Assembly: GCA_022711575.1 (NCBI GenBank) | Contig: JAKLES010000002.1 | Location: 1 to 49,908, forward strand | DNA length: 49,908 bases | Direction of reading: 5' to 3' | Origin: Deltaproteobacteria bacterium | GTDB taxonomy: Bacteria > Desulfobacterota > Syntrophia > Syntrophales > Smithellaceae | Shown here: positions 1 to 49,908 of the stretch, piece after piece | Position numbering within the stretch: the first letter of the stretch is position 1 | Layout of the letters: every line of letters begins with the position of its first letter | Notes under the pieces: model-generated | The model's database searches: none | Told to the model about the DNA's origin: nothing | Seen by the model: the letters and a program-made list of their open reading frames with translations, nothing else | Position numbers and translations under genes: made by a program

Positions 1-404
1 CTAGCATTTCCTGCAGTTATGGAAACGACAGTAAATGAATTGAATAGCCACATATCCTTGGTGCCATCTATTGTCTGGGACAAGAACGATGACGCCGAAC
101 TGGCTTTGCCAACTCCTGATTCTATTGTCCACCCAGTTCCCTTCGTCCATCCCGTATCCGAATCAAATCCACCATTCGTTATCAACTCTGGCCCAAGCGT
201 CGGCTCATTCACCAGCACGCCACCCGACACGCGCCATGTGCCGTTGTGCTTGAAGATGCTTGGGAGTCCATCAGCAAAGTTCCAAGTGCGGAAAGGATTA
301 ACAGCAGAACCACTCAGCACGCGGTAGCGCACAGGAGGCACAGCAAATGCGCTAGGAACAAGTAATCCTGTTGCAGCGCACTTGAGAAAAAATCGGCGGT
401 TCAT
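1..404 (-). CDS. Secreted protein, 5' part only (runs off left edge): twin-arginine (Tat) signal peptide plus CBM-like NGGF..GW motif
   Basis: Absent from the ORF track because there is no stop inside the window. The minus-strand ATG at 404-402 lies one nt after the TAA (406-408) of the upstream gene. The translation MNRRFFLKCAATGLLVPSAFA fits the S/T-R-R-x-F-L-K Tat consensus. Later, GPELITNGGFDSDTGWTKGTGWTIE resembles carbohydrate-binding or fibre-tip motifs. The frame stays open to position 1. The segment is visibly more G+C- and CpG-rich than its neighbours. Confidence 0.6.
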   Translation of the reverse strand, partial: MNRRFFLKCAATGLLVPSAFAVPPVRYRVLSGSAVNPFRTWNFADGLPSIFKHNGTWRVSGGVLVNEPTLGPELITNGGFDSDTGWTKGTGWTIESGVGKASSASSFLSQTIDGTKDMWLFNSFTVVSITAGNA

Positions 405-405
405 G

Positions 406-1077
406 TTAATCTTGGAGAATTGTCCAAGAAATTCTTGAAGGATTGCTGTTTGTAATTGCTGTTTTACTTACTGGATAAATATACAAAGTTGTAGCAAGTG
501 GAGTAAAACCAATACCAAGTCCGGTTTTTGTGGCAATCCAATTAGTTCCTATTTGAACAAAATCTCCAGTTGTGAATTGAACAACACCGGCGATTTTTGT
601 CAAGTCAGATTGAACTAAATTTGCAGCAGCATTTGTAGTTGGCCAAGTTATTGTATCTACACAGACAAGTAGATTTATATCTGGCTTCACACTTGGATCA
701 GCAAGAGTTCCACCATGAGTCCAAGTGAGTGTTTGTAAAATTGCACTTCCTCCAGTAGTTCTGGAAGCATTAGAAATAGAGATTGCCGTAGCTAAAACAT
801 CATTTGCCGCAACTCCAGTCGCAGTAGTGTCAACATAAACAATCTGCTCGCCAATCTGAGTGAACCCACCAACATTTGTCTGAGTATTAACCGCAGCATT
901 TATGGTATTAGTAACATTTACATCTGTAAAAATCGTATTTGTAACTGTTCCAGTAAAAGTCACATTAGTCCCAACATCCACAAGAAGTCTTCCATCTTTA
1001 TAATTAGGCGTTGTTGGATATAGTGGTTGGGAATAAACAAAAAGAGGAAAAAGAAGAAGAAGAAATAACTTTTTCAT
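406..1077 (-). CDS. Secreted protein (Sec-type signal peptide) in virion module, function unknown
   Basis: 223-aa ORF. The N-terminus MKKLFLLLLFPLFVYSQ is a canonical signal peptide, and the rest is Thr/Asn/Val-rich and beta-like. It is tightly packed in the late operon. Confidence 0.6.
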   Translation of the reverse strand: MKKLFLLLLFPLFVYSQPLYPTTPNYKDGRLLVDVGTNVTFTGTVTNTIFTDVNVTNTINAAVNTQTNVGGFTQIGEQIVYVDTTATGVAANDVLATAISISNASRTTGGSAILQTLTWTHGGTLADPSVKPDINLLVCVDTITWPTTNAAANLVQSDLTKIAGVVQFTTGDFVQIGTNWIATKTGLGIGFTPLATTLYIYPVSKTAITNSNPSRISWTILQD

Positions 1078-1080
1078 AAA

Positions 1081-1116
1081 TAAAAAAGAGGGAGCAGGTT
1101 TTTAGCCCACTCCCTC
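1081..1116 (-). terminator. Candidate intrinsic terminator after the capsid gene and 162-aa gene
   Basis: On the minus strand GAGGGAG (1116-1110) pairs with CTCCCTC (1094-1088) across a 15-nt loop. A T6 run follows (plus-strand A-run 1082-1087). The stem is short and the loop large, so strength is moderate. Confidence 0.45.
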
Positions 1117-1129
1117 CCAGGGGAAGAAC

Positions 1130-1618
1130 CTACCGCCGTCGATAGTTAATTGTAATAGTTGCGTTAGTATTAGCAGTTGCTAATACTCCTCTCAAAGCCT
1201 CCAGTCCATCAGTGTATGTGTAAGTCTGAGTTGTTCCAGCAGGAACAGTGGTTGTCAACAATGTTGGATAAAGGTTTGTGGAAGCTGCAACAGTTGCAGT
1301 AGTGTTAGTAACCATCAAGAAGCTATTTGTTTGATAAGCTCCAAAATAGTTTGTCCACCTAACTTTGTTTGTAATAACACTAGAAGTTGTGTTATTAGTG
1401 TAAGCACTGAGTGTATAAGTCAAGCTATTAGTTGGCGCATCATACAATGTGATGTTTGCAGCATCAGTTGTAGTATTATTTGCCAGCGTAATAGAAGAAA
1501 TAGACAAGTAGCCAGTAATTACAGCGTTTGTATTACTGTTAGTGAAGACAGTAGAAACTGTTGCACCCTGAGCAGCAAAACTAGCTGTGAGGAAAAGTCC
1601 CAGAAAAATCTTTTTCAT
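1130..1618 (-). CDS. Small secreted Thr/Asn-rich protein (possible capsid or surface decoration), function unknown
   Basis: 162-aa ORF with signal peptide MKKIFLGLFLTASFAAQG. It sits immediately downstream of the putative capsid gene, and AAGGA lies upstream of the ATG. Confidence 0.6.
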   Translation of the reverse strand: MKKIFLGLFLTASFAAQGATVSTVFTNSNTNAVITGYLSISSITLANNTTTDAANITLYDAPTNSLTYTLSAYTNNTTSSVITNKVRWTNYFGAYQTNSFLMVTNTTATVAASTNLYPTLLTTTVPAGTTQTYTYTDGLEALRGVLATANTNATITINYRRR

Positions 1619-1642
1619 ATTCTTAGTTTCCTTTCTTAAAGA

Positions 1643-2905
1643 TTAAATCTCAGGACGTGCCCGACGATAGAAGATAGGAATGCAATTCCGAGGTTGCCCA
1701 GGAAGACACCCACAAGTAACGCTTGCAATAAGTTGAAGCAAACGTCCATACTTGTTAGTATCCACATGAGTAACATTCCCACCAGAAGTTGTAACCCTAA
1801 GAACTTGGTCAGTAATATAAACCTCACCGTTCCAATTCATAGAATAGAACTTCTTTTGATCAATTGCTTTAGAGCTAAACTCCTTCGGAGGAGCACCAAC
1901 AGCAATAGACTTGTAAGCATCTGCTCCCATAAGCCAAGCAACACCAAATGGAGCTTTAGTAAGAGATGCGTAGTCAGGATTAACAATCACCTGTCGTCCA
2001 CGTCCCTCAGCAGTTTCATCAAGAACAATCTGAGGATTGTAGATTGTCCCATCTGCTCCAAAACGAATTGCACCTTTTTCAAGTTTGCAAGTAATCTTGG
2101 ACCACAAACTACCTCGGAAACCATTAAACAACAGATCGAGATTTACAGACTTCAGATCATGTGCTGTTTGGTCATAGCGGAACATGCTATAAGCTTCGCT
2201 ATCGCACAGCAACACAAATTTGCCTTTAAGTCCCTCGTTATCAGAGGGCATGTTATTAACACCCTCGAAAGGAGGAGCATCAAGGTCTTCCTCAAGAGCA
2301 ATCTGCGCACGATTAATAACATTCAAAGTCAAGTTTGTCTTAACCTGTGCAGCAATATTAGCCCTCCAAGCAGCATTCTTAACATCAGTTTGACCCTCAT
2401 CAGAATATGGAGCATTAGTCAAGTCCGCAACTCCAGCAATTTGCACCAGAGGAGAACGTTGATAAGCTACTGTGCGGATAAACTGATTGTTGAAGATTTG
2501 AATCTGTCGAGTAATATCAGAACTCTTATACTTAACTTGACCCTGCCAAAAATCTTGGAACGAGGGAACAAAAGTGATAAGACGGGTTTCAAAATCTTGA
2601 GCTTTGATCCTAGCAGTCTGCAAAGCTTCATCAACTTCATAGACGTTCTTCGTAGGCTCAACATCAACATTGTTGGGATATACAAAAGTGTTAGCAATCG
2701 GAGATGGCTCCGGTCGCGCACTTTTCATAATATTACCCATGTTTGCTTTCCAGGGGATAGTCCCGAAAAGCTGATCCCAAATATTCCACCTGGGAGCAAC
2801 TTTTACCTCATTTTTAACAAGGTAAAAAGGCAACTTTGCAAACTTGTCTTTATCTTCTGTCTCGGCAAGAGCGAAAGTTGCAGGTTGTTCATACCAACTA
2901 GGCAT
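1643..2905 (-). CDS. Putative major capsid protein
   Basis: 420-aa ORF in the canonical order terminase, portal, scaffold, capsid. It has its own -24/-12 promoter candidate upstream (3023-3042), a hairpin downstream (1081-1116), and an AAAGG ribosome-binding-like site. The call rests on synteny and size only. Confidence 0.6.
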   Translation of the reverse strand: MPSWYEQPATFALAETEDKDKFAKLPFYLVKNEVKVAPRWNIWDQLFGTIPWKANMGNIMKSARPEPSPIANTFVYPNNVDVEPTKNVYEVDEALQTARIKAQDFETRLITFVPSFQDFWQGQVKYKSSDITRQIQIFNNQFIRTVAYQRSPLVQIAGVADLTNAPYSDEGQTDVKNAAWRANIAAQVKTNLTLNVINRAQIALEEDLDAPPFEGVNNMPSDNEGLKGKFVLLCDSEAYSMFRYDQTAHDLKSVNLDLLFNGFRGSLWSKITCKLEKGAIRFGADGTIYNPQIVLDETAEGRGRQVIVNPDYASLTKAPFGVAWLMGADAYKSIAVGAPPKEFSSKAIDQKKFYSMNWNGEVYITDQVLRVTTSGGNVTHVDTNKYGRLLQLIASVTCGCLPGQPRNCIPIFYRRARPEI

Positions 2906-3022
2906 AGATACCTTTCGTTCAACTTTTAAAACTAGAAATTAGCTCTAGCAGCTTGTCTTGCCCACAGACATTTAGAAGCATTGAAAGGACTCGATGAAGG
3001 AAGTCCTGGAAGGATAATTGAT

Positions 3023-3042
3023 AGAAGCAAGAACCATGCCAA
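3023..3042 (-). promoter_or_regulatory. Sigma-54 type (-24/-12) promoter candidate upstream of capsid gene
   Basis: The minus strand reads TTGGCATGGTTCTTGCTTCT. GG is at 3040-3039 and GC at 3028-3027, with exactly 10 nt between them, matching TGGCAC-N5-TTGCW. It is intergenic and about 120 nt upstream of the capsid ATG. Confidence 0.65.
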
Positions 3043-3080
3043 GGATATGTTCTATACTTAGCATGGTTCATAGAAGAAGA

Positions 3081-4214
3081 CTATAAATCTTTGTCGATTT
3101 CTTCGAGATTAATAAGAGTTGAATTCTTACTAGCTTTTGATGTTCTAGCTGAACTTACTGATGGCTGGACTTTTTGTAGCGTTTGATTTTCAATTTTCTT
3201 GCTCTGCACTTGTGCCTCAAGTTCCTTGATCCTCTTTGCCATGAGGTTAGCAGTAAGAAACAGGTCAGCACCAAGATCAGATGGAATAAAAGATTTAAAG
3301 GCTGGAGGGAGTGTGTCGAGAAATTGCTTGCGTAATGCTTTTGGTGTTGTAGTCCCTCCGAAAATCTTTGAATCATCAAGAATTTTCTCGTTCTTCCTCC
3401 AAGCAAAATACTTTTCTGCTTCCCTATTAACTACTCCAAGCTGGTCATCATAGAATTTCTTGTGTCCTTCTTGGATATTTTTTAATGCTACTTCTGCGGA
3501 GGCTTTCTTCTGCACAGCTTGGTTATATAATCCAAGCATATTAATATCATCAGCACCATCAGCATTAAAAGGTCCAGAAAATTTTGGCTCCCCTTTTTCA
3601 TCATATCCATCAAGTTTCCAATATGCTTGTCCTGCTTTAATAGCTTTTAGCTGTTCATGCCAGAATTGAGTTTCAAAATTTGCTTTAGTAAATTCTACTT
3701 GTTGTTTTTCAAAATCTGGATGTAGTAAATATCCATTAGGATGGCCAAAAAATTGCGAGGCTTCTTTTTGAGAATTTTCAAGTTCCTGCACTCGCTTTGC
3801 AGCAGCATAAAGTTCCGGGAGGCGATTTTTAAGATGATTAAAAACCCCATTAGGAACTTTTTTCAAAAAAGGAGCATCAGCGGGATCAAATATAGAATAG
3901 TCCCTCGCATCACTTTGTGGCTTTTCTTCCGTAGCACCTGTTACGATAGGCTCATCTGGATCAGAAGGAGCTTCTGGTGCTTGGCCTGGAGGAGTAATAT
4001 CCTCAGAGAAATCACTATCTTCTTCAGAATTCTCAATATTTGGATTTTTGTCATCTTCAATAGTAACATTATCTAAAGCTTCTGGAGGAGGCGGACCTTT
4101 TTTAATCTTCTGCTCAACAATACTAGGCTCGGAGGACTTACCACTTGATTCCTTCACACTAGGAATTGGCTTATCAATATCCAATCCCATAACACTAGGG
4201 TCTATTAAGTTCAT
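3081..4214 (-). CDS. Putative scaffolding protein
   Basis: 377-aa ORF between portal and capsid. It has an acidic, Pro/Glu-rich N-terminal third and long helical or coiled-coil-looking segments. The call is positional. Confidence 0.5.
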   Translation of the reverse strand: MNLIDPSVMGLDIDKPIPSVKESSGKSSEPSIVEQKIKKGPPPPEALDNVTIEDDKNPNIENSEEDSDFSEDITPPGQAPEAPSDPDEPIVTGATEEKPQSDARDYSIFDPADAPFLKKVPNGVFNHLKNRLPELYAAAKRVQELENSQKEASQFFGHPNGYLLHPDFEKQQVEFTKANFETQFWHEQLKAIKAGQAYWKLDGYDEKGEPKFSGPFNADGADDINMLGLYNQAVQKKASAEVALKNIQEGHKKFYDDQLGVVNREAEKYFAWRKNEKILDDSKIFGGTTTPKALRKQFLDTLPPAFKSFIPSDLGADLFLTANLMAKRIKELEAQVQSKKIENQTLQKVQPSVSSARTSKASKNSTLINLEEIDKDL

Positions 4215-4413
4215 CTGTTACCTTTCTTAATGCTTTTGTTTCTGCTATAATTGCTCTTACTTCATCGTTTGAAAGTAAGAGAAATTTATTTTCTAGGTCA
4301 ACCAAGTATTGATTGCGCTGTTTCTGGAGGCGCTCCACTAGCTTGATTGTTGTTGGGTGGCGAAGCCATGCCTCGCGGAGGAGGACTTCCGCCGGGTGTT
4401 CCTTGTTGTCCAT
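4195..4413 (-). CDS. Small helical protein ORF overlapping the portal 3' end and scaffold 5' end
   Basis: 72-aa ORF with a coherent helical-looking sequence (..TTIKLVERLQKQRNQYLVDLENKF..). It overlaps the low-complexity C-terminal tail of the portal ORF by 116 nt in another frame, and the scaffold start by 20 nt. Confidence 0.35.
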   Translation of the reverse strand: MDNKEHPAEVLLREAWLRHPTTIKLVERLQKQRNQYLVDLENKFLLLSNDEVRAIIAETKALRKVTDELNRP

Positions 4414-6112
4414 AAAGTAACTGAGTTACTACTTGATTCATTTGTTGAAGTTGTCCCATATATGGAGCTATCATTTGCTGGCCCTCGGGATCTTTTATTA
4501 CAAAAGGAATCATAAGTTGAATTACTTGCTGCATAGAAGCAAGAAGTTTCTTAGTCATATCCTGCTCATCCATAGCTTGGAAAATATCCTCAGCCTCATC
4601 AGGAAAAGCGAGGGAGATAAACTTTCTAAAAAATAACTCTCCTACTTTTCCTTGAGCAAAAGGTGTTTGAGCAAAGACTGGCCAGAATTGCATAAACTTC
4701 TGCAACTTCTCCTGTCTTTCAATTACATCTTGATCCCCAGCAGGTTTTAGAATATATGTGTATTTGAAATATTCCATTTTTGTGGGAGTTTTCACAATCC
4801 CTGCGAGGACTTGGGAACGGTAGATTTTCCAGCAAAGAGTATAAATCCCCTTCATAACCGCAGATAACAATGCTACCTGAACAGCAGTAAGCATTGTGCT
4901 GGTCATTGTTGCTGCTTTTATCTCTGTTGCAGTTTTCTCGCTATCTTTGCGATTTTGAACAGCAAAATTAGGCTGCGAGGTTTCACTCTGATTTTGAATC
5001 GCTAATGCTTGGATTGCTTGCAGCATTGCTGGAGTAGGAGGAGTAAGTTGCCAGAACTTAATCGCACTATCCATTACAACTCCGGGACTTAGTTTTATGT
5101 CTGTTTGCAGAGGATCACGTCCTACTCCTCCCATGGGATTATCCATGTTTGCATAAACATTAGCAGCTCGCCTATGGGCTGTTACGAAAGAGGACATCAA
5201 AGAAGACGAAGCTTCTTGCAAAGATCTATCTAAATCTATACGGCCTTTAGACTTAAAAATCTCATCATTTTCAGAAATAAGATAGTCAAACTTAAAAATT
5301 GGATATTCTGTAATAGGCTCATCAACTACAGATTGTTCTCCAGTATTTGGATCAATATTTATATTTTTGTAAATACCTAAGTTTAGCTGCCTCGGAGCAG
5401 CTAACCAATCTGTGCAATCTTCCTTAGAAGCACTCCAGGCTACAAAAACAACTCCATCTCGCTTGAAAAATACTTTCTCAATACAATAGTTATTTTTACT
5501 ACTGTCTTCTTTTTCAAAATCTTTAAGGATTTTTGAAACCTGGGAGGAGGAGAATCTCCCACTAGTTTTGAACTCTCTGAGTTGCAAAGCTGTGAGGGTA
5601 TATCTCCGAATTATGAATTCCTGCCCTTGCAAGTCTTCACAATCAAGTGGAAATACAAGATCCTCATGTTGGATATACTCCACTGCAAACCTCCCAGGTT
5701 TCGTTTGATCATAAATAACCTCAAAACAACTCCACCCGTGCATAGGTGTGCAATCGACAGATTTAAAAAATGGAATCTGCCAACCATCATAACGACATTT
5801 TGTAGTGAAGTCTTTTTCTAGTTCTTCTGTAGGCAAGTCTGGAATTTCAACACAACTAAAAATTGCCTGCCTCCTAGCTTGGGTTAGATAAGCTACATAA
5901 GAAGCTTGCTCTCTCCTAATGTTGGTGTCAGCAAGTTTCAGAGGGATATATTTCTCATCAGGCTGTAAGTTTCCTTTAGTTCTTTCCTCCTCCTCATCAA
6001 GTTCTACATAACGGAATTTCCTATTTTCTTTTGTCCTAGTATCTTCCTCTGACCACTGACCGAGAAGTTTACTAATCTTCTCCCTCGCTTCTTTGTAGTT
6101 TATAAAATCCAT
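4298..6112 (-). CDS. Putative portal protein
   Basis: 604-aa ORF downstream of the large terminase (separated only by the 77-aa ORF 6115-6348) and upstream of the scaffold. GGAGG lies 8 nt upstream of the ATG. Size and position are typical of portals. Confidence 0.6.
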   Translation of the reverse strand: MDFINYKEAREKISKLLGQWSEEDTRTKENRKFRYVELDEEEERTKGNLQPDEKYIPLKLADTNIRREQASYVAYLTQARRQAIFSCVEIPDLPTEELEKDFTTKCRYDGWQIPFFKSVDCTPMHGWSCFEVIYDQTKPGRFAVEYIQHEDLVFPLDCEDLQGQEFIIRRYTLTALQLREFKTSGRFSSSQVSKILKDFEKEDSSKNNYCIEKVFFKRDGVVFVAWSASKEDCTDWLAAPRQLNLGIYKNINIDPNTGEQSVVDEPITEYPIFKFDYLISENDEIFKSKGRIDLDRSLQEASSSLMSSFVTAHRRAANVYANMDNPMGGVGRDPLQTDIKLSPGVVMDSAIKFWQLTPPTPAMLQAIQALAIQNQSETSQPNFAVQNRKDSEKTATEIKAATMTSTMLTAVQVALLSAVMKGIYTLCWKIYRSQVLAGIVKTPTKMEYFKYTYILKPAGDQDVIERQEKLQKFMQFWPVFAQTPFAQGKVGELFFRKFISLAFPDEAEDIFQAMDEQDMTKKLLASMQQVIQLMIPFVIKDPEGQQMIAPYMGQLQQMNQVVTQLLYGQQGTPGGSPPPRGMASPPNNNQASGAPPETAQSILG

Positions 6113-6114
6113 AA

Positions 6115-6348
6115 CTAGCCCTCCATAGTTTCTTTCTCAGAAACTTCTTCACTAAGTAGATAATCTTTAAGTTGTGTTTTCTGTTCTGGAGTAAGTCCCT
6201 CGCAGAAAGAAACTGGATCAAACTCAGGAGTTTCATCAGCTTCCATAGGGGCTTCTTCCATCATAGACTCCTCGTCATCTTCCATAGGTGGCGGAGGAGG
6301 TCCAGGACGCTTCATTCCAACTTTATTTGGCGGGACGAACTTAGGCAT
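6115..6348 (-). CDS. Small acidic, proline-rich protein
   Basis: 77-aa ORF (PGPPPPPMEDDEESMMEE..) that abuts the terminase stop and the portal start. Confidence 0.5.
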   Translation of the reverse strand: MPKFVPPNKVGMKRPGPPPPPMEDDEESMMEEAPMEADETPEFDPVSFCEGLTPEQKTQLKDYLLSEEVSEKETMEG

Positions 6349-7895
6349 TAGTTTTCCTTTCCTATTAGGTTGTTTAACTGACTTAGCTTTTTTAAAAACA
6401 CACTAGAAGGTTTGGTTTCTTTCTTGTCTTTTTCTATCTTGCTCCATTTAGTAAGAGAAAAATCCTTAAGTCTAGGATCTTCTTTATCTATTTTCTTGTA
6501 GCGTTTTACTATCGAACCTGTTCCCTCGTAACTACAAAATGCAAGTATTGCACTGTCAGCTTCATCTGGAGAAAGCCTACCTTTAGCGATTGCTTCATGT
6601 TTAGGCTCAAGATGCAAAATACCACTTTTAATAAAGGATCTTCTATTTAGTAGCTGGTCTATAAGGTCTTTGTTTGCTGCTTTGTTTTCACAAAATACAA
6701 TATTACAATCTTCAAGAAGTTTCCTGAAATGATACCAGTTTTCTATTCCAAGATTCTTATATGTGCGAGGGTCAGATGTTTTGGATTGGTTAAATACATA
6801 GTGGATTCCAACCCATTTGTAGTTGTAAACTAAGTTATCAAGAATTCCAATCCCCAACCCAGAGGCATCAGCAAAAATATCTTGTCCTCGGGCACCATAT
6901 TCTTTAAACCAACTATCTAAAATCTTCGCAGCTAAAGCTGTATTTTGCATTGAGAACTTATGCTGCTTTATAAGTTGGTTTCCATTTACAACAGTTAGAA
7001 CATTCTTATTTCCTCCGGCAGCTAAATCTAATCCAAATCTATTAAACTTTTCAATAAGTGGCGGAGGCTGACAAGCAAAGCAGTTGTTTAGAATATCCGC
7101 AGTAATTATGCTAACCATGTCCTCGGAGGCAAACTCCGCATCTAGCATAGACTTTACTAGCGGGTGATCAGCACCGTATTTTGTAATTAAAATCTCATGG
7201 TGTTTCTTGCTAAAATGCTCACAATCCTTACTCTTAACTACAAGCTTTGTCCAGTGAGGAGATACTTGGGATTCATAAAAATCTCCAGTAGCCTCACCTG
7301 GAGAGGAAACATAGATTTTCATTGTAAATCCTGTGCATCGCTCAAGAGCAGAGAAGATAACAGGATCTACACTTTTGGCTTCATTTACAATCAATATTAG
7401 TTCTGAGTTTCCATCCCGAGGGTGAAATCCTTCTGCTTTTCCTCCCTCGTCGGTGGCAAACATAAGACACTCACCACCAAAAACAAGATTTTTAATCTCT
7501 CGTTGTTTTATGTCAAATAACTCTGAGCCAAAATAGGCGTTGAAATTTTTACAAAGATTACTTATGTATTTTTCTGTTTGATGTTTGAGCTGAAATCCAG
7601 AGGAGGAGGTTATTGGAATTGTTACATTAGGAGAAAGTAAAAGTTTCCAACAAGCAAAGCCAGCAATTATAAACTTGTCTTTCCCACTACCATTTACCGC
7701 TCGGAGGGAAAACAAGCATGGGTCTAAGATAGTATAGTTTTTAGCTAATTTTACTAACGCTCTTACTTGCCAACCATAAAGAGTAGTCCTCCCGCTCTTT
7801 ATGTCATCATCAAACATAGACAAGAACTCTACAGGAGTAGGGAAAGCTTTTTTCAAAGCTTCTAGGACTTCCTCTTTGGAGAGTTCTTTGTCCAT
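6348..7895 (-). CDS. terL: Terminase large subunit
   Basis: 515-aa ORF. It has the P-loop-like motif RAVNGSGKDKF and the Walker-B-like ELILIVNEAKS, and the C-terminal half is of nuclease-domain size. It is positioned upstream of the portal. Confidence 0.7.
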   Translation of the reverse strand: MDKELSKEEVLEALKKAFPTPVEFLSMFDDDIKSGRTTLYGWQVRALVKLAKNYTILDPCLFSLRAVNGSGKDKFIIAGFACWKLLLSPNVTIPITSSSGFQLKHQTEKYISNLCKNFNAYFGSELFDIKQREIKNLVFGGECLMFATDEGGKAEGFHPRDGNSELILIVNEAKSVDPVIFSALERCTGFTMKIYVSSPGEATGDFYESQVSPHWTKLVVKSKDCEHFSKKHHEILITKYGADHPLVKSMLDAEFASEDMVSIITADILNNCFACQPPPLIEKFNRFGLDLAAGGNKNVLTVVNGNQLIKQHKFSMQNTALAAKILDSWFKEYGARGQDIFADASGLGIGILDNLVYNYKWVGIHYVFNQSKTSDPRTYKNLGIENWYHFRKLLEDCNIVFCENKAANKDLIDQLLNRRSFIKSGILHLEPKHEAIAKGRLSPDEADSAILAFCSYEGTGSIVKRYKKIDKEDPRLKDFSLTKWSKIEKDKKETKPSSVFLKKLSQLNNLIGKEN

Positions 7896-8147
7896 TTATT
7901 CGTTTCTAGCGATTGCAGCATTTGCCCACATAATAGCTTCTTCAAGTTTTGTAAGGGCTAAAGATTGTTCTCGGCTCTGTTTAGAACATTTAGCAATCAA
8001 AAGAGCCAGTTGTTTTGCAGACTCTCTTAAAACTGCATATCTTTCTATTTGTGAGTTATTAGGAGGATGGTAAGTAAAATCATTTATGATTCTTTCATAC
8101 ACATCCATCGGTATTTGATATTCAGTAGCAGTCATAATATTAGACAA
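7896..8147 (-). CDS. Hypothetical protein
   Basis: 83-aa ORF, end-to-end with its neighbours in the late operon. Confidence 0.5.
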   Translation of the reverse strand: MSNIMTATEYQIPMDVYERIINDFTYHPPNNSQIERYAVLRESAKQLALLIAKCSKQSREQSLALTKLEEAIMWANAAIARNE

Positions 8148-8472
8148 AACGTTTTAAAAATGCTCGGAGGAAATAAACTTGATTAAAACCTTGTTTCTTG
8201 CCTAGTAACTTACCTTCTTTGTAGATTCCTAGATATGGAAGTTTCCCAGCTTTATATAATTCTTTCCACCCATCCTCCTTATTCACATCCTTCTCAACAA
8301 CATTATACTGAGCAACAATAGGTTTAAGTGTAATACTTTTAAACTGCCTCCGGGTTGCCGCGCAGGAGGCACAGCACTCTTTGCACCACATAACTAAGTC
8401 TAAGACTTTACTACTTTCTAGTTTCTCTCCTGGAGCCTTCGGCTCGGAGGGTCTAAATGGTTTCTTTGCCAT
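8140..8472 (-). CDS. Thioredoxin-fold protein (WCxxC motif)
   Basis: 110 aa. LDLVMWCKECCASC aligns with the thioredoxin motif F-W-A-x-W-C-G-P-C. KLPYLGIYKEGKLLGKKQG aligns with the cis-Pro and beta-strand region (IPTLLLFKNGE..G). Confidence 0.55.
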   Translation of the reverse strand: MAKKPFRPSEPKAPGEKLESSKVLDLVMWCKECCASCAATRRQFKSITLKPIVAQYNVVEKDVNKEDGWKELYKAGKLPYLGIYKEGKLLGKKQGFNQVYFLRAFLKRFV

Positions 8473-8475
8473 AAG

Positions 8476-8895
8476 TTAAGCTTTCTTAGTGAATTGTTTA
8501 ACAAAACCATCAATAGTGTTCATCCTCGCTTCTTGTGTTAGTCCATTCCAAAAATCCTTAGAAAGCGTATTAAACAACATAAAACACGCAACTTTTACAT
8601 TTTGTGCATCTTCTCCTTTTAAAGCATATTTTGAAATATACCAATCTGCACATCCACTAGCAGTAGAAAGATTAAAATCCTTTACTATTCCTCCTCCGGG
8701 AAGCATTATACTTCCTACTGGAAGTTCTGGCTGTGCACTAGGTTGTGTTCCAGGCAACGAGGGAAGTATTGTAGGCTGAGGTTGAGTTCCTGGGAGGGTT
8801 GGAGGATTAGGTTTATTAAGTCCTCCAAAACTCACTGTCACATCTCCCTCAACTTTTACAACAGTTCCATCTGAAGTTTTAATTTCAATAATCAT
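8476..8895 (-). CDS. Hypothetical protein with Pro/Gln-rich linker
   Basis: 139-aa ORF with the internal repeat LPGTQPQPTILPSLPGTQPSAQPELP. Confidence 0.5.
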   Translation of the reverse strand: MIIEIKTSDGTVVKVEGDVTVSFGGLNKPNPPTLPGTQPQPTILPSLPGTQPSAQPELPVGSIMLPGGGIVKDFNLSTASGCADWYISKYALKGEDAQNVKVACFMLFNTLSKDFWNGLTQEARMNTIDGFVKQFTKKA

Positions 8896-8898
8896 ATC

Positions 8899-9348
8899 TT
8901 ATCCTATAATCTCAGCCTCTACTATAGAAGGACCATGTCCCTCGGAGGCTTTAGCTAATTGGTTTTCTGCAAGTTTCTTTGTCTGCATTATCTCTAATGC
9001 AAAATTCCTCAACAACCCAAGTGCTTCTTTTGCTGCATGGTTTTTGACCCTCGCATTATTTCTACCAGAAGCCTCCTCAATTACAAATTGTGCAGCTTTA
9101 AGTCTTACTCCATCATTTTGGGCATTGTGCATAATCTCCGTAATAACCCCAAGTGCAGCTTCCTCGTGGGTTTTAGAGCTTTCTTCGGAGGAAAACTTCT
9201 TAGCCACATTTGCGAGGGAGAGTTTTCTGCGAAACTTCTCTGTCACCACACAAACATTCGTGATATCCAGCTCAAGAGCCTCTGCAATCTCTTGATCTGT
9301 CATCCCGCTTCTCACAAAGCTCTCTAGTTGTTTCTCAAACGAACTCAT
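8899..9348 (-). CDS. Helix-turn-helix protein, possible small terminase subunit
   Basis: 149 aa and the first gene of the late operon. It contains GMTDQEIAEALELDITNVCVVTEKFRRKL, a sigma-70 region 4 / LuxR-like HTH pattern. The small-terminase call is positional only. Confidence 0.4.
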   Translation of the reverse strand: MSSFEKQLESFVRSGMTDQEIAEALELDITNVCVVTEKFRRKLSLANVAKKFSSEESSKTHEEAALGVITEIMHNAQNDGVRLKAAQFVIEEASGRNNARVKNHAAKEALGLLRNFALEIMQTKKLAENQLAKASEGHGPSIVEAEIIG

Positions 9349-9433
9349 TTTCCACGAGGTCTGCTTTTAGTTCTCTAACCTGCTCACTAGGTATTACCTC
9401 TGGGGTAAAGTAAAATCTCATATCTTACTTCTA

Positions 9434-9453
9434 CTTAAGCATTTTCCATGCCA
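9434..9453 (-). promoter_or_regulatory. Sigma-54 type (-24/-12) promoter candidate for the late (virion) operon
   Basis: The minus strand reads TGGCATGGAAAATGCTTAAG. GG is at 9452-9451 and GC at 9440-9439, 10 nt apart. It is about 90 nt upstream of the first late ORF. It matches the site at 17565-17582 at 17 consecutive positions. Confidence 0.7.
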
Positions 9454-10086
9454 TCGAGTTTCTCCTTACTTCCTACTAAGCTTTCTAATTTTACTTTAAA
9501 CTACATAAAATATCTAGTTTTTAAAATTTGAATTTTATGAGAGAGAGTCATGTGTTATTCGCGTATGCGATCGCGGCCCTCTCCCCACCAGCAAGTTCAG
9601 CTCCCAGGATAATTGCTATCTACACTTCGTGGTCTAGGATCTAGCTCATATCTAGTTGTTGCAAGTCTGGGAAAGCAACTAGCAGGAAGTCTGAACTTCA
9701 AAACTTCATGGATTAGGCTTCCTGGAAGATCTGGGATTTTGCTCTCTGGGGATTGAGAGTAGTTTAATCTTAAGTAAGATACTAATATTAGTAAGGATAT
9801 AATGATTCAATAGGTGTGATCGGCAATTTCTTCCTAGCGTTTAAACTCTCTAGGATTGATTATAAGAAGCCGTGTAGCCTTCTTGCTATAACCATATTAG
9901 AAATTACTTCCGCTTTTTGTAAACTACTAACTATCAGGAACAACGGCAAAAAAAATTCTTAAATAAATACAGGCTTCCAAGCTCCTATAATTGATCCTAG
10001 AGCTTTTCTTTAACATTAAAGCTTTAGTTAGAGTTTTGTTTTAGGGGTAAAAAAGTGACTTGAGCCCTAGGCGTGTGAGTAAAATC

Positions 10087-10140
10087 AAAAAAAAATTTTT
10101 TTTAGAGATTTTTTTGTTTTGTTTATTTTTTTGTTTTTAT
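10087..10140. other. A/T tract (A9T8 palindrome followed by T-runs), possible DNA-unwinding element
   Basis: The sequence is caaaaaaaaattttttttagagatttttttgttttgtttatttttttgtttttatttg. It lies in the divergent non-coding region next to the iteron-like repeats. Confidence 0.4.
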
Positions 10141-10187
10141 TTGTATAAGATAATGTCATATGTTTTTTTGGAGCCTAAAGCAAAAAA

Positions 10188-10334
10188 GTAAATAAAGAAA
10201 AAGCAAGAGAAAACTTCAGATCCCCCCCTCGTAAGGATTGTGGGGAAGTAAAGAAAAAGCAAGGAAAAACTTTAGAAAACCTAGAAAGCAAGCTGCAAAG
10301 CAAGCATCCCCCTCGTGGAGATGATGGGGAAGTA
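10188..10334. repeat. Two imperfect tandem iteron-like repeats, each with a CCCC..GGGG hairpin core; AAGCAAG occurs 4 times
   Basis: Unit 1 (10188-10250) is gtaaataaagaaaaagcaagagaaaacttcagatccccccctcgtaaggattgtggggaagta. Unit 2 (10248-10334) has the same ends with a ~24-nt insert. AAGCAAG recurs near 10201, 10258, 10287 and 10300. Confidence 0.6.
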
Positions 10335-10380
10335 GAGTTTGGTGGAGCTATAGCTTAAGGGATTGTAAAAAATTTAGGGT

Positions 10381-10401
10381 GCGAAGCATAAAGTATGCCA
10401 A
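10381..10401 (-). promoter_or_regulatory. Sigma-54 type (-24/-12) promoter candidate firing leftward into the non-coding region
   Basis: The minus strand reads TTGGCATACTTTATGCTTCGC. GG is at 10399-10398 and GC at 10387-10386, 10 nt apart. It lies back to back with the rightward sigma-70-like promoter at 10452. Confidence 0.6.
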
Positions 10402-10451
10402 GAGAGAGGCAAAAAGTAAAATAAAGTTTAGAATATTTCACTGTTAGGGGC

Positions 10452-10479
10452 TTGACAAGAGCGGAAATGGGGTTAAAAT
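10452..10479 (+). promoter_or_regulatory. Sigma-70-like early promoter candidate
   Basis: TTGACA (10452-10457), a 16-nt spacer, then TAAAAT (10474-10479). It lies upstream of the first plus-strand genes. Confidence 0.5.
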
Positions 10480-10493
10480 AAAAGGAAAAAACC

Positions 10494-10556
10494 ATGAAAA
10501 AAATAGTATCGACAATTGAGCTACCCTGCATCGAAGGGGACATATTTAGATTCTAA
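10494..10556 (+). CDS. 20-codon leader ORF (MKKIVSTIELPCIEGDIFRF)
   Basis: The ATG is about 15 nt after the -10 box, with AAAGGA 8 nt upstream. The stop codon TAA (10554-10556) directly abuts the 5' arm of the terminator hairpin. Confidence 0.3.
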   Translation: MKKIVSTIELPCIEGDIFRF

Positions 10557-10587
10557 TCCGGAGGATTTTAATCCACCGGATTTTTTT
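10557..10587 (+). terminator. Intrinsic terminator / attenuator upstream of the first early gene
   Basis: TCCGGAGGATT (10557-10567) pairs with AATCCACCGGA (10570-10580) with one mismatch. A T7 run follows (10581-10587). Confidence 0.6.
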
Positions 10588-10612
10588 GTTCACAAATAAC
10601 CTATAAAAACCT

Positions 10613-10861
10613 ATGAGAAATCTTGAAAACGAAGTAAACAGCCGAAGGGATCAAGTGGAGAGAATCCTAACTCGATTTTACACCGAATACCCAGATACTC
10701 CACACAATGGTGCTCCATCCCAAAGTCTAAGGGTAAAGGTAGCGATTAACACCCTTAAACACTTGTTTCCATGGCAGAAAAAATCCTGGATGCAAGATAT
10801 TAATTTTCTCGAAGATTGGTCAACACTTCACCGAGCGTTGACTATTATTGACAAGGACTAA
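10613..10861 (+). CDS. Early hypothetical protein
   Basis: 82-aa ORF and the first gene after the leader. Its start context ataaaaacctATG is identical to that of the next gene. Confidence 0.5.
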   Translation: MRNLENEVNSRRDQVERILTRFYTEYPDTPHNGAPSQSLRVKVAINTLKHLFPWQKKSWMQDINFLEDWSTLHRALTIIDKD

Positions 10862-10941
10862 ATTCGTGCAATCCCTTTGTGGATTGCATAGATCCACCAA
10901 AAAACTTGATGGATCTAACACAATCCACAAAATAAAAACCT

Positions 10942-11349
10942 ATGAAAGACAAAATCACAACCAAGGTTAACACCGTAGAGATTACACTCAGTCTCCTAAC
11001 AAAAAAAGGAGACACTGAGACTTACTATGGTATTAGTGATGAAACGCTCAAAGCAATTAGCTTTGATGACTTGAAGCAAGTCATTGGCAACGAAACAATT
11101 GTCAAAGATTGGCTCCAACAAACTCTTAACTTGCGCCTGCAGAAAGCGCAAAATGAGTATAAGCTCAGTCCTGGTGACGAAGAGTTCATCAAGTTCGCAG
11201 AGAATGGCTGGAGGAAAAATCGCAAAGATGAACTCAAGAGTACAATTGACGAGTTCAACAAAAAGATCATGGCCGCGCTCCGGGAAGGTAAAAAAGATGT
11301 AGCACAAGAATTAATGGATGAAATGCAAAAGTTTGTATTAAATCAATAA
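10942..11349 (+). CDS. Early hypothetical protein
   Basis: 135-aa ORF with the ataaaaacctATG start context. The antisense ORFs overlapping it look like shadows. Confidence 0.55.
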   Translation: MKDKITTKVNTVEITLSLLTKKGDTETYYGISDETLKAISFDDLKQVIGNETIVKDWLQQTLNLRLQKAQNEYKLSPGDEEFIKFAENGWRKNRKDELKSTIDEFNKKIMAALREGKKDVAQELMDEMQKFVLNQ

Positions 11350-11377
11350 TTCAAACCTTGAAAGTCAAATTCTAGCT

Positions 11378-11590
11378 ATGAAAAAATACTTAGCCTTATT
11401 GCTTGTGAAAGCACATTCACAAGAGGATTTATCGCAACTTAAAGAAATTGCCAAAGATATTTTAGTGATGGAGGCAATTAAGTTGAAACATGAACAATTC
11501 CTATGTGATAAGGAATTGCGAGATCTTAATAGCATCTCAGGCTATAATTATGCAGTTCGTGAAGAAGTAGCTAAATGGGCAAAATTATGA
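11378..11590 (+). CDS. Early hypothetical protein
   Basis: 70-aa ORF overlapping the next gene by 16 nt. Confidence 0.45.
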   Translation: MKKYLALLLVKAHSQEDLSQLKEIAKDILVMEAIKLKHEQFLCDKELRDLNSISGYNYAVREEVAKWAKL

Positions 11591-11946
11591 ATCTTCAAGA
11601 TTTATTAATCTCAGAAGTATCTAGCTTAATTGAAAGCTGGCTTCGATTCCACCCGCAAAGGATAGTGGCTTCTGAAGTAGCCTCTGAGCTTAAAAAACTC
11701 CATCCAGAAGATTGGAGCTTTATCCCAGTTGAAGGTGGCAATCTAGTCAAAGTATGCTACGTCTCTACCGCAGAACGTTGGGAGAAAGCATATCAACGCG
11801 AACAAGCCGCAATCAAAGCGGCCAATGAACAACGAAGTAAAGCACTTGCAGAGGAGGAGGAAATCCTTAGCAAGATAGGAGGAAAACTTGACAAGAATCA
11901 AGTTGAAAAGTTTATGAGACTTAAAAGGATGATTGACAACCTATAA
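11575..11946 (+). CDS. Early hypothetical protein
   Basis: 123-aa ORF followed by a strong terminator. Confidence 0.5.
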   Translation: MGKIMNLQDLLISEVSSLIESWLRFHPQRIVASEVASELKKLHPEDWSFIPVEGGNLVKVCYVSTAERWEKAYQREQAAIKAANEQRSKALAEEEEILSKIGGKLDKNQVEKFMRLKRMIDNL

Positions 11947-11970
11947 GTAGCGTCAATTAAATTACCACAA

Positions 11971-12008
11971 AACACCCCAAGGTTAAAATCTTGGGGTGTT
12001 TTTGTTTT
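11971..12008 (+). terminator. Intrinsic terminator ending the first early transcription unit
   Basis: AACACCCCAAG (11971-11981) pairs with CTTGGGGTGTT (11990-12000) across an 8-nt loop. TTTGTTTT follows. Confidence 0.7.
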
Positions 12009-12023
12009 CCAAGGAAAAACCAT

Positions 12024-14201
12024 ATGACAATAGAAGAAATAAAAATCCACAATTATATTGTGGATAAATTACGAACCGACGATAAATGGCTTAAGCGCGC
12101 TTTGGTGCGATTGTATGAGTGTCAAGAAGCCGATGAACAAAGCCAACAAACAACAAAACATCTTAACGGCAGGGGATTTGATTATGCTGATAGTGATTTT
12201 TGCTCATCCGTAGCAGAATACATCCAAGCCAAAGGAGATTTTTCTCCCTCGGGTAAACAACAAGTAGCTTTGCGAAAGTGCTTGCCGAAATATTGGAAAC
12301 AAGTCTGGGATTTCATTCCCTCCGCGAAGCAACAAGAGATACTTGCAAGCTTGTCCCCTACGAGCGTCAGCGAGGCTGGAATGTCAAATGGTCAAAGGGA
12401 AAAAACTTTAACGTTACAAAACACCCCGCCAAGCGATTCAAATGATGCTCCCCTTGTGTCTATACCCCCCGCTTTGCAAGATGCACTGGCATTAGTGCCC
12501 GAAAGCACCTGCCAGCAATCTAGTGACATTGTAGTTGTAGATAGTTTACCGGAAGTAAAACAAGTAAATGATGTAATTCTTGCACAAGATACTTACTCTC
12601 TAGAAAAGATAATCGAAGCTTGCGAAAAAGCCGAAACAAGCTCGCAGCTTAAGTTTCTCCAGCCTTTCCAAAAAGAGGAATGTATTGCATTAGTTAATTC
12701 TATTGCTAATCATAATGGTGAACAGCTTGTTGCAGGAACAGGAACAGGAAAAACTTATATCTATGCTTTAGCATTTAAAGCACTAGAATTGCTAGGCTTC
12801 TTTGATGGAACTAAGACCGGGTGGATGGTAGTAACTTTTAAAACCGCAGTAAAACAAACTCAAAGAGTAATTAAAAAAGCCTGTCTTAAAACTTCAGGTT
12901 ATGTCATGGGCTATGATGCCCTTAGATCAACTATTGGAGAAGTATTTCTTAGCTGGCATACGGAAATAAAAAATGGCCAGCCTAGTTTTTATACTGTTTG
13001 GGACAAGAATTTTGCTCCTCGGGTTTGTTTATTTGATGAAAATCAAGCACTCAAGAATAATGGAACCTTGCGAGAAGATGTCTTACTAGGCTATATTAAC
13101 CTTGCTTCTGCTAATCCTGAGGAAAAGTTTATTCCAGTATTTACCAGTGCCACACCTTGGACAAGAGTAAGTGAAATGAAGCTAAGTGTAATTGCGCTTA
13201 GACCTTACATTGAATATCCTGATCCATATTGGTATGGAAAGAAAATCAAGTCTAGGATTACAGAAAATACTTGGAATAGATTCGCAAAGTCCATATGTCG
13301 CAATCCAGAAGATTACAATGCTGCGGCATTAAAACGTGCAATAGACACATTAAATGAATACAATCCGGGATTAATTCGTGTAGTAAAAGGTGTGAGATTT
13401 CCTCATAGGGGATTCATTAAACACGTGCTAATGCAATTCAAAACTCAGGAGGAAGCAAAGTTTTATCAACAAGCCTATGAGGATTATCTTAGGGAATTAG
13501 CAAAAATAAACAAAGCTTCCCCCGGCTGGTTTGCAGCAAAACTTGTTGCAATGCTAAAGTTTAGGATGCGTGCAGAGGAAATTAAAGCCCCATATCTTGC
13601 AGAACAGGCAATCCAACATATCAAGGAAGGCAAACAAGTAATTGTTGGATCTAACTTTATTAAAACTGTTGAAATTGTTTCCTCTCTAGTAGAAGCCGCA
13701 GGCTACAAAGTTTCACTTATTGTTGGTGGTCAAAGTGCAGAAAAGAGACAATCAAATGTGGATAGATTCCAGGAAGGCAAAGCTGAATGCGCTTGTGTAG
13801 CTTTGCGCGCCGGCGGTGTGGCTCTAAGCCTACACCACGACCGTGATACATCACGCCCTCGAATTGTTCTTGTGCCGCCAACCTGGAGTGCAATAGAAAT
13901 GGTACAATTCCTTGGCCGTGCTGTTCGTATAGACTCCCTTACAGATACCATACAATATATTTGTTGGTTCGCAGGAACAATTGAAGAACATGTTTCCTCG
14001 AAAGTAGCAACAAAGATGAGTGCAATTAAAGGTTATGTTGGCAAAAAAGAAACATGGAGCAAAGCTTATGAAAGCTCAAACGAAGTTGATGAGACTGAGA
14101 TAAGTGAAAGACTTGTTACAGATGCAGAAGAAACTGATGAAGATGGAAACATCAAAGAAATAAATGAAGAAGAAGTAGAGATGATATTGGGAGAAGATTA
14201 A
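12024..14201 (+). CDS. SNF2 / DEAD-like superfamily-2 helicase
   Basis: Motif I is LVAGTGTGKTYIY and motif II is CLFDENQALKN. The C-terminal helicase domain shows VIVGSNF..LIVGGQS..RFQEGKAECACVALRAGGVALSLH. The track start at 11991 lies inside the terminator hairpin, so the start is moved to the ATG at 12024 (context aaaaaccatATG). Confidence 0.7.
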   Translation: MTIEEIKIHNYIVDKLRTDDKWLKRALVRLYECQEADEQSQQTTKHLNGRGFDYADSDFCSSVAEYIQAKGDFSPSGKQQVALRKCLPKYWKQVWDFIPSAKQQEILASLSPTSVSEAGMSNGQREKTLTLQNTPPSDSNDAPLVSIPPALQDALALVPESTCQQSSDIVVVDSLPEVKQVNDVILAQDTYSLEKIIEACEKAETSSQLKFLQPFQKEECIALVNSIANHNGEQLVAGTGTGKTYIYALAFKALELLGFFDGTKTGWMVVTFKTAVKQTQRVIKKACLKTSGYVMGYDALRSTIGEVFLSWHTEIKNGQPSFYTVWDKNFAPRVCLFDENQALKNNGTLREDVLLGYINLASANPEEKFIPVFTSATPWTRVSEMKLSVIALRPYIEYPDPYWYGKKIKSRITENTWNRFAKSICRNPEDYNAAALKRAIDTLNEYNPGLIRVVKGVRFPHRGFIKHVLMQFKTQEEAKFYQQAYEDYLRELAKINKASPGWFAAKLVAMLKFRMRAEEIKAPYLAEQAIQHIKEGKQVIVGSNFIKTVEIVSSLVEAAGYKVSLIVGGQSAEKRQSNVDRFQEGKAECACVALRAGGVALSLHHDRDTSRPRIVLVPPTWSAIEMVQFLGRAVRIDSLTDTIQYICWFAGTIEEHVSSKVATKMSAIKGYVGKKETWSKAYESSNEVDETEISERLVTDAEETDEDGNIKEINEEEVEMILGED

Positions 14202-14206
14202 AAATT

Positions 14207-14374
14207 ATGAAACCTAAAAATATGGTAATTACATATAAAATTATAAACCTTCTAATAAATGAAGGCTGTAGTATAAATGATGTTTATGAGATTTTCTTTC
14301 TGCTAAAGAAGTCTTATGATAAAATAACTTCTGACATGTTAAACTTAAAAGAAACAACAAATATTAATAATTAA
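14207..14374 (+). CDS. Small hypothetical protein (55 aa, below the track cutoff)
   Basis: Read by eye: MKPKNMVITYKIINLLINEGCSINDVYEIFFLLKKSYDKITSDMLNLKETTNINN. It fills the gap between the helicase and the next ORF. Confidence 0.3.
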   Translation: MKPKNMVITYKIINLLINEGCSINDVYEIFFLLKKSYDKITSDMLNLKETTNINN

Positions 14375-14379
14375 AGACT

Positions 14380-14811
14380 ATGAAAACTTATTATAAACTT
14401 GTTTATAAATATCTGTATGAATATAGAAGTTGTAGTGTTTACATGCAACCATATTCTATTTCATATCCTCCTAATAGTATTATAAAAGCACCAGAAAGCG
14501 GACCAATATTTATATTTGATTCTAAAGAACATTTAGATGATTATGCAAATTATTATTGTAAAAGGACGAATTTATACTATTATAAAGTTCACGCACTAGG
14601 TGTGAGAAAACCATTAAGCATTTGTGATTATGTTCTCATTACTTATAAACTTACTTATAAAGAGTATTCTCCAGACCTTTTTTGGAGACAAATGAAAGAG
14701 GTAAATACTGATCTTATAATTAGTAATAATAATATGTATGTTATGCATGCTCCAACAGGAACATTAGTAGCAAGAGTTATTAAAACCCTCGGAGAAGCAA
14801 TCAAATTATGA
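14380..14811 (+). CDS. Hypothetical protein, apparent distant paralogue of 15916-16293
   Basis: 143 aa. It shares ordered landmarks with the 125-aa ORF: MKxYK.V, Y[RK]SC, G.[IL]F[IV]F, FW and AP.GT. Confidence 0.5.
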   Translation: MKTYYKLVYKYLYEYRSCSVYMQPYSISYPPNSIIKAPESGPIFIFDSKEHLDDYANYYCKRTNLYYYKVHALGVRKPLSICDYVLITYKLTYKEYSPDLFWRQMKEVNTDLIISNNNMYVMHAPTGTLVARVIKTLGEAIKL

Positions 14812-15545
14812 ACCCAAAACTAGCAAGACGCTTACGGGACGAAGGTGCTCTTGGAATAGCAAGAAAGTTCCTACAAGAGTCTAAGTTAGACTCCTTTATT
14901 GGATCTTCTCCAGCAGTAGCTAGGCTTAAAGAACGTGTAGAGAAACTGAGAGGAAGAAAAGAAAGTATCTTAATCCTCGGAGAAAGTGGAACAGGCAAAG
15001 AACTTATTGCACGTGCTTTGCACGAAGATAGTTTTGGTCCTTTTGTAGGTGTTAATCTTTCAGCTTTACCAGAAACCCTAGCTGAGAGTTTGTTATTTGG
15101 TTCAGTAAAGGGATCATTTACAGGAAGTAATGAGAACAAAATTGGTATGTTCCAGCAAGCAGGAAAAGGAACATTGTTTCTTGATGAACTTGCAGAGATA
15201 GAGGTGGGACTGCAAGTAAAATTACTTCGAGTATTACAAGAAAGGGAATACTACCCAGTAGGTTCAACAATATTAGAGAAGTTAGAATGTAGAATAATCT
15301 CCGCAACAAACAACACAACATTGAAAGGATTAAGACTAGACTTAATAGAAAGACTAGGAACATTTAGAATACATATTCCTCCGCTAAGAGAAAGGCTAGA
15401 AGATATAAAAGAAATAGCAGAAAGTTTCTTAGAAGAAGAACTCCCAGAGGAACTTATTGACAAATTAAAAAATTATAATTGGCCCGGAAACGTCCGTGAA
15501 TTACAGAACAAGTTATTAAATTGGAAAACATTTGGAGAGTTATGA
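14808..15545 (+). CDS. Sigma-54-interacting AAA+ activator (bacterial enhancer-binding protein central domain only)
   Basis: Full-length motif match to the NtrC/PspF central domain. Motifs seen: ILILGESGTGKELIARALH (Walker A), LLFGSVKGSFTGS (GAFTGA loop variant), GTLFLDELAEI (Walker B), LLRVLQEREYYPVGS, CRIISATN, IHIPPLRERLEDI and NWPGNVRELQN. It has no receiver or sensor domain and no C-terminal HTH. Confidence 0.85.
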   Translation: MNPKLARRLRDEGALGIARKFLQESKLDSFIGSSPAVARLKERVEKLRGRKESILILGESGTGKELIARALHEDSFGPFVGVNLSALPETLAESLLFGSVKGSFTGSNENKIGMFQQAGKGTLFLDELAEIEVGLQVKLLRVLQEREYYPVGSTILEKLECRIISATNNTTLKGLRLDLIERLGTFRIHIPPLRERLEDIKEIAESFLEEELPEELIDKLKNYNWPGNVRELQNKLLNWKTFGEL

Positions 15546-15874
15546 ATAAAAAACAGTATAAAATTTATTGTGATAAAGTAGAAAAAGAAACTAAAGGTCT
15601 AATTGTTTCAACTGGAGCTTGTCCCGGATGTAATGAATGCAACTTAGATAAAAATGCTACTGATGAAGAAATAGATATTGCTAATGAACCAAGTTTCTCT
15701 TGGTATTGTTGTAATATTTGTAACACAAGACTTGGAGGAGATAGGTATTATGCTCATGGTATAAATAAAAATAATAAGATTATTCATTTTAATATTTGTT
15801 TAGACTGTTTGATGTATTTAAATTATGGTCAACTTGATGATATGACAATGTTAGATATGGAAAAGGAAGATTAG
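15521..15874 (+). CDS. Cys-rich (zinc-finger-like) small protein
   Basis: 117 aa with CPGCNEC, CCNICNTRLGG and FNICLDC clusters. Confidence 0.5.
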   Translation: MENIWRVMNKKQYKIYCDKVEKETKGLIVSTGACPGCNECNLDKNATDEEIDIANEPSFSWYCCNICNTRLGGDRYYAHGINKNNKIIHFNICLDCLMYLNYGQLDDMTMLDMEKED

Positions 15875-15915
15875 TAATTAAATTACACTTATAAAATAAA
15901 TATACCTTAGAAACT

Positions 15916-16293
15916 ATGAAAGCTTATAAGATTGTAAAAGTTGATTCTGATGGAACATATAAAAGTTGTTTAGGTTTTACTGACCTAAAGTGTTGTGTAG
16001 AATATAAAGTTGGTGAGCCAGTATATCCAAAGATTGGAAAACTTTTTGTGTTTAAGAAGAAAGCAGATGCAATTAGGTTTAGTAAAAGTTTCTGGAATCT
16101 TAATAAAAGCTTTAAACTATTTTCTTGCCTAGCAACGGAAGCAAAGAAACAAACTGAGATATCGTATGTTGTAAGTGATAATTGTGTAAAAAGTTTTTGG
16201 GATTTTACACTGCCAGATTATGATATAGATGAAGCCCCGAAAGGGACTTATTGTTGCTCAAGTGTAACATTAGTGAAAGAAAGAAAACTATGA
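15916..16293 (+). CDS. Hypothetical protein, apparent distant paralogue of 14380-14811
   Basis: 125 aa beginning MKAYKIVKVDSDGTYKSC. It shows the same ordered landmarks as the 143-aa ORF. Confidence 0.5.
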   Translation: MKAYKIVKVDSDGTYKSCLGFTDLKCCVEYKVGEPVYPKIGKLFVFKKKADAIRFSKSFWNLNKSFKLFSCLATEAKKQTEISYVVSDNCVKSFWDFTLPDYDIDEAPKGTYCCSSVTLVKERKL

Positions 16294-17555
16294 AATACTT
16301 CGTAATCACAACAAATGTAGAGTTGCACTTAAAAGAAATCATAACCCTAGGACTAACAACCAAGAAAGATACAGATAAGATTGGACACAAAGGAACAGGT
16401 TTTAAGTTCACACTAGCTTATTTACATAGGCTAGGAAGTTGTTTGCATACTAGGGATAACTTACTTGATGAAAGTTATACTTCTTTTAGTAAAGAAGAAA
16501 CAATTAAAGGACAAATACATAGTTTCTTATACTTAATATCCTCAAAAGGAGTAGAAACTCCATTAAATATAACCACACATCTTGGAGAAGATACTTGGAA
16601 TAAGCCTTGGTTTATTCTCAGGGAACTTATCCAAAACGCACTAGATGAAGGAGGAAAGTATTTTATTTCCGATAACTTCTATGAAGGAGAGGAAAGAACA
16701 ATAGTTCAAATACCACTAACCTCTGAACTTGAGAAAGCCTACGAGGAAATAGATAACTGGTTTACTACAAAACTTGTTGGAGTTTACAAAGATGGTCCTC
16801 CTGGAATTTTCTATAAAGGTTTTAGAGTAACAGAAAAGGAGGGATTTTCTATCCAGTGGGTGATGGATATAAATAGAGATTATCTTTCTGAAGATAGAGT
16901 CCTGAAGACTGGATTATATAATTTGTCTTTCTACAAGTTTGGAAACTCCAAAGAACTAGCAGAGATATTATTAGCTAATTCTTCTAATGAATATTCTGAT
17001 GATCTTAAAGCTGCCATAGATCAAGTGCAATATCATTCCACATTTCAAGAAAACTTAGCATCTTTATTAGATGAAAATTGTGTTTATGTTAATCAAGTTT
17101 CAGAAACTTTATTACATGACATAAAAGCAAAAGGAAAAAAGCCTACAATTGCAAATAGTTCTTTTGTTAATATGTTAGAAAGATTTAATCTATATAATAA
17201 ATTTACTATTGCCTCTTTAGATTTATCAAAATCTTGGGAAGAAGTAGAACTTAGTAAAGAACAAAAACATGTGTTTGCAAAAGCTTTAAGAATAACGTCA
17301 AAAATCCGTCCAACAGATTGTAAGGTTTTAGTAGCTAAGAAACTTAATGAGAATGAAAACTGGTCTGGACTTGCAGATTTAAAATCAAATCAAATAGTCA
17401 TCCGCAATAGTATTGTTGGTAATCTTGAGTTGTTAGTAAAAGTTTTAGTTCACGAATATATTCATATTAGATCACGAGCAAGTGATTGTTCAGAAGACTA
17501 TGAGGAAGAAGCGGTTAGGATTATTAGCAAGTTACTATTAGGTTGTGACCTATAG
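16290..17555 (+). CDS. Large accessory protein with a GHKL-like N-box motif and a C-terminal HExxH motif
   Basis: RELIQNALDEGG resembles the ExxxNxxD N-box of GHKL/MORC/Hsp90-type ATPases. IGHKGTGFKF is a Gly-rich loop, but it precedes the N-box, which is atypical order. VLVHEYIHIRS is a zincin-like HExxH. The start is taken at the ATG at 16290, which forms an ATGA overlap with the previous stop. Confidence 0.45.
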   Translation: MKYFVITTNVELHLKEIITLGLTTKKDTDKIGHKGTGFKFTLAYLHRLGSCLHTRDNLLDESYTSFSKEETIKGQIHSFLYLISSKGVETPLNITTHLGEDTWNKPWFILRELIQNALDEGGKYFISDNFYEGEERTIVQIPLTSELEKAYEEIDNWFTTKLVGVYKDGPPGIFYKGFRVTEKEGFSIQWVMDINRDYLSEDRVLKTGLYNLSFYKFGNSKELAEILLANSSNEYSDDLKAAIDQVQYHSTFQENLASLLDENCVYVNQVSETLLHDIKAKGKKPTIANSSFVNMLERFNLYNKFTIASLDLSKSWEEVELSKEQKHVFAKALRITSKIRPTDCKVLVAKKLNENENWSGLADLKSNQIVIRNSIVGNLELLVKVLVHEYIHIRSRASDCSEDYEEEAVRIISKLLLGCDL

Positions 17556-17564
17556 CAAAAGTCC

Positions 17565-17582
17565 CTGGCATGGAAAATGCTT
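17565..17582 (+). promoter_or_regulatory. Sigma-54 type (-24/-12) promoter candidate for the 17649-18101 gene
   Basis: The sequence is CTGGCATGGAAAATGCTT. GG is at 17567-17568 and GC at 17579-17580, 10 nt apart. It is intergenic and about 65 nt upstream of the ATG. Confidence 0.7.
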
Positions 17583-17648
17583 AGTAGTCTTAGTCGTTAG
17601 ACAAAATCCCCTCGGGGACAACCAACAACAATTAAACAAAAAGCACTT

Positions 17649-18101
17649 ATGAGTAATGATATTAAAGTTTTGAGTGAAAAAGACGGAATCCAAGTTCAAG
17701 AGATTGAATTTGCAAAGGGAGAATATGCTGGCTACAAGTTTGCACTTCCTGTTGTCATGACCCTCGCCGCGGCTGTTGCTGCTTATGGCGAGGAAGCAGT
17801 TCTTAATAGCTTTAATGCCAACGCATCTACTGCGATCAGGGCCAAAGTTAAGAGCAAGTTAGTGGAATCCAAAGATAATCTTCCTGCCAAAGACAACTTA
17901 CTTTACAGTATTGAAGATGCTTTCTCTTGGAAACCAGGCGAACGTGAAATGTCTGTTGCAGCTATCCTCAAGTTGATGAAAAATACTATGAAGGAAGCAG
18001 ATGAAGCTAAGAAGGCTGGCAACAAAGAGATATATCTTGATCTTAAGAACAGGGCTCAAGAACTCTTTATGAAGGCTTCTGAGAAAATGGGACTTGAGTA
18101 G
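17649..18101 (+). CDS. Hypothetical protein in a monocistronic sigma-54-promoter / terminator unit
   Basis: 150-aa ORF, Ala/Lys-rich and helical-looking. It is bracketed by the promoter candidate (17565-17582) and a 12-bp-stem terminator (18121-18162). Confidence 0.6.
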   Translation: MSNDIKVLSEKDGIQVQEIEFAKGEYAGYKFALPVVMTLAAAVAAYGEEAVLNSFNANASTAIRAKVKSKLVESKDNLPAKDNLLYSIEDAFSWKPGEREMSVAAILKLMKNTMKEADEAKKAGNKEIYLDLKNRAQELFMKASEKMGLE

Positions 18102-18120
18102 TAGTTGGTCATTGTGGGTT

Positions 18121-18162
18121 CTAGGAGTAGGGTTTTGTGATTTCCCTACTCCTAGTTTTTTT
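18121..18162 (+). terminator. Strong intrinsic terminator
   Basis: CTAGGAGTAGGG (18121-18132) pairs with CCCTACTCCTAG (18144-18155) across an 11-nt loop. A T7 run follows. Confidence 0.8.
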
Positions 18163-18203
18163 CTTCTAGTATTTTTATTTATCCTCCTAACAAAAACTTC
18201 TCT

Positions 18204-18725
18204 ATGGGACTTCTTGATGCAGTCAGACCTGTGGATAAACAAGCTTTAGAGAAAGACCTCTATAGCTTAAATAGAATAAGACAGTTTAAACCATTGCTTG
18301 AGAAGATCCTCGCAGATGGAGTTGATTGTTTTATTTCTTCTAAGATTGCAGGTTACAAACCAAGGTCATTGCATGTATATCTAAATGCAGCACTTAAAGA
18401 TTTGTCCACATTTTCCTCCGAGGAACAAAGTCAAAAGTGGCAACTATTTAGAAAGCTTGTAGAATTTAGACCTGCGGAGGATGGAGTATTTGTAATATTT
18501 AAACGTCCTATCTTAATGGACACAGAACTTAGTCCAACTCCTAAAGAACCTGACTATTCTTGGAGAGAAGACTTTACTAAGTTTGTAGAAGATGGGAAGC
18601 AAGGAGAGATTAGGGAATTTACTGGGGTTTTAAATGATGGAGATAAGAAGTTTGTTACAGGAGTTGTAAATGGAATCCAGGGAGAAGTAGAGTTTGGACC
18701 TTTTTCTTTTAAAGTAATTCTATGA
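18204..18725 (+). CDS. Hypothetical protein
   Basis: 173-aa ORF whose stop overlaps the next start (ATGA). Confidence 0.55.
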   Translation: MGLLDAVRPVDKQALEKDLYSLNRIRQFKPLLEKILADGVDCFISSKIAGYKPRSLHVYLNAALKDLSTFSSEEQSQKWQLFRKLVEFRPAEDGVFVIFKRPILMDTELSPTPKEPDYSWREDFTKFVEDGKQGEIREFTGVLNDGDKKFVTGVVNGIQGEVEFGPFSFKVIL

Positions 18726-18916
18726 CAATAGAACAACTTCTAGGACTTCCCTCCGAAGAACTTGCAAAGTTAACAGATGAGGAAATACTTAAAGTATTTG
18801 AACCATGTTTAAAGTTTACAATGCCAAAAGAAGTCAAACATCATGAAACCAAACAGTCAAAAGAAACCCTCCGAGATCAACTACTAGCACTTAAAGCAAT
18901 ACTTGATAATGAATAA
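18722..18916 (+). CDS. Hypothetical protein
   Basis: 64-aa ORF, translationally coupled on both sides. Confidence 0.45.
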   Translation: MTIEQLLGLPSEELAKLTDEEILKVFEPCLKFTMPKEVKHHETKQSKETLRDQLLALKAILDNE

Positions 18917-19775
18917 AAAACTAATCCTCCTAGATGCTTCTAGCATAGCAACATCAAGTTGCATGAGGAAGTGGAAGTTTACAGTTCTTGATGGACTTGT
19001 TCCAGATAGAATTTCTTGGAGTATGGAAGCTGGAACAGCTTTTCACAAAGGACTTAAAGCTTTCTATTCTAAAAAAGACCTACAAGTTTGTCAACAAGAA
19101 GCAGAAGATTACCTTGACAAGTTTCTATGTCCAGATAACACACATATAACTTCTACTTATTTATCATTAGCGTTGCTGGCTTATATAAAGAAGTATCAAA
19201 ACGACATACTCAAACCTTTACAACTAGATGGAGAGTTGTTACTTGAGAAGACTTTTAAGTTTCCATTGTATAGTGATGACAACATAGAGATTGTCCTCGT
19301 GGGAACAATAGATTTTATTGGAGAACTCGGAGGACAACTTCTTATTGTTGATCACAAAACAACATCTTCAACATATAAGAATTCTTTCCTCGCAGGATTT
19401 AGACTTTCTCCTCAGCTTCTAACTTATGACTTTGTAGTTAGGAAGATCCTAAAACTAGGGGATGAAGTTTCTTGTATGATAAATGCAATCTTCTTTTGGA
19501 AAGCGGGAGCACAGTTTGAAAGAAGTGAGATTATTAGCTTTACTAAAGACCTCCGAGATACCTATGAGGAAGAACTCCGTGAGCTTTGTAAGAAGATTGC
19601 CTGTTGTTATGCAGCTAACTACTGGCCAGTAGGTTGTTTTACAGTTTGCAAAGAAGAATATGGTCCTTGCAGATTTCAACCTATCTGTTGTGTTGAACCT
19701 GAGTATCAGCAAAATGTAATAGACATATCTTATACGAAAAGAATCTATAATCCATTGCAATTCCAGAAAGACTAA
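18903..19775 (+). CDS. PD-(D/E)XK nuclease of the Cas4 / RecB-like type with a 4-Cys cluster
   Basis: It shows GTIDFIGE..LLIVDHKTT (D..D-x-K) and SPQLLTYDF (QxxxY). There is one N-terminal Cys (SSCMRKW) and a C-terminal CKEEYGPCRFQPIC, consistent with Fe-S-containing Cas4-like exonucleases. Confidence 0.7.
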   Translation: MIMNKKLILLDASSIATSSCMRKWKFTVLDGLVPDRISWSMEAGTAFHKGLKAFYSKKDLQVCQQEAEDYLDKFLCPDNTHITSTYLSLALLAYIKKYQNDILKPLQLDGELLLEKTFKFPLYSDDNIEIVLVGTIDFIGELGGQLLIVDHKTTSSTYKNSFLAGFRLSPQLLTYDFVVRKILKLGDEVSCMINAIFFWKAGAQFERSEIISFTKDLRDTYEEELRELCKKIACCYAANYWPVGCFTVCKEEYGPCRFQPICCVEPEYQQNVIDISYTKRIYNPLQFQKD

Positions 19776-19779
19776 AATT

Positions 19780-20115
19780 ATGAGTAACCAAGAAAGAATC
19801 AAATCACAGTCTGATATCATATTTATGCACCGAACACTAGACAGCTTCATAACAGAAGCTAAAGGGAAATTCCAAGTTGGTGCTTTTGAACATGGTGGGT
19901 CTATATTTGACCGGGAAACAATTCAAGAAGCAAGAAAAGAGGTAATGGACTTGATGTTCTATCTAGGAACTTTGAAAGAAAAGAAAGAACATCTTATGTT
20001 TGTTGTTGGGGAGCTTGAGAATCAAGTAAGAGGATTTGAAGATTCTGTGGAGTATTTTCCCCATGAGATAAAAGCCTCTGTAAAAGAACTAAAAACTAAA
20101 ATTGAAAACCTCTAA
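19780..20115 (+). CDS. Hypothetical protein
   Basis: 111-aa ORF in the replication / recombination module. Confidence 0.5.
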   Translation: MSNQERIKSQSDIIFMHRTLDSFITEAKGKFQVGAFEHGGSIFDRETIQEARKEVMDLMFYLGTLKEKKEHLMFVVGELENQVRGFEDSVEYFPHEIKASVKELKTKIENL

Positions 20116-20120
20116 AATCT

Positions 20121-20765
20121 GTGCCATCTAAACCTATGATCATGGTCCTCGGCCCCTCGGGGTCGGGAAAGTCAACATCTTACGAACATCTTCCTCGTGA
20201 GACTACAGCAGTTATTGACTTGGAACTTAAAGGATTTCCTTTTAAAGATCCATCATTCTACTCTGTTATTGAATGTCGCAAAGCGGAGGAAGTTACAAGT
20301 GCAGTAGAAAAAGCACTTAAAGATGACAATGTAAAACTTGTTGTTATTGATAGTCTTACAAAGTTTACTGAGTATGTCCTCGCGGAATGTCGAGCATCTT
20401 TTAAAGGTTATGACATTTGGTCCCAATATGCAATTAGGATTAGAAACTTTCTAAATAAAATTCGCAATGACAAGAAACCAGTAATTGTAATTTCTATTGA
20501 TGAGATAGTAAAAATCGAACAACCAGATGGAGGGATAGTTTCTCGCCTCCGGGCTGCGGTTCAAGGTAAAGAACTTGAGGGAAAACTTGAGAAGGAATTT
20601 CTTATTGTTCTCTGCACAGAAGTTGTGGTTGATAGTAAGACTGGAACTCCCTCATATTTATTTAGGACGTTTTCTACTGTTTCTACTGCGAAAGCCCCTC
20701 GCTGGTTAGACCTCCCAGCAACAATGCCGAATGATCTTAAACCTATTATAGATAAGTTGCTTTAA
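20121..20765 (+). CDS. RecA-fold P-loop ATPase (Sak4 / AAA_24-like)
   Basis: Walker A is MVLGPSGSGKST and Walker B is KLVVIDSLT. At about 210 aa, and sitting next to the nuclease, it is typical of phage recombination ATPases. The track start is GTG; an ATG alternative lies at 20136. Confidence 0.65.
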   Translation: MPSKPMIMVLGPSGSGKSTSYEHLPRETTAVIDLELKGFPFKDPSFYSVIECRKAEEVTSAVEKALKDDNVKLVVIDSLTKFTEYVLAECRASFKGYDIWSQYAIRIRNFLNKIRNDKKPVIVISIDEIVKIEQPDGGIVSRLRAAVQGKELEGKLEKEFLIVLCTEVVVDSKTGTPSYLFRTFSTVSTAKAPRWLDLPATMPNDLKPIIDKLL

Positions 20766-20825
20766 AATTTTCTAGTCTTTACAAGACTAGGGAAAACAAA
20801 ACCAAAAACTAAAAAACTAAAAACT

Positions 20826-21365
20826 ATGAGTGATAAACAAGAGTTCGAAGGTAATCAGTATTTTACTGCGGATGGCAAACCCATTGAGCAGGAAGTTGAT
20901 ACCTCCGCGGTGTGCGATCAGCAACTAAACTTTGTGTTCCCTCCGTTTGTAACACCAGTTGTTAGGATCACAAAAGTTGAGGACAAACCCTCGAAGAAGA
21001 TGCGCCCGATGAGGGTGTTTGGATTCGAGATTGTTTCCCCTGAGAAGATCACAGTTGATGGAGTTGAGGTTGTTATTGCAGGTTATAATAACTTGCAAAA
21101 ACACTTTGTGTTGGATGAACCCAAAGTCAACTTGCCACAACTCAAAGCTTTTGAAAAGCTTACAGGAACAGAGAGGACGATCTTCGGCAATGTCGAACAG
21201 CAAGAACAATATGTTGGACTTGAGTTTGTAGTTAAGATTAAGACTGACACAACTCCCTCGTATATTGAGAATCCAGATGGAGAACGAGTTGCAGAACTTG
21301 ACAATGATGGAAATCCTGTTGTTCGTTTTCGTCATTCTGTGGATCAAATCCTCCGAAAAGCCTAA
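20826..21365 (+). CDS. Hypothetical protein, possibly a single-stranded-DNA-binding protein (by position only)
   Basis: 179-aa ORF following the nuclease and ATPase, an arrangement often completed by an SSB. No diagnostic motif was recognised. Confidence 0.35.
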   Translation: MSDKQEFEGNQYFTADGKPIEQEVDTSAVCDQQLNFVFPPFVTPVVRITKVEDKPSKKMRPMRVFGFEIVSPEKITVDGVEVVIAGYNNLQKHFVLDEPKVNLPQLKAFEKLTGTERTIFGNVEQQEQYVGLEFVVKIKTDTTPSYIENPDGERVAELDNDGNPVVRFRHSVDQILRKA

Positions 21366-21371
21366 AAGTAA

Positions 21372-21447
21372 TTTCCTCCTAGAGTAGAAAAGGATTGTTG
21401 TTAACGGTCATGGCAGGCTAACATAACAATCAAACTCTAGGAGGAAA
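21372..21447 (+). other. Long imperfect hairpin (14-bp outer inverted repeat) at the end of the recombination module
   Basis: TTTCCTCCTAGAGT (21372-21385) pairs with ACTCTAGGAGGAAA (21434-21447). The interior is partly self-complementary (gattgttgtta..taacataacaatc). No clean T-run follows. Confidence 0.5.
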
Positions 21448-21493
21448 CTTTATAATGTTCTTATTTTAATCGCTTGGTAAGGACTTATATCGT

Positions 21494-21649
21494 ATGAGCT
21501 TCCCAGTAATTATATTCTGGATAGTTTACATAACCTTAGTAGTTGGGACTACTATAAATTATCTTGGAATAATTTTTATTGGGAAGCTTTTTTTATTTTT
21601 AATATTAGCTTTTATACTAAGAGCATTTTACGAGGAGCTTAAGAGATGA
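21494..21649 (+). CDS. Small two-TM membrane protein (holin-like; 51 aa, below the track cutoff)
   Basis: Read by eye: MSFPVIIFWIVYITLVVGTTINYLGIIFIGKLFLFLILAFILRAFYEELKR. It has two hydrophobic segments and a charged C-terminus. Its stop overlaps the next start (ATGA at 21646). Confidence 0.45.
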   Translation: MSFPVIIFWIVYITLVVGTTINYLGIIFIGKLFLFLILAFILRAFYEELKR

Positions 21650-21849
21650 ATGTCCCACAAACAAAAGCTTATTATGTTGACCCTCTTGGAGTTAAAGTTC
21701 CCATAAGACCAGCACTTAAACATAATCATTTTATTTTTGCAACAGAAGTATTTAGTGGAGAGTTTATAACAATTCATGAAAGTAAAGTAATTTATGAAAA
21801 TAAAAGATTTGATGATAAGAAATTTAACAGCTGCAATAAAATCTTGTGA
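21646..21849 (+). CDS. Hypothetical protein
   Basis: 67-aa ORF, coupled to its neighbours on both sides. Confidence 0.45.
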   Translation: MNVPQTKAYYVDPLGVKVPIRPALKHNHFIFATEVFSGEFITIHESKVIYENKRFDDKKFNSCNKIL

Positions 21850-22295
21850 TGATATTAGGAATGAAAATCCTAATTGTCATATTCCTTCTTCACTTGAGTT
21901 CATTAGAAGTGTCCTCGCAGGAGTCAAAGAACAACTTGAGAAGATTGAACAACTCTCAGCAGAAGAATTTATTTCTAGTTGCAATAGCACTGGTGGAAAC
22001 CGGGAACAACAACAAGTTAGTGGGAAAGCTGGGGGAGAAATCAGCTTGGCAAATACGTCCTTCGACGTGGAAACAGTTTTCAAAGTTACCATTAAACCAC
22101 AGCAGAAATGAAAGCCTCCGAGTTGCAAGATGTTATCTTGATTATATCATCTGCAAAAAGAAAACAACGGATGTTAGAACTCTTGCGATCTACTGGAACG
22201 CAGGACCGTGGTGTAAAAGTGTTAGTAAACAAACTAAAGACTATGCAGAAAGGGTAGAAAATATTTATGGGAGATTATGCGGATATGCAGATTGA
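21846..22295 (+). CDS. Secreted or membrane-anchored lytic transglycosylase (SLT-like)
   Basis: The N-terminal hydrophobic segment is MKILIVIFLLHLSSLEV. VAIALVETGNNNKLVGKLGEKSAWQIRPSTW matches the SLT pattern (catalytic Glu, then G..Q/I..TW). The overlapping ORF 21794-22111 was judged spurious. Confidence 0.6.
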   Translation: MMILGMKILIVIFLLHLSSLEVSSQESKNNLRRLNNSQQKNLFLVAIALVETGNNNKLVGKLGEKSAWQIRPSTWKQFSKLPLNHSRNESLRVARCYLDYIICKKKTTDVRTLAIYWNAGPWCKSVSKQTKDYAERVENIYGRLCGYAD

Positions 22296-22500
22296 GAATG
22301 AATTAATGTCATATTTAGATGACCTTAATAATATTGATTATAATGAACCAGATATTGGTAGTTATACAAGCAAAAAATCCTTAGCAACAAGAACTTGTAA
22401 ATATTGTGGAAAATCACAATTACATTGGGAGGAATTTAAAAATACCTGGAGATTATTTGACTGCCACGGAAAGCTTCATTCATGTTTAAATAAAGGTTAA
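22267..22500 (+). CDS. Small protein with a CxxC..H/C zinc-ribbon-like motif
   Basis: 77 aa, with CKYCGK .. CHGKLHSC. Confidence 0.4.
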   Translation: MGDYADMQIENELMSYLDDLNNIDYNEPDIGSYTSKKSLATRTCKYCGKSQLHWEEFKNTWRLFDCHGKLHSCLNKG

Positions 22501-22510
22501 TAATATATCT

Positions 22511-22747
22511 ATGACAACTTATATAAAACAATGCATTAGATGTGAAGGTTATGGTTATGTGACGTTTGCTAATGAGCAGGGAGGAATTGAGACAGCAAAA
22601 TGTGTTGATTGTAATGGACTAGGTGCTACTGAACTTGTTGATTGTCCATTATGCACAACAGAAGATTGTAAGTATTGTGGAGGATCTAAGAGAATAAAGA
22701 AAAGTAAACTGGATGAGTTTATGGCAAACGTAGAAAATGGAAAATAG
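22511..22747 (+). CDS. DnaJ-type zinc-finger protein (CxxCxGxG repeats)
   Basis: 78 aa, with CIRCEGYG, CVDCNGLG, CPLC and CKYCGGSK. Confidence 0.6.
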   Translation: MTTYIKQCIRCEGYGYVTFANEQGGIETAKCVDCNGLGATELVDCPLCTTEDCKYCGGSKRIKKSKLDEFMANVENGK

Positions 22748-22786
22748 CAGATCAGTAATAACCTCAGAAATCAAAGCAACAAAATT

Positions 22787-24046
22787 ATGAACATAACAGT
22801 CCCAAAGCAAGTAATTGAACTTGCAATTGAGAAGCAAGATATTGTTAATAATATTGTTAATGATGTAAAGTCTAAACTAACTTCTGGTGTTGAGGTAGGA
22901 CCAACAGAGAAGGTTATTAGTCCTGATATGTTTAGTAATGTTGAAGACTTTGATAAGTTCCTCCGAGAATGGCCAGGAGGACTTATTTTTATGCAAGCAG
23001 GAACATATATTACTACTGGTTATTCTAGCAATGAACCAGAAAAAGGATCTTACATTCCTCCAAGAACTGCCTTACAAGGAGAGCCTGGGACTTTCGTCCA
23101 ATTATGTCCTCCTAGCTATGCAACAACTGGTTTTTTGAGAGCATTAGGAAGTCCAGTTCATAGAAAGGATCTTTATGGTGGGAATTCTTCTGTAAAAGAT
23201 CTAGTAGTTTTATCATTACCAAGTATGCCAAACTTAGTAATTTCATCAGTCAACTTGTGTGGTCCTAATTGCGAAATTGAACGTGTAAGAGTTTGTAGTC
23301 AAAGTAATTTTTCTAATGACCAAGAATGTTTTCCAATCTCTATTTCAGACTTGCCAGATTATCCTTGTGATAATTGCAAGATTGAAGATTGTGTTTTTGA
23401 AGGGAACCTGGATAGTGATGGAAAACAATTCACAATAATGTCCATTGCTGGGCAATTTGCAAAAGCCAAGCGTTGTAAAATTAAGAATAATAGAGTTGTT
23501 GTTGGGAGTTTAACTATTGGATCTAGACCAAGCTATGGAAATGCTTTCACAATCTCAGGAGGAGAAGATTGTGTTATTGAGGATAATTTTCTTGATGGAT
23601 TTCTTATTGGAGTCTATCAAGACACTTGGCCTACAAATGGACTAGTTGTGCGAGGGAATGTTTTTAGAAATTGCCAGTCAGGAATTACTTTCCTAAATGA
23701 TAGTGAGAGTTTGTATAACTATGTTAAAGGTTATACTACGTGGAGAAATATTATGATTCAAAATAATATGATCCTCCTAAAAAACTCAAAAGTTGCAGAT
23801 GAAGACTGGCCGAATAGTGGGATTGTTCTTACTAACATGCGACCTCACAAACAAGGTTCAGCTATTATTGAGCCTTTTGAAAATTGTTTTGTGCAAGGTA
23901 ACTTTATTAATACTGTAAATCCTCCGGTGAAAGGAAAAGAAAACTGGGCAATTATAGCACATAACCATGAGGCAAAACCCCACAAGGGAGTTGTGGTTAC
24001 TGGGAATTGGTATAATAACATGCTAAGAATTTCACCTAATTTCTAG
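22787..24046 (+). CDS. Right-handed parallel beta-helix repeat protein (possible glycan hydrolase / lyase)
   Basis: 419 aa with repeated coil signatures: NCKIEDCVFEGN, GEDCVIEDNFLDG, VVRGNVFRNCQSGI and CFVQGNFIN. It is encoded in the early / replication arm, not with the virion genes. Confidence 0.55.
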   Translation: MNITVPKQVIELAIEKQDIVNNIVNDVKSKLTSGVEVGPTEKVISPDMFSNVEDFDKFLREWPGGLIFMQAGTYITTGYSSNEPEKGSYIPPRTALQGEPGTFVQLCPPSYATTGFLRALGSPVHRKDLYGGNSSVKDLVVLSLPSMPNLVISSVNLCGPNCEIERVRVCSQSNFSNDQECFPISISDLPDYPCDNCKIEDCVFEGNLDSDGKQFTIMSIAGQFAKAKRCKIKNNRVVVGSLTIGSRPSYGNAFTISGGEDCVIEDNFLDGFLIGVYQDTWPTNGLVVRGNVFRNCQSGITFLNDSESLYNYVKGYTTWRNIMIQNNMILLKNSKVADEDWPNSGIVLTNMRPHKQGSAIIEPFENCFVQGNFINTVNPPVKGKENWAIIAHNHEAKPHKGVVVTGNWYNNMLRISPNF

Positions 24047-24049
24047 CTT

Positions 24050-24238
24050 ATGGACCTGATAAGAATCCTAGACACAGTTATTAATCCAGACAAAATTCTA
24101 TCCTTCTATCTTGAAGATGAAAGAATTGAATTTGTTATGCTAGGAGGAGAGGAGATTTCTATTTCTCTTGATTCTGAGGAGGATGCAAAGACAGTTTTTG
24201 AAAATGTTTTAAATGCCTTAATAGCTAAAAACAATTAA
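24050..24238 (+). CDS. Hypothetical acidic protein
   Basis: 62-aa ORF. Confidence 0.45.
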   Translation: MDLIRILDTVINPDKILSFYLEDERIEFVMLGGEEISISLDSEEDAKTVFENVLNALIAKNN

Positions 24239-24243
24239 CAATT

Positions 24244-24337
24244 TTTCTCCCTCCTAACGACCTTCCTAAGATTACTCATCTTGTTGAATGATACATGTGG
24301 ACAGTCTTCAATACTCTTAGGAGGGAGAAACTTTTTT
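24244..24337 (+). terminator. Long hairpin with 14-bp outer inverted repeat followed by a T-run
   Basis: TTTCTCCCTCCTAA (24244-24257) pairs with TTAGGAGGGAGAAA (24317-24330). CTTTTTT follows. The architecture is similar to 21372-21447. Confidence 0.5.
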
Positions 24338-24344
24338 AAAACTT

Positions 24345-24548
24345 ATGGGAAAAACTTCTGCAAAATTTGGCCTCTGTGCTTGTGGTAATTCAACATCTTT
24401 GCGCAAGCGTCATGAGTGGATTTGTGAGAGATGTGACAAGTTAGAATCCAGACATTCAGATCATGGAGTAGAGGTAGTTAGGAGAATTAAACCTGATCTT
24501 AATGATTTTAGAGTAACACTTACAAACTTCCTCTCTTGTGCGAAATAA
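24345..24548 (+). CDS. Small zinc-ribbon protein
   Basis: 67 aa, with CACGNS .. CERCDK. Confidence 0.45.
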   Translation: MGKTSAKFGLCACGNSTSLRKRHEWICERCDKLESRHSDHGVEVVRRIKPDLNDFRVTLTNFLSCAK

Positions 24549-25983
24549 ACCCACAACCTCCTACTCAGGACTTACTATCCTCCTAGATAGACCCTCGCGG
24601 TTTGATAGGCAATATCTAATTTCTGCCTATGCAGGAAAAATCTTTGAAAGATTTATCTCTCCCTTAGACCGGAGGTCTATTGATATTCAAACTCTTGATA
24701 CTTTTCGAGAGTTCTATCCAGAAACTAAAGTTGTAATGTTGCTAGGAAAAGACTCCCTCGCGTTGTTTAAACAAGGAGTAACTTTACAACAACAAAGAGG
24801 CTCACCTTTTAAGATAGGTTCAAAAACTTTCCTGGCATCTTTCCCTCCTCAAGATTGTATTGATATAAAAAACTACGAAGATAGCTATTATGAAAATGAA
24901 ATCGAAGAAGACTGCACAAAAGACAGTGATGAAAAATCCACAAAAGGAGCAACCCCAAGAAGTGAATATGCTTTTTGGTTTGAGCGAGACTGCAAGAAAG
25001 CTTTGCGATACTTGCGAGAGGATCCAAAAATTATTGAGTTCAAAAAAGTTATCAACCCTCCAATTACAGACATTACACGAGCTTTGCTGGGACTACAAGG
25101 ATCTGAGTTGTTTCTTGATATCGAAACTGCGGACGACTTCAGACTCACTTGTATTGGACTTGGTTTCGACAATGTTATCTACACAATCCCAATCTCCAGA
25201 TATAGCCCACTTGAAATTACTCTTACAAGCAACCTCCAAGATACTGCAAACTTCCTCCGAGCACTTGCCGTTGCAATGGTCAGAAATTTAGTAGTAGTTC
25301 ACAATGCAATGTTTGATCTTTGGGTGCTTGCAAAATATTATAAAATCCCAGGAGGTAAGAATAACTTTGACACAATGATAGCACATCATAGGTGTTATCC
25401 AGGTGTTAGAAAATCCCTCGGGCATTGCTTGTCATTATATACTGACCAGCCATATCATAAAAACGAGGGTGTGTTTAATCCAAAAACCCCCGCACAAGAA
25501 AGGCAACTATGGGAGTATAATGCAAAAGACATTGAATCATTAATGATTTTAAAACCAGAAATCCTAAAACGCGCTAAGATACTTGGTGCTGAGAGGTCTA
25601 TTGAAATTGCTAATAGAATGATCAGACCTTATCTTACTATGACGCTCACTGGTATAGAACTTGCTGAGAACAAACTAGAAAGTGAGATAGCAAGTTTGCA
25701 AAAAGAGGATGTGCAAACTTTGAGGCTAATTAAATTGCTTGCTGGAAGCGAATTAAATCCTAATTCTCCTAAACAAATGAGAGAGTATTTGTTTGATGGA
25801 CTTGGGTATAAAGCGTTTAAGTTTTCGGAAAAAACTAAAGAAGCCTCGACAGGGATAGAAACTCTATTAAGATTACGTATTAAACATCCAGAAAACCATG
25901 TCTTAGGTTTGTGTTTAAAACGCCGAGGGATCGCAAAGAAACTTAGTATGATAGAAAGTTTGTATGCCAAAGAAACTACATAA
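24538..25983 (+). CDS. Family-A DNA polymerase, N-terminal fragment (unassigned N-domain + 3'-5' exonuclease + thumb start)
   Basis: Exo I is LFLDIETAD, Exo II is VVHNAMFDLWVL and Exo III is EYNAKDIESL. The C-terminal RRGIAKKLSMIESLY matches the K-L-x-S-T-Y region preceding the fingers. The ORF stops before the O-helix and palm motifs. The first ~110 aa loosely resemble a degenerate UDG-like fold (low confidence). Confidence 0.75.
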   Translation: MRNKPTTSYSGLTILLDRPSRFDRQYLISAYAGKIFERFISPLDRRSIDIQTLDTFREFYPETKVVMLLGKDSLALFKQGVTLQQQRGSPFKIGSKTFLASFPPQDCIDIKNYEDSYYENEIEEDCTKDSDEKSTKGATPRSEYAFWFERDCKKALRYLREDPKIIEFKKVINPPITDITRALLGLQGSELFLDIETADDFRLTCIGLGFDNVIYTIPISRYSPLEITLTSNLQDTANFLRALAVAMVRNLVVVHNAMFDLWVLAKYYKIPGGKNNFDTMIAHHRCYPGVRKSLGHCLSLYTDQPYHKNEGVFNPKTPAQERQLWEYNAKDIESLMILKPEILKRAKILGAERSIEIANRMIRPYLTMTLTGIELAENKLESEIASLQKEDVQTLRLIKLLAGSELNPNSPKQMREYLFDGLGYKAFKFSEKTKEASTGIETLLRLRIKHPENHVLGLCLKRRGIAKKLSMIESLYAKETT

Positions 25984-26089
25984 AGAACTGGTTAGGTCCG
26001 CCGCAAAAGCAGGACTTAAAGGAGCACAAAGGGATGCTTATGTTTATGGAACACTTGCAAAGATAGAAAAGAAGAAAGGAAAGAAATGA
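25964..26089 (+). CDS. Small basic protein (41 aa, below the track cutoff)
   Basis: Read by eye: MPKKLHKELVRSAAKAGLKGAQRDAYVYGTLAKIEKKKGKK. It overlaps the polymerase fragment stop, and its own stop overlaps the next ATG (ATGA at 26086). Confidence 0.35.
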   Translation: MPKKLHKELVRSAAKAGLKGAQRDAYVYGTLAKIEKKKGKK

Positions 26090-26301
26090 CCTCCGAGGAG
26101 TTTAATAAAGAAATAACAACGCTTATGGAAAAAGCTACAAAAGACCTTGGTCCTCATAAAGTAGCTAGTTGTTTGTCACAACACTTAGGAAATTACTTAT
26201 TTGCAATTAATAATCATTATGAAAACCTTAGTAAAGATCCTTCCAATAATACTGCTAACTCTAACTCTAACAGCACAAACTTCAGTGGTAAGAGTAGTTA
26301 A
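26086..26301 (+). CDS. Small protein with a Asn/Ser-rich C-terminus
   Basis: 71-aa ORF. The N-terminal 44 aa look coherent. The last ~27 aa overlap, in another frame, the signal-peptide coding region of the next gene. Confidence 0.4.
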   Translation: MTSEEFNKEITTLMEKATKDLGPHKVASCLSQHLGNYLFAINNHYENLSKDPSNNTANSNSNSTNFSGKSS

Positions 26302-26548
26302 ACTTATTTGGGATGCAAACCCTCCAGAGGAGAACATTCTTTACTATTCTGTAAAGTGGTCTTCAACATCTGGTGGACCTTACCTAACAGTTACAAATGT
26401 AACAACTACAAACGCAACAGTTATTTTAAAAGGAGGTAGGAATTTCTTCATTGTAACTGCTGTAAATAACTTTGCAGAAAGTGATCCCTCCGAGGAAGTA
26501 TATAGACACATTGCCCCAGGGCGAGTAAAGAACATAAAAGCACAATGA
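26219..26548 (+). CDS. Secreted fibronectin-type-III-like domain protein
   Basis: The signal peptide is MKTLVKILPIILLTLTLTAQT (start moved to the internal Met at 26219). KLIWDANPPEENILYYSVKWS..YLTVTNVTTTNATV..FFIVTAVNNFAESDPSEEV has an FN3-like strand pattern. Confidence 0.55.
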   Translation: MKTLVKILPIILLTLTLTAQTSVVRVVKLIWDANPPEENILYYSVKWSSTSGGPYLTVTNVTTTNATVILKGGRNFFIVTAVNNFAESDPSEEVYRHIAPGRVKNIKAQ

Positions 26549-27999
26549 AAATCCTCCTCATCAATCCATTCTATACTTCTAACTGTTCTACTAGATGGTA
26601 TCCTCCTGAGCCTCTTGGCTTATTATATCTCCGAGAATCTATAAGAGCTATTTATGGATCTAAAGTAACTGTCAAAATCCTCGATGCTCAGACAGAAGGT
26701 GGAGAAGAAATAAAAAGGACACCTAGTGGATATAGAAATGGAATGATTGATGGGGAGATTTTAGATTTCCTAGATAGCTATAAACCAGACATTGTTGGAA
26801 TTACCAACAACTACACATTTGGTGTAAAAGATGCAGTTGAAATTGCAAAACTTGTAAAACATTTTGGTAATCCTGTTGTTATCCTCGGAGGAGCTAATGC
26901 CACAATGGACCATGAGAGGCTTATAAAACTTCCCTGGTTTGATTATGTTGCTAGAGGCGAGGGAGAAGATTTGTTTGTTGAGTTTGTAAAAGGTTTTATT
27001 GATGGAGGAGTTGAAGATATTCTTGGGCTTACTACAAAAAACAAAATAAATCCTCCTAGAACATGTTTAGTTGATCTAAGTAAACTTCCAATCCCACGTA
27101 GAGATGAAATCCCTTTTGATTTGTATTCTAAATATTCAAAATATCCAATGTGCCCAAAGCAACGTCCAACTGCAACAATATCTTCTAGTAGAGGTTGTCC
27201 TTTTAGATGCACCTTCTGTTCTACTCAAGCTGTTTGGGGGAATAATTGGCGAGGGATGAGTGTAGAGAGGATGTTAAAAGAAGTAAGTTACTTACACAGC
27301 TTAAGAGTTAGAGAAGTTTATTTCTATGATGATCAACTTCTCAGAGATAAACTTAGAATTGAAGAATTTTGCCTCAAGTCTATTGAGTATTTTTCTGACA
27401 TGACATACTCTACCCCGGGAACTTCTCCTATGTTGATGTCTGAGGAACTTCTTGAACTTATGTCCCTCGCAGGATTTTATCGCTTGTGCTTTAGTGTTGA
27501 CGTAGGGACTGTGAAAGTTGCAAAACTAGTAAAGAAACCTGTGAAGCTTGAAAAAGTCCGAGGACTTGTAAAGAAAGCAAACACTCTTGGTATGTGGACT
27601 TGGGGAACATTTGTGATGGGATTCCCTCAGGAAACAAAAGAGGACATAAAGGAAATGATAACCTATGCTTCCTCGCTGGGATTTGATTTTGTAAACTTTT
27701 TTATGTTACAACTACATAAAGGGAGTGAGATATATAACAACCTAATAAGAAGCGGAGTTATTAAAGATGACTTGCATGGGTCAAATAGTATGGATTATCC
27801 TCTCTGTCCCTCGGAGCATTTATCCCAACAAGAGCTAATTGCTTTGCATAAAGAGGCTGAGAAAACATTTTATAAACAAGTAGCAAGGAGAGTTTTTAGC
27901 TCAAGTTTTATAAAAGAACTATGGCCAAAAATCAACACGTGGACAAAATTTAAATATGGAGTAAAACTATTATGGAATCTAATAAAGATGAAAATATAA
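26545..27999 (+). CDS. Radical SAM enzyme with N-terminal B12-binding-like domain (class B type)
   Basis: The CxxxCxxC cluster is SSSRGCPFRCTFCS. The N-terminal Rossmann-like region is KILLINPF..PPEPLGLLYL..DIVGITNNYT..VVILGGANAT, as in cobalamin-dependent radical SAM proteins. Length is 484 aa. Confidence 0.75.
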   Translation: MKILLINPFYTSNCSTRWYPPEPLGLLYLRESIRAIYGSKVTVKILDAQTEGGEEIKRTPSGYRNGMIDGEILDFLDSYKPDIVGITNNYTFGVKDAVEIAKLVKHFGNPVVILGGANATMDHERLIKLPWFDYVARGEGEDLFVEFVKGFIDGGVEDILGLTTKNKINPPRTCLVDLSKLPIPRRDEIPFDLYSKYSKYPMCPKQRPTATISSSRGCPFRCTFCSTQAVWGNNWRGMSVERMLKEVSYLHSLRVREVYFYDDQLLRDKLRIEEFCLKSIEYFSDMTYSTPGTSPMLMSEELLELMSLAGFYRLCFSVDVGTVKVAKLVKKPVKLEKVRGLVKKANTLGMWTWGTFVMGFPQETKEDIKEMITYASSLGFDFVNFFMLQLHKGSEIYNNLIRSGVIKDDLHGSNSMDYPLCPSEHLSQQELIALHKEAEKTFYKQVARRVFSSSFIKELWPKINTWTKFKYGVKLLWNLIKMKI

Positions 28000-28226
28000 G
28001 ATGCTTTCAATGCTCCAACATTGGCGTGACGATGGATGAGAACATCCGGCTTGAAGAAAAAACCAATATTGATGGCTCAAAATACTGGTGCGCCAAGCAG
28101 GACATCGGAACATTGTTTGGTTCTAAGGTCCACGGTGAATGCTCTGGAATAGGGAGGACTAAAGAGCAAGCTTTGGAGAGATTAAAAGAAGATATTAAAA
28201 AACTTGGAGAAAGCTTGTGGTATTAA
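27972..28226 (+). CDS. Hypothetical protein
   Basis: 84-aa ORF overlapping the radical SAM 3' end. An internal Met at 28032 is an alternative start. Confidence 0.4.
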   Translation: MESNKDENIRCFQCSNIGVTMDENIRLEEKTNIDGSKYWCAKQDIGTLFGSKVHGECSGIGRTKEQALERLKEDIKKLGESLWY

Positions 28227-28252
28227 TATGGAGTAAAATTATTAGCTAAGAG

Positions 28253-29248
28253 ATGAAAACCACCACCACCTACTCAATCGCTGGTCCTGATACATTTAGA
28301 CTAGCTTCTAGGAAGTGTCCAGATGGTTCAGGAACAAACATGCAAAATTGGGATAAGGATGTTAGGTCTCTAGTTATTCCCTCCGAGGGAAAGATCCTAG
28401 GCCAATCTGATCAGTCTGGAGCAGAAGCTAAGATTGTAGCATATCTGTGTCGGAAAGGAAACTTCAGAGCATTGTTTGATAACAACATAAAACCTCATGT
28501 TTATGTTGCAATGCAGTTGTTTCAAGAGAAGTGGAAATCTTATTGCGAGGGAGTTTCTAGGCTTTGCTGTTTAAAAATCCAAGACTTAAAACAAGATCCA
28601 GAATTCAAACCTCTGGAGAAACTAATTAAAGAGTCTGACAACTGGCCTCCTAGTAAGCGTTATTACTACATGGCAAAGCAAGTATGTCATGAGACAAATT
28701 ACAAAATAGGCAAAAATGAATTTGTCTCAAACACATTAAAGAAATCCGAGGGAGCAATTGTTTTAAAACCAGAAACAGCACAAGAGTTTTTAGACTTTTA
28801 CTATAAGTTATTCCCTGAAATTCTTGAATGGCATAGAGCAATTGAGAACCAAGTCCGAACAACAATGTTGTTGAAAAATTTGTTTGGACACCCTCGTAAG
28901 TTTACTGGACTTTTCCGTCCTGACTTGCTTAAAAAAGCCCTCGCATTTATTCCACAATCCACTATTGGAATGATTACAAATATTGCAATAGTAGAATTGC
29001 AAGAACGAATAGATAATGGAGAACTCCCTGGACTTGACTTGCTACAAAATGGTCATGATAGTATTTTGTGGCAATGTTATATTGGGGATGAAAAAGACAT
29101 GGCTGTTGAGGTAGCTAAACATCTAAACAGAAAACTTCTGTCTCCTCGCGGGGAACCATTTTCTATGTCTAGTGAAGTTGCTGTTGGATATAATTGGAAA
29201 CCCGCTAGTGAGAAAAACCCAGAAGGACTAAAAGAAATTATACTATGA
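28253..29248 (+). CDS. Family-A DNA polymerase, C-terminal fragment (fingers / palm)
   Basis: TFRLASR..GTNMQNW corresponds to TGRLSS..PNLQNIP. Motif A is ILGQSDQSGAEAKIVAYL (D-x-S-x-x-E). Motif B is YYMAKQVCHETNYKIG (K..N-Y-G). Motif C is LLQNGHDSILWQC (H-D-E/S). Confidence 0.75.
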   Translation: MKTTTTYSIAGPDTFRLASRKCPDGSGTNMQNWDKDVRSLVIPSEGKILGQSDQSGAEAKIVAYLCRKGNFRALFDNNIKPHVYVAMQLFQEKWKSYCEGVSRLCCLKIQDLKQDPEFKPLEKLIKESDNWPPSKRYYYMAKQVCHETNYKIGKNEFVSNTLKKSEGAIVLKPETAQEFLDFYYKLFPEILEWHRAIENQVRTTMLLKNLFGHPRKFTGLFRPDLLKKALAFIPQSTIGMITNIAIVELQERIDNGELPGLDLLQNGHDSILWQCYIGDEKDMAVEVAKHLNRKLLSPRGEPFSMSSEVAVGYNWKPASEKNPEGLKEIIL

Positions 29249-30459
29249 CCAACCTTGAACACTGGAGAAACTACCTCCGGGACTTGGAATCCCCACTTCC
29301 TCTTATTGATTGGCCTTTATACTTTGCAGTTGCAGCATCTCTTGAAAGACGTGTTTGGTTTGGATCTTCAAAAGGTTTTGAGATATTTCCAAACATTTAT
29401 GTTATTGTTGTAGGAGGACCATCAGTAGGAAAGTCCCTCCCAATGTCAAGAGCAGTAAGTATGTTGGAAAAACTCCAAGCAGTAAAAGGAGGAACATTGC
29501 AAAGTGCTTTAACCATTGCACCTGACAGTGTTACTCTTGAGAGGCTTACACAAATTCTTGCTTCTTGTGGAGATAGTAAGATTTTAAAAAATCCAGATGG
29601 CACAATCAAAAGAATCCCACATAGTTCTATCTCTATTGCCTCCGAGGATCTAGCAGTTTTGTTTCGTAAAAACACTGAGGATCTTGTGAGATTTTTTGTT
29701 CAAGGATATGATGCTCGTAACTATAGAAGGGAAACCAAAAACCAAGGAAAGGATCTAATTACAAATATTTGCATTTCCTTTTACGGTTGCACACAGCCAG
29801 AATTTATCTCCTCCCAAGACGCCTCTTTAATAATTGGACAAGGCTTTGGTTCGAGAGTTATATTTCTATGGGGAGAAGATAAAAGATTTCGAAAAGCCAA
29901 GATAGAAATAGATAAAGAACAAGAGCAAGACTACGAGGCAGTTAAAGCACATTTACAAAAACTTACAGAACTTTGTGGAGAAGTTAAGTTTTCTTCTGAG
30001 GCAGAAGAATTCTTTGTTTATTGGTATGAAAAAGACTTCGATAGAACAGTAGTAAATTCAAATAAAAAACTTGAAGCCTACTATGGGAGGAAAAAACTCC
30101 ATGTTAGAAAACTTGCAATGATCTTACATTTCTTAGATAATTTTGAGTTTGAGGTTCAAAAATCCTCCGTAGAAAAAGCTCTAAAACTTCTCTGTAGTGC
30201 AGAAATCGAAATGCACAAAGCATTATGTGCAACTTCTAAAAATGTCCTCGCAACAATCTCAGAAAAAATCCTAGAATGCCTAGCAAAAAATGGCCGAGAA
30301 ATGTCTATAAAAAGAATCCGCCTAGCCATGTTTGACCAAGCGGATGTTGAACAGCAAGATAAGTGTTTGGAATTCTTAAAACAAACCGGGCAGATAAAAA
30401 TTATCGAGTCAAAGATTCTACTGCTCGGGGAGCAACATAACGAGTCCGGAACTTCTTAG
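29245..30459 (+). CDS. P-loop NTPase (possible replicative helicase or primase-associated ATPase)
   Basis: 404 aa with Walker A VIVVGGPSVGKS. It is the last gene of the replication arm. Its 3' end overlaps the convergent 1519-aa gene by 59 nt. Confidence 0.5.
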   Translation: MTNLEHWRNYLRDLESPLPLIDWPLYFAVAASLERRVWFGSSKGFEIFPNIYVIVVGGPSVGKSLPMSRAVSMLEKLQAVKGGTLQSALTIAPDSVTLERLTQILASCGDSKILKNPDGTIKRIPHSSISIASEDLAVLFRKNTEDLVRFFVQGYDARNYRRETKNQGKDLITNICISFYGCTQPEFISSQDASLIIGQGFGSRVIFLWGEDKRFRKAKIEIDKEQEQDYEAVKAHLQKLTELCGEVKFSSEAEEFFVYWYEKDFDRTVVNSNKKLEAYYGRKKLHVRKLAMILHFLDNFEFEVQKSSVEKALKLLCSAEIEMHKALCATSKNVLATISEKILECLAKNGREMSIKRIRLAMFDQADVEQQDKCLEFLKQTGQIKIIESKILLLGEQHNESGTS

Positions 30460-33400
30460 ATTCAATAGCATTGCTATAAGCTTTATTTAGCCTGTCTAGC
30501 ATTTCTGGATTAGTTTTTCCTAGATAGTTTGTAAGTCTCCTATACTCAAGCGTATCTCTTGCTGGGCCTGGGACATTTTCCATCTTCATTAGGTTTTCAT
30601 AACCTTTTGCTTTTTGCTGTATATCTTTAGACTCTCTCTCAACTTTCTCAATCATCGCATCAAGAAGTTCTCCAGCAGTTTTTAAATCCCCTCTCTCCAA
30701 AGCTTCCCTTACACGTTTTGGAAATATACTACCTGGAACCATTGGGGAGCGAGTAATTTTTTCTCCAGTAGTTAGGTTAAAATCTCTAATTGCCTGGTCT
30801 AGTTGCTCTCGCCTAATTCTTTCTTCATTTAAAAATTCTGGAAAACTAGGTGCCCATTGCCTCCGAAGATAATTAAGTGTTTGCATATTCTGAGGGCCAA
30901 CATTTCCAAGATATTCTTTTGCAACCTCCAGAGGAGGAACTCCCTCAAAAAGATCCTGCATAGCCCTAACACTATCTCCAGCAATATTACCATAGATTTG
31001 AACATGAGGAATATTTATCCCTTGCAATCTCTGCTTTGTAGCTACGTCTATAATAGCTTTTGTGGCATCTCCTGCGATGCCTCCAATTCCTCCCACAGCA
31101 AAATAAGCTAGGAGGGTTTTTGACAAGGCAGCAACTTTAGTAGGATCATTAAGTGTGTTATTTACCTTTTCCTCTAATGTGTCTCCCTCTGAGCTTTGGA
31201 AAATACTAGTAATTGTAGGAAGTCCAGTAAAGTTTTTTCTAAACATTAAACTTCTAACAGTAGCAGCAGCTCCTCCTCCTAGAATTCCAAGAGCTAAAAT
31301 CTTTGGAACTTCTGAAACTCCCCTAGACTTAATAACATCTAATGTGTCTTGAGTTTGAGCTATTGCCCATTTAGCAAGCACGAGAAAATTTGCTCTAAGT
31401 CCTCCGTGTTTTAACATCCACTTAGGTTGTCCTGTTGGGCCATAATCTCCTTGAACAGACTTAAACAATCTATAAAGTGCAAGCTTGTCTTCTTCTGGAG
31501 TTAACTTTTCTACATTATTAACTCCAAGTTCTTTCATAAACTTTTGTGACCAGCTATCTCCTGCGAGGGCTTTTGCTTTTTGTGAAGCATATAGAAGTTT
31601 TGCAGCAGAATAATTATATGTTCTACCTGCATATTCCATAAACTCAGAAAAAGACAATTTACCAATCATCTTTGTTGTATTGTAAATAAGTTCATTTACA
31701 TCAACAGATGCTATTGATAAGTCTTTTAGATTTTTAATCCCAGCATCTTTAAGCATTACTTTTGCACTTCGGAGGATTGGACTTTTCTTAATAAATCCAG
31801 CTTTTGCAGCCTCTCTAAAATCCTCAAACACTCTGCCAGTTAAAGCGCTGTCAATAACATCTTTAAGATGACTTCCAACAAAACTCAATGGTGCTCGTTT
31901 GTAGAATAAAAATGGACCAGTAACAAGATTCCCTGCTCCTGTTCCAATTTGCAGCATTATTGACTTAGCTATTCCCCTAGCCCCTCGGTCTAGCCAATCG
32001 TCTTGAAAATTAACATTCGCAATATATTCAAGAATTGGTTTTAAGTCTGAGGTATTTGACAAGTCTTTTACAAGTTCTCCATTCTCCCAGGTAGTCCTAA
32101 CATCTTGTTTTGGATTCCAGGGATCTTTAAGCAGTCCTACAATATTTCTTGCCTTAGGATCACTTTCAACTAAGTCAAAGAAATTTCTATCCGCAGCCCA
32201 TCTCCTAGAAAATCTCTCAAAAGCCCGGTCAAAATTAGGCTCTGCAAATTCAATAGGAATTCCATCCCCCTCGGGTTTTCTTGTAGGACCATACCGGAGG
32301 TTTTGAACAGTCTTACCTAGATTTCCAGCAGCAGAGTATTTTTCAACAATAGCTTTTCTTACAACATTCTCATCAACATCTGGATGGTTTTGTTTTGTAA
32401 ACTCTACAAGTTTATTTAAAATCTGTTCTGCCTCTGGACTAGATGGATAATCTCGGAGGGTCTTAGCCACACTTGCCTCCATAGGCAAAGGATAATAAAA
32501 TGGATCTATCCCAGCCTCTCTAGCAACTCCATTATCTATCACAGGTTGCTTTGCGGCTATGCGGTCTTCTTGAAGTTTTCTTAAAATAGTCCTAATCTCA
32601 TTATATGCTTTAAGCATTTTTGGAGTGAAATCTGTCTTAGGCAAATATGCTTGTTTTAGCCTTTCATTTTGAAAATGCCTGTGGAGTTTCATCATGTCAG
32701 AAAAACTCCCTGCTTTGTGGATAGTATCTTTAAGTCTGTTTGCTATCCCCTCTCCGTCAAGCTCAGTTTTCTCTATAAGCTTTGTAATCCTAGGAGCAAT
32801 ATACTGACCCTCTCTGCCATGCTCAGGTTTTTTTAAAGCTTCTGTAGAAACAGTAAACCCAGGAAGTGCTCTTGCTCTAGGCTTATCTCCAAGAGCAGGA
32901 GCTTCAATCTCATCTAAGGCTTTTGGCTGCTTTGCAATTACATTAAGTTTGCTATCTATCTCATCAACATTCTCAACAACCTCATCAAGAACTTTCCTAG
33001 ATAATGCTTTCTTGTAGTCATTAACTGAAGCATCACCAAATCTGGCTTTTAGTCCTGCATAAATATCCTCCGCGAAAGCCTTTGTGCGAGGAAACCACGA
33101 ACCTACTTTTGAACGCAGCTCTAGGATCTTTGCTACTCTCTCTCCAACAAGTTGGATAAGTTTCTCATTAGCATCGTCTCCTCCCAGGGAAGCTTCCATC
33201 TTAGCAACAAAGTCAGGATCTTTAGCCCTCATGCGCTCAGTTACTAAGTGTCCTACTTCATGTGGAAGCGTGTCACTTGTGGCAGCCTGGGGATTGTAAT
33301 CTATCTCCTCTGTAGCAGTTTGAACCCTGCCTCTGAAGTCCTCCCCTGGAGTAATGTTGACCTTCTTTACTCCATGCTGACCTGCAAGGCCAAGCTCTTG

Positions 33401-34960
33401 GGTTGTAAGAGGACGTTCTACTGGAGTTGGTGAAACATCTCCAACCACATCAATTGGTTGTCTTTTTTGGGAAGCTTTTATTATATTAGGATAACGATCT
33501 GGATAAGTTCTCAAAAGGTGTAGAGCATAGTTTACAGCACCTTGCCTAACTTTATCTGCTCTTATCGTTTTTACCTCTGGATAAACACTAGAAAATTTCT
33601 CAAGGTAGCTCAGGAAATACAAATCATTTTGTTGCGAGAGTCTCCCAGGTGTATAACCTTCGTTTCTTCCATAGACTTTTTCTGCATGTTCTAACCAATC
33701 TTTTGCAGCATCATAAGCAAATTGTTCTTCGGCTTCTTTTTGTTTAGCAGAGATTCTACTGTAAAGTGTCTTCCCCTCCTGAGCAAGTTCGGCAGAACTT
33801 TTAAGCTCTGTGCTAGGTTTGTCTTGGTAAACTTCTGGAAGTTTCTCAATATCAGGTTTAAAACTAGGATCAGCAGGAGGACTTTTATCTGGCAAAAATA
33901 CAGGCTTTGCTCCCTCGCCAGTTTCAATATTAGCTTTAGCTTCTTCTGGAGGCTTAGGAACCCCAATAGGCTCCTCATAACCGTAAAGTCTTTTAAGCCT
34001 CTGGAATTCTGCTTCCATATGGCCTTCAAATTCTGGCTCAGAAGCTTTTTGCTTTATAGCTTCCTCTGCACTAATTGGAGCCATAGCTTTTTTCCTAACA
34101 CTTGCTTCTTTCTTGCTAGGAGGAGTTAATTCAAGTTCTCGAAGTTTCTTATAATCTGGTATAATCTCTCCTCGTTTTCCTTCAGTAGGTTTAAATTCTA
34201 GTTTTCCACTAGCAGCCTTCTCGTAAGTTTTAACAACCTCTTTAGGACTAGGTTTTTCTACTACCTCCGGAGCAGTAATTTTCTGCTCTGTGGGTTGGAA
34301 CATTTTATTTATACCCTTACTTATAAATGGAACTCGTTTAGTCCATCCGCGAGGGTCATTAAAAGGAATTCCTCCTAATGCTGCAATGCCAACTCTGGAG
34401 GGATCAACTTTTCCCTCAGAAGCAACCTCTGCTCCTGTTTCAACTCCAGCACTAACAGCAGACCCAGTAGCAACTGCTTTTAATGCAGACTTTTCTGCGG
34501 TAGTTAAAGCTGGTCTTAGTGCTTTTGGAGCACCAGAAAACAAAAGTTTCTTACTTGCTTCTAAAGCCCTCATTGTAGTAGGGCCAGACATTTTTAATGT
34601 AGGTAAGTTTCCTGCAATACTTCCAGCTAAAGCCGCTTTTGGATTTTGTGCCCTGCCTTGCTCAGAAGCTTTTTGAATACTTTCTGGGAGTGACTTTCTA
34701 AACAAATAATCATAGCCAAAACCTAAACCCATACTTGCTAATACTGCCCAGCCTACGGGAGTTCCAGCAGAAACTAACGCAGCCCCAGTTCCTAAAGCTC
34801 CAACAGATGCAGGAATAGATAATGCCGTCTCCCTAACCCCAGTAACAATAGGATTCTCAGTAACGGTAGGACTTTTATTGTCATCTACTCCTTTTATTTT
34901 AGGAGGAGACAAAGAAGGATCTTCTGGTTTATCTAGCTCCTTAAACATCAACTTACTCAT
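30401..34960 (-). CDS. Giant virion-associated protein (putative internal / ejection protein) with Gly/Ala-rich TM-like segments and an HExxH motif
   Basis: At 1519 aa it is the last gene of the late arm. The N-terminal hydrophobic stretch is GALGTGAALVSAGTPVGWAVLASMGLGFG, and the zincin-like motif is TLPHEVGHLVTE. Size and position resemble podovirus internal core proteins. Confidence 0.55.
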   Translation of the reverse strand: MSKLMFKELDKPEDPSLSPPKIKGVDDNKSPTVTENPIVTGVRETALSIPASVGALGTGAALVSAGTPVGWAVLASMGLGFGYDYLFRKSLPESIQKASEQGRAQNPKAALAGSIAGNLPTLKMSGPTTMRALEASKKLLFSGAPKALRPALTTAEKSALKAVATGSAVSAGVETGAEVASEGKVDPSRVGIAALGGIPFNDPRGWTKRVPFISKGINKMFQPTEQKITAPEVVEKPSPKEVVKTYEKAASGKLEFKPTEGKRGEIIPDYKKLRELELTPPSKKEASVRKKAMAPISAEEAIKQKASEPEFEGHMEAEFQRLKRLYGYEEPIGVPKPPEEAKANIETGEGAKPVFLPDKSPPADPSFKPDIEKLPEVYQDKPSTELKSSAELAQEGKTLYSRISAKQKEAEEQFAYDAAKDWLEHAEKVYGRNEGYTPGRLSQQNDLYFLSYLEKFSSVYPEVKTIRADKVRQGAVNYALHLLRTYPDRYPNIIKASQKRQPIDVVGDVSPTPVERPLTTQELGLAGQHGVKKVNITPGEDFRGRVQTATEEIDYNPQAATSDTLPHEVGHLVTERMRAKDPDFVAKMEASLGGDDANEKLIQLVGERVAKILELRSKVGSWFPRTKAFAEDIYAGLKARFGDASVNDYKKALSRKVLDEVVENVDEIDSKLNVIAKQPKALDEIEAPALGDKPRARALPGFTVSTEALKKPEHGREGQYIAPRITKLIEKTELDGEGIANRLKDTIHKAGSFSDMMKLHRHFQNERLKQAYLPKTDFTPKMLKAYNEIRTILRKLQEDRIAAKQPVIDNGVAREAGIDPFYYPLPMEASVAKTLRDYPSSPEAEQILNKLVEFTKQNHPDVDENVVRKAIVEKYSAAGNLGKTVQNLRYGPTRKPEGDGIPIEFAEPNFDRAFERFSRRWAADRNFFDLVESDPKARNIVGLLKDPWNPKQDVRTTWENGELVKDLSNTSDLKPILEYIANVNFQDDWLDRGARGIAKSIMLQIGTGAGNLVTGPFLFYKRAPLSFVGSHLKDVIDSALTGRVFEDFREAAKAGFIKKSPILRSAKVMLKDAGIKNLKDLSIASVDVNELIYNTTKMIGKLSFSEFMEYAGRTYNYSAAKLLYASQKAKALAGDSWSQKFMKELGVNNVEKLTPEEDKLALYRLFKSVQGDYGPTGQPKWMLKHGGLRANFLVLAKWAIAQTQDTLDVIKSRGVSEVPKILALGILGGGAAATVRSLMFRKNFTGLPTITSIFQSSEGDTLEEKVNNTLNDPTKVAALSKTLLAYFAVGGIGGIAGDATKAIIDVATKQRLQGINIPHVQIYGNIAGDSVRAMQDLFEGVPPLEVAKEYLGNVGPQNMQTLNYLRRQWAPSFPEFLNEERIRREQLDQAIRDFNLTTGEKITRSPMVPGSIFPKRVREALERGDLKTAGELLDAMIEKVERESKDIQQKAKGYENLMKMENVPGPARDTLEYRRLTNYLGKTNPEMLDRLNKAYSNAIESKKFRTRYVAPRAVESLTR

Positions 34961-36051
34961 TTTATTCCTCCAGTAATAAAAGCTTCATATCTCCTAAGTA
35001 ACTCAGAAATATACCTAGGGTCTAGTATTTTTACTGTATCTGGATGGGCTAAGATTTCCTGAACTTCTTGTAAAGAAAGACTATCAACTTCCCTGCCTCC
35101 ATATTTTGATCTAAGATCAACAGGTTTAGTTCCAGTATTAAATCCTCCGCTTTCATCTCCAGATCCAATAAGTTGATTTAGGGTTATTGGAGGTTTCTGA
35201 GGAGCCTTTATCACATTTACTGGTTCTCCCGGGGCTTTAATCTGAGACATACCCCCATAATAAGAAGTAGGAAATGTTCCAGCAAGTGCAGCATTTCCAG
35301 CTCTTGAGGCATTTTCCCAAATTGCCCTAGGTCTTTCAAATTCCTGTGCAATTTTTGCAGCCTCCTCCGCAGAGTTTGCCTTAGCAATACTAGCACGTTC
35401 TTCAAAAGGACTAACTCTCATCTGACTTTCAAGTTCTTGAGTTCTCCTAGAAGCTTCCAGAGGAGCTAAAGCTTGGTCATTTAATGCTTTTTCTCTCTTG
35501 GCAATATCTCCTTGTGTTTGAGCTTCATAAGCAGCACGATATTGATTTTCTAACTCTGCTCTATGCGCGGGATTTTGTTGCCATCCAAGTTTCATCCCAG
35601 CAGTATCCGCAGCAAGATCAGACTCAGCAATGTTTTGTTTTGCTCCAGAAAGCTTAGACTGAACACTACTGGTTATTAAGTTTGGAGTTACTTTTTGTAA
35701 ATGCCCTGCTAAGTTTTTAAGCTCTTGCCTATACATAGCAACATTCTCATCTGTAGGAGCCAGATTGTAGTTTGTTGCTATGAAAGACTTCATAGCAGTA
35801 TCATCAGTTAAAAGCTTTCCAACATATTTTTCAACCAAAGCATTGTTAGACCTAGTTGCTTCAAGATCAATATTATACTTATTCCTAAGTTGCTCTTGGA
35901 GTTGGTTTAGTTTATACTGTTGATTTAACCTGTCAGCAGTAAACTTATTCTGACCTCCTCCGAGGACTTCATCCCAAAACTTACTTCCAGACCTTTTATA
36001 AGGCATGTAGTTTGGATCAGATATATCACCAGCAACAAATTGAACAGGCAT
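34957..36051 (-). CDS. Virion-module protein (possible internal protein)
   Basis: 364-aa ORF, helical and Gln/Ala-rich, coupled to its neighbours. Confidence 0.5.
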   Translation of the reverse strand: MPVQFVAGDISDPNYMPYKRSGSKFWDEVLGGGQNKFTADRLNQQYKLNQLQEQLRNKYNIDLEATRSNNALVEKYVGKLLTDDTAMKSFIATNYNLAPTDENVAMYRQELKNLAGHLQKVTPNLITSSVQSKLSGAKQNIAESDLAADTAGMKLGWQQNPAHRAELENQYRAAYEAQTQGDIAKREKALNDQALAPLEASRRTQELESQMRVSPFEERASIAKANSAEEAAKIAQEFERPRAIWENASRAGNAALAGTFPTSYYGGMSQIKAPGEPVNVIKAPQKPPITLNQLIGSGDESGGFNTGTKPVDLRSKYGGREVDSLSLQEVQEILAHPDTVKILDPRYISELLRRYEAFITGGIK

Positions 36052-36054
36052 ATG

Positions 36055-37254
36055 TTATCCTTTGAAAAATTTTACCCCACCAAATTTACCAATAATATTC
36101 CACAAAGCAAACCAGAACTCCTTAACAGGTTTATAAACCCAACCATGTTTGAATCCCGGAATTCCACAATAATATCCACCATAAGTAGAAAGAGGCTTAA
36201 CCATAAAACTATTTACTAACCACCTAGCAAGTTTATACTTTCTCATAAGTGGCACTAGATAGTTAGAAGTAATAACATACCCATTGCGTTTTTGCATAGT
36301 GTAAAACTTATCTCTACAATATCTAACAAACCAAGGAAGTTTTCCATTGTAAGATTCTAGGAAAATAAAACAACATCCAAGCCCAGCTCCTCCGGCCCTA
36401 GAATAAGATATATCACCCATCCCAGGGATAAAATTCTGCCACCAATTACCTTGATTCATCTTAGCAATATCCGCTTGTGTCTGACTTTGGTTTAAGTTAG
36501 ACATGTAGTTCATAAAGTTGCCTGTAAGCTGGGTAGCATCAGAAAAATCAGGCTGTGAAATACCTGTAAACTTACCCTCGCCGGGGTTAATGCTAGGTCT
36601 TCCAAGTGCAGTTTGAACAGGATCAAGTCCATATCTCATCGAGGGCATTGATTGAGTAGCTAATCCGAGGGCTTGTCCAAAAGCTTGTTGGTTTTCAAGT
36701 TCTCGTTGTCTTTGTGCATTTCCATAAGTCATCGCACTTCCAACAACATTAATAGGAGCAGGAGATGTTCCTACTCCAAGTCTTTCCATCTGTTGGTTTG
36801 TTGCTCGCTCTATTTGAGATTGTTCTCCAGCACTTAGTTGGCCACTAAGATCAATAGAGCCAATTAGTTTTTGCAAGCCCTCATTAACTGTCGCGCGGGT
36901 TTGGAAAAATTCTGGATCAAGAGTTTTGGATGTTTCTAGCGCAGTAGCGATAAGGTCTTTACCTGGACCTTGCAAAACCTCTAAGTCAGTAAGGCTATCT
37001 GCAAGTCTGTTATCACTAATTATATCCCTCCCAATAGCATTTAACTTTGGAGCATAAGCACTGTAAAGCTCCTCCATTAAAGCTGCATATTTGGGAGAAA
37101 ATTCAGCGGACTTACCATAACGTAAGTCTTCCATTTTTCCAGCAAGATCAAGCTCTGCTTTTACATACTCTGGAAGCAGAGTTTTAATCATGCTTACTTG
37201 CTCTGAGGCTGAAAGCCCCGGGCAACCTCCACTATCTTTTCCACCACTACCCAT
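36055..37254 (-). CDS. Virion-module protein with a Cys/aromatic-rich C-terminal domain
   Basis: 399-aa ORF. The C-terminus reads GCCFIFLESYNGKLPWFVRYCRDKFY..LVPLMRK.. Confidence 0.5.
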   Translation of the reverse strand: MGSGGKDSGGCPGLSASEQVSMIKTLLPEYVKAELDLAGKMEDLRYGKSAEFSPKYAALMEELYSAYAPKLNAIGRDIISDNRLADSLTDLEVLQGPGKDLIATALETSKTLDPEFFQTRATVNEGLQKLIGSIDLSGQLSAGEQSQIERATNQQMERLGVGTSPAPINVVGSAMTYGNAQRQRELENQQAFGQALGLATQSMPSMRYGLDPVQTALGRPSINPGEGKFTGISQPDFSDATQLTGNFMNYMSNLNQSQTQADIAKMNQGNWWQNFIPGMGDISYSRAGGAGLGCCFIFLESYNGKLPWFVRYCRDKFYTMQKRNGYVITSNYLVPLMRKYKLARWLVNSFMVKPLSTYGGYYCGIPGFKHGWVYKPVKEFWFALWNIIGKFGGVKFFKG

Positions 37255-37259
37255 AATTT

Positions 37260-37622
37260 TTATTCTCCTATGAAGAAGTTAATAAGTCGCTCACTAGGAG
37301 TTATAGTCCGAAATTTATCATGTCTTTGCACTAAAAGTTTCCATCCAGTAAATCGTTGCTTGTAAATCTCAAAAGCTTTTTTCATGCACTCTGCGCAGCA
37401 AGCAGGATGACAAAGGATGTTCTTGACCCAAACAGCTTTTTGACACTCATAAGCTTTTAGCAACATTATCCCAACTGGTTTGTTGCCATTAGTAAAAACA
37501 ACCAACCCACAATCTTCTAGTCCTTCCTTTATCAAACCCAAAATATCAGCTCTGCTACAGCCTGGAAAAGCTTTCCCTCGCGGGACACTTTCTACAAAAT
37601 CCACAACGTCACCTATTGTCAT
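37260..37622 (-). CDS. Hypothetical protein
   Basis: 120-aa ORF with an ATGA-type overlap with the upstream gene. Confidence 0.5.
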   Translation of the reverse strand: MTIGDVVDFVESVPRGKAFPGCSRADILGLIKEGLEDCGLVVFTNGNKPVGIMLLKAYECQKAVWVKNILCHPACCAECMKKAFEIYKQRFTGWKLLVQRHDKFRTITPSERLINFFIGE

Positions 37623-37945
37623 GACAAAACTCCTGAGTTTTTAAGCACGGCTATTAAAATCTCAAGTCTGGCATTTAGATAGTCTATCTGAGTTCTAAAA
37701 TTGTCTGTCATTGCTTTTGATGCAACAAACACGCTATCCCCATCAGTGGTAGTAATATTATAACAAGGAGCTGCTGTTTCTGGGGGAAAACTTGCTACTG
37801 CAATTGCTCCTTTGTAAACTACCCCTGGGGTAGTAGATGTCGCATCTGGAACAGTTAGACTTTCTCTCCAATTATTCGCAGCCGCCATGTCTGCAAACAA
37901 AACATTTGGATCTGTAAATTCGTTGCTAGAAACATTAACTGACAT
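37619..37945 (-). CDS. Hypothetical virion-module protein
   Basis: 108-aa ORF. Confidence 0.5.
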   Translation of the reverse strand: MSVNVSSNEFTDPNVLFADMAAANNWRESLTVPDATSTTPGVVYKGAIAVASFPPETAAPCYNITTTDGDSVFVASKAMTDNFRTQIDYLNARLEILIAVLKNSGVLS

Positions 37946-39608
37946 AAGATTGTTGTTTTAATGATTGTTCAAGACCAATATCACTACTTACGTGGACCAG
38001 CCTCGTAAGCTCTGCATCAGAAGTCCAGGTTATGTAATAACCCAGCTTCCATCCAGTTAGACCATGCAAAAGCTGGAAAACCATGTTGTCTATTGTAGGA
38101 GCTGCAAGATAGGAAGCTGGATAATAAACAGGATACTCAATAGACAAACTTTTTGCTGTAAGATTTTTACTTATTGGGTCTGTTCTTTTTCCGTCTGACA
38201 CAACACTTACTGTAAGTGCTCCCTCGTTTACTGAAGATGAGAAAGTTAATTGAACTCTTGTTGGGCGTTGTTCAATAATGTTTAGCTCATTTGTAAAAGT
38301 CCTCGTAGATACTCTAGGAATTTCTATATCTTCCGAGGAAAACATCTCATAAACTTGAGAGCTTGTTATTGCAAACATCCTTCCAGCATCTTTATGTGTA
38401 GCAAATTGTCTAATATAGCCATTAACTACTGTGCTTCTATAAACACTACTATACTGTCCTGAGAGCATGTCATAGACTAAAATCCCCGGGCCTCCGTAGT
38501 AGAATCTAAACGCAAACAATGCGTAGTCGTCAAAATACCCAACGCAACACTCATCAGAAATCTGAGGATCACCAGAAAAAAGCTTCTCAACTTGTAAAGA
38601 AAATATACTATTCTTACCTTCTGTAGTGTTCTGTAAAACCGCATTAAAACTGCGGATTCCATCAGAGTTTAAAAATGCAATATCTCCAAGCAAATCTACA
38701 ATAGACCTTTCGTTAATAACTCCTGTGCTAAAGAGGGATTTTTGAACAAACGTTGGTTCTCCAAAAATAGTAATCTCATAGTTAGGAGTAACTGTGAAAC
38801 AATCATCAGCAGTTGCAACAAGAACTTCTCCAGAGTTTAATGTTTTGAGACAGGTAATTTTGTCGAACCCAACTGCCCAAGCAACTGTTGTTGCATCAGA
38901 AACTTTATTACCATTGTTATCAATCGCGACAACAAAATCCAAAGGTCTACCACTAACACTATGATAAAGTAACTTGCCATCAGGAGAAGCAATGAATAAA
39001 ATCCCATTTGCGTAAGCCATTTGCTTTCCAACAGGAACATACTCTCTTGAAGTGGGTGTCCAGTCATCATAAGTTTGTGTCCTTCTGGCAGCTAAACCTG
39101 ATGTTGATTCGTAGATAATCCAAGGTTGCTCTACTCCGTTCTGCACCACAAGTGCTTGGGGGGTTCCGTTTATTGTTGTTGAGGGAGAAATGAGAACATC
39201 TGAAGTTGCATCAGATCCATTAGACAATTTACGGAGTAAGTTTGAAGTAGAAGCCGGGACAAGTTGGAAATAGCAATCTGCGTAGAAATTAGAAAACTGA
39301 AAACCTTTTACTCTTTTAAATAATATCTCCTCTCTAGGATTAGCAAGATTGAGTTTATAATACCAAGCTTGCCCAGAAGCAATCACAATTAGATAATCAC
39401 CTAAAAATGCTATTCCTCTTGGGATATATGCTCTATTGTTGTCTGTAAAATCTCTCCAATTATTAAGCAGTTCGCATTTTTTAAGAGGCTTAAGTGTTCC
39501 TAGTCTGGAGCTTACATTATAAGCTAACCCATACTCATCATCCATTAAGTTAGCATCATCAACTAGGAGGTTCATCCCTCCGAGGAAAGATTTCTGAACA
39601 GCAATCAT
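37935..39608 (-). CDS. Structural protein (possible tail tube / nozzle component)
   Basis: 557-aa beta-rich ORF between the tailspike and the internal proteins. The call is positional only. Confidence 0.5.
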   Translation of the reverse strand: MIAVQKSFLGGMNLLVDDANLMDDEYGLAYNVSSRLGTLKPLKKCELLNNWRDFTDNNRAYIPRGIAFLGDYLIVIASGQAWYYKLNLANPREEILFKRVKGFQFSNFYADCYFQLVPASTSNLLRKLSNGSDATSDVLISPSTTINGTPQALVVQNGVEQPWIIYESTSGLAARRTQTYDDWTPTSREYVPVGKQMAYANGILFIASPDGKLLYHSVSGRPLDFVVAIDNNGNKVSDATTVAWAVGFDKITCLKTLNSGEVLVATADDCFTVTPNYEITIFGEPTFVQKSLFSTGVINERSIVDLLGDIAFLNSDGIRSFNAVLQNTTEGKNSIFSLQVEKLFSGDPQISDECCVGYFDDYALFAFRFYYGGPGILVYDMLSGQYSSVYRSTVVNGYIRQFATHKDAGRMFAITSSQVYEMFSSEDIEIPRVSTRTFTNELNIIEQRPTRVQLTFSSSVNEGALTVSVVSDGKRTDPISKNLTAKSLSIEYPVYYPASYLAAPTIDNMVFQLLHGLTGWKLGYYITWTSDAELTRLVHVSSDIGLEQSLKQQSYVS

Positions 39609-40564
39609 ACTGCTTTGTGTGTAGGTCTGCTTAGATTGTTGAAAAACAAATTATCATGAGGATGTCGTTGGAATTCAAACCTCATAGTCTTTCCACCAAT
39701 AGTATCTTTGTGAATTCTAGAAGCTATACTTTCTGCTTTTTGTCCCCAAATCTGTGCTCGTTCTTCTGCCCCGGGCATTTCTTCATAATAAAGCTGCATG
39801 GCTTTTCCAACAATTACATCATCATATCCCTCAACCGGGAAAGTATCAGAATCATAAAACAGCCTAGGTAGCACAGGTTTGAACAAAACCTCCATACACA
39901 AACTCTCTGCGGTTTGAGGAGGAATTGTAAAGGGAAAATCTGCAATATCCAAAACTGTATATGCTGTAGTTAGCATGTTGTTATACAGTATAGCAAGAAC
40001 ATTGCCAGAGTCATCTGTGATAGTTACGTCTTGGGTGTTTTTCTCTAGTTTTGTAATTGATTCTATATCTTCAAACTGATTCACAGAACTGGTAGTTATC
40101 GATGTAAGTTCTATCTCCTCTGCAACAGAAGCAGCATCAGCAGTTTTTCCAACAGCATAAATAGTAAGTGCAGGAGATTCTACTGAGTTTACTGCAAGAT
40201 GTAAAGGAGTTATTTCTGTAATATCCTTACACAAAGCTCTCTTGCCTTTATCCCTCCATCCTGTCCACTCATGGACCCAAGAATACATGTGGTATCTTGG
40301 GCGTAGGTCTTGAATTGTCCAAGGATATTTAGAATCAAACTCTCTAATTGCTCGGACTTTTCCTACAAAAGCAGGAAGTGCAATCTCATAATTTCCGTTC
40401 ACTTGCACAATGCACTCTCTTAAACATCCCGCAAGGTCTGTTGATGTCCAAAGCTCAGAACAAGCCTCGTTTATAAATTCTACAGCAACTTGTCTTTGTG
40501 CTACATCAGAGGAAGCAATTCCTGCTTTTCTGCAAAACTTATCTACAATTGTTTTAAGTGCCAT
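39605..40564 (-). CDS. Structural protein (possible adaptor / tail component)
   Basis: 319-aa ORF immediately downstream of the tailspike. The call is positional only. Confidence 0.5.
   Translation of the reverse strand: MALKTIVDKFCRKAGIASSDVAQRQVAVEFINEACSELWTSTDLAGCLRECIVQVNGNYEIALPAFVGKVRAIREFDSKYPWTIQDLRPRYHMYSWVHEWTGWRDKGKRALCKDITEITPLHLAVNSVESPALTIYAVGKTADAASVAEEIELTSITTSSVNQFEDIESITKLEKNTQDVTITDDSGNVLAILYNNMLTTAYTVLDIADFPFTIPPQTAESLCMEVLFKPVLPRLFYDSDTFPVEGYDDVIVGKAMQLYYEEMPGAEERAQIWGQKAESIASRIHKDTIGGKTMRFEFQRHPHDNLFFNNLSRPTHKAV
39991..40008 (-). promoter_or_regulatory. Weaker intragenic sigma-54 type (-24/-12) motif
   Basis: The minus strand reads CTGGCAATGTTCTTGCTA, with GG-N10-GC spacing (GG 40006-40005, GC 39994-39993). 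It lies inside the 319-aa ORF and closely resembles the capsid promoter -12 region (GTTCTTGCT). Confidence 0.35.
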
Positions 40565-40565
40565 A

Positions 40566-43500
40566 TCACAAAAGATTTTGAGGTTCGGTTACAAACTCGG
40601 CTTCAACCAAAATAGGAGAAAGTAATGTTTCACTTTTCTCTGCAACTCTCATCCATAAAGGACCAACTCCCCCCTCGTCAATCTGCTCACCTAGTGCTGC
40701 CGCAGCAAAAGCCGCAGGCTCTACTCCAGATCCAGAAATACCTGTTCGTAAACAACGAAATACATAGCGACTTCTAGCAGATTGTATATAATCTCCGTAA
40801 GTATAATCTGTGTTTTTTGTCCAATAACCTGCTCCAACCTCAGCAACAATCCAAGAAGCAGTCCCGTCTGTTACTGTTTCCCCAATAACAGCGTTTGCAA
40901 TACTTGCAGGTTCTGAACTTGCTGTTGTTCCAGCAGTTGTGCAAACTAACAACTTCGTTCTGTCTGAACTTACTGCTCCATCAGCAAGAAGATAACCAGT
41001 AGAGTCGTTGCGAATTGCAGGAAGAACCCTCTCAATCAACCAAGTAACAGTTCCATCAGTCTCAGAAGTTCCCTGTGCAGCAGTTGCAATCGCAGCAGGC
41101 TCGCTAGAATTAGAAACTCCAGCAGTTGTGCATTTTAAAACTCTTGTCTCGCAGGCAGATAGTGCTCTTGAACCAACAGGATAATAAACTGAATTTACTC
41201 TGTCGAAAGGAGCAATCTTGTTTCCAGTTTCCCAAACAGGGTCAATAGAGACAAGTGTCCAAGCAACGGTGTTATCCCCAACAGGATGTGTAAGTAGTTC
41301 AGCAGTTCCTAGTAACGGAGGAACTGTTCCCGCTGTGACTCCTCCGGAGGAAGTGTAATAGATCCTAGTGATACCTCCATAAGTATAGCGTAGAAATGTT
41401 CTAGGATAAACAGTAAGTGCGTTGCTCCAGGTAATTCCTGCACAATAATGTCCTCCGCGTTCAGCATCAGAATGTAGAGCAATTCTTACTGTTCCTTCTT
41501 GTGGCCAAGTTACAGACAAGTCAGTTTCTATAAACCCATCACTTATTAGCTTTGCAAGATCTGTAAATGTCCAACTACTGTCAGTAGAACCAGAGGGACG
41601 TTGAACTGCCGCAGGCAACATTCTCAAATGCCAAGAAGTTGCTGCGATAAAATTCTGTCTATCAAACCCATCTCTCCTAGCAATTCTCATATAACCAGAA
41701 GCCCACCCCCATCCTGCAACTTGTTTTGCATCCTGAAACATCACGTGTTGAGAAAGAACTAAATTTCTAAGCCTCTTAAAAGGCACATAAGGACTGTCTG
41801 GAGATAATACTACTGGATAATCTAAACCTCCGAAATCCCTAGGATAGAGAATTGCAAGGCTTTTGTTTCTTGAGGCAAGCTCAAAAGAATTAGGACGAAC
41901 TCTACCACCATAAAGGTAGAAAGACTCATTGTCACTCTCATTGCTTTCTGCCCAATAGACTTTAAAATTCTTAACTTCTATGTAAGTTTCATAATCTGCA
42001 AATCCATAACCTGCTTCAATATCAGGAGTTAGTGAAGTCCAGACTGGAGGAGTTCCTATTGGATACATATTAGTATTATCTGTGTAGTTATTCCAAGCAA
42101 AGAAAAACCTATCTCCCTCTCCGAGGGAAAATGCCATAGGAATAGCAACACGCATTCCACCATAAGGAGCAGCAGTAGCACCTTGCAACGGGGGACAGTG
42201 CAGATCCTTCATCCAAATAATCTGATTCCACCGATTCATAATTCCAAACACAAGCTGTTTTGTGGACCTCCACAATCTATCTACTTGTCCTTGAATTCGC
42301 AAGTCGTCAACAATTGCCTGGACTTCAAAACAAACCATAATCTTATGATTTGTTCCACTTACAGAAGGATGAATTGGGTAGGTTATTTTATGATACCTAG
42401 CAACCTCGCCACTTCCAGTAAAGATAAACCTTATCCCATTTTCAATCTGAGTATATCTTCCTACTGCATTGCTAAGAACTGACCAGTTGTTTATGTCATT
42501 CATCCCAGTTGCTACATTTGTGAGACGAATACAAATCCACTCGATATGATTATCAGTAATAATATCACCAAGTGCAGCAGAGGCAAAAGCAGCTGGCTCA
42601 GAACTTCCGCAAAGCCCATCAGGATTAAGATGTTGATAAACTTGAAACACCCTCCCGGAGGAAGCTATAACTTGCGAATTTAGTGCGTTATAAGAATTTG
42701 GAACATAACTAGCATAATAAGCATAATAGGGTTGCCCAAAAAGCGGGATTGCGTATCCATACTTTCCACTAAATATCTCATAACCTGTGCGCGGAAACTC
42801 TTTCCCATTAATAGTCACAGTATCATACTCTGTAACAGTTTCCTTCCCACAAACAACAGCTCGCCAGTCGAGAGTTCCATTGATTACAAGTTTCCCGAGA
42901 AACTCATGACTAACCCAAATATGTGAACCCTGCACTCCAGGTTCAGCAGTAGATCCATAACGATTATTGTCTCGTAGATTTAACCCATCAATAACAACTT
43001 TTGTTTGTGGAAACCCGGCGTGAATAAGAATTGCAGTAGTTGCAGGTCCAACAATAGTAAGACCAGTGATAGATATTCCATTTGTTCCTGGGTTTAACCA
43101 AAGTTGTGGATGATTTCCTGGGTGCCATCCAAAAGTTCTCCTCTGCCACATAGGGAGAGAGGTAAGTGTTCTGTATGGGATGTCTGCAAATGTTCCCCAT
43201 CCCCAATTAACATGAGTATTTATTGAGATGTTTGCGAGGTTACAAAACTTGTTTGCAGAGATGTGAATAGGTTGACATGCAGAGTCAATAATAATATTAG
43301 TTAAATCCATCCAAGTAGAAACACTCCACAATCCCTCGTAAACTCCCCAGGTAACTAGGTTTGAAGCTACAAAACCATCAACATTTCCAAGCAACAAACT
43401 ACAACCCTCCCTTATTCTATGCTCAATAGGAGAGTCGTAGAGATAATTAAAGGTCTTTGCTGTTGTGAAATCAGGATAGGGATATTTATATGCCATTATC

Positions 43501-44840
43501 CCAGTGTCAAAATACATTGAAATATTATGCCAGAAGCTTTCAAGTCCTGAAAATATTAAAACAATGCTTCTGTGAATAGACATAATATGAATATTGGAAA
43601 CATAATTAAGTCCAATACCATTAGAAGTTCCTCGGATACCTACATAGCAATTATACAATGCAACATTAAATAAAGAAGTTGCAAATCCTAATAAGATTGC
43701 TGGAGCACAAACATACAAAATTGTTTTGCTTCTGGAAGTGTCATACTGATCACGATAAAACACGGAAAGATTCCCTGCACTACATCCAGGTCCAGCAAGA
43801 ACAATACAACTGCGTCTTACATAAGACTTGTTAGTAGTTCCATCAAGATTTGAACTTATCCTAGCTGTAAATAATGTATGTTCATAATCCGCGGAGGGAT
43901 CATGTTCATCGTCATCAATAAGTCCAGAACCTCCTGCTTGGCCTAGATAACAATTCTGAGCACAAGAATTGTCTAAAATCCAATCAAGCACAGTTCCTTT
44001 TACAAGTTCTGTGTAATTTGTTGGACTATCTGTTTTACCAGCGCAAGGGGCTTGAAATTGATTTCCTTGCAGATGCGCTCCAGACAAAACAAACACAGAA
44101 CGATTTAAAATTCCATGAGAAGCAGGAACAAAAATAATAGAAGACCTATTAGTTCTTCCATAAGCTGTTAGACAAGCTTCTTGGATTGCAATCCAATCAA
44201 TTTGATCTGTAATTGCAATAGCTCCAAGAGCGGAAGTAGTATAATAACTGTGGGTTAAAGGATATGCTGCTTGAATCTCAGTAAGACTTGCAAACCTCTC
44301 GCTAAGAGGGTGTTCATTTCCATCTCCAATATATCCATAAAGCCTAACGTCGATAACTTGATCCGCAGTCGCGAGGGACTGAACAGGCAACACCCCTTGG
44401 GATCTAAGTCTTGCAGCTTCAGTATCTAGGTTTGTATCTTCTGTGAATCTTGTTTGATCTATTGTTACTGTGAAGTTTTCTTGCAAGTATAAATTTACAA
44501 GCCTTTCAATTTCTGAAGCATTCGTAATCCTCCAATGAGTTCCACTAAGCTGTATATCATCAGAAGCAGTTGACTCATCCCAAACATAAGTTAGAACTTC
44601 TGTAGGTTGAGAGGCTCCATCAACTTTAATGCGTTTCCAAATATAATTATAGTATTTCGCCCCTGTAGGGATGTCAGGAACACTAGCTGTGCCGCTCCAA
44701 GTATCAGTAGAGACTACAATGATTCCTCGGGAAGCCCCGGGAGTAGCTGCATCAACAAGTTGATTTAACTCAGAAGCATTAAATCGTTGCCTTCCAGTAA
44801 AATCAACACCTTTTCTTAAGTCTTGTGCTGAGATAGTCAT
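40566..44840 (-). CDS. Tailspike / fibre protein with a pectate-lyase-like beta-helix and C-terminal repeat domains
   Basis: 1424 aa. RLYGYIGDGNEHPL..IQEACLTAY..IIFVPASHGILNRSVFVLSGAHLQGN resembles the start of glycosidase / tailspike beta-helices. The C-terminus carries repeated C-x-T-A-G-x-S-x-S-E-P-A..G..DG...W modules. Confidence 0.65.
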   Translation of the reverse strand: MTISAQDLRKGVDFTGRQRFNASELNQLVDAATPGASRGIIVVSTDTWSGTASVPDIPTGAKYYNYIWKRIKVDGASQPTEVLTYVWDESTASDDIQLSGTHWRITNASEIERLVNLYLQENFTVTIDQTRFTEDTNLDTEAARLRSQGVLPVQSLATADQVIDVRLYGYIGDGNEHPLSERFASLTEIQAAYPLTHSYYTTSALGAIAITDQIDWIAIQEACLTAYGRTNRSSIIFVPASHGILNRSVFVLSGAHLQGNQFQAPCAGKTDSPTNYTELVKGTVLDWILDNSCAQNCYLGQAGGSGLIDDDEHDPSADYEHTLFTARISSNLDGTTNKSYVRRSCIVLAGPGCSAGNLSVFYRDQYDTSRSKTILYVCAPAILLGFATSLFNVALYNCYVGIRGTSNGIGLNYVSNIHIMSIHRSIVLIFSGLESFWHNISMYFDTGIMAYKYPYPDFTTAKTFNYLYDSPIEHRIREGCSLLLGNVDGFVASNLVTWGVYEGLWSVSTWMDLTNIIIDSACQPIHISANKFCNLANISINTHVNWGWGTFADIPYRTLTSLPMWQRRTFGWHPGNHPQLWLNPGTNGISITGLTIVGPATTAILIHAGFPQTKVVIDGLNLRDNNRYGSTAEPGVQGSHIWVSHEFLGKLVINGTLDWRAVVCGKETVTEYDTVTINGKEFPRTGYEIFSGKYGYAIPLFGQPYYAYYASYVPNSYNALNSQVIASSGRVFQVYQHLNPDGLCGSSEPAAFASAALGDIITDNHIEWICIRLTNVATGMNDINNWSVLSNAVGRYTQIENGIRFIFTGSGEVARYHKITYPIHPSVSGTNHKIMVCFEVQAIVDDLRIQGQVDRLWRSTKQLVFGIMNRWNQIIWMKDLHCPPLQGATAAPYGGMRVAIPMAFSLGEGDRFFFAWNNYTDNTNMYPIGTPPVWTSLTPDIEAGYGFADYETYIEVKNFKVYWAESNESDNESFYLYGGRVRPNSFELASRNKSLAILYPRDFGGLDYPVVLSPDSPYVPFKRLRNLVLSQHVMFQDAKQVAGWGWASGYMRIARRDGFDRQNFIAATSWHLRMLPAAVQRPSGSTDSSWTFTDLAKLISDGFIETDLSVTWPQEGTVRIALHSDAERGGHYCAGITWSNALTVYPRTFLRYTYGGITRIYYTSSGGVTAGTVPPLLGTAELLTHPVGDNTVAWTLVSIDPVWETGNKIAPFDRVNSVYYPVGSRALSACETRVLKCTTAGVSNSSEPAAIATAAQGTSETDGTVTWLIERVLPAIRNDSTGYLLADGAVSSDRTKLLVCTTAGTTASSEPASIANAVIGETVTDGTASWIVAEVGAGYWTKNTDYTYGDYIQSARSRYVFRCLRTGISGSGVEPAAFAAAALGEQIDEGGVGPLWMRVAEKSETLLSPILVEAEFVTEPQNLL
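40650..41135 (-). repeat. Three tandem ~50-60-aa repeat modules in the tailspike C-terminus
   Basis: The modules are KCTTAGVSNSSEPAAIATAAQGTSETDGTVTWLI, VCTTAGTTASSEPASIANAVIGETVTDGTASWIV and FRCLRTGISGSGVEPAAFAAAALGEQIDEGGVGPLWM. The DNA echo ccagcagttgtgca appears near 40930 and 41112. A fourth, diverged copy (GLCGSSEPAAFASAALGDIITDNHIEWICI) lies mid-protein. Confidence 0.6.
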
Positions 44841-44845
44841 AGTAA

Positions 44846-45193
44846 TTATTCAATATCACTGTCGCCAGTATCGCCTTCAATAGTGGTAGAAAGATTTGAT
44901 AAAATCAAACCTTTGAGAAACACTGTAGGATTAGTTGAAGAAAACCACTGCCTAAGCTCTTGCCTGCTAAGTATTACTAATGTTCGGTCTACGATTTTCC
45001 CAGAGACGTTGTATATTTCGACGTTGAATTGCGCAGTCCGGTTTAGTGCAAGCTCTCCCGATGTTACACGCAACGTCGAACCATTAAGGTTAGCATTCGG
45101 TTTAACCTTAAATAGCGCTTCGCGCACAAATGTGTTTTGCGCTAGAACACCTATTGATACTAAAACCAAGATTATGATGAACAGTTTTTTCAT
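44846..45193 (-). CDS. Small secreted protein
   Basis: 115 aa with signal peptide MKKLFIIILVLVSIGVLAQ. The gene is CpG-rich, unlike the genome core. Confidence 0.55.
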   Translation of the reverse strand: MKKLFIIILVLVSIGVLAQNTFVREALFKVKPNANLNGSTLRVTSGELALNRTAQFNVEIYNVSGKIVDRTLVILSRQELRQWFSSTNPTVFLKGLILSNLSTTIEGDTGDSDIE

Positions 45194-45194
45194 G

Positions 45195-46868
45195 TTATTG
45201 AGTGATTGTGTTCGTGATAAATAATCCGTTTTTAAAAGACCATACGTTAGTAATCATGCCTGAGTCGTCAGAAGTTCTTGTATAATTTGTAAACGTCATT
45301 GTTCCCCCCAATGACCCATCGTTTGATAGGTAGTTAGTTCCACGAACAACAGTTGCGTAATTTGTTCCGGCAACATAGCTATTGCCATCAACGACAATGT
45401 TGTTATCACCTGGGTTGCTTGTTCCACCCACATGCAAGCCTCCATTCGGAATTGAAAGATATGGAGCTGATCCAGAGAATAAATACATCCCATTTTTTGA
45501 GTCTGCAACGCTATACCAAGTCAAATAGGTGGCTACATCTGCCCCGAAAGAACCAAATACCCACTTGTTTGTGCCATTGGAAGCCATAACAAGTCCTGCC
45601 GCAGTTCCATCGAAGCAATCAGAATAATAATATGCGCCTCCTGCGGCTGTTGTCTTGAGTCTAGCTCCCATCGTGCCGGTGCTTTGAAGATCAAGATAAT
45701 ATGGATATGTCGGAGAACACTCTCTCAGAATGTAACCATCCACTAATACATTATTGTCACCTGGATCACTATCACCTCCAACGTGCAGCCCACCATTGAT
45801 TGCCACTTTCGCGGCTGGGCTTGTGGTGCCGAATCCTGTTGCGGTGGCTCCGAAGTAGTTCTTATCATTGCCGCTTTCGTAAACACCCCACAACGTTCCA
45901 ACTGTTCCACCAGCCCTAGATCCCTCAATCATTAATCCGTAAGAATTATTCACAGTCCCAGGACTGGTGGCATCAAGACCATGCTTTATGTATTTTCCAT
46001 ACAAATACTCAGCTACCCCTAAATGGTTGGCATTGTCGATTGCAGCATTGACATATGAACCAAATATCCTGCCGCTATTTGTCGCTCCAGTTCCAACATA
46101 GGAGCTATTCAAAATTGTAAATGATCCATACCAATTTAAGGATGAATTTGTTGTAACTCCAAAGATGGAGGAATTATACAATCCATAGGAATCAGACGTT
46201 GGATTTATGAATGACTTTCCTAAGTATAATGAAATGCGATTTAGCGGAGTAATGCCAATACCAACATTACCATCAACCAATAGATTGTTGTCTCCAGCAG
46301 CACCAATTGCAGTTCCAATATGCCACCCGCCATCAACACCATAATTAGCTCCACTCTTTAGGATTGTTGAATCTCCTATTGAATTTGTTGAAATATAAAT
46401 TGGCAGATAACCAGAAGTTCCAGCAGCTATTGCAACATTGGCATTCGTTGTGTTTTCACTCAATGCTAAAGCCGAACGCCATGCTGCGGCAGTTGTATTC
46501 GTCGTTTGCTCGCCAAGAGCAAGTGCAGATCTCCAACCTAATGCTGTCGTGTTGGTTACTTGTTCCCATAGCTCTAATCCATCTCTCCAACCATAGGCGT
46601 TAGCATTAGTAAGCTGCGAGGCACTAAAGGAAGTTATCGTATTTGTAAAACCTGTGATGGTATTTGTAAAACTAACATAATTTGTCATGTTAGCATACAA
46701 CTCATCAAAGTTATCGTTAACTTTTCCAAATGCTGTATATAAAGTATCTCCAGTTCCTCCTCCGGCGGGGGAGTTGTTAATTACTTGCTGCGTCGCGTAA
46801 CTTAACCCACAAACAACAAACACACCAAGTGTTGCAATAATTTTGTTTCTCATATTATTATCCTTCAT
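45195..46868 (-). CDS. Tail fibre protein with an N-terminal hydrophobic anchor / signal
   Basis: 557 aa. It has fibre-type repeats TNTTALGWRSALALGEQTTNTTAAAWRSALALSEN. The motif GGLHVGG[DT]S[DN]PGDNN[VI][LV]VDG occurs twice in full, plus a degenerate third copy (GDNNLLVDGNVGIG). The N-terminus is NKIIATLGVFVVCGLSYATQ. Confidence 0.65.
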   Translation of the reverse strand: MKDNNMRNKIIATLGVFVVCGLSYATQQVINNSPAGGGTGDTLYTAFGKVNDNFDELYANMTNYVSFTNTITGFTNTITSFSASQLTNANAYGWRDGLELWEQVTNTTALGWRSALALGEQTTNTTAAAWRSALALSENTTNANVAIAAGTSGYLPIYISTNSIGDSTILKSGANYGVDGGWHIGTAIGAAGDNNLLVDGNVGIGITPLNRISLYLGKSFINPTSDSYGLYNSSIFGVTTNSSLNWYGSFTILNSSYVGTGATNSGRIFGSYVNAAIDNANHLGVAEYLYGKYIKHGLDATSPGTVNNSYGLMIEGSRAGGTVGTLWGVYESGNDKNYFGATATGFGTTSPAAKVAINGGLHVGGDSDPGDNNVLVDGYILRECSPTYPYYLDLQSTGTMGARLKTTAAGGAYYYSDCFDGTAAGLVMASNGTNKWVFGSFGADVATYLTWYSVADSKNGMYLFSGSAPYLSIPNGGLHVGGTSNPGDNNIVVDGNSYVAGTNYATVVRGTNYLSNDGSLGGTMTFTNYTRTSDDSGMITNVWSFKNGLFITNTITQ

Positions 46869-47592
46869 CAGATGCTAAAATCGTTGTTGAATCCGCAGTT
46901 ATTGATGTTGAGTCCGCAGTAATTCCTGAACCATTCGAATACCAAGCAGAACAGAGAGAAAAAGTGTTAGGCAAGCCAAAAAGAGGATCAGAAAATGTCC
47001 CATCAGCATCGGCAGTTATGTCAACACTATCAGCAGTAATAAATAAGTTGTCAGCAGTAATAGAAGTTACTCCATTTATATAAAGAGAATCTTCACAAAC
47101 AGTAACATTTGACACAGCAAAATCTGTAAAATCATGACAACTAGAAGGATAAAGTAACTTATTAAGCTGTAGAAGAATTGGAACTACACTTGTGAAAGAT
47201 GTGTATAAAAAACTGCTCCAAAGTTCCAAGCAGCAATGAGGGCCAATAATTTCCCCTGCATAGTCTGGAACAAACAATGAAGTTTCTCCTACAGCACTGA
47301 AAAGTTTATATCTATAAACTGTATGCCCTACTCTCCATCTAATACAAAGACTAAAATTTAACGCTGTTGCAAGTCTTTTTAATTGTTTCCAGCCAATAAA
47401 TCTAAAACTCCAGGGAAGCATGTAGTTTATTTGATAACAAATAACTGAAGCTCCTATCCAATCTGGCCTAGATAGAGAGATTGCTGGAATTACAAGAAAA
47501 GTTTTTAACTTCTTGCAATTAGGTGCAAGCAATCTAGTAGTTTGGATATCTACCAATGTTGCGGAGGTTCTTGCAAAAGGTTGTCCAATCAT
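46858..47592 (-). CDS. Trp/Cys/Phe-rich protein with five ITAD peptide repeats
   Basis: 244 aa. The C-terminal third contains SITADNLFITADSVDITADADG and GITADSTSITADST, encoded by near-identical 12-mers at 46891-47061. Confidence 0.5.
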   Translation of the reverse strand: MIGQPFARTSATLVDIQTTRLLAPNCKKLKTFLVIPAISLSRPDWIGASVICYQINYMLPWSFRFIGWKQLKRLATALNFSLCIRWRVGHTVYRYKLFSAVGETSLFVPDYAGEIIGPHCCLELWSSFLYTSFTSVVPILLQLNKLLYPSSCHDFTDFAVSNVTVCEDSLYINGVTSITADNLFITADSVDITADADGTFSDPLFGLPNTFSLCSAWYSNGSGITADSTSITADSTTILASDEG

Positions 47593-47634
47593 AAATAAAG
47601 AGGGTTAGGAAAAAGCACTTAAAACCTAACCCTC
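47591..47634 (-). terminator. Intrinsic terminator candidate after the lipoprotein gene
   Basis: On the minus strand GAGGGTTAGG (47634-47625) pairs with CCTAACCCTC (47609-47600) across a 15-nt loop. TTTATTTAT follows and runs straight into the next ATG (47592). Confidence 0.5.
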
Positions 47635-47635
47635 A

Positions 47636-47899
47636 TTATGGAGCCACAGGAACAGCAGCTTTAACAGCAGCAGCAACAGCAGCTTCCACAGCGATTTTTA
47701 TAGCTTCAACTTGGTCATTGGAATAACCTTCCATCTTGACAACTTTTAGTCCATCTTTAGATTCTACCTCAAGTTTGCCGATAGAAAGCTTGTTTCCAAA
47801 TGAAGTTCGAGAGAATTTAGTCTCAGCATCCTCATAGTTAATAGTTGAACACCCAGTTAGAATACTAACTGCCATTATTACTGTTAAGTGTTTTTTCAT
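47636..47899 (-). CDS. Small lipoprotein (possible outer-membrane spanin or exclusion protein)
   Basis: 87 aa. MKKHLTVIMAVSILTGCST has a lipobox (L-T-G-C). Confidence 0.6.
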   Translation of the reverse strand: MKKHLTVIMAVSILTGCSTINYEDAETKFSRTSFGNKLSIGKLEVESKDGLKVVKMEGYSNDQVEAIKIAVEAAVAAAVKAAVPVAP

Positions 47900-48413
47900 A
47901 AACTAAAAATGGTGACATACTTAGTAAACCAGGGGAAACCTCCCAAGGTTCACATCTCTCAAGTAACTTTAAACCTCCTTTTTGCAATGCTGCAAAAACA
48001 AGCTCCGAACAGAACCACTTTCCTTTAGACTTCCTACTTTCTTGTCTTCGTGAAATAAATCTGCAAACTGAGGAGTAGTCATATTTTTTTCCTTTTTGGG
48101 CTTCAATAAACTCCAGAATTTTTGCATAGTCAAAATCACCACTAATCCTAAACACATCCACTTCACAAGTGAAAGTAGGATTATCAACGAATATAATTCC
48201 TTTTCCATATTGAGACTCACATAGTAGGTTTCTTGAAACAAACCACAAAGAAGCGTGAGAATAAACAGACCTAGTTTGCCACCTAATAAGCTGGCTAATA
48301 AATCCAGGACTTTTATACAAAACAACTTTCACTTGCCTAAAAGTTCCAGAAGTTTTTGCCCCACTAGTGCAAGTATCCCACCACCCAAGGCCATTGCTCC
48401 CTTCCCATACCAC
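47865..48413 (-). CDS. Permuted papain-fold (NlpC/P60-related, YiiX / C92-like) peptidase, probable endolysin
   Basis: It shows SVYSHASLWF (His region), QKGKKYDYSS and KWFCSELVFAAL (catalytic-Cys region), in the order typical of the permuted family. The start is probably the GTG at 48332, which overlaps the upstream TGA, rather than the track ATG. Confidence 0.55.
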   Translation of the reverse strand: MVWEGSNGLGWWDTCTSGAKTSGTFRQVKVVLYKSPGFISQLIRWQTRSVYSHASLWFVSRNLLCESQYGKGIIFVDNPTFTCEVDVFRISGDFDYAKILEFIEAQKGKKYDYSSVCRFISRRQESRKSKGKWFCSELVFAALQKGGLKLLERCEPWEVSPGLLSMSPFLVYEKTLNSNNGS

Positions 48414-48688
48414 GACAACCTTTCAAGGCTCGAAATCCTATCAGAAAGCACTTTCTGTTCTTTCTCACAATCCCTTTTACACAACTCGAAAGCAGCACAC
48501 AAGGTATTTAACCTTGGCAATGCTCCTGTTGTCCCATCAAGTTTCCCCACTAACACTTCAGTGAGTTGTTTTAAAGAATCTGTTTGTTGCTTTAATTGCA
48601 ACTCCATAGCCTCCATTCGATCTATAAGTGCTTTAAACGCGGATGGCGTTATCATTTCTTCTGGCATAAGATTACTTGGAAGTTTCAT
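48329..48688 (-). CDS. Coiled-coil protein with a C-terminal TM segment (lysis-cassette partner?)
   Basis: 119 aa, helical, with the C-terminal GAMALGGGILALVGQKLL. It lies directly upstream of the peptidase. Confidence 0.45.
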   Translation of the reverse strand: MKLPSNLMPEEMITPSAFKALIDRMEAMELQLKQQTDSLKQLTEVLVGKLDGTTGALPRLNTLCAAFELCKRDCEKEQKVLSDRISSLERLSWYGKGAMALGGGILALVGQKLLELLGK

Positions 48689-49586
48689 TCACAGATCCTA
48701 GTGAGTTTACTAACACATGAACATCAAAGTCCAGAAAACCAAGTCCATAGTCAAGATTGTCTGAAGCATTTGAATTGCGTCTTTTTAGTTCTCCTATAAA
48801 CTGCGAAGAAATTCCTTGTCCTGAGTTTGTAATTGTCCCCAAGTCTATTAAAAAATGTGTGCAGGAGTTTGTTGGAACAGCATTAGTAACTATAATTATA
48901 CTATCATTAGTCACAGATTGTCCTATTCCAATCCATCTATATTCTAAACTAAATACTACGTTTGAAGATGCTGTGAGTTGGTTAGTGGTTATACAATGGA
49001 TATGAGGTTTGATATTTGAACCCTCAACATAAGAATGAGGAAATTGGAAAGTAAAAGTCGCTCTGTCTTCTGTTGATCCTCCTCCTTGGAATATTCTTAC
49101 TTGGAGGTTAGTAGAGCCTGTAAGATACTGAAAAGCTGGCTCGGAGGGACCAGATGGAACACTAGAAGCACTTATTGTAACATCATCCCAATTTGTTTGC
49201 AGAACAAGGGAAACTCCATCATAGGCAAAATCATTAGTATCAACAGACCCTCGGGCAATATAATTCGAAAGTGTAAGTCCAGTATAGTTTGTTACAAAAG
49301 ATTTATCTGCAAAGCTGGAAAGCTGCGAGGAAAGGTCAAGAAAATCCACATAGTTTGTTTCTCTATATCCTCCGAAAAATTCCACATTTACATTTGTAAG
49401 CATCCAGTTAGTATTTACACTAAGAATACCTCCAGAAAAACTTAGCAGATTAGTGTCTATTGAAGTCGCACTAAGTGTATTTGTTCGCAGATAATTTGAA
49501 ACAGAATTATAGGTCATAAGTGGACCTATGTCATTTGTTGCTCCCAGGAGGGATAATGGAAATAGAAAAAGAAAAAACTTTTTCAT
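48672..49586 (-). CDS. Secreted protein, beta-rich, function unknown
   Basis: 304 aa with signal peptide MKKFFLFLFPLSLLGATN. Confidence 0.55.
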   Translation of the reverse strand: MKKFFLFLFPLSLLGATNDIGPLMTYNSVSNYLRTNTLSATSIDTNLLSFSGGILSVNTNWMLTNVNVEFFGGYRETNYVDFLDLSSQLSSFADKSFVTNYTGLTLSNYIARGSVDTNDFAYDGVSLVLQTNWDDVTISASSVPSGPSEPAFQYLTGSTNLQVRIFQGGGSTEDRATFTFQFPHSYVEGSNIKPHIHCITTNQLTASSNVVFSLEYRWIGIGQSVTNDSIIIVTNAVPTNSCTHFLIDLGTITNSGQGISSQFIGELKRRNSNASDNLDYGLGFLDFDVHVLVNSLGSVNETSK

Positions 49587-49774
49587 ATAGATAATTTACT
49601 AATATGCTCCTCGCTCATGCCGTGCTCACGCAGCACAGCCCTGGCGACCTTGCGCCGGTCGGTTTCGGAGTCGGAGATAGAATCCATCTTGGCAGAGCTG
49701 ATTTTGGACTTCTGCTTGAGAAAGTCTTTGATCTTCTTGACCTCGGCCTTGTCGAGTTTGGTGTCTTTAGCCAT
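49583..49774 (-). CDS. Small charged protein in the G+C-rich island
   Basis: 63-aa ORF. Its stop overlaps the ATG of the downstream gene (ATGA), and its ATG overlaps the stop of the upstream ORF (ATGGCTAA). Confidence 0.5.
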   Translation of the reverse strand: MAKDTKLDKAEVKKIKDFLKQKSKISSAKMDSISDSETDRRKVARAVLREHGMSEEHISKLSI

Positions 49775-49908
49775 TTATGATTTCCTCCACTGGCGGCGGG
49801 GTGATGTCTTCGAGGAAGCAAAAGCCATCGTGGACCTTGAGTGATTCGATGGTGGCTTCGTCACTATTGAAAACCACCGGCACAGTCTCGGGCGTCTCCA
49901 TGTTGGTG
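49767..49908 (-). CDS. 3' end of an ORF entering from the right edge (44 aa from an internal ATG at 49901)
   Basis: Read by eye: ..STNMETPETVPVVFNSDEATIESLKVHDGFCFLEDITPPPVEEIING stop. The frame is open to the window edge. It is in frame with the ORF leaving the left edge (1-404) if the sequence is circular. Confidence 0.45.
   Translation of the reverse strand, partial: TNMETPETVPVVFNSDEATIESLKVHDGFCFLEDITPPPVEEIING

Follow-up and report, generated by a model that had tools for sequence, protein, structure and literature searches.

Canonical sigma-54 promoters together with their NtrC-family bEBPs, for example glnAp2/NtrC, nifH/NifA and pspA/PspF, are the closest described counterparts of the system presented here. 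Promoters of this class follow the consensus YTGGCACGr-N3-TTGCW. The canonical systems share with our locus the GG-N10-GC spacing, the extended consensus and an AAA+ activator that carries Walker A and Walker B motifs, sensor II and a loop of the GAFTGA type; in both, ATP is expected to drive the closed complex into the open one. The differences lie in the activator, which is encoded by a phage and has neither sensory nor DNA-binding domains, in the absence of a conserved UAS, and in the targets, which are phage replication, packaging and capsid genes.

Activators consisting of the AAA+ core only, about 250 residues long like the phage protein, are represented by DctD250 and PspF(1-275), but these are laboratory truncations. 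The engineered DctD250, derived from S. meliloti, is constitutive, promiscuous and enhancer-independent in vivo, and it activated diverse sigma-54 promoters in E. coli and Salmonella (PMC3844500). FlgR of H. pylori has been cited as a natural enhancer-independent activator without a DNA-binding domain (PMC3844500). FlgR keeps its receiver domain, however, and is controlled by a kinase. By contrast, the phage proteins, with a median of 250 aa, occur naturally without a receiver and constitute a separate clade.

Known devices for timing of phage gene expression comprise sigma-70-family factors, antiterminators, RNA polymerase modifiers and phage polymerases. Classical switches are T4 gp55/gp33 with the sliding clamp, the SPO1 sigma factors gp28 and gp33-34, lambda Q, and T7 RNA polymerase. 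The likeness to the present case is that an early product redirects transcription to middle or late genes equipped with a distinct promoter type. While the classical switches supply a sigma-70-family factor, an antiterminator or a polymerase, the phage described here would supply only an ATPase activator and borrow sigma-54 from its host. Promoter regions of both sigma-70-like and sigma-54-like type have been attributed to Pseudomonas phage YuA (Ceyssens et al. 2008, cited in bioRxiv 10.1101/2023.10.13.562163). In YuA, one promoter was associated with such a sigma-54-like region; in our family, by comparison, the sigma-54 motif is dominant, family-wide and accompanied by a dedicated activator. 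A tblastn search with this activator retrieved no Pseudomonas phage record. In the searchable literature, which did not cover subscription-only papers, no report of a phage-encoded bEBP, or of phage genes timed in such a way, was found. Taken by themselves, the sigma-54 promoters and the bEBP AAA+ domain are ordinary and belong to known classes; it is their context that is unusual.

The window, by which we mean the whole stretch of 49,908 nt that was analysed, is a complete or near-complete phage-like genome organised in two divergent arms (Table 1), and its cumulative GC-skew minimum lies close to 10 kb, within 9349-10612. At least 16 public metagenomic contigs carry the same phage, with 99.9-100% identity; strain variants this close are uninformative on selective conservation. 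Megablast of 20 kb of the window against 50,697 deposited phages gave no match, and neither an Rfam family (at gathering thresholds) nor a tRNA was found in the window. An exact terminal direct repeat of 11-200 nt is absent at the window ends, and circularity of the genome is therefore assumed. At these ends, amid the minus-strand virion arm, a plus-strand ORF of 102 codons (19-327) and non-coding stretches (also at 49775-49908) are located. The 420-aa product of 1643-2905 was modelled from an alignment of 47 sequences (pTM 0.72), and it is identified as the major capsid protein because the top 50 PDB matches of the model are all HK97-fold phage capsid proteins, with probability 1.0. A 604-aa protein, encoded beside the terminase in 72 of the 80 related loci introduced below, is by inference probably the portal.

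Table 1. Features of the window discussed in the text, in window coordinates
Feature	Position	Strand	Remarks
Site 1, sigma-54-type promoter TGGCATGGTTCTTGCTT	3025..3041	-	24.2 bits, best in window; predicted start ~3015; 110-nt leader
Site 2, sigma-54-type promoter TGGCATGGAAAATGCTT	9437..9453	-	22.8 bits; before packaging/virion block
Site 3, sigma-54-type promoter TGGCATACTTTATGCTT	10384..10400	-	20.6 bits; predicted start ~10374
Site 4, sigma-54-type promoter, 17-mer as in site 2	17566..17582	+	21.1 bits; predicted start ~17592
Direct repeat GCTTA(A)GTAG(G)AAGTAAG, two copies	9424-9443 and 9465-9484	-	flanks site 2; window-specific
28-codon leader ORF	9335..9421	-	ATG ~6 nt from predicted transcript start; not called as gene in public contig
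Candidate sigma-70-type early promoter TTGACA-16-TAAAAT	10452..10479	+	11/12 consensus match only; faces plus arm with activator gene
Intrinsic-terminator-like hairpin	11969..12002	+	near-perfect 15-bp stem and T-run; after four small early genes, before helicase-to-activator block
Minus-strand arm	9348 to 406 and 49774 to 30401	-	large terminase, probable portal, major capsid
Plus-strand arm	10613 to 30459	+	helicase, PD-(D/E)XK nuclease, AAA_24 ATPase, split family-A DNA polymerase, B12/radical-SAM enzyme, primase-like protein
Large terminase	6348..7895	-	homologs annotated as terminase large subunit, several with PF17289; family marker
Major capsid protein, HK97 fold	1643..2905	-	420 aa; gene served by site 1
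First gene 3' of site 2	8899..9348	-	149 aa; no family match
Minimal bEBP (activator)	14808..15545	+	245 aa; AAA+ sigma-54-interaction domain and lid only

A preliminary description of this DNA had pointed to a minus-strand -24/-12 element with GG-N10-GC spacing at 9434-9453 and to a second copy of its 17-mer. Both observations hold. The minus strand reads TGGCATGGAAAATGCTTAAG from 9453 to 9434, with a gap of exactly 10 nt between GG and GC, and the 17-mer contained in it (9437-9453) is identical to 17566-17582 on the plus strand, no third copy being present even when 3 mismatches are allowed. The pattern TGGCAT-N6-TGCTT, said to be fitted by four intergenic sites, has exactly four matches in the whole window, referred to here as sites 1 to 4; only the starts originally given for them (3023, 9434, 10381 and 17565) are off by 1-3 nt. 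Dinucleotide-preserving shuffles contain 0.08 matches on average, and none of 100 shuffles reached four. The GG-N10-GC spacing is present in all four sites. All four lie in non-coding gaps, which according to the curated gene map make up 5.4% of the window, so that the chance of finding every site outside genes is about 8e-6. A matrix scan against shuffled sequence, suggested at that time as a check, places the same four sites at the top. With a matrix derived from relatives only they score 20.6-24.2 bits, the next match reaches 12.5 bits, which is within the shuffle range, and shuffles yield 0.085 matches of at least 18 bits. The four sites are also the top matches in the window with a generic sigma-54 matrix of approximate weights.

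Transcription starts were predicted on the assumption of canonical geometry, in which the GC has its C at -12, and fall approximately 12 nt past the GC. For three of the four sites, this leaves a predicted leader of 57-110 nt to a start codon on the same strand, site 3 being the exception. Site 2 had been placed about 90 nt from the first gene of the virion block, and indeed 88 nt separate the 3' end of its motif from the start codon (ATG, 9348); the start predicted at ~9427 corresponds to a 79-nt leader. Site 1 is located inside the virion block, directly 5' of the major capsid gene. Site 4 occupies a 93-nt gap ahead of the block 17649-30459, which encodes a PD-(D/E)XK nuclease, AAA_24, split PolA, radical SAM and primase proteins. 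The claim that each site points toward downstream genes is valid for sites 1, 2 and 4 and fails for the minus-strand site 3, which has no called ORF for ~930 nt downstream and faces a 1.26-kb ORF-free, origin-like region. Tandem sites on the same strand 5' of the terminase block, comparable to site 3, occur in relatives as well. Leader RNAs downstream of the four sites have no unusual structure (z -1.0 to 0).

Two broader claims have to be given up. The virion genes had been described as one operon of ~29 kb, but this extent depends on the assumed circularity, and the block is not a single operon since site 1 represents a conserved internal promoter directly before the capsid gene. Nor is the element specific to late genes: site 4 precedes the replication genes, and the same activator would serve both replication and virion genes.

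In IMG/VR, neither the activator nor the terminase gave a match when used as a single-protein query, and an alignment query was needed. Searching with an alignment of terminase homologs, we collected the best 80 loci listed (terminase 31-40% identical, flanks of up to 10 kb per side, 1.28 Mb). No cultured phage was found in this terminase family, the best candidates being Akkermansia phages at less than 30% identity. The family pattern TGGCA[CT]-N6-TGC[AT] occurs 246 times in the 80 loci as opposed to 14±4.8 in shuffles, approximately a 17-fold enrichment. Only the N6 spacing is enriched; other spacers between N2 and N10 give 6-21 matches. After dereplication, 212 sites remain in 66 lineages with GC content of 31-55%, at least one site being present in 58 of them and at least two in 52. 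The sites are predominantly intergenic (77%, against 21% background), and their strand follows the direction of transcription: the region that begins 1 kb upstream of the terminase and extends onward has 81 same-strand and 4 opposite sites, and the far divergent arm, 6 kb or more upstream of the terminase, has 34 opposite and 2 same-strand sites.

Positions left free by the pattern were inspected in 175 distinct intergenic sites. T is found at -11 in 97% of them and at -27 in 66%; position -20 is G or A in 91%, position -15 is T in 49% and position -10 is A in 57%. These preferences follow the sigma-54 consensus. Conservation ends at -27 on the upstream side and at -9 on the downstream side, and no conserved element recognisable as an enhancer (UAS) precedes -27. 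A same-strand site lies 96-265 nt 5' of the capsid-gene homolog in 53 of the 66 relatives (background 0.043 per 400 nt), which is the position taken by site 1 in the window.

The product of 14808-15545 had been suggested as the activator of these promoters. The suggestion is supported by a strong bEBP AAA+ domain, by the exact geometry of the sites, by their conservation in the family and by genetic linkage. The protein matches PF00158 (Sigma54_activat) with E=1.6e-46 over model positions 2-167 of 168, plus AAA_lid_14. It contains Walker A (GESGTGKE), Walker B (LFLDE) and sensor II (WPGNVRELQN) motifs and the loop GSFTGS, and it aligns to structures of NifA, NtrC, FleQ and PspF with E=1e-36 to 1e-46. 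The loop falls column-for-column on GAFTGA of NifA and NtrC, with F, T and the glycines kept; function of the serine variant is inferred. Neither a regulatory domain (receiver, GAF, PAS or V4R) nor an HTH_8 match was detected in the protein, in which only ~28 residues precede the AAA+ domain and the chain ends 12 residues after sensor II. A C-terminal HTH is typical of bEBPs without being strictly defining, and PspF is likewise devoid of a regulatory domain. As nothing but the AAA+ part is present, the activator is expected to be constitutive and to act from solution without an enhancer, which remains an inference. Its PHROG match, phrog_7998, is labelled 'unknown function'. Among deposited phages, the tblastn matches examined for the activator were only bacterial contigs filed as phages and high-GC 'Bacteriophage sp.' fragments with full-length bEBPs (474-510 aa), and they were rejected as relatives. 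No sigma-54 (Pfam or PHROG) was found among the phage ORFs of at least 300 aa. Host RpoN would therefore be required, and presence of rpoN in the host is an assumption. A GTDB scan for the host gave four distant matches, in bins of differing taxonomy.

Genes for such activators and the motif are linked. In seven of the terminase loci a bEBP homolog occupies the relative position that the activator has in the window, the complete ones being AAA+-only proteins of 246-263 aa, and of the 80 contigs of the terminase family at least 24 also encode a bEBP. IMG/VR was scanned twice with alignments of phage bEBPs, which yielded ~300 viral stretches encoding bEBP relatives. Among the best 80 of these, loci with short bEBPs (up to 340 aa) have 1.19 sites per 10 kb and at least one site in 22 of 27 cases, while loci with long, cellular-type bEBPs (400 aa or more), which represent an internal negative control, have 0.09 sites per 10 kb and at least one site in 4 of 32 (Fisher p=8e-8). 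The matches listed include 61 distinct complete phage-type bEBP ORFs, 235-336 aa long (median 250), with the loop GSFTGA in 37, GAFTGA in 15 and GSYTGA in 7. Of the 61 genes, 53 have a site on the same strand after their stop codon, in 51 cases within 0-60 nt. The window differs in this respect: the site after its activator gene lies 2.0 kb further on, past three extra ORFs (15521-17555). Many relatives have same-strand sites 4-7 kb upstream of the bEBP gene, where positive feedback is thus possible; in the window, the relatives-only matrix finds no -24/-12 site upstream of the activator gene in its block.

We regard it as very probable that the four elements are sigma-54 (RpoN)-dependent promoters, read by host E-sigma54 and switched on by the 245-aa activator of the phage itself, a function that is inferred, no starts having been mapped. 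In the presumed order of events, host E-sigma70 would transcribe the plus-strand early arm after infection, with 10452-10479 as candidate promoter, and the activator gene would be expressed as a part of this arm. E-sigma54 bound at the -24/-12 elements would form a closed complex, inactive alone. The activator, presumably acting on E-sigma54 as an ATPase hexamer, would then remodel sigma-54 by means of ATP hydrolysis and its GSFTGS loop, and the promoters would be opened. If the sites fire as inferred, site 4 would turn on the replication block and site 2 the packaging/virion block, site 1 would provide extra expression of the capsid gene, and site 3 would send a transcript into the origin-like region, so that the phage activator may drive transcription into the replication origin.

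Several other readings of the same elements have to be weighed. Chance or compositional artefacts of an AT-rich genome can be practically dismissed. The generic matrix alone would leave some room for them, the highest score in 200 shuffles being 20.2 bits and up to 4 matches reaching at least 15 bits, but four exact matches against 0.08, all of them non-coding (~8e-6), do not agree with such an origin, and it is refuted by the ~17-fold enrichment in 1.28 Mb of relatives with its specificity of spacing, strand and position. It is also conceivable, if improbable, that the motif only resembles a -24/-12 element and is in fact the site of another phage or host factor, such as an unrecognised sigma factor or a DNA-binding regulator, while the AAA+ protein is, for example, a remodeller in replication or packaging. 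The motif agrees with the sigma-54 consensus also where the pattern left positions free, and in the canonical spacing only, which is hard to reconcile with this, as is the membership of the AAA+ protein specifically in the sigma-54-interaction family (E=1.6e-46), with the loop kept across the clade as GSFTGA, GAFTGA or GSYTGA. The motif moreover co-occurs with short bEBP genes and abuts them. Another factor cannot be excluded entirely, as most phage proteins in the window have no recognisable family, biochemical data are lacking and the bEBP-like PHROG family is one of 'unknown function'.

The sites might, on the other hand, bind E-sigma54 without being mainly promoters: they could separate transcription units as roadblocks or insulators, or act as sinks which divert the sigma-54 holoenzyme from host genes. 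Closed complexes of E-sigma54 are stable, site 3 has no gene downstream, and many sites coincide exactly with the boundary that follows the bEBP gene; in enterobacteria, intragenic sigma-54 sites that are not promoters are known (PMC3844500). We nevertheless consider such a role very improbable: the strand of the sites matches that of the downstream genes almost without exception, sites precede the capsid gene start by 96-265 nt, and the activator encoded by the phage has no known activity other than opening such complexes.

Promoters opened by the phage activator remain the preferred reading, against which several points count. Its loop is GSFTGS, not the canonical GAFTGA; a terminator separates the candidate early promoter from the activator gene, leaving expression of the activator unresolved; site 3 has no gene to drive; if a single activator serves all sites, any distinction between middle and late genes is left unexplained; and a near relative, discussed below, is free of the motif in 16.7 kb. 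The candidate early promoter is by position the better of two 11/12 matches (right strand, non-coding). The terminator at 11969-12002 implies an immediate-early unit, and read-through or antitermination, or else an unseen promoter, would be needed for the helicase-to-activator block.

The closest relative examined, L171 (a 56-kb ENA contig, GC 48%), has a terminase 48% and a capsid protein 61% identical to those of the window. Neither a -24/-12 motif nor a bEBP was found within the 16.7 kb of it that were examined, and the system is accordingly not universal in the family. A terminator and TTGACA-N15-TAGAAT are located before its capsid gene. A swap of promoter type, or a different regulatory scheme, is suggested by this at most: the spacer is short, only a part of the contig was covered, and the picture is not clean in the other 13 relatives without the motif at this place. 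The features of note in L171 lie in L171:1-934 and L171:10044-10293, among them four palindromic boxes like TTGGGTGAATATACCCAA and long G-rich repeats at the contig end.

Taken over the whole family, it is likely that a widespread group of uncultivated phages of ~50 kb (at least 58 IMG/VR lineages, GC 31-55%) runs its middle/late programme on host sigma-54, with a self-encoded, sensor-less and enhancer-independent AAA+ activator as the single timing switch, whose gene is usually situated right before its first target promoter. If true, a phage supplying only an ATPase activator and borrowing sigma-54 would represent a further timing strategy, and a very clean off/on switch as well, since sigma-54 promoters are fully silent without an activator. 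Promiscuity is to be expected of such an activator, which would probably also fire the whole sigma-54 regulon of the host during infection. The idea can be tested in E. coli without knowing the host, as the precedent of DctD250 shows. It would offer a naturally occurring family of minimal activators that need no enhancer, of use in studies of bEBP-sigma-54 engagement and as compact parts for synthetic biology, a sequence signature (short bEBP and -24/-12 sites) for annotation of transcription units, and, for hundreds of uncultivated phage contigs, the constraint that their hosts are rpoN-positive.

The region 9349-10612 contains 1.26 kb without a credible ORF, iteron-like direct repeats (10190-10337) and an A/T-rich tract (~10085-10160), and is probably the replication origin. 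Site 3 points into it, toward terminator-like hairpins at 10323-10305 and 10231-10204. Compared with shuffles, folding of the 921-nt transcript region without ORFs is somewhat better (z=-3.2), which is not informative; that site 3 may give rise to a short RNA or activate the origin by transcription is speculation. The leader ORF and the direct repeat at site 2 mentioned in the preliminary description both exist, the two repeat copies being 75% identical without gaps, and neither is a conserved feature of the phage family. A role of the repeat as enhancer is unsupported, as conservation in the family is confined to -27 to -9.

A few genes of the window deserve mention in their own right. The family-A DNA polymerase is split into 24538-25983, with the 3'-5' exonuclease and the start of the polymerase domain, and 28253-29248, with the C-terminal polymerase domain; the ~2.3 kb between the halves hold small ORFs and a gene for a B12-binding radical SAM protein (26545-27999). 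Just upstream of the terminase, the minus-strand ORF 7896-8147 (79-83 aa; phrog_1454) has a precomputed Pfam match to the Acb2/Tad1 hairpin (PF24729), and its product is a candidate anti-CBASS or anti-Thoeris nucleotide sponge. Within the virion arm, the product of 47865-48413 (minus strand) matches phrog_1128 (enoyl-CoA hydratase / ClpP-like fold, E=4e-30) and may be a prohead protease.

Follow-up and report, generated by a model that had tools for sequence, protein, structure and literature searches.

A predicted AAA+-core sigma-54 activator paired with candidate -24/-12 promoters in an uncultivated tailed-phage lineage

Analysis of a stretch of DNA of 49,908 nucleotides (hereafter the window) indicates, with a probability that we place at about 75%, that a phage-encoded bacterial enhancer-binding protein (bEBP) consisting of the AAA+ core switches on the sigma-54 holoenzyme of its host (E-sigma54) at -24/-12 promoters in the phage genome. 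In the mechanism we propose, the open reading frame (ORF) would be a functional bEBP ATPase cut down to its AAA+ core, and would be produced from the rightward (early/replication) arm of a circularly permuted tailed-phage genome of ~50 kb. Lacking a regulatory domain, the protein should form active hexamers as soon as enough of it is present and, as it also lacks a DNA-binding domain, should be able to work from solution on every closed complex that host RNA polymerase forms with sigma-54. The phage would provide such complexes at four -24/-12 promoters, presumably silent without the activator, that would serve the replication module (17566), the head of a ~29-kb structural arm (9437-9453), the major capsid gene (3025-3041) and a non-coding region (10384-10400). 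Build-up of the activator would then shift expression from the early genes, driven by sigma-70, to the middle and late genes. The activator would be enhancer-independent and a natural analogue of DctD250. We also lean toward the broader view that an uncultivated lineage of ~45-56-kb tailed phages runs its middle and late transcription on host sigma-54 through its own minimal activator and that, as part of the same reading, some members apparently place most of their transcription on the host sigma-54 holoenzyme.

Domains, motifs and fold of the activator

The activator ORF (Table 1) was present as described in the original prediction, and its translation contained every motif quoted there. The assignment to the sigma-54 activator family made there was borne out by a strong match to Pfam PF00158 (Sigma54_activat; E 1.6e-46, 158.5 bits against a curated cut-off of 20.2), in which residues 31-188 aligned with profile positions 2-167 of 168, and AAA_lid_14 was found at residues 194-235. 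Receiver, GAF, PAS and HTH_8 domains had no Pfam match in the protein even at E<=1, V4R was absent too, and no N-terminal regulatory domain was matched by Pfam in the 30 residues ahead of the core. These core-only boundaries agree with the predicted absence of a receiver or sensor and of a helix-turn-helix (HTH) domain; judging from the missing domains, the activator may well be unregulated, as was also suggested. With NCBIfam only the central domains of PrdR, NorR, NifA, NtrC and PspF aligned, and a PDB sequence search returned the central domains of NifA, NtrC, FleQ, NtrC1, ZraR and PspF (E 1e-46 to 1e-36), with matches covering residues ~28-236. The nearest cellular homologues were receiver-plus-AAA+ proteins of ~390 aa that lack an HTH.

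The AF2 model of the activator (pLDDT 89, with low confidence for residues 1-30) had the expected fold of an EBP AAA+ core. It superposed on the AAA+ domains of FleQ, NtrC1, FlrC and PspF with a TM of ~0.8 and an rmsd of 1.7-3 Å; in Foldseek the FleQ central domain was matched at TM 0.82 and rmsd 1.7 Å, and NtrC1, FlrC, ZraR and PspF were matched also. A structural search of BFVD yielded generic AAA+ proteins only (MoxR, CobS, Lon and RFC, at <=20% identity) and no homologue of the activator.

The ATPase site appears intact, with every catalytic motif kept, and the protein would be expected to hydrolyze ATP. Walker A (GESGTGKE, 58-65), Walker B (D126-E127 within LFLDE, 123-127), sensor I (N168 in ATN, 166-168), R176/R182 at the R-finger region and sensor II (R230 in GNVRE, 227-231) all fell in columns that were invariant in two alignments. 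The L1 loop, through which the protein is predicted to contact sigma-54, reads GSFTGS (102-107). Its F-T core (F104 and T105) is kept as originally noted, but the departure from the canonical loop is only mild, given that GSFTGA is frequent among the 119 nearest cellular homologues (39, with GAYTGA in eight and GAFSGA in one). From these comparisons GSFTGS would be classed as a mild variant of the GAFTGA signature and not as its loss. The final S was found in none of the 119 homologues and, within our data set, only in the phage lineage; this S in place of A counts against the main explanation. Beyond GNVRELQN there are 11 residues before the stop codon, and in alignments these correspond to the final helix of the lid in ordinary activators. 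We considered the C-terminal (W/Y)xVLG tail as a special interaction motif and rejected it, because in cellular EBPs the usual "RAVVL" that closes the lid helix lines up with it.

Gene neighborhood and sigma-54-type sites in the window

The activator lies in an operon with a helicase gene that was syntenic with it in all relatives examined, and it is flanked by two overlapping ORFs (Table 1). Neither of these ORFs had a family match or was conserved in the relatives. The downstream, Cys-rich ORF encodes a separate, unrelated protein and, being absent from the relatives, is not a conserved DNA-binding partner. The best sigma-70-type match in the region lies at the head of the rightward arm and is proposed, from its consensus match, to be an early promoter. 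A terminator-like hairpin separates the small early genes from the helicase-activator operon, for which no convincing promoter was found in the window. The position of this hairpin between the best sigma-70-type promoter and the operon counts against the main explanation.

Table 1. Positions of the features discussed in the text, numbered from the first nucleotide of the window.
Feature	Coordinates	Strand	Remarks
Major capsid protein, HK97 fold (from structure prediction)	1643..2905	-	directly downstream of the 3025-3041 site
Candidate sigma-54-type promoter TGGCATGGTTCTTGCTT	3025..3041	-	122 nt upstream of the major capsid gene
Candidate sigma-54-type promoter TGGCATGGAAAATGCTT	9437..9453	-	head of the leftward structural arm
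Fourth sigma-54-type site TGGCATACTTTATGCTT	10384..10400	-	within a 1.26-kb non-coding region, leftward
Best sigma-70-type match in the region, TTGACA-16-TAAAAT	10452..10479	+	11/12; consensus match only
Intrinsic-terminator-like hairpin	11969..12002	+	15-bp stem followed by a T-run; strong
SNF2/DEAD-like helicase	12024..14201	+	first gene of the activator operon
143-aa ORF	14380..14811	+	stop codon overlaps the activator start codon (ATGA)
Predicted core-only sigma-54 activator gene (bEBP AAA+ domain)	14808..15545	+	245 aa
Cys-rich 110-aa ORF	15542..15874	+	start codon overlaps the activator stop codon (ATGA)
Candidate sigma-54-type promoter TGGCATGGAAAATGCTT	17566..17582	+	exact motif and PWM

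Terminase, portal and capsid genes were not identified in searches of PHROGs, Pfam and PDB sequences, and the capsid protein was recognized by structure prediction only. Its AF2 model (pLDDT 75, from a 40-sequence alignment) had as its best Foldseek matches the capsid proteins of phages B2, DEV, N4 and T7 (E ~1e-10), which identifies the product, as modeled, as an HK97-fold major capsid protein. Besides polA, primase and exonuclease, the window encodes an Acb2/Tad1-like protein. No rpoN-type domain and no tRNA genes were detected in the window, which also had no match in Rfam.

The exact motif TGGCAY-N6-TGCTT occurs four times in the window, versus 0.06 expected from shuffles. These four sites have PWM scores of 20-24, whereas the next best site scores 11, and all are intergenic and co-oriented with the genes downstream of them. 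The three promoter-like sites named in the original prediction are real, each with the exact motif, and a fourth exists within the non-coding region. The 17566 site starts 11 nt after the final stop codon of the activator operon. Its distance to ORF 17649-18101, the first gene of the downstream replication module (exonuclease, AAA_24, polA and primase), is 69 nt. The site had been read as a late-gene promoter (at 17565-17582), which does not hold, as it precedes replication genes and not late structural genes. The site at the head of the leftward arm has an identical 17-mer and lies 91 nt upstream of ORF 8899-9348. For a small RNA from the fourth site, the folding energy was not better than that of shuffles (z 0.44). 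No 8-10-mer is common to the regions within 250 nt upstream of the four promoters, and this lack of a shared upstream element fits the expectation for enhancer-independent activation.

Conservation of the activator and its candidate promoters across a phage lineage

An alignment-based scan of IMG/VR recovered 23 contigs with the gene order of the window (helicase, activator, exonuclease, AAA_24, polA and primase), while single-protein scans of that database with the activator, the helicase and a 604-aa protein gave no match. Protein identities of 25-46% mark these relatives as a deeply diverged lineage. Three more distant relatives (L092, L093 and L094) were found via the capsid protein, of which the lineage has at least 125 clusters, and lineage members occur in metagenomes from digesters, freshwater, soil and probably the sea. 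One relative (L066) comes from IMG genome 2811995110. No cultured relative was found: cultured phage records (INPHARED) had no DNA match to positions 11000-18900 and no match to the capsid protein. INPHARED matches to the activator itself were rejected as relatives, as they came from contaminating bacterial DNA, from the flanks of prophages or from unannotated contigs at <43% identity. Capsid relatives were absent among 185,579 GTDB species genomes, and the one match in a helicase scan of species genomes was a 2.4-kb contig of a Terracidiphilus MAG (29% identity), which is uninformative for the host.

The activators of all 23 relatives end no more than 35 aa past the core. The other 56 EBPs measured from virus databases carry C-terminal extensions of at least 41 aa, and in 54 of them the extension is at least 78 aa, into which an HTH domain would fit. 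Within the lineage the L1 loop takes several forms (GSFTGS, GSYTGA, GSYSGA and GSYTGC), with the F/Y-T/S core present in every member. In an NJ tree, which was without bootstrap support, 21 distinct phage activators fell on one side and the 119 nearest cellular homologues on the other, although the raw identity of the window activator was slightly higher to cellular proteins. A single acquisition of the activator in the phage lineage appears likely from these sequences.

The motif was also enriched in the relatives. Related loci contained 40 copies of TGGCAY-N6-TGCTT versus 4.6 +/- 2.1 in shuffles, or ~9-fold, whereas unrelated EBP-bearing loci from the virus databases contained 22 versus 18.3. 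Only the N6 spacing was enriched (58 sites versus 2-13 for the spacings N2-N10), and 29 of 44 sites lay in non-coding DNA, which makes up 13% of the sequence. Positions outside the search pattern agreed with the sigma-54 consensus as well, with T before TGG in 62% of sites, G after TGGCAY in 75% and T after TGC in 88%. Most relatives have a site 12-250 nt past the activator stop codon, syntenic with the 17566 promoter, and counterparts of the 9437-9453 site were found in L013, L014 and L092-L094. The latter three each have sites at the arm heads and in the gap upstream of the capsid gene that corresponds to that of the 3025-3041 site. The coupling of the activator to -24/-12 promoters that was originally suggested thus gains strong independent support, as the two occur together across a diverged lineage, with enrichment at the canonical spacing only. 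The self-contained early-to-late switch drawn from it gains support from this comparison, although its course would be early-to-middle plus late and not early-to-late alone. In the relatives, sigma-54-type sites also occur ahead of the arm that carries the activator, so a simple early-to-late cascade is not the whole story there, and the circuit probably includes positive feedback.

Alternative explanations, significance and comparison with known systems

Could the activator mainly fire the sigma-54 regulon of the host (for example nitrogen assimilation, stress and envelope genes), with the phage sites secondary or incidental? An activator reduced to its core is inherently promiscuous and would turn on every sigma-54 promoter that the host has (PMC3844500). 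We nevertheless consider this take-over of the host unlikely, in that the phage sites keep their positions (arm heads, capsid gene, after the activator) at 25-46% protein identity and the ~9-fold enrichment, confined to this lineage, is not expected of incidental sites. Host regulon induction and control of phage genes can coexist and are not mutually exclusive. A role as a FleT-like co-activator, with no activity of its own and working only in hexamers shared with a DNA-binding EBP of the host or with a phage partner that would bring it to the promoters, seems rather improbable to us. FleT provides a precedent for a core-only bEBP (PMC7175178). It is reported to work with FleQ, and the phage activator is translationally coupled to two ORFs without a family match, one of them Cys-rich, but those ORFs are found in none of the relatives, in most of which a promoter directly follows the activator gene. 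The four promoters also share no upstream sequence to which a DNA-binding partner could bind, and the 17566 site lies 11 nt past a coding region.

NtrC of Rhodobacter capsulatus is a sigma-70-dependent regulator, and the motif might accordingly be read by a factor other than sigma-54, with the AAA+ protein acting in sigma-70-dependent regulation, remodeling or replication. The variability of the L1 loop would fit such a role, which we regard as very unlikely: the F/Y-T/S core is kept throughout, GSFTGA, GAYTGA and GAFSGA occur in cellular EBPs, the DNA motif is that of sigma-54 down to its fixed spacing and its flanking T, G and T, and Pfam and PHROGs detected neither a phage RNA polymerase nor a phage sigma factor in the window. 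It is hardly credible that the ORF is an artefact, that is, a bacterial EBP gene cut short on a contig of bacterial or chimeric origin, even if many "viral" records matching the activator are bacterial contamination or prophage flanks with full-length EBPs. At least five independent data sets, with 16 contigs in all (mostly of 20-50 kb), contain the same 245-aa protein in this context; the reading frame is intact in variants at ~97% identity, and another assembly joins the two ends of the window. The genome also carries the HK97 capsid, polA, primase, exonuclease and Acb2/Tad1-like genes, and the protein ends exactly where the lid domain ends, as in 23 of 23 relatives.

The known means by which phages take over transcription are an RNA polymerase or a sigma factor of their own, antiterminators, and activators and inhibitors of sigma-70. 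If our main explanation is correct, an ATPase "key" for the host sigma-54 holoenzyme would be a further such strategy. Without an activator there is essentially no transcription from sigma-54 promoters, so the late genes would be tightly off, and the level of a single small protein would decide the switch. Our search of the literature found no report of a phage-encoded EBP or of a phage gene program run this way, in line with the original statement that the strategy is not established for phages. These phages would represent a new class of transcription program, would give the EBP family its first members from viruses, and would provide natural additions to the core-only class, of which FleT was so far the sole member according to a 2020 review (PMC7175178). 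Enhancer-independent activation would be the native mode of an entire regulatory system, and host rpoN would be an essential host factor, and hence a resistance locus, for a broad group of phages. The pair could also be of use to synthetic biology as a compact orthogonal activator and promoter.

Engineered AAA+-only EBP fragments have almost the same domain limits and length as the phage protein, as the phage activator has 245 aa, DctD250 has 250 aa and the CtcC ATPase domain has 245 aa (residues 142-386). FleT of Cereibacter (Rhodobacter) sphaeroides resembles the phage activator in being a natural AAA+-core-only bEBP, and is said, after work by Poggio et al. in 2005, to function together with FleQ. 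FleT is chromosomal and belongs to a flagellar hierarchy with the DNA-binding FleQ, whereas the phage activator is accompanied by no conserved partner gene and has candidate promoters to match on the phage genome itself. The same review lists FleT as the only known bEBP without both a regulatory and a DNA-binding domain (PMC7175178). DctD250, which consists of the AAA+ domain only, activates sigma-54 promoters constitutively and promiscuously and does not need an enhancer (PMC3844500). Its activation from solution is ~10-fold weaker than enhancer-directed activation (PMC3844500), which counts against the main explanation. The ATPase domain of CtcC by itself turns on the chlamydial sigma-54 regulon (PMC7482065).

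DctD250, PspF 1-275, the NtrC1 central domain and the CtcC ATPase domain are all laboratory truncations, whereas the phage gene is natural and under selection in a lineage of viruses. FlgR of Helicobacter/Campylobacter is a natural EBP without a DNA-binding domain. So is CtcC of Chlamydia (PMC7482065). Both keep a phosphorylation-controlled receiver, in contrast to the ~30 poorly predicted N-terminal residues of the phage activator. PspF and HrpR/HrpS likewise have no N-terminal sensor domain and their cores superpose structurally with that of the phage protein, but they have retained the HTH at the C-terminus, bind to enhancers and are under the trans control of PspA or HrpV. Among phage regulators, T4 gp55/gp33/gp45, SPO1 gp28, lambda Q, Mu C and P2 Ogr redirect host RNA polymerase. 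The predicted phage activator would resemble these in that an early phage product sends the host RNA polymerase to middle or late promoters, and would differ from them in its means, as they use a new sigma factor, an antiterminator or a sigma-70 activator, whereas the phage studied here would use an ATPase that unlocks the sigma-54 holoenzyme of its host.

The activator protein and its gene

The frame predicted to encode a sigma-54 activator reduced to its AAA+ core is open throughout, and its 245-aa translation contains all of the motifs originally quoted. A Pfam search gave a match to Sigma54_activat (PF00158; E 1.6e-46) over residues 31–188, spanning profile positions 2–167 of 168, and to the AAA+ lid AAA_lid_14 at residues 194–235. 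Receiver, GAF, PAS, V4R and HTH_8 models were all absent at E<=1, in agreement with the claim that sensor and DNA-binding domains are missing. Against NCBIfam the protein aligned solely with the central parts of PrdR, NorR, NifA, NtrC, RtcR and PspF, always with scores far under the full-length cut-offs. Sequence searches against solved structures aligned residues ~28 to ~236 with the central domains of NifA, NtrC, FleQ, NtrC1, ZraR, LuxO, FlrC and PspF (E 1e-46 to 1e-36). An AlphaFold2 model (mean pLDDT 89; alignment of 120 sequences) was poorly defined only at residues 1–30, and resembled the AAA+ domains of FleQ, NtrC1, FlrC, ZraR and PspF (TM ~0.8, rmsd 1.7–3 Å). Walker A (G58–E65), Walker B (D126–E127), sensor I (N168), arginines R176 and R182, and sensor II R230 all lie at invariant alignment columns. 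The C-terminus lies 11 residues past GNVRELQN and those residues align with the final lid helix of ordinary activators, leaving no physical space for a DNA-binding domain. By every testable criterion of sequence and predicted structure, the protein truly belongs to the bacterial enhancer-binding protein (EBP) family. It may be unregulated, as originally proposed, or control could be exerted in trans, as by PspA on PspF.

The replacement of GAFTGA by GSFTGS in the L1 loop is real and keeps the aromatic-T core, but it is only a mild variant. Among the 119 nearest cellular homologues, GSFTGA was observed in 39, GAYTGA in 8 and GAFSGA in 1. Loops of related phage activators include GSFTGA, GAFTGA, GAFTGS, GSYTGS, GSYTGA, GSYTGC and GSYSGA, and T or S comes directly after an aromatic residue in all of them.

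The activator gene is no broken fragment. It shares an ATGA overlap with each neighbour, its start codon with the stop codon of the ORF upstream and its stop codon with the start codon of the ORF downstream. An identical protein recurs on 16 contigs drawn from at least five data sets, and two variants (~97% identity) kept the frame and all motifs. The Cys-rich product of the downstream ORF had no family match and is not conserved among relatives.

The phage genome and its sigma-54-type sites

The window covers nearly the whole genome of an uncultivated tailed phage. Its ends are joined through a 659-nt segment in assembly ERZ761563 NODE_521 (L008, 16113–16771), and the leftward genes thus form one continuous ~29-kb structural arm from ~9450. 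As these 659 nt between positions 49908 and 1 are missing, a 317-aa gene is cut by the window boundary.

Features of the phage genome
Feature	Position	Strand	Remarks
Sigma-54-type site	9437–9453	-	91 nt ahead of structural arm's first gene
Sigma-54-type site	3025–3041	-	122 nt ahead of capsid gene
Sigma-54-type site	17566–17582	+	Starts 11 nt past last activator-operon gene; 69 nt ahead of replication module's first gene
Sigma-54-type site	10384–10400	-	Within and pointing into non-coding region
Non-coding region	9454–10612		1.26 kb; no called genes; between divergent arms; long A/T runs
Direct-repeat pairs, ~30 nt	10190–10220/10246–10276; 10224–10253/10308–10337		In non-coding region
Sigma-70-type match	10452–10479	+	TTGACA-16-TAAAAT; best in region; heads rightward arm
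Terminator-like hairpin	11969–12002	+	Strong; between small early genes and helicase-activator operon
Rightward arm	about 10450 to 30459	+	Small ORFs, SNF2/DEAD-like helicase, activator, PD-(D/E)XK exonuclease, AAA_24 ATPase, family-A DNA polymerase (two pieces), DUF3987 primase-helicase
Activator	14808–15545	+	245 aa
Cys-rich protein	15542–15874	+	110 aa; several CxxC pairs; translationally coupled to activator gene
Polymerase pieces	24538–25983; 28253–29248	+	2.3 kb apart
Small fn3-like ORF	26201–26548	+	Between polymerase pieces
B12-binding radical SAM enzyme	26545–27999	+	484 aa; between polymerase pieces; Radical_SAM E 1e-20, B12-binding E 1e-11
Leftward genes	9348 to 406; 49586 to 30401	-	Family matches almost nil
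Major capsid protein	1643–2905	-	420 aa; HK97 fold by structure prediction
Acb2/Tad1 hairpin protein	7896–8135	-	79 aa; E 3e-21; structural arm
Giant ORFs	30401–34960; 40566–44840	-	1519 and 1424 aa; structural arm; almost no matches

The major capsid protein was identified through its predicted HK97 fold (pLDDT 75; alignment of 40 sequences), for which the top Foldseek matches were capsid proteins of phages B2, DEV, N4 and T7 (E ~1e-10). No similar DNA or capsid protein was found in 50,697 deposited phage records, and no capsid relative in 185,579 species genomes. Its homologues (P0124–P0242; 31–61% identity), from many metagenomes and on contigs typically of 44–56 kb, form at least 125 clusters and make up a large phage group; none of these derives from cultured phages or species-representative genomes. 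Elsewhere in the structural arm, the 1424-aa protein has only weak head-decoration-like and tail-like segments, and the Acb2/Tad1 hairpin domain is that of anti-CBASS/anti-Thoeris nucleotide sponges. In related contigs L013 and L035 the polymerase is a single ORF, and several other relatives have it as two ORFs side by side.

The window contains exactly four copies of TGGCAY-N6-TGCTT, versus 0.06 in dinucleotide shuffles, and under a lineage-wide weight matrix these sites score 20–24 bits (next best window site, 11). The original prediction had placed -24/-12 promoters in front of late genes. The sites are real, and this holds for those of the structural arm and capsid gene, but the 17566 site precedes the replication module instead. 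The 250 nt upstream of each of the four have no common 8–10-mer, and so there is no sign of an enhancer. RNA downstream of the 10384–10400 site has no unusual predicted structure; the non-coding region around it could be a replication origin or a regulatory region.

Conservation in related phages

An alignment-based scan of IMG/VR picked out 235 viral contigs that encode an EBP relative. Among the top 80, 23 have relatives of the helicase, exonuclease, AAA_24 ATPase, polymerase and primase in the same order as in the window (two also encode two structural-arm proteins), with protein identities of just 25–46%. All 23 activators are core-only, ending at most 35 aa past the core, with longest possible ORFs of 257–336 aa. 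The 56 other virus-database EBPs measured have C-terminal extensions of at least 41 aa, and in 54 of them these reach at least 78 aa, which would accommodate an HTH domain; N-terminal regulatory domains are also present in many.

In 294 kb of non-redundant related loci, TGGCAY-N6-TGC occurs 40 times versus 4.6 ± 2.1 in shuffles; the corresponding values in unrelated EBP-bearing loci were 22 and 18.3. The excess is restricted to the canonical spacing (58 sites for N6, versus 2–13 for N2–N10), and the 13% of sequence outside long ORFs holds 29 of 44 sites. Positions left out of the search pattern fit YTGGCACG-N4-TTGCW, the sigma-54 consensus used for comparison (T before TGG, 62%; G after TGGCAY, 75%; T after TGC, 88%). 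Most relatives have a site 12–250 nt past the activator stop codon. In each of three more distant relatives reached via the capsid protein (L092–L094; 38–50% capsid identity), one site occupies the gap directly ahead of the capsid gene, another heads the structural arm, and at least one points into the helicase arm. A neighbor-joining tree, with no bootstrap support, placed all phage activators apart from the 119 cellular homologues. Within its structural arm, L093 (JGI 3300005330) has a stand-alone receiver gene (15974–16378, +; Response_reg, 134 aa), which is intriguing since activators of this lineage have lost the receiver domain.

A proposed sigma-54 switch and its precedents

At -24/-12 promoters, RNA polymerase with sigma-54 (E-sigma54) sits in a closed complex, which opens only when a hexameric EBP hydrolyses ATP; the L1 loop (GAFTGA) of this EBP touches sigma-54 region I (PMC7175178). 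AAA+-only EBP fragments are constitutive, promiscuous and enhancer-independent (PMC3844500, PMC7482065). One of these, DctD250, switched on the Salmonella sigma-54 regulon as a whole, with an efficiency ~10-fold below that of an enhancer-bound activator (PMC3844500), and the CtcC ATPase domain alone induced the chlamydial regulon (PMC7482065). Because the boundaries of the phage activator almost match those of these two fragments, we hypothesize that the rightward arm yields an activator that would build up, oligomerise and, from solution, open E-sigma54 complexes waiting at the phage promoters, thereby activating the replication genes and the structural arm and adding to expression of the capsid gene. 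We put the probability of this mechanism, in which the host is assumed to have rpoN, at roughly three in four. The computations support the switch as originally interpreted, with the pairing of activator and motif kept across the lineage and the readings of the loop and the 17566 site corrected.

The sigma-70-type match fits sigma-70-driven early expression of the rightward arm. No convincing promoter was found for the helicase-activator operon, and read-through of the hairpin is assumed. Sites upstream of the helicase/activator arm in relatives (L092 1968(-); L093 2914(-), 1766(-); L094 1593(-); L029 186, 2418, 4832 (+); L014 5015, 6409 (+)) suggest positive feedback or autoregulation. They also raise the question of where the first activator molecules come from, for which weak sigma-70 promoters, host EBPs acting from solution and virion-packaged activator are candidates.

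A full-text literature search returned no report of a phage with its own enhancer-independent activator and sigma-54 promoters. Deposited phage genomes had no credible activator homologue, and structural comparison with BFVD viral proteins gave generic AAA+ ATPases as the best matches (<=20% identity). The activator does match phrog_7998 (profile length 339; E 3e-41), a phage family of unknown function, and nine IMG/VR contigs (L081, L024, L021, L074, L028, L030, L065, L069, L086) encode PspF-like, HTH-bearing EBPs with a short N-terminus, an AAA+ core and a ~85–135-aa C-terminal extension. They could represent additional EBPs of phages or prophages, with another domain layout. Genes for EBPs are thus not unheard of on DNA of viruses or prophages, but none has been tied to phage promoters. 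What appears to be new is a phage lineage that pairs its own putative enhancer-independent activator with sigma-54-type promoters before replication and structural modules. The core-only architecture is rare, having been ascribed to FleT alone by a 2020 review (PMC7175178), and the phage activator has it as well. Phage factors that control host RNA polymerase in time are known, as is this activator family; it is the setting that is new.

Follow-up and report, generated by a model that had tools for sequence, protein, structure and literature searches.

CCTC(C)G, a CpG-containing word enriched at the DNA level throughout the genome of one phage lineage

The phage genome and its array of CCTCG and CCTCCG

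The window analyzed here, a stretch of 49,908 bp, is a near-complete phage genome that lacks only ~659 bp of a circularly permuted whole. The same phage is present in several public assemblies and its contigs break at differing points. The closest isolate match of its terminase was to Akkermansia phages (29% identity), and a scan of the genome collection returned unrelated MAG contigs only. Screening of all ORFs of at least 75 aa revealed no DNA methyltransferase domain, nor was a Vsr-type nuclease seen, and the search for a primase domain yielded nothing beyond a DUF3987 protein and a split family A polymerase. CpG is scarce in this genome (observed/expected 0.48), and 168 of its 870 CpGs lie inside two short words, CCTCG and CCTCCG, for which exact counting on both strands gave 113 and 66 copies, respectively, at a mean spacing of 270 bp (Table 1).

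Both words occur far more often than coding constraints allow. Synonymous codon shuffling (500 shuffles per gene) gave both-strand expectations of ~39 CCTCG and ~13 CCTCCG, and the observed counts were reached in 0 of 500 shuffles whether read in sense (CCTCG, 55 vs 14.3±3.4; CCTCCG, 40 vs 5.0±2.1) or antisense (CGAGG, 52 vs 25.3; CGGAGG, 24 vs 7.6). Relative to these shuffles the over-representation is 2.7–5.6-fold. The first-pass annotation had named codon-preserving shuffles beforehand as a test that could refute its claim of enrichment, and these did not reproduce the motif frequency. A stricter shuffle, in which the protein, codon usage and every dinucleotide count were kept, raised most expectations (CCTCG, 24.4; CCTCCG, 14.0; CGAGG, 27.4; CGGAGG, 6.7) and still returned z scores of 7–10 and a 2–3-fold excess, the observed counts again being reached in 0 of 500 shuffles. 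Under maximal-order Markov models, CCTCG was the top 5-mer of the window (113 vs 63.9, z 6.1, conditioned on all 4-mers) and CCTCCG the top 6-mer (66 vs 33.4, z 5.6, conditioned on all 5-mers). The enrichment is therefore confirmed as real, whole-genome and far above chance.

The words were first noticed in the region at 18181–21360, which holds 22 copies where the overall density of the window predicts 11.4 (P 0.003), and in which the strand split departs from that of the window as a whole (P 0.03). Recounting there recovered the 18 plus-strand copies originally tallied by eye (10 CCTCG and 8 CCTCCG), with listed positions correct to within 1–3 bp, together with four minus-strand copies rather than three. 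Exactly as claimed, 18181–18900 contains six CpGs, five of them inside the word. The near-equality of the two orientations described for 4100–9300 was also borne out, the exact figures being 17 and 17 instead of 15 and 17. The exhaustive count extends the enrichment well beyond this region and makes it a window-wide feature.

Table 1. Coordinates of the word array, associated genes and quasi-palindromic copies in the window.
Feature	Coordinates	Strand	Remarks
CCTCG/CCTCCG genome-wide array	1..49908	109 plus, 70 minus	exact counts, codon shuffles
First-flagged region, densest and most strand-biased	18181..21360	+	18 plus, 4 minus; recombination/replication genes
PD-(D/E)XK exonuclease gene	18903-19775
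Sak4-like annealase ATPase gene	20121-20765
Main intergenic/regulatory region	9349..10941		4 of 8 non-coding copies (9355, 10227, 10311, 10559)
Quasi-palindrome CCTCGGAGG	7121..7129
Quasi-palindrome CCTCGGAGG	8940..8948
Quasi-palindrome CCTCCGAGG	18415..18423
Quasi-palindrome CCTCCGAGG	26090..26098		outside assigned ORF set, immediately 3' of ATG
Quasi-palindrome CCTCCGAGG	26487..26495
Quasi-palindrome CCTCGGAGG	26883..26891
Quasi-palindrome CCTCCGAGG	28380..28388
Quasi-palindrome CCTCCGAGG	29639..29647
Quasi-palindrome CCTCCGAGG	35957..35965
Quasi-palindrome CCTCCGAGG	39577..39585

Some copies extend to a 9-bp quasi-palindrome, CCTCSGAGG, which occurs 10 times, and CCTC-N1-GAGG as a whole reaches 10 where a third-order Markov model predicts 1.0. 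Treating this arrangement as a unit was nevertheless an over-reading at first pass: independent half-words placed around a CCG/CGG core already give 13.3 against the 20 seen (both strands counted), and the quasi-palindrome is largely two independent half-words with a common core. The stretch around one copy (26090–26098) may be coding, because the quasi-palindrome directly follows an ATG.

Specificity, codon choice and turnover of the word

Among the 64 NNNCG contexts only CCTCG (2.7-fold, z 11.7) and CTCCG (2.1-fold, z 7.9) were enriched; ACTCG, GCTCG and TCTCG were depleted, like other CpG words. All single-base variants of CCTCG and CCTCCG were flat or depleted, GGAGG without a 5' C showed no enrichment, and the excess of CCTC was carried wholly by copies preceding G or CG, the remainder standing at 304 against ~282. 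CCTTG was depleted (0.65–0.76), CCTCA and CCTCCA lay at 0.90–0.96 and 0.78–0.96, and CCTCTG, the T-variant of the longer word, showed no depletion (1.2–1.6-fold). The refined consensus is YCCTCG[C/G] and NCCTCCG[A/C/G], with no extended consensus around the copies.

Enrichment was present in every codon frame and in both orientations relative to genes. Between 7 and 16% of peptide-compatible sites were realised as the word, similarly in sense and antisense, compared with 0.5–5% for control CpG words, and codon usage changed sharply where the word could form: serine TCG rose from 3% to 24% after CC, and leucine CTC from 3% to 27% in C_CTC_G. Non-coding DNA contributed eight copies where 1.7 were expected, a number reached in 0 of 1000 first-order Markov simulations. 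As first proposed, the signal thus lies at the level of DNA and is built through synonymous choice rather than imposed by protein. The word CCTCG/CCTCCG, whose complement is CGAGG/CGGAGG, exists at the level of duplex DNA in one phage lineage, in which ~180 copies are kept by synonymous codon choice and in non-coding DNA while CpG is purged elsewhere. The two strands are unequally served (61:39, P 0.004), with regional splits of 22:23, 52:24 and 35:23 and without a clean switch around the terminase region; the plus-strand bias is confined to 10–50 kb (87:47), where it is independent of gene orientation, and is absent from 1–10 kb.

Relatives were compared, as proposed alongside the first observation. 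No excess was found in ~75 distant relatives, including CpG-poor ones (observed/expected 0.46–0.6), whereas in a diverged relative, L101 (85–98% nucleotide identity), the word is the top 5-mer and 6-mer. Neither membership of the phage family nor CpG depletion goes along with the excess, which is tied to one lineage. In a block of 85% identity the two phages carry 31 and 33 copies, of which 19 are common, so that copy number has remained constant despite ~40% site turnover; individual copies are dispensable and density persists. CpGs inside the motif were conserved in 47 of 59 cases and those elsewhere in 186 of 310, with 36.8 conserved motif CpGs expected after stratification by divergence block and codon phase (z 3.5). 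Non-motif CpG was the least conserved dinucleotide (0.31–0.33), compared with 0.50–0.63 for motif CpG and 0.67–0.70 overall; whole motif words (0.77) were conserved no better than non-CpG control words (0.73–0.75). The commonest difference between strains was G/A at the last position of the word. In a 4-kb three-strain alignment, where events were few, both polarised gains of the word were CCTCA to CCTCG, against seven CpG gains in all other contexts together, and motif losses (4 of 17) were not rarer than losses of other CpGs (6 of 58).

Candidate readers of the word

That the word carries no specific signal and is a by-product of codon, codon-pair, dinucleotide or amino-acid bias, or of restriction-site avoidance, was tested and is very improbable. 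Strong biases do exist besides CpG depletion, with GTAC (4 vs 175), CTCTTC (1 vs 37), CTGCAG (1 vs 16) and CCTT/AAGG (294 vs 412) all scarce and CTCGAG, GAGCTC, CAGCTG and TCTAGA also avoided, but a null drawn from known constraints would have to reproduce 107 and 64 copies. Neither the constrained shuffles nor the Markov models did so, the excess reaches into antisense frames and non-coding DNA, and it is missing from CpG-poor relatives that avoid GTAC in the same way. Hardly better placed is a primase start site, by analogy with the T7 primase site 5'-GGGTC-3': pppGAGG or pppGGAGG primers would be made on a 5'-CCTC(C)G-3' template whose 3' G is cryptic, and if a fork moved rightward from near the 9.3–10.9 kb intergenic region, the plus bias between 10 and 50 kb would put the sites on its lagging-strand template. 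The bias is weak and stops short of the first 10 kb, one site per ~280 bp is far above priming needs, the specific conservation of word CpGs is left unexplained, and the primase-type signal suggested at first pass lacks an identified primase, leaving it the mild strand bias. More plausible, if still doubtful, is that the copies are weak binding sites, arrayed for a duplex-DNA-binding protein of phage or host that would, for example, coat, compact or shield the genome and cover roughly two helical turns at each copy. Pairs 6–19 bp apart are rare (1 vs 9.5 expected on redistribution over peptide-compatible sites, P 0.0005), a gap not shared by control words, and other CpGs cluster; convergent CCTC(C)G...C(G)GAGG arrangements make up 15 of 31 pairs at 20–70 bp (7.4 expected), and their overlapping form yields the 10 quasi-palindromes. 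However, the spacing effect on which this suggestion came to depend was spotted post hoc and failed to replicate in L101 (2 vs 3.0 expected, at low power), such a gap would also arise if clusters of rare codons were avoided, no candidate DNA-binding protein was identified, and the site turnover at 85% identity speaks against individually important sites. To our knowledge, a sequence-specific array of ~180 sites in a phage has no precedent.

A Chi-like role is somewhat less remote, although still unlikely. Here CGAGG/CGGAGG would halt degradation by a host AddAB/RecBCD-type helicase-nuclease. As the ends of a circularly permuted, headful-packaged genome may lie anywhere, protection would come from dense sites on either strand, which would also limit spacer or guide acquisition. 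Several features of the word agree with such a role: small size, a G-rich strand, lineage specificity, a mild strand bias, and single copies that are dispensable while density is conserved. The differing contig breakpoints fit permuted ends, for which sites in both orientations would be required. In low-GC Firmicutes, whose genomes are CpG-poor, the known Chi sequences (AGCGG, GAAGCGG, GCGCGTG) likewise contain CpG. Host Chi is known to build up in phages by way of codon choice, individual copies being gained and lost, and Chi in phages such as the lambdoid LLS and P1 resembles the present case as a short, host-specific word that is enriched several-fold and acts by density (PMC3784561; PMC12315714). 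Chi-rich phages, however, show terminally clustered and strongly co-oriented sites (20 of 23 in phage LLS) and mostly lack a recombination module of their own (PMC12315714), whereas the copies described here are spread genome-wide at 61:39 with no clean switch around the terminase region, in a phage that encodes its own PD-(D/E)XK exonuclease and Sak4-like annealase. A permuted genome could relax the orientation requirement. A Chi that is read base by base would also be expected to have a single fixed length, and enrichment of both CCTCG (2.7-fold) and CCTCCG (5-fold) would be unusual for it. Together these features weaken the Chi-like candidate raised at first pass.

We favour a host methylation/repair-type factor, at a probability of roughly one in three (~0.35), the mechanism being inferred by analogy. 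A sequence-specific factor would bind CCTC(C)G on double-stranded DNA and shield or restore its C·G pair; it would most likely be host-encoded, because the near-complete phage genome holds no DNA methyltransferase. The closest model would couple a cytosine methyltransferase to T:G mismatch repair that is specific for sequence context; Dcm/Vsr very-short-patch repair works in this way, and a repair model has been proposed for the HIP words of cyanobacteria. Such a pair could spare the word the decay by which other CpGs are lost and could also turn near-miss words such as CCTCA/TGAGG into it; through protection and conversion the word would accumulate in whatever DNA is replicated in that host. 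Sharp specificity, excess at the DNA level, restriction to one lineage, CpG protection, the steady copy number, the depletion of CCTTG and the CCTCA to CCTCG gains are consistent with this tentative reading, as is the finding that word CpGs are conserved much like average DNA while other CpGs are conserved least, which lends some support to the early idea of a protected or modified site. Against it, two word lengths do not easily fit one rigid recognition site, CCTCTG is not depleted and CCTCA lies only at 0.9–0.96, protection against decay would be indistinguishable from purifying selection on a functional site, and in the closest three-strain comparison the motif was lost no less often than other CpGs.

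The likeness to Dcm/Vsr of E. coli lies in a context-specific action that protects C from C-to-T decay, makes the C-word from its T-variant and proceeds without selection on single sites. The influence of Dcm/Vsr repair on E. coli oligonucleotide frequencies was reportedly described by Bhagwat and McClelland and Merkl 1992. Its main signature in that organism is a depleted T-variant (CTAG, CTWGG), and depletion of the T-variant by very-short-patch repair exceeds enrichment of the C-word; in contrast, enrichment dominates here, with CCTTG mildly depleted and CCTCTG not. The word could instead belong to a system that has yet to be described, either a CpG-directed methylation or defence activity of the host that clears CpG from invading DNA but exempts the word, or the Chi-equivalent of an uncultured host that its phage has copied, a joint proposal that we regard as improbable; either way, it would serve as an "exempt" or "self" mark held genome-wide by the phage via synonymous codon choice.

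Comparison with other over-represented words

HIP1 (GCGATCGC) is a true 8-bp palindrome, 15–300-fold over-represented in cellular (cyanobacterial) genomes, for which an origin in methylation-dependent repair has been proposed, with alternate words that track specific methyltransferases and sites conserved between genomes above a simple neutral expectation (PMC5861425; PMC4390886). Like HIP, the phage word is GC-rich, contains CpG and occurs in all frames and in intergenic DNA. Unlike HIP, it is asymmetric, 5–6 bp long, 2.7–5.6-fold enriched and limited so far to one phage lineage. A perfect palindrome does not describe it either, since the half-words are largely independent and CCTCGC, which lies outside the palindrome, is as enriched as CCTCGG; nor does the near-complete phage genome supply a word-specific methyltransferase of its own. 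Motif CpGs exceed other CpGs in conservation; whole words do not exceed non-CpG control words. DNA uptake sequences are 9–12 bp long, hundreds-fold enriched and tied to a naturally competent host, in contrast to the 5–6 bp and 3–5-fold seen here.

Short words maintained against a genome's own compositional drift are rare, and Chi, uptake sequences and HIP1 each led or point to DNA-handling machinery. The present case is tractable, as the phage is small and almost fully sequenced, is represented in several public assemblies and has a diverged relative in which the feature persists. Were the word read by a host methylation/repair pair or as a nuclease-control sequence, it would be a host-linkage marker for an uncultured phage family as well as a handle on an undescribed host system; a phage-encoded reader would represent a new way to mark phage DNA.

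Restriction-site avoidance similarly operates through synonymous codon choice on short words, with the opposite sign, and CCTCG/CCTCCG is very unlikely to be a restriction target because it is enriched and not avoided. A second, more weakly enriched word, CTGCGG (27 vs 8.8), lies one transition away from the avoided PstI site.

Enrichment and exact shape of the word

An excess of the word CCTCG/CCTCCG (complement CGAGG/CGGAGG) had been described in the first-pass annotation from 18 plus-strand and 3 minus-strand copies in 18181-21360, where exact counting returned the same 18 on the plus strand and 4 rather than 3 on the minus strand. Its statements on six CpGs in 18181-18900, on the CCTCSGAGG quasi-palindromes and on the head genes were reproduced by exact counts. 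Across both strands of the whole window, 113 copies of CCTCG and 66 of CCTCCG are present, and 168 of the 870 CpGs fall inside the word.

Two codon-preserving nulls (500 shuffles each) were applied to 63 called ORFs, which cover ~95% of the window. Synonymous codons were shuffled within each gene in the first; in the second, third positions were permuted only among codons sharing the amino acid, the first two bases and the following base, which keeps all dinucleotide counts. In the sense orientation, CCTCG occurs 55 times (14.3 and 24.4 expected under the first and second null, respectively) and CCTCCG 40 times (5.0 and 14.0), while the antisense counts are 52 for CGAGG (25.3 and 27.4) and 24 for CGGAGG (7.6 and 6.7). 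The observed counts were never attained in shuffles of either null, so that the refutation proposed in the annotation, namely codon-preserving shuffles matching the word's frequency, failed. Under a maximal-order Markov expectation, conditioned on every word one base shorter, CCTCG ranks first of all 5-mers (113 vs 63.9) and CCTCCG first of all 6-mers (66 vs 33.4). Both codon shuffles and the Markov models rule out a codon or dinucleotide artefact. Avoidance of restriction sites, CCTT or CpG was also ruled out as the source, as a z of ~6 is left after conditioning on all shorter words and the avoided sites total only ~200, too few for the excess (an estimate from shuffle expectations rather than simulation). 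A general liking for GC-rich CpG flanks is visible as a weak trend (Spearman 0.44), yet both words are sharp outliers from it, and a contribution from CpG-rich genes that entered the genome recently and lack the word was rejected, as per-gene CpG observed/expected is uncorrelated with motif density. Overall, the excess is real and robust, and it extends beyond what was first described.

The word is also sharply delimited. Single-base variants are all flat or depleted (ACTCG 0.47, GCTCG 0.76, TCTCG 0.68, CCTCA 0.96, CCTCT 0.95), and both words are isolated outliers among the 64 NNNCG contexts. Relative to CCTC, CpG is favored at offsets 3 and 4 alone and is depleted upstream, and CCTC itself, after subtraction of the copies preceding G or CG, is not enriched (304 vs ~282, by arithmetic on the counts). 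Including flanks, the consensus becomes YCCTCG[C/G] and NCCTCCG[A/C/G]; CCTCGA is depleted, consistent with the complete absence of CTCGAG from the window. CCTCSGAGG lies 10-fold above its Markov expectation. When half-words were placed independently on CCG/CGG cores, 13.3 of the 20 occurrences (both strands counted) were already predicted; for the most part, then, the palindrome arises where two half-words overlap, and a true palindrome read by a dimer was rejected as the main unit.

A duplex DNA signal maintained in one lineage

The suggestion that the signal acts at the DNA level was borne out. The excess is seen in every codon frame open to synonymous choice, and codon usage depends on context, with Ser TCG rising from 3% to 24% when CC precedes and Leu CTC from 3% to 27% when flanked by C and G. 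Peptide-compatible sites are realized at 7.2% (sense) and 12% (antisense) for CCTCG and at 15.9% and 12.8% for CCTCCG, as compared to just 0.5-5% for control CpG words, and non-coding DNA holds 8 copies vs 1.7 expected. Together, these observations place the signal in duplex DNA. Strands are split 109:70, a moderate plus-strand bias (P 0.004) that tracks neither gene orientation nor GC skew.

The terminase family to which the phage belongs is large and includes many contigs of 40-56 kb. Neither word is in excess at ~75 loci of 31-48% terminase identity, several with CpG observed/expected of 0.46-0.6, which rules out a family-wide feature. Conversely, the excess is common to two close strains (98.4-98.6% nucleotide identity) and to L101, a diverged relative found via tail fiber homologues that aligns to the window in three blocks of 97.7%, 93.3% and 85.5% identity. 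In L101, CCTCG (47 vs 27.5 Markov and 19.7 mononucleotide) and CCTCCG (21 vs 10.9 and 4.0) are again the top words. The word is thus a property of the lineage, explained neither by family membership nor by low CpG content in itself, and it is presumably also tied to the lineage's host. A phage database search, genome-collection and metagenome scans, cluster names, sample accessions from the literature and tail fiber homologues did not identify that host. The tail fiber route also led to an unrelated 41-kb phage (L102/L103; GC 52%, CpG observed/expected 1.06), where in L102 CCTCG is nominally, though weakly, the top 5-mer (64 vs 46.4, z 2.6) and CCTCCG shows no excess.

Between the window and L101, 47 of 59 motif CpGs were retained and 186 of 310 others; with divergence block and codon phase taken as strata, 36.8 motif CpGs were expected to be kept (z 3.5). 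Within the 85% block, no dinucleotide is conserved less than CpG outside the motif (0.31-0.33 with the third codon position involved, vs 0.67-0.70 overall), and motif CpGs are conserved at 0.50-0.63. Conservation of the whole word (0.77) is about equal to that of non-CpG control words (0.73-0.75), and copy number is steady (31 vs 33) with only 19 copies shared. A 4-kb three-strain alignment gave two gains, both CCTCA to CCTCG, and four losses, too few events to support a conclusion. In sum, the word is the one context in which CpG is stable, and its density is steady while single copies are dispensable. In the block at 35202-45149 compared with L101, most CpGs lost outside the word are now TpG or CpA, so that CpG depletion appears to be an ongoing process rather than a frozen signature.

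Candidate readers of the word

None of the ORFs of at least 75 aa in this near-complete genome carries a DNA methyltransferase domain, so the word's reader is more likely host-encoded. We tentatively favor (probability roughly 0.35) a context-specific process of protection plus conversion, of the Dcm/Vsr type or the type proposed for HIP (PMC4390886). Such a process would exempt the word from CpG decay, would hold its density steady despite turnover of copies, and would account for both the lineage specificity and the missing phage gene. Counting against it are the existence of the word in two lengths, the lack of depletion of CCTCTG, and an enrichment that outweighs the depletion of T variants.

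A Chi-like role, for which phages themselves provide a direct precedent (PMC3784561, PMC12315714), is unlikely here given the two lengths, the weak co-orientation of copies and the phage's own recombination module. That the copies form an array of binding sites is rather improbable: neighboring convergent pairs are in excess and spacings of 6-19 bp are scarce in the window (1 vs 9.5 expected), but this gap was spotted post hoc and was not reproduced in L101. The mild strand bias is the sole point in favor of a primase role, which we consider very improbable. A literature search on the word itself returned nothing relevant, and the word is best grouped, as a new case of modest strength, with the words that other genomes maintain (Chi, HIP and uptake sequences), while being a member of none of these classes.

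The phage genome and its other biased words

The window (GC 38.3%, CpG observed/expected 0.48) comprises nearly the whole genome of a new tailed phage, and at least five public assemblies contain identical or 99.98% identical contigs. Samples in which the phage occurs include ENA ERZ761563 and ERZ795055 and JGI 3300010429, 3300009776 and 3300009838. One public contig bridges positions 1 and 49908 with just 659 extra bases, and contig breakpoints differ between assemblies, which fits a circularly permuted genome. Because a 317-aa minus-strand gene spans this junction, the ORF called on the plus strand at 19-327 is probably not a real gene.

Features of the phage genome (positions in the window unless stated otherwise)
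Feature	Position	Strand	Remarks
End junction	1-405 and 49587-49908; L095 (public contig) 9020-9678		659 bp closing the window ends
Large terminase	6348-7895	minus
Replication and recombination module	~11-30 kb	plus	SF2 helicase, PD-(D/E)XK exonuclease, Sak4-like ATPase, split family A polymerase, DUF3987 protein
Sigma-54 activator AAA+ core	14808-15545	plus	No recognizable DNA-binding domain; also in distant family members L004 and L005
434-aa protein	16251-17555	plus	Inside replication module; N-terminus weakly matches sacsin/GHKL-type ATP-binding domain and a PHROG family of unknown function
Family A DNA polymerase, split	24538-25983 and 28253-29248	plus	Exonuclease domain and start of polymerase domain; remainder
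Fibronectin-III-like ORF	26201-26548		Between polymerase halves
B12-binding radical SAM methyltransferase-like gene	26545-27999		Between polymerase halves
Tail fiber-like gene	45195-46868	minus	CpG-rich (observed/expected 0.75), nearly devoid of the word
Long structural genes		minus

The sigma-54 activator gene, which recurs in other members of the terminase family (two relatives' neighborhoods inspected), suggests that these phages may redirect host sigma-54 RNA polymerase. A link between the word and the radical SAM gene was dropped; its cellular homologues lie in glycan-synthesis clusters, and it is therefore probably not DNA-related. Immediately upstream of the terminase, a small protein (7896-8147, minus) has a precomputed Pfam match to PF24729 (Acb2_Tad1_hairpin) on identical public contigs, suggesting a putative sponge for CBASS or Thoeris signaling nucleotides. 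Instead of the window's tail fiber-like gene, L101 (10001-11161) carries a 386-aa variant with 82% identity across about one third of its length, which would mark this gene as a recently exchanged host-range module.

Several restriction-type words are nearly missing, including GTAC (4 vs 175 expected), whose avoidance is common to many relatives, CTCTTC/GAAGAG (1 vs 37), CTGCAG (1 vs 16), CTCGAG (0 vs 7), GAGCTC (0 vs 9), CAGCTG (2 vs 15) and TCTAGA (3 vs 17). CCTT/AAGG is depleted whatever its 3' neighbor (294 vs 412). A second enriched CpG word, CTGCGG/CCGCAG (27 vs 8.8), lies one transition off the avoided PstI site, and AACTT/AAGTT is enriched too (345 vs 224).

Follow-up and report, generated by a model that had tools for sequence, protein, structure and literature searches.

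How a family-A DNA polymerase comes to be encoded by two ORFs lying 2269 bp apart, and whether such a pair still represents one enzyme, is the question raised by a locus of an uncultured phage in the 49,908-nucleotide stretch of contig JAKLES010000002.1 analyzed here (the window). The original prediction had described two polymerase ORFs separated by five further ones, and both, as well as five intervening ORFs on the same strand, were found where they had been placed (Table 1). The locus is compactly organized, with overlapping stop and start codons along the operon. The start of the downstream primase/helicase-like gene overlaps the stop of the polymerase C-fragment (ATGA), placing the polymerase in a replication operon, and this polymerase–primase gene order is retained both in relatives and in cultured phages that are only distantly related. 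The C-fragment start has a poor Shine–Dalgarno context, with TAAGAG directly abutting the ATG, and terminator-like sites did not exceed their frequency in shuffled sequence. An identical layout was seen in independent assemblies (NCBI, ENA, JGI and Logan), which excludes an assembly artefact.

Table 1. Features of the split polymerase locus, in 5' to 3' order; positions are those of the window.
Feature	Position	Strand	Description
PolA N-fragment	24538..25983	+	481 aa; GTG start, TAA stop
41-aa ORF	25964..26089	+	overlaps the N-fragment stop by 20 nt; also a gene in near relatives L087/L088
71-aa ORF	26086..26301	+	ATGA overlap with the 41-aa ORF; Asn/Ser-rich tail; also called in L087/L088
fn3-like small protein	26201..26548	+	115 aa from TTG
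Cobalamin-binding (class B) radical SAM enzyme (rSAM)	26545..27999	+	484 aa; Pfam Radical_SAM 1e-20, B12-binding 1e-11
Direct repeat, copy 1	27953..27972		20 nt, AATATGGAGTAAAACTATTA; close to the left border of the 255-bp indel
84-aa ORF	27972..28226	+	on the 255-bp segment 27998-28252
Direct repeat, copy 2	28225..28244		20 nt; directly after the 84-aa ORF; copies 95% identical
PolA C-fragment	28253..29248	+	331 aa; ATG start
DUF3987 primase/helicase-like gene	29245..30459	+	Pfam DUF3987 2e-17; phrog_14296 (DNA primase) 2e-29

Between them, the two fragments make up a complete Pol I-type enzyme. The N-fragment comprises, in order, a conserved N-terminal alpha/beta domain (residues ~1-110), the 3'-5' exonuclease with Exo I-III, the first helices of the polymerase domain and the thumb, and it ends in ...SMIESLYAKETT immediately before the TAA stop. 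The C-fragment, which starts with MKTTTTYSIAGPDTFRLAS, contains the palm strand and motif 2 (TFRLAS) as well as motif A (DQSGAE). Motif B (AKQVCHETNY) lies in its fingers, and its motif C reads HDS rather than the usual HDE, as it does throughout the family, uninterrupted forms included. The exonuclease residues (Exo I D194/E196, Exo II N256/D260, Exo III Y327/D331) are invariant in 41 sequences, and those of the polymerase motifs (motif A D534/E539, motif B K623/Y631, motif C H749/D750) are invariant family-wide, the motif A pair aligning with Taq D610 and E615 and the motif C pair with Taq H784 and D785. All six motifs were thus located on the ORFs to which they had been assigned.

Profile searches gave a concordant picture. 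The N-fragment matched Pfam DNA_pol_A_exo1 (2e-7) and positions 6-91 of the DNA_pol_A profile, and the C-fragment matched DNA_pol_A up to profile position 379 (6e-13). Against PHROG phrog_17 (DNA polymerase), the N-fragment covered profile positions 566-949 (1e-27) and the C-fragment positions 972-1242 (9e-26), so that the halves are consecutive, without overlap. The concatenated product aligned to Taq Pol I over the junction as a single unbroken block (query 367-571 to Taq 443-647), and the predicted completeness of the enzyme is supported by this alignment together with the consecutive Pfam and PHROG coverage. AF2 modeling of the artificial N+C concatenation with an alignment of 40 uninterrupted homologues, which speaks to compatibility with the fold and not to assembly, yielded a Klenow/Bst-like structure (pLDDT 88.9, pTM 0.88). 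A Foldseek search with this model retrieved the E. coli, Bst and Taq Pol I structures at E~1e-24, with target-normalised TM scores of 0.79-0.84. A single-sequence run of the same concatenation (pLDDT 33) had been discarded in favor of the run with the alignment. Exonuclease motifs, polymerase motifs and the predicted Klenow-like fold all point to a Pol I-type family-A polymerase with a proofreading exonuclease.

The break was located by counting back from D610 in the Taq alignment, which gives Taq T557|G558. In the AF2 model, the corresponding position 481|482 lies within a loop (477-482) that is flanked by helix 454-476 on one side and strands 483-489 on the other. Alignment and model together place the break in the loop that links the final thumb helix to the palm strand preceding motif 2, upstream of both motif 2 and motif A. 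A loop position, for which a check against Pol I had been suggested, is therefore supported by both, and the break lies at the thumb/palm boundary rather than between thumb and fingers, as first described. The resemblance of the residues at the two edges (KETT and KTTTT), initially taken as a trace of a gene cut and re-capped, has no counterpart in any relative; there, N-fragments end in ..PWK(x)n and C-fragments start with M(P)RNTT. Nor is it a DNA duplication: a target-site duplication was considered and rejected, as the DNA differs (AAAGAAACTACA vs AAAACCACCACC).

The split is shared by many relatives. The best 120 of 364 C-fragment homologues are stand-alone proteins of 290-377 aa with 42-52% identity, and the same split is kept in at least 120 protein clusters whose stand-alone C-fragments start at the same motif. 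Among 40 N-termini inspected, almost all consist of M and a few residues followed by (P)R(N/D)(S/T)T..GT.TFR, and stand-alone N pieces measure 482-522 aa, most of them terminating just past ..KF.PWK. A scan of IMG/VR returned one locus with a single-protein query and 225 loci with an alignment query. Among the loci analyzed, 15-17 are split at the same point, their gaps spanning 135-2013 nt or being reduced to an ATGA overlap (4 nt) in L041 and L042. Relatives with an uninterrupted gene, which had been proposed as a check, were also found: at ~60 of the analyzed loci a gene of ~800 aa with 40-47% identity reads through the junction as ...KFPPWKGDRITTSYNLAGTTSYRLAS... In L075, P0159, P0169 and cultured MEP401, the gene is broken at a second point, immediately upstream of motif A.

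A polymerase gene interrupted recently by a mobile multi-gene cassette, with one or both halves decaying as pseudogenes, would be suggested by 2.27 kb of unrelated genes within an essential gene and by the very recent gain or loss of the 84-aa gene at this site. We regard this as highly improbable, given that at least 120 divergent clusters, and ~15 IMG/VR loci whose gaps hold other cargo or nothing, have the same break, and that insert and flanks have equal G+C content (0.37). Signs of decay, which the original prediction had named as a refutation, were sought and none was found. Compared with ~95% identical genomes from other samples, dN/dS was 0.07-0.08 for the N-fragment (vs L087/L088) and 0.106 for the C-fragment (vs L002/L003), and the catalytic residues are intact on both; with dN/dS of 0.07-0.11, the two halves are under purifying selection. 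For the 41-, 71- and 115-aa ORFs, the corresponding values were left aside, since they are based on very few substitutions and there are indels somewhere in the aligned block. The proposal that the 2.27-kb insertion caused the split did not hold either, as relatives share the break with unrelated cargo and with gaps that vary between an ATGA overlap and ~2 kb.

We give equally little credence to a mechanism that rejoins the halves through a group I/II intron, a split intein or ribosomal bypassing. Introns and inteins are frequent in phage polymerase genes, and intein-type insertions occur elsewhere in members of this family: in P0190 (Pfam Intein_splicing, 3e-16) and in the C-fragment of L001, where the assignment is indirect and based on matches to intein-bearing PhoH, RNR and ThyA profiles. 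At the break itself, the evidence runs against rejoining. Rfam returned no family for the whole window at the gathering threshold; within 25800-28400 at E<=5, only one chance-level match to an unrelated sRNA (E=2.8) and no ribozyme core were obtained, in agreement with the predicted lack of intron signatures. The predicted lack of intein junctions is likewise borne out, as no Hint/intein domain was detected on either half with Pfam or PHROG, and the halves end and begin directly in polymerase sequence. The ATG of the C-fragment is fixed in position in the sequences inspected, the intervening rSAM is a protein-coding gene under selection, and the gap by far exceeds what ribosomal bypassing could span. 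Reassignment of the stop codon or read-through was likewise rejected, since the TAA stop is soon followed by further stops in each of the three frames. The features found at the break thus do not correspond to those of a group I/II intron, intein or split intein.

If both polypeptides are made and neither is spliced, they might still act apart, the C-fragment as a thumb-less distributive polymerase and the N-fragment as a free exonuclease or DNA-binding factor, forming no stable enzyme together. Motifs 2, A, B and C all reside on the C-fragment, and splits at the exonuclease/polymerase boundary are known in LUZ24-like phages (part I/part II) and in clade B of the T7-like cyanophages, so exonuclease and polymerase can occupy separate chains. 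The present break, however, falls inside the polymerase domain, leaving the thumb and first helices (DNA_pol_A positions 6-91) on the N-fragment. Moreover, the residues flanking it are as conserved as in uninterrupted relatives, and the concatenated chain is confidently predicted as a single Klenow-like fold. We therefore consider separate action unlikely. The best explanation, and one that agrees with the initial suggestion of an enzyme assembled from two polypeptides, is two separately encoded chains, and neither a broken gene nor an intron: both halves are constrained (dN/dS 0.07-0.11), and the split recurs in at least 120 protein clusters. Because the split is common to a large group of related phages, the locus is best seen as a real two-piece enzyme of a known kind.

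The genes in the gap are of mixed character. The 41-aa and 71-aa ORFs had no match in family searches, which for the former covered Pfam, PHROG and NCBIfam. In the fn3-like ORF, an in-frame ATG at 26219 precedes a hydrophobic, signal-peptide-like N-terminus, and its matches are weak (Pfam fn3 0.0056, under the curated cutoff; phrog_31 4.6e-5). An ORF with a weak fn3 match is also present in the gap of L004-L006. The rSAM, whose top NCBIfam match lies far under the cutoff of that family, is accessory cargo; its dN/dS is 0.10-0.14 against ~95% identical genomes. For the 84-aa ORF, 57 representative clusters of small homologues were found at E<=1e-3, and tblastn against GenBank phages gave no homologue of this ORF or of the rSAM. 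The 255-bp segment bearing the 84-aa ORF is missing from the ~95% identical L002/L003, in which the rSAM stop overlaps the C-fragment ATG. None of the five gap ORFs matched a nuclease family in Pfam, PHROG or NCBIfam; the endonuclease gene that marks genes in pieces of the homing-endonuclease (mobE/seg) type was not detected in the gap of the window.

In relatives, the gap holds DUF7831 (6 loci), an ATP-dependent DNA ligase, QSregVF_b or fn3. That of L081 contains an HNH endonuclease (phrog_374, 7e-53) together with a DNA methyltransferase (7e-45), and that of L080 shows a weak HNH match (1.6e-6). Pfam at E<=0.01-1 was blind to these HNH proteins and to the intein-like insert of L001; the PHROG profiles did detect HNH.

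Whether the split in the window shares its origin with the main split clade was addressed with trees. In a neighbor-joining tree of the whole protein, the window and all loci split at the same point form one clade. Trees of the N or C part alone placed the window unstably, the C tree grouping it with deep uninterrupted lineages; a single origin shared with the main split clade is therefore the parsimonious, not a proven, reading. An independent fission that converged on the same permissive loop would fit the lack of a robust link to other split lineages in the partial trees, as well as the N half being nearer to uninterrupted forms (maximum 46%) than to split ones (40%). The independent second breakpoint before motif A further indicates that fission in this region is recurrent. 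Against convergence stand the single clade in the whole-protein tree, the closest C-fragment homologues (the best 120 of 364), all of which are split, and breakpoints that agree to about one residue. On balance, convergence seems rather doubtful, and a common origin is retained here.

More tentatively, the thumb/palm break could serve as a long-lived, clade-wide landing pad at which accessory genes are acquired, exchanged and co-expressed, and where halves may recombine between lineages. Reshuffling of halves at the junction would explain why the N half is nearest to uninterrupted forms and the C half to split ones. Cargo seen at this position includes a B12 radical SAM enzyme, a DNA ligase, a methyltransferase, an HNH endonuclease and DUF7831.

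Together, our results make it likely that the locus encodes an old, conserved two-subunit PolA whose junction has since turned into a hotspot of gene gain and loss. The N piece would supply the N-terminal domain, the proofreading exonuclease and the thumb, and the C piece the palm (motifs 2, A and C) and the fingers (motif B). Both would be co-transcribed in one tight plus-strand replication operon in the order N, 41 aa, 71 aa, fn3-like, rSAM, 84 aa, C and primase, and the halves are predicted to associate non-covalently into an active enzyme with a Klenow-like fold. The fission itself is presumably old and common to a large clade of uncultured phages, and the intervening space has probably become a hotspot for accessory genes since then, with the five gap ORFs of the window as cargo and not as the cause of the split. 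The clade offers a naturally occurring and strongly conserved site of fission, situated at the thumb base within the polymerase domain. With uninterrupted relatives (40-47% identity) as built-in controls, three questions become directly testable: how a Pol I made of two chains assembles, whether fission alters fidelity or processivity, and which sites suit the cutting of engineered split polymerases. The variable junction cargo is also a clear case of an insertion hotspot within an essential gene. For annotation, both ORFs are best given as subunits of a single polymerase, neither as a pseudogene nor as an intron-containing gene.

Split PolA genes are already known from LUZ24-like phages, MEP401/402 and T7-like cyanophages; new here is the breakpoint. 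Despite their annotation in several phage groups, no biochemical study of a split family-A polymerase was found in the literature searched. LUZ24-like Pseudomonas phages encode PolA as 'DNA polymerase part I' and 'part II', two same-strand ORFs ~2.1 kb apart with roughly ten small ORFs between them (PMC3890496). Their break separates the exonuclease (171 aa) from the whole polymerase domain (546 aa), whereas that of the window falls within the polymerase domain, downstream of the thumb, and their polymerases were not detectable as sequence relatives in phage searches. In clade B of the T7-like cyanophages (S-TIP37-like), PolA is split across the whole clade, and the two-ORF arrangement is used as a lineage character (PMC12695635). 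There the separate ORF consists of the exonuclease domain alone, and the break is therefore at a domain boundary, unlike that of the window.

A split PolA is also encoded by the OM43 phages MEP401 and MEP402 and by MEP401-type viral genomes (PMC10580990; OP830906). As in the window, the exonuclease and the first part of the polymerase domain reside on the N-side ORF of MEP401, the remainder is found on the C-side ORF, and an ORF lies between, the split being kept in most related metagenomic genomes (PMC10580990). In the MEP401 translation (OP830906), the break falls after motif 2 (..TGRLSSSSPNLQN..), just before motif A and ~45 residues downstream of that in the window, and a single small ORF intervenes; whether the interruption is an intron was left undecided by its authors (PMC10580990).

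Other genes in pieces differ in mechanism. The nrdA gene of Aeh1, split by mobE (PMC3045599, PMC2988022), is likewise an essential enzyme gene in pieces whose product is a functional multi-chain enzyme. That split was made by a free-standing homing endonuclease; none was detected in the gap of the window, and HNH proteins are present in those of L081 and L080. In 'fractured genes', also two ORFs with DNA between them, split-intein halves at the break allow rejoining by protein trans-splicing (PMC2677866); intein sequence is absent at the break described here.

A further parallel is offered by the T4-related Aeromonas phages 25 and 44RR, in which PolB is split as 43A/43B (Petrov et al. 2010, reviewed in PMC2988022). 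According to this review, the halves of phage 25 co-purify and are active. The gap contains either an untranslated spacer alone or a gene for a homing endonuclease, and the break may thus be older than the gene inserted there. Like the polymerase of the window, 43A/43B is a replicative polymerase split within a clade; it belongs to family B and to another phage group, and was established by experiment, whereas the split in the window is known from sequence. The features that characterize 43A/43B-like pairs are nevertheless found here, each half having its own start and stop and being under purifying selection, and the split being conserved within a lineage.

The family-A DNA polymerase of this phage is encoded by two ORFs, an N fragment and a C fragment, whose coordinates in the ORF listing match those originally predicted. 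The 2269 bp between them are filled by five + strand ORFs (41, 71, 115, 484, and 84 aa), again in agreement with the predicted number. In Pfam, N comprises a 3'-5' exonuclease and positions 6–91 of the DNA_pol_A profile, and C the remainder, to position 379; of phrog_17, the DNA-polymerase profile in PHROG, N spans positions 566–949 and C positions 972–1242. The concatenate aligned with Taq Pol I as a single stretch continuous over the junction, and aligning it with 40 uninterrupted (single-gene) homologues showed every catalytic residue of exonuclease and polymerase to be invariant, supporting the claim that the fragments jointly make a complete Pol I-type enzyme. As the gene order of the split locus also recurs in independent assemblies (NCBI, ENA, JGI, Logan), the two-ORF polymerase is real, far beyond chance.

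Table. Window coordinates of the polymerase fragments and associated features
Feature	Coordinates	Strand	Remarks
N fragment	24538–25983	+	481 aa, GTG start, TAA stop
N-terminal domain of N fragment	24538–24870		residues 1–110
Cobalamin-binding radical SAM enzyme (rSAM)	26545–27999	+	inside polymerase gap
84-aa ORF	27972–28226	+	inside polymerase gap
Extra segment	27998–28252		255 bp, carries the 84-aa gene
Direct repeat	27953–27972, 28225–28244		20 nt, 19/20 identical
C fragment	28253–29248	+	331 aa
Motif B	28670–28702		AKQxCHxxNYG
Motif C	29054–29062		HDS, canonical HDE
Very large ORFs	30401–34960, 40566–44840	opposite	downstream of replication module

At the junction, the Taq alignment sets ...YAKETT / MKTTTTYSIAGPDTFRLAS opposite ...LIHPRT / GRLHTRFNQTATATGRLSS, i.e., a break between Taq T557 and G558 by our count back from D610. 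An AlphaFold2 model of the artificial N+C concatenate, built on an input alignment of uninterrupted homologues (pLDDT 88.9, pTM 0.88), matched the large fragments of Pol I (TM 0.79–0.84, target-normalised) and places the break (481/482) within a loop (477–482) between a helix (454–476) and strands (483–489). Together, the alignment and the modeled loop put the break where thumb meets palm, upstream of motifs 2 and A, and not between thumb and fingers as first proposed; the anticipated loop was recovered, at this different position.

Rfam returned no match at the gathering threshold in the whole window and no meaningful match at E ≤ 5 over 25800–28400, consistent with the reported absence of group I/II intron signatures. 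Neither half carries a Hint domain or extra sequence at the break (ORFs, Pfam, PHROG), and the reported lack of intein junction residues stands. Downstream of the N stop codon, stops come soon in all three frames, and the largest gap gene, rSAM, is protein-coding and under selection. For these reasons, rejoining of the halves by splicing or protein trans-splicing is very unlikely, and so are read-through and ribosomal bypassing. Against genomes from other samples about 95% identical to the window (L002/L003 on the C side, L087/L088 on the N side), Nei–Gojobori dN/dS was 0.07–0.08 for N, 0.106 for C, and 0.10–0.14 for rSAM. Neither polymerase half is decaying, and the pseudogene explanation envisaged for one of them does not apply.

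A homologue search with C found 364 proteins, the best 120 of which were all stand-alone (290–377 aa, 42–52% identity), many on contigs of about 50–55 kb; almost all of 40 inspected N-termini read M and a few residues, then (P)R(N/D)(S/T)T..GT.TFR. The search with N returned uninterrupted proteins of about 790–840 aa (identity up to 46%) as well as stand-alone pieces of 482–522 aa, mostly ending just past ..KF.PWK. When 80 IMG/VR loci were surveyed by tblastn and frame-walking, the expected uninterrupted relatives made up about 60 (junction region ...KFPPWKGDRITTSYNLAGTTSYRLAS...), and 15–17 were split at exactly the window's break. The gap in split loci ranged from 135 to 2013 nt, and in two loci (L041/L042) the insert is zero, the stop of N and the start of C sharing an ATGA overlap. 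This same break with nothing inserted contradicts the idea that an insertion cut the gene in two; likewise, the proposed echo of residues across the break (KETT versus KTTTT) has no counterpart in relatives. A second recurrent breakpoint, directly ahead of motif A (...VIVP(A/D)* then M..DQSGAE), was found within the otherwise uninterrupted clade (L075 9000–9200, P0159, P0169). The polymerase family thus tolerates fission both before and after the motif-2 segment.

A whole-protein neighbor-joining tree grouped every locus with this break, the window included, into one clade, and the parsimonious reading is a single old fission, after which cargo was repeatedly gained and lost. Convergent fission of the window lineage at a permissive loop is less likely given this shared clade, even though separate N-part and C-part trees leave the window without robust placement. 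The window's N half is nearest to uninterrupted homologues (maximum 46%, versus 40% to split ones) and its C half to split ones (maximum 53%, versus 47.5%); these opposite affinities may stem from recombination at the junction or from halves that evolve at different rates.

The cargo is diverse: gaps of split relatives hold DUF7831 (six loci), QSregVF_b, fn3, an ATP-dependent DNA ligase (L071), an HNH endonuclease (phrog_374, 7e-53) with a DNA methyltransferase (7e-45) (L081), and a weak HNH match (L080). The polymerase gap is still active. The ~95% identical genomes contain N, the 41-aa, 71-aa, fn3-like, and rSAM genes, and C; the 84-aa ORF is absent, and in L002 and L003 the stop codon of rSAM overlaps the ATG of the C fragment. 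In the window, this ORF lies on an extra segment with a direct repeat near both edges. Its product, with no match in GenBank phages, has homologues of similar small size in 57 representative clusters at E ≤ 1e-3 and belongs to a real small-protein family. No rSAM homologue was found in GenBank phages; the best NCBIfam match, Sden_1168-family P-methyltransferase, scored 169 bits, far below the cutoff of 575. The whole insert between N and C has the G+C of its flanks (0.37). One rSAM homologue (43% identity) belongs to a cellular gene cluster for sugar/polysaccharide biosynthesis (L091), and another on a different ~51-kb phage-like contig (L090), away from any polymerase.

Several further features of the family were observed. 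Motif C, aligned to Taq H784-D785-E786, is HDS family-wide, and motif B has an invariant His, which in our alignment of the motif occupies the position of E. coli F762/Taq F667; both are common to split and uninterrupted members. A relative 51% identical (L001 8654–10516), also split at the thumb/palm site, has a 620-aa C fragment whose motif B is interrupted by about 320 aa of intein-like sequence (QVCH/CVDEQ...ITGN/SANYG); it matched PHROG profiles of intein-bearing PhoH, RNR, and ThyA, and Pfam called no intein. In P0190, an 804-aa N-fragment homologue, the exonuclease region contains an HNH_3 endonuclease with an Intein_splicing domain (Pfam, residues 292–564, 3e-16); it is a selfish element of a second type within this family. 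Ahead of the exonuclease, N carries a conserved alpha/beta domain with nearly invariant R21, D23, G30, and G33; Pfam UDG (PF03167) within a distant homologue (P0192) suggests that it may be uracil-DNA-glycosylase-like. The very large opposite-strand ORFs (1424–2442 aa; also L004 12733–20061) include one in L004/L005 that carries the domains ART-PolyVal and DUF3990. PHROG gave no match for most ORFs in the window's structural region, so cultured phages represent this phage group poorly.

From N through a DUF3987 primase, the genes form a same-strand run in which stop and start codons overlap or abut, and terminator-like sites are no commoner than in shuffled sequence. We infer that this block is co-transcribed, that N and C are translated independently, and that the halves would join non-covalently, N providing exonuclease and thumb and C palm and fingers. 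The original prediction of a two-polypeptide enzyme was largely right: separate, conserved, selected halves free of rejoining signals stand, whereas the thumb/fingers boundary, insertion as cause, and the echo do not. The precedent from experiment is PolB of phage 25, a T4 relative: it is split (43A/43B), and its two halves co-purify and are able to polymerise DNA (PMC2988022). There assembly was assayed, whereas here assembly and activity are predicted. The 43A/43B gap holds a homing endonuclease gene in phage 25 and only an untranslated spacer in its relative 44RR (PMC2988022); that split, therefore, may also be older than the inserted gene.

Split phage polymerases, family A included, are already documented. 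In LUZ24-like phages, small ORFs spanning about 2.1 kb lie between 'DNA polymerase part I', an exonuclease of 171 aa, and the 546-aa 'part II' (PMC3890496), and in T7-like cyanophage clade B the exonuclease is on its own ORF (PMC12695635). In OM43 phages MEP401/402, and in most of their relatives from metagenomes, the split falls within the polymerase domain and a single small ORF intervenes (PMC10580990); the MEP401 break falls after motif 2, immediately before motif A (translation of OP830906; L089 6111–8221), so that the breakpoint of this cultured phage corresponds to that of L075, P0159, and P0169. The window's arrangement, conserved and attractive for experiments, is a new breakpoint variant of this known phenomenon in a large uncultured clade.

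Follow-up and report, generated by a model that had tools for sequence, protein, structure and literature searches.

The stretch between the two halves of a phage family-A DNA polymerase (positions 25964-28226 of the window, the whole 49,908-nucleotide stretch analysed) is interpreted, with moderate confidence, as a composite island in an ancestral gap of the polymerase locus, in which a captured radical SAM enzyme would tailor a precursor of the host's envelope glycans; its substrate, chemistry and benefit to the phage are inferred. The enzyme is most likely a horizontally acquired glycan-tailoring enzyme acting on a host envelope glycan precursor. The 2.27-kb stretch carries five ORFs, all on the plus strand and all found where a sequence-only reading of this DNA had placed them (Table 1).

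Table 1. Features of the polymerase locus and the genes between its halves, in window coordinates.
Feature	Coordinates	Strand	Remarks
DNA polymerase A N-terminal half (polN)	24538..25983	+	3'-5' exonuclease and start of polymerase domain; upstream boundary of the cargo site
41-aa strongly basic ORF	25964..26089	+	net charge +10; 20-nt overlap with the polN end
71-aa ORF	26086..26301	+	Asn/Ser-rich tail SNNTANSNSNSTNFSGKSS
109-aa exported FN3-like protein	26219..26548	+	N-terminal signal peptide or membrane anchor at ~26219-26275
484-aa class-B (B12-binding domain) radical SAM enzyme	26545..27999	+	Pfam, AF2, Foldseek
Direct repeat, copy 1 (20 nt)	27953..27972	+	AATATGGAGTAAAACTATTA; inside the radical SAM 3' end; gives GGAG before the 84-aa start
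84-aa ORF	27972..28226	+	independent small phage-protein family; secondary insertion in the radical SAM 3' end
Direct repeat, copy 2 (19/20)	28225..28244	+	brackets the 84-aa ORF with copy 1
DNA polymerase A C-terminal half (polC)	28253..29248	+	palm/fingers; downstream boundary of the cargo site

The polymerase assignment is supported by profile matches in both pieces. The polN ORF matches Pfam DNA_pol_A_exo1 (2.1e-7) and positions 6-91 of DNA_pol_A, while polC matches DNA_pol_A (5.7e-13); on a single PHROGs profile, phrog_17, the two matches abut (positions 566-949 and 972-1242, respectively). The same break position is found in related phages: L021, L023 and L008 carry polN and polC as separate ORFs on one contig, and L019 has a polN ORF with the same end point, followed by an unrelated 89-aa ORF, on a contig that ends before any polC. 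Identities to these separate ORFs are 33-40% for polN (all four loci) and 37-51% for polC (L008, L021 and L023). The polC of L008 also carries an intein-sized insertion, and an HNH/AP2-like ORF adjoins that of L023.

On these comparisons, the two-gene family-A polymerase is assigned as the ancestral state, so that the present cassette did not break the gene. The gaps of L021, L023, L008 and L019 contain shorter, non-homologous ORFs (73 aa, 54 aa, 131 plus 63 aa, and 89 aa). Because these contents are short and unrelated, the polN-polC gap is identified from sequence comparison as a variable cargo site for add-on genes. The earlier description of a cassette inside the polymerase gene is thus correct as to its position between the halves and incorrect as to insertion into an intact gene, since related phages share the two-gene polymerase; with an ancestral split, the term "insertion" is misleading. 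Split or interrupted phage polymerases of the T7-like and SPO1-like kind, with introns, inteins or homing endonucleases, share the two-piece family-A arrangement with foreign DNA in between. In contrast to these, the halves here persist stably as two genes throughout the clade and the gap cargo is metabolic or accessory. No intron RNA, intein or homing endonuclease was detected in the polymerase gap of the window, and promoter-like and terminator-like matches showed no excess over shuffled sequence.

The gap genes form a tight operon, in which ATGA overlaps join the 41-aa to the 71-aa ORF (26086-26089) and the FN3 to the radical SAM gene (26545-26548). The 84-aa gene has a different history. 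Read in the radical SAM frame, the second repeat copy continues as YGVKLLAKR*, with a TGA (28254-28256) that overlaps the polC ATG at 28253; removal of the 84-aa segment in silico restores this overlap of the radical SAM stop with the polC start. The 84-aa family comprises 57 cluster representatives at E<=1e-3 with a conserved GIGxTxExALERL...ESLW alignment, and its homologues occur on other phage-like contigs, none with the radical SAM gene. Its codon-usage score is low and its usage atypical, and its coding status is confirmed by homology. The cassette is therefore composite by sequence criteria, with at least two acquisitions, as indicated by the repeat bracket, the independent family and the atypical codon usage. 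The first acquisition would have brought the overlapping FN3 and radical SAM pair, the radical SAM stop originally overlapping the polC start in the same manner; a 272-bp segment with the 84-aa gene would later have entered the radical SAM 3' end, leaving the 20-nt repeat.

The 484-aa protein is a class-B radical SAM enzyme, and HMM and structure searches agree with the B12-type assignment first made from the letters. Both Pfam matches exceed their gathering thresholds (Radical_SAM, 1e-20, 75 bits; B12-binding, 1.1e-11, 45 bits), and the cluster motif reads C218-PFR-C222-TF-C225. The AlphaFold (AF2) model (pLDDT 93.8) matches solved class-B enzymes in Foldseek, namely MgmA, AprD4, TsrM, OxsB, CysS and TokK, at a sequence identity to any solved structure of only 16-18%. 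No NCBIfam equivalog was reached, the best score, 169 bits, falling well short of the 575-bit cut-off. That best partial match, to the Sden_1168 P-methyltransferase, together with those to HpnJ (119 bits), BchE (108 bits) and a lipid B12-radical SAM family (78 bits), would suit an enzyme that modifies a lipid, cofactor or other small molecule of the hopanoid, tetrapyrrole or phosphonate type and so alters host metabolism during infection. This is unlikely, as all NCBIfam scores are far under the equivalog cut-offs and the sampled neighbourhoods of close homologues lack hopanoid, tetrapyrrole and phosphonate (PepM) genes.

Genomic neighbourhoods point instead to envelope glycans. The closest relatives (40-46% identity) lie in glycan biosynthesis or tailoring clusters in 7 of the 8 sampled contexts (P0001, P0002, P0003, P0004, P0006, P0013 and P0016), next to GT2, GT4 and GT-C enzymes, NDP-sugar epimerases and dehydratases, Polysacc_synt flippases, STT3, carbamoyltransferases and class-I methyltransferases, the last of these fused to the radical SAM protein in some homologues. 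At fourteen genome loci with more distant homologues, the neighbours include GT2, YfhO, PMT_2, methyltransferases and paralogous B12-radical SAM enzymes. Around distant copies in 16 IMG/VR viral loci, where phage portal genes occur alongside, the raw counts of neighbours are 8 GT2, 7 GDP-mannose-dehydratase/epimerase, 5 Polysacc_synt_2, 3 DegT and 6 methyltransferase. A cell-envelope substrate, which the sequence-only reading had offered as an alternative, is the option that this evidence favours.

In a neighbour-joining tree, the window enzyme is sister to the P0001-P0017 clade of bacterial and archaeal glycan clusters, on a long branch. It shares full-length similarity, domains and motifs with that clade, whose members usually sit beside or are fused to class-I SAM methyltransferases. 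It differs in its replication-operon location, in an H118N substitution and in having no adjoining methyltransferase, glycosyltransferase or sugar-nucleotide gene. Class-B enzymes that act on sugars offer a biochemical comparison: GenK and GenD1, the gentamicin C-methyltransferases (PMC4340712, PMC5819394, PMC4039129), the paromamine 1,2-diol dehydratase AprD4, and HpnJ share with the window enzyme an N-terminal Rossmann B12-binding domain followed by a CxxxCxxC radical SAM barrel. AprD4 ranks high among its structural matches (TM ~0.7), HpnJ is one of its partial NCBIfam matches, and the carbohydrate substrate class fits the glycan-cluster context of its homologues. Their products, however, are secondary metabolites or hopanoids rather than cell-surface glycans, and none of the four is phage-encoded.

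The small ORFs raise the question of a peptide substrate. Codon-usage likelihood favours coding for the 41-aa, 71-aa, FN3 and radical SAM ORFs. The log-likelihood ratio of the 41-aa ORF (0.225) falls among the in-frame values and far exceeds those of out-of-frame pieces, and that of the 71-aa ORF (0.197) is also coding-like. Homologues of the 41-aa ORF were absent from Pfam, PHROGs, NCBIfam, PADLOC, GenBank phages and the compared loci, as were those of the 71-aa ORF from Pfam, PHROGs, NCBIfam and the compared loci; both are orphan genes. The 71-aa ORF is predicted by some gene callers only, and its tail is encoded by the stretch that, in another frame, specifies the FN3 signal peptide. It is open in the variant strain L110, with 5 nonsynonymous and 2 synonymous changes. 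Because it lacks homologues and shows this 5 to 2 ratio, it is the least certain of the five genes.

A RiPP-like system, in which the enzyme would modify the 41-, 71- or 84-aa product, or the FN3 protein before export, would fit an enzyme flanked by small ORFs and overlapped by the FN3 gene. Some class-B enzymes do act on peptides or proteins, the top Foldseek match (MgmA) is a protein methylase, and there are weak NCBIfam matches to ApyD (115 bits) and TIGR03975 (70 bits). These scores are nevertheless far under the RiPP-family cut-offs (750 and 282 bits), Pfam shows no peptide-recognition domain (RRE/PqqD-like), and the 84-aa gene is a separate insertion of an independent family. In ~100 loci with a radical SAM homologue, including the phage copies L005 and L111, no gene for the 41-aa, 71-aa, FN3 or 84-aa protein lies near the homologue. 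The proposed peptide-modification system is not supported, because no small ORF accompanies any homologue and the homologues are consistently found in glycan rather than RiPP clusters, a pattern that the sequence-only reading had itself named as refuting the idea. It is very improbable, and glycan remodelling is more likely than modified-peptide production.

The location within a replication locus could also indicate modification of phage DNA, a dNTP or a nucleotide-sugar precursor, that is, an anti-restriction hypermodification expressed with the polymerase. The radical SAM gene has a polymerase half on either side, and in the ancestral arrangement its translation was coupled to that of polC. 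In L111, a viral locus, the copy is part of a replication module, beside a primase-helicase and directly downstream of a class-I methyltransferase; in L005, its neighbours are small genes that appear to be early and mostly lack annotation. Such placements are equally typical for DNA-modification genes. The structural neighbour OxsB acts on a deoxynucleotide. A radical SAM enzyme, though not of class B, is known from thymidine hypermodification (PMC8989533). Against this, the scanned window ORFs include no hmU/hmC synthesis genes, DNA kinases, aGPT-Pplase or DNA glycosyltransferases. Glycan clusters, rather than replication or restriction genes, surround the cellular and most of the viral homologues, and the radical SAM gene is missing from related phages that have this polymerase, which indicates that it is not replication machinery. 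A nucleic-acid substrate is thus a minor possibility, well behind an envelope glycan.

The state of the enzyme was assessed from conserved positions. It retains 70 of 79, together with all three cluster cysteines, and deviates at 9, including H118N (in the GGAHAT motif), P390L, T371M and R238M, which fall at positions 84-98% conserved in the family. These deviations and the long branch leave room for a shift or weakening of function. The same observations, with the loss of the class-I methyltransferase that accompanies the enzyme in L111 and in most cellular contexts and the remodelling of the 3' end by insertion, would be expected of a recently captured passenger that has no phage function and is drifting to loss. 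Such decay is quite unlikely: the 484-codon ORF is intact, its predicted fold is confident, its codon usage matches the phage, and the identical protein occurs on 16 assembled contigs. In one diverged, 97%-identical strain, its first 167 codons are open (7 nonsynonymous to 6 synonymous changes, mostly conservative), as is the mature FN3 region (3 to 3), and neither has the nonsynonymous excess expected of a dead gene.

For the favoured role in glycan tailoring, the following scenario is proposed. The enzyme would have been captured from a cellular clade working in glycan clusters and, from its site between polN and polC, would be co-transcribed with replication genes. In an infected, anaerobic, cobalamin-containing host, it would reductively cleave SAM and modify, by radical chemistry, a sugar of an envelope-glycan precursor, either nucleotide-activated or lipid-linked; the likeliest reaction is the methylation of a carbon that is not activated. 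The scanned window ORFs contain no glycosyltransferase or sugar-nucleotide gene, so the enzyme would need host-made intermediates. The host surface glycan would be altered as a result; the analogy of phage serotype-converting genes suggests receptor masking or superinfection exclusion as a plausible gain for the phage.

The known phage surface-glycan systems come from temperate phages and rely on glycosyltransferases or acetyltransferases. Like the gtr/oac serotype-converting genes and "moron" loci, the window gene is non-essential, occupies a variable slot in a conserved phage module and is likewise predicted to change a host envelope glycan; it also has an exported-protein neighbour. It differs in encoding an oxygen-sensitive B12-type radical enzyme, predicted from sequence. 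The scanned window ORFs include no integrase, which leaves classical lysogenic conversion without support.

The co-translated FN3 protein is plausibly active in the envelope too. Between candidate starts at 26201 and 26219, the ATG at 26219 is the most plausible, as in independent gene calls; counted from it, the overlap with the 71-aa ORF is 83 nt, in line with the ~80 nt first reported. The N-terminus, MKTLVKILPIILLTLTLTA|QT, resembles a signal peptide. Pfam fn3 is below threshold (E=0.0056, 17.3 bits against 25), the FN3 region of phrog_31 matches at 4.6e-5, and the AF2 model, with a pLDDT of 41, is uninformative. The only relative is P0121, a strain variant (94% identical). The mature part matches PDB 3mpc, an "Fn3-like protein" (E=5e-7), and 5g56 (1e-5), which, with the signal-like N-terminus, bears out the predicted exported FN3 domain. 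The best solved relatives of this domain come from bacterial carbohydrate-active proteins.

The five same-strand ORFs that the sequence-only reading placed at 25964-28226 are present in the ORF listing (see table), and they are closely packed. The 41-aa ORF overlaps the end of polN, the N-terminal half of a family-A DNA polymerase, by 20 nt. An ATGA is common to the stop of the 41-aa ORF and the start of the 71-aa ORF, another to the stop of the FN3 gene and the start of the radical SAM (rSAM) gene, and the 84-aa ORF starts 28 nt ahead of the rSAM stop. polC, the C-terminal half of the polymerase, follows, with a DUF3987 primase/helicase gene downstream. Promoter-like and terminator-like sites showed no excess over shuffled sequence in the cassette region, and an Rfam scan of 24000-29500 returned no intron and no other RNA family. 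Given this tight packing, the lack of promoter or terminator excess and the empty Rfam scan, the simplest reading is that the cassette belongs to the replication transcription unit.

Coordinates of the cassette genes, the flanking polymerase halves and the corresponding gap ORFs of related phage loci
Feature	Position	Strand	Basis
41-aa lysine-rich peptide ORF	starts 25964	+	ORF listing
71-aa ORF, Asn/Ser-rich tail		+	ORF listing
FN3-like ORF, 109 aa	from likely ATG at 26219	+	gene callers
484-aa class-B rSAM	26545-27999	+	Pfam
84-aa ORF	ends 28226	+	family homology
polN, exonuclease domain and start of polymerase domain	24538-25983		Pfam; phrog_17 566-949
polC, remainder of family-A polymerase	28253-29248		Pfam; phrog_17 972-1242
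Gap of L021, one 73-aa ORF	5183-5404		
Gap of L023, one 54-aa ORF	8580-8744		
Gap of L008, 131-aa and 63-aa ORFs			
After polN in L019, 89-aa ORF			

The matches of polN and polC to a single phage polymerase profile, phrog_17, abut. The cassette had been described as lying inside the polymerase gene; its location between the two halves stands, but the split predates the cassette, as relatives share the two-gene polymerase. Scans of the IMG/VR and JGI metagenomes with the polymerase halves yielded four related loci (L008, L019, L021 and L023), with identities of 33-41% for polN and 37-51% for polC. In L008, L021 and L023, polN and polC are separate ORFs with the same break position; in L019 the polN ORF ends at the same place and the contig stops before any polC. 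The gap ORFs of these four loci have no similarity to each other or to the window ORFs. Because the break is shared and the gap ORFs are unrelated, we take the ancestor of this phage group to have had the two-gene polymerase already and the gap to be a variable cargo site, of which the window carries the largest load among the relatives compared. A stably split polymerase gap can hold cargo, with accessory genes gathered stepwise and expressed with the replication genes.

In contrast to polymerase genes interrupted by introns or inteins, the halves in the relatives are separate genes throughout. Interruption by an intron, intein or homing endonuclease was rejected, with no Rfam intron in 24000-29500 and with five ORFs that contain neither intein nor endonuclease domains. 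Joining of polN and polC by an intein or by trans-splicing was likewise rejected, since neither the polN tail nor the polC head is long enough or shows intein features.

The single gap ORFs of L021 and L023 span the gap exactly and overlap polN as well as polC; the window's 41-aa ORF has a comparable overlap with polN but no sequence similarity to them. The polC of L008 (6654-8516, IMGVR_UViG_3300035670_000398) contains an extra segment of ~300 aa between residues 148 and 450, intein-sized and located at a conserved polymerase motif (YYMAKQVCH / ANYG), which is absent from the window, L021 and L023. From a reading of the sequence only, L023 also encodes a 158-aa HNH/AP2-type homing-endonuclease-like ORF (9841-10317) that separates polC from the primase gene. 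In this phage group, mobile elements seem to be drawn to the polymerase region.

The assignment of the 484-aa protein to the B12-type rSAM class was confirmed by matches to PF04055 (75 bits, threshold 29.5) and PF02310 (45.1 bits, threshold 32.1). The protein carries CPFRCTFC, and C218, C222 and C225 are invariant across 50 homologues. An AlphaFold (AF2) model built on 50 homologues reached a mean pLDDT of 93.8, and Foldseek matched it with high confidence only to class-B structures (E 1e-16 to 1e-22), including MgmA, AprD4, TsrM, OxsB, CysS and TokK, all at 16-18% identity. Profiles and model thus place the protein in the class-B fold, with cobalamin binding and radical chemistry as predicted activities. 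As AprD4 illustrates, this fold does not guarantee methyltransferase chemistry. The best NCBIfam match was the Sden_1168 P-methyltransferase family (NF038361), which scored below its cut-off (169 vs 575 bits), as did HpnJ (TIGR03471, 119 vs 578), BchE (TIGR02026, 108 vs 481), ApyD (NF050148, 115.5 vs 750) and rSAM_ocin_1 (TIGR03975, 70 vs 281.85). The RiPP families ApyD and TIGR03975 lie much further from their cut-offs than the P-methyltransferase. PADLOC gave only a generic 37-bit rSAM match.

The closest relatives of the enzyme in a 5.8-billion-protein collection are 40-46% identical over 95-100% coverage, and all are metagenomic. Genomic context was examined for eight close homologues, seven of which (P0001, P0002, P0003, P0004, P0006, P0013 and P0016) lie in glycan biosynthesis/tailoring clusters. 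These contain GT2, GT4 and GT-C glycosyltransferases, NDP-sugar epimerases and dehydratases, and Polysacc_synt flippases, together with STT3 oligosaccharyltransferase and Alg13/14-like genes, carbamoyltransferases, FkbM-type methyltransferases and B12-rSAM paralogues. A class-I SAM methyltransferase adjoins the rSAM in almost all of the glycan-cluster homologues. The eighth homologue, P0007, is on a different phage-like contig, surrounded by small, mostly unannotated genes.

The same kind of setting recurs at greater distance. Neighbour counts, descriptive only and without a genome-wide background, gave 15 B12-rSAMs (21 radical SAM proteins in total), 5 GT2, 5 class-I methyltransferases, 3 YfhO, 3 PMT_2 and 2 epimerases among 121 neighbour ORFs at 14 more distant genome loci, and 8 GT2, 7 GDP-mannose-dehydratase/epimerase, 5 Polysacc_synt_2, 3 DegT and 6 methyltransferases at 16 IMG/VR loci, where phage portal genes were also nearby. 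Glycan-type neighbours were consistent over four independent locus samples. An IMG/VR scan with the single rSAM sequence returned no match; the alignment-based scan found at least 427 viral-contig stretches encoding B12-binding rSAM relatives. Among the viral relatives the best is L111 (39% identity), in which the rSAM gene follows directly on a class-I methyltransferase gene and precedes a primase-helicase gene. The window enzyme, by comparison, is flanked by the polymerase halves and small ORFs, and the glycosyltransferase, sugar-nucleotide and class-I methyltransferase setting is not found around it.

Among the IMG/VR loci L111-L190, many rSAM relatives lie inside sugar-nucleotide and glycosyltransferase islands beside phage portal genes; these would form an apparently common, unstudied viral gene set, unless some of the contigs are cellular. 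A class-I methyltransferase next to or fused with the rSAM was seen for the homologues P0033, P0035 and P0073 and at loci L001-L007, L016, L106, L107 and L111. By analogy, this pairing suggests a two-enzyme logic, such as O-methylation followed by radical methyl extension; radical extension of a methyl group is known from CysS-type chemistry. The window rSAM is without such a partner.

These neighbourhoods also bear on the suggestion, made in the sequence-only reading, that the rSAM and the small ORFs form a peptide-modification (RiPP-like) system, with homologue neighbourhoods as the proposed check. The idea was not supported: the RiPP family cut-offs were missed, and the products of the window's 41-aa, 71-aa, FN3 and 84-aa ORFs were found near no rSAM homologue in ~100 loci, where the close homologues are instead accompanied by glycan genes. 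Pfam shows only the B12-binding and Radical_SAM domains in the enzyme, with no peptide-recognition domain, and the 84-aa gene belongs to an independent family and is a separate insertion (see below). Of the specific proposals, peptide modification therefore has the weakest support.

Neighbour joining placed the window rSAM on a long branch, as the sister of the glycan-cluster clade (P0001-P0017) and apart from the other phage copy, which suggests that the two phage copies were captured independently. Of the 79 positions with a conservation of 80% or more in the family, the window protein retains 70, the three cysteines included. Its B12-domain motif GGAHAT is changed to GGANAT (H118N), at a position where 47 of 49 homologues (96%) carry His, and it also departs from strongly conserved residues at P390L, T371M and R238M. 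Selection could be assessed only from the 962-nt strain variant L110, as L009-L012 are 100% identical to the window; its first 167 rSAM codons contain 7 nonsynonymous changes, most of them conservative, and 6 synonymous ones, too few for significance. The enzyme looks functional but diverged, and gene decay is a conceivable alternative.

The exported FN3 protein proposed from the sequence was recovered, its mature part matching PDB 3mpc ('Fn3-like protein', E=5e-7). Further FN3 matches in the PDB sequence search were 5g56 (1e-5) and RPTP FN3 domains (5e-4); with Pfam fn3 alone the ORF was under threshold. Its start is most plausibly ATG 26219, in agreement with other gene callers, and from there the ORF opens with a typical signal peptide or membrane anchor. 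The strain variant was the sole match in a homologue search, and AlphaFold reached a pLDDT of 41 from these two near-identical sequences only. The 41-aa and 71-aa ORFs have phage-like codon usage and no relatives in Pfam, PHROGs, NCBIfam, GenBank phages or the collected loci. The 71-aa ORF is open in the 97%-identical strain, with 5 nonsynonymous and 2 synonymous changes, and its status as a real gene is uncertain.

The 84-aa ORF belongs to a family of 75-110-aa proteins (57 cluster representatives) with the conserved core GIGxTxExALERL...ESLW, whose members occur on other phage-like contigs, away from any radical SAM gene. A PDB profile search with the family returned no match, and the ORF has no similarity to a Cys-rich 101-aa ORF upstream of the rSAM of L005, another phage-like locus. 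It is bracketed exactly by a 20-nt direct repeat, AATATGGAGTAAAA[C/T]TATTA, at 27953-27972 and 28225-28244 (19/20 identical), giving a 272-bp unit. Read in the rSAM frame, the second repeat copy continues as YGVKLLAKR to a TGA that overlaps the polC ATG, so that deletion of the 272 bp would restore an overlap between the rSAM stop and the polC start. The unit has the look of a discrete insertion, by which the final rSAM codons were replaced and this overlap was lost. The codon usage of the 84-aa ORF is the least phage-like of the five. Together, the repeat bracket, atypical codon usage and a family independent of the rSAM indicate that the 84-aa gene is a later, separate insertion.

The best-supported explanation is that the island consists of accessory genes in a split-polymerase cargo site, whose main gene is a glycan-tailoring class-B rSAM derived from a cellular glycan cluster. 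By inference, the enzyme would act during infection on a sugar in a precursor of the host's envelope glycan, probably methylating an unactivated carbon; the exported FN3 neighbour is a further pointer to the envelope. Plausible benefits, by analogy with the surface-glycan changes brought about by the genes of serotype-converting phages, would be receptor masking or superinfection exclusion. Serotype-conversion and surface-glycan modules, however, usually go with a temperate lifestyle, and the window ORFs that were scanned, a set with only some of the small ORFs in it, yielded no integrase. The weak points of the glycan reading are that no glycan genes occur elsewhere among the scanned ORFs, that the methyltransferase partner is missing and that the island sits in the replication module.

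This last feature, common to the window and L111, leaves some room for a different substrate, DNA or nucleotides. In that reading the rSAM would be produced together with the polymerase, to whose translation its own was once coupled, and would give phage DNA, or a sugar attached to it, a hypermodification by carbon methylation or other radical chemistry. Such a role is improbable on the present evidence. The only rSAM so far tied to DNA hypermodification is not of the B12 type (PMC8989533). If true, this would be the first cobalamin-type rSAM in DNA hypermodification, with L111 as a second instance; there is a small chance that the locus marks a new DNA-modification chemistry. Lipid or cofactor chemistry is also conceivable. 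The glycan reading nevertheless remains preferred.

Class-B rSAM genes are nearly absent from isolated phages. GenBank phages (INPHARED) gave no DNA match for 24000-30500, and tblastn with the rSAM gave none at E<=1e-5; at E<=10 there were only partial matches of 20-28%, e.g. in Streptomyces phage SF3. Such genes have been noticed in viral metagenomes (PMC9723712), and BFVD entries include viral class-B rSAMs. Our literature search found no characterized member of this rSAM clade and no characterized phage-encoded class-B rSAM; the one reference to B12-rSAM genes in viruses that it brought up was a passing remark. By sequence, the window enzyme is a divergent addition to a glycan-associated clade that is widespread and uncharacterized. 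As an accessory-gene locus the island is of an ordinary type, though its place is unusual. The phage copy is linked to a large clade, as yet unstudied, that uncultivated bacteria and archaea carry in their surface-glycan clusters, and a compact phage gene could be a tractable handle on the function of that clade. B12-dependent rSAM enzymes perform chemically difficult alkylations; if this one remodels host glycan, the surface-changing toolkit of phages extends beyond glycosyl- and acetyl-transferases.

Elsewhere in the window, no tRNA genes were found. On the minus strand of 1-10000 and 30401-49586, none of the 18 large ORFs scanned had a Pfam match and only one had a PHROG match; they include proteins of 1519 and 1424 aa that are presumably structural. 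We judge the phage lineage to be very divergent from described phages. For a 419-aa protein at 22787-24046 (+), the sole match is a weak right-handed beta-helix signature (DUF1565, E=0.06); a depolymerase-like fold is unusual at this position, where the gene belongs to the replication-gene block and immediately precedes the polymerase genes. At 14808-15545 (+), a 245-aa protein consists of a sigma-54 activator AAA+ domain only (Sigma54_activat 1.6e-46, PADLOC RtcR_PspF2 2.6e-66), with no receiver or DNA-binding domain detected, and may redirect host sigma-54 transcription.
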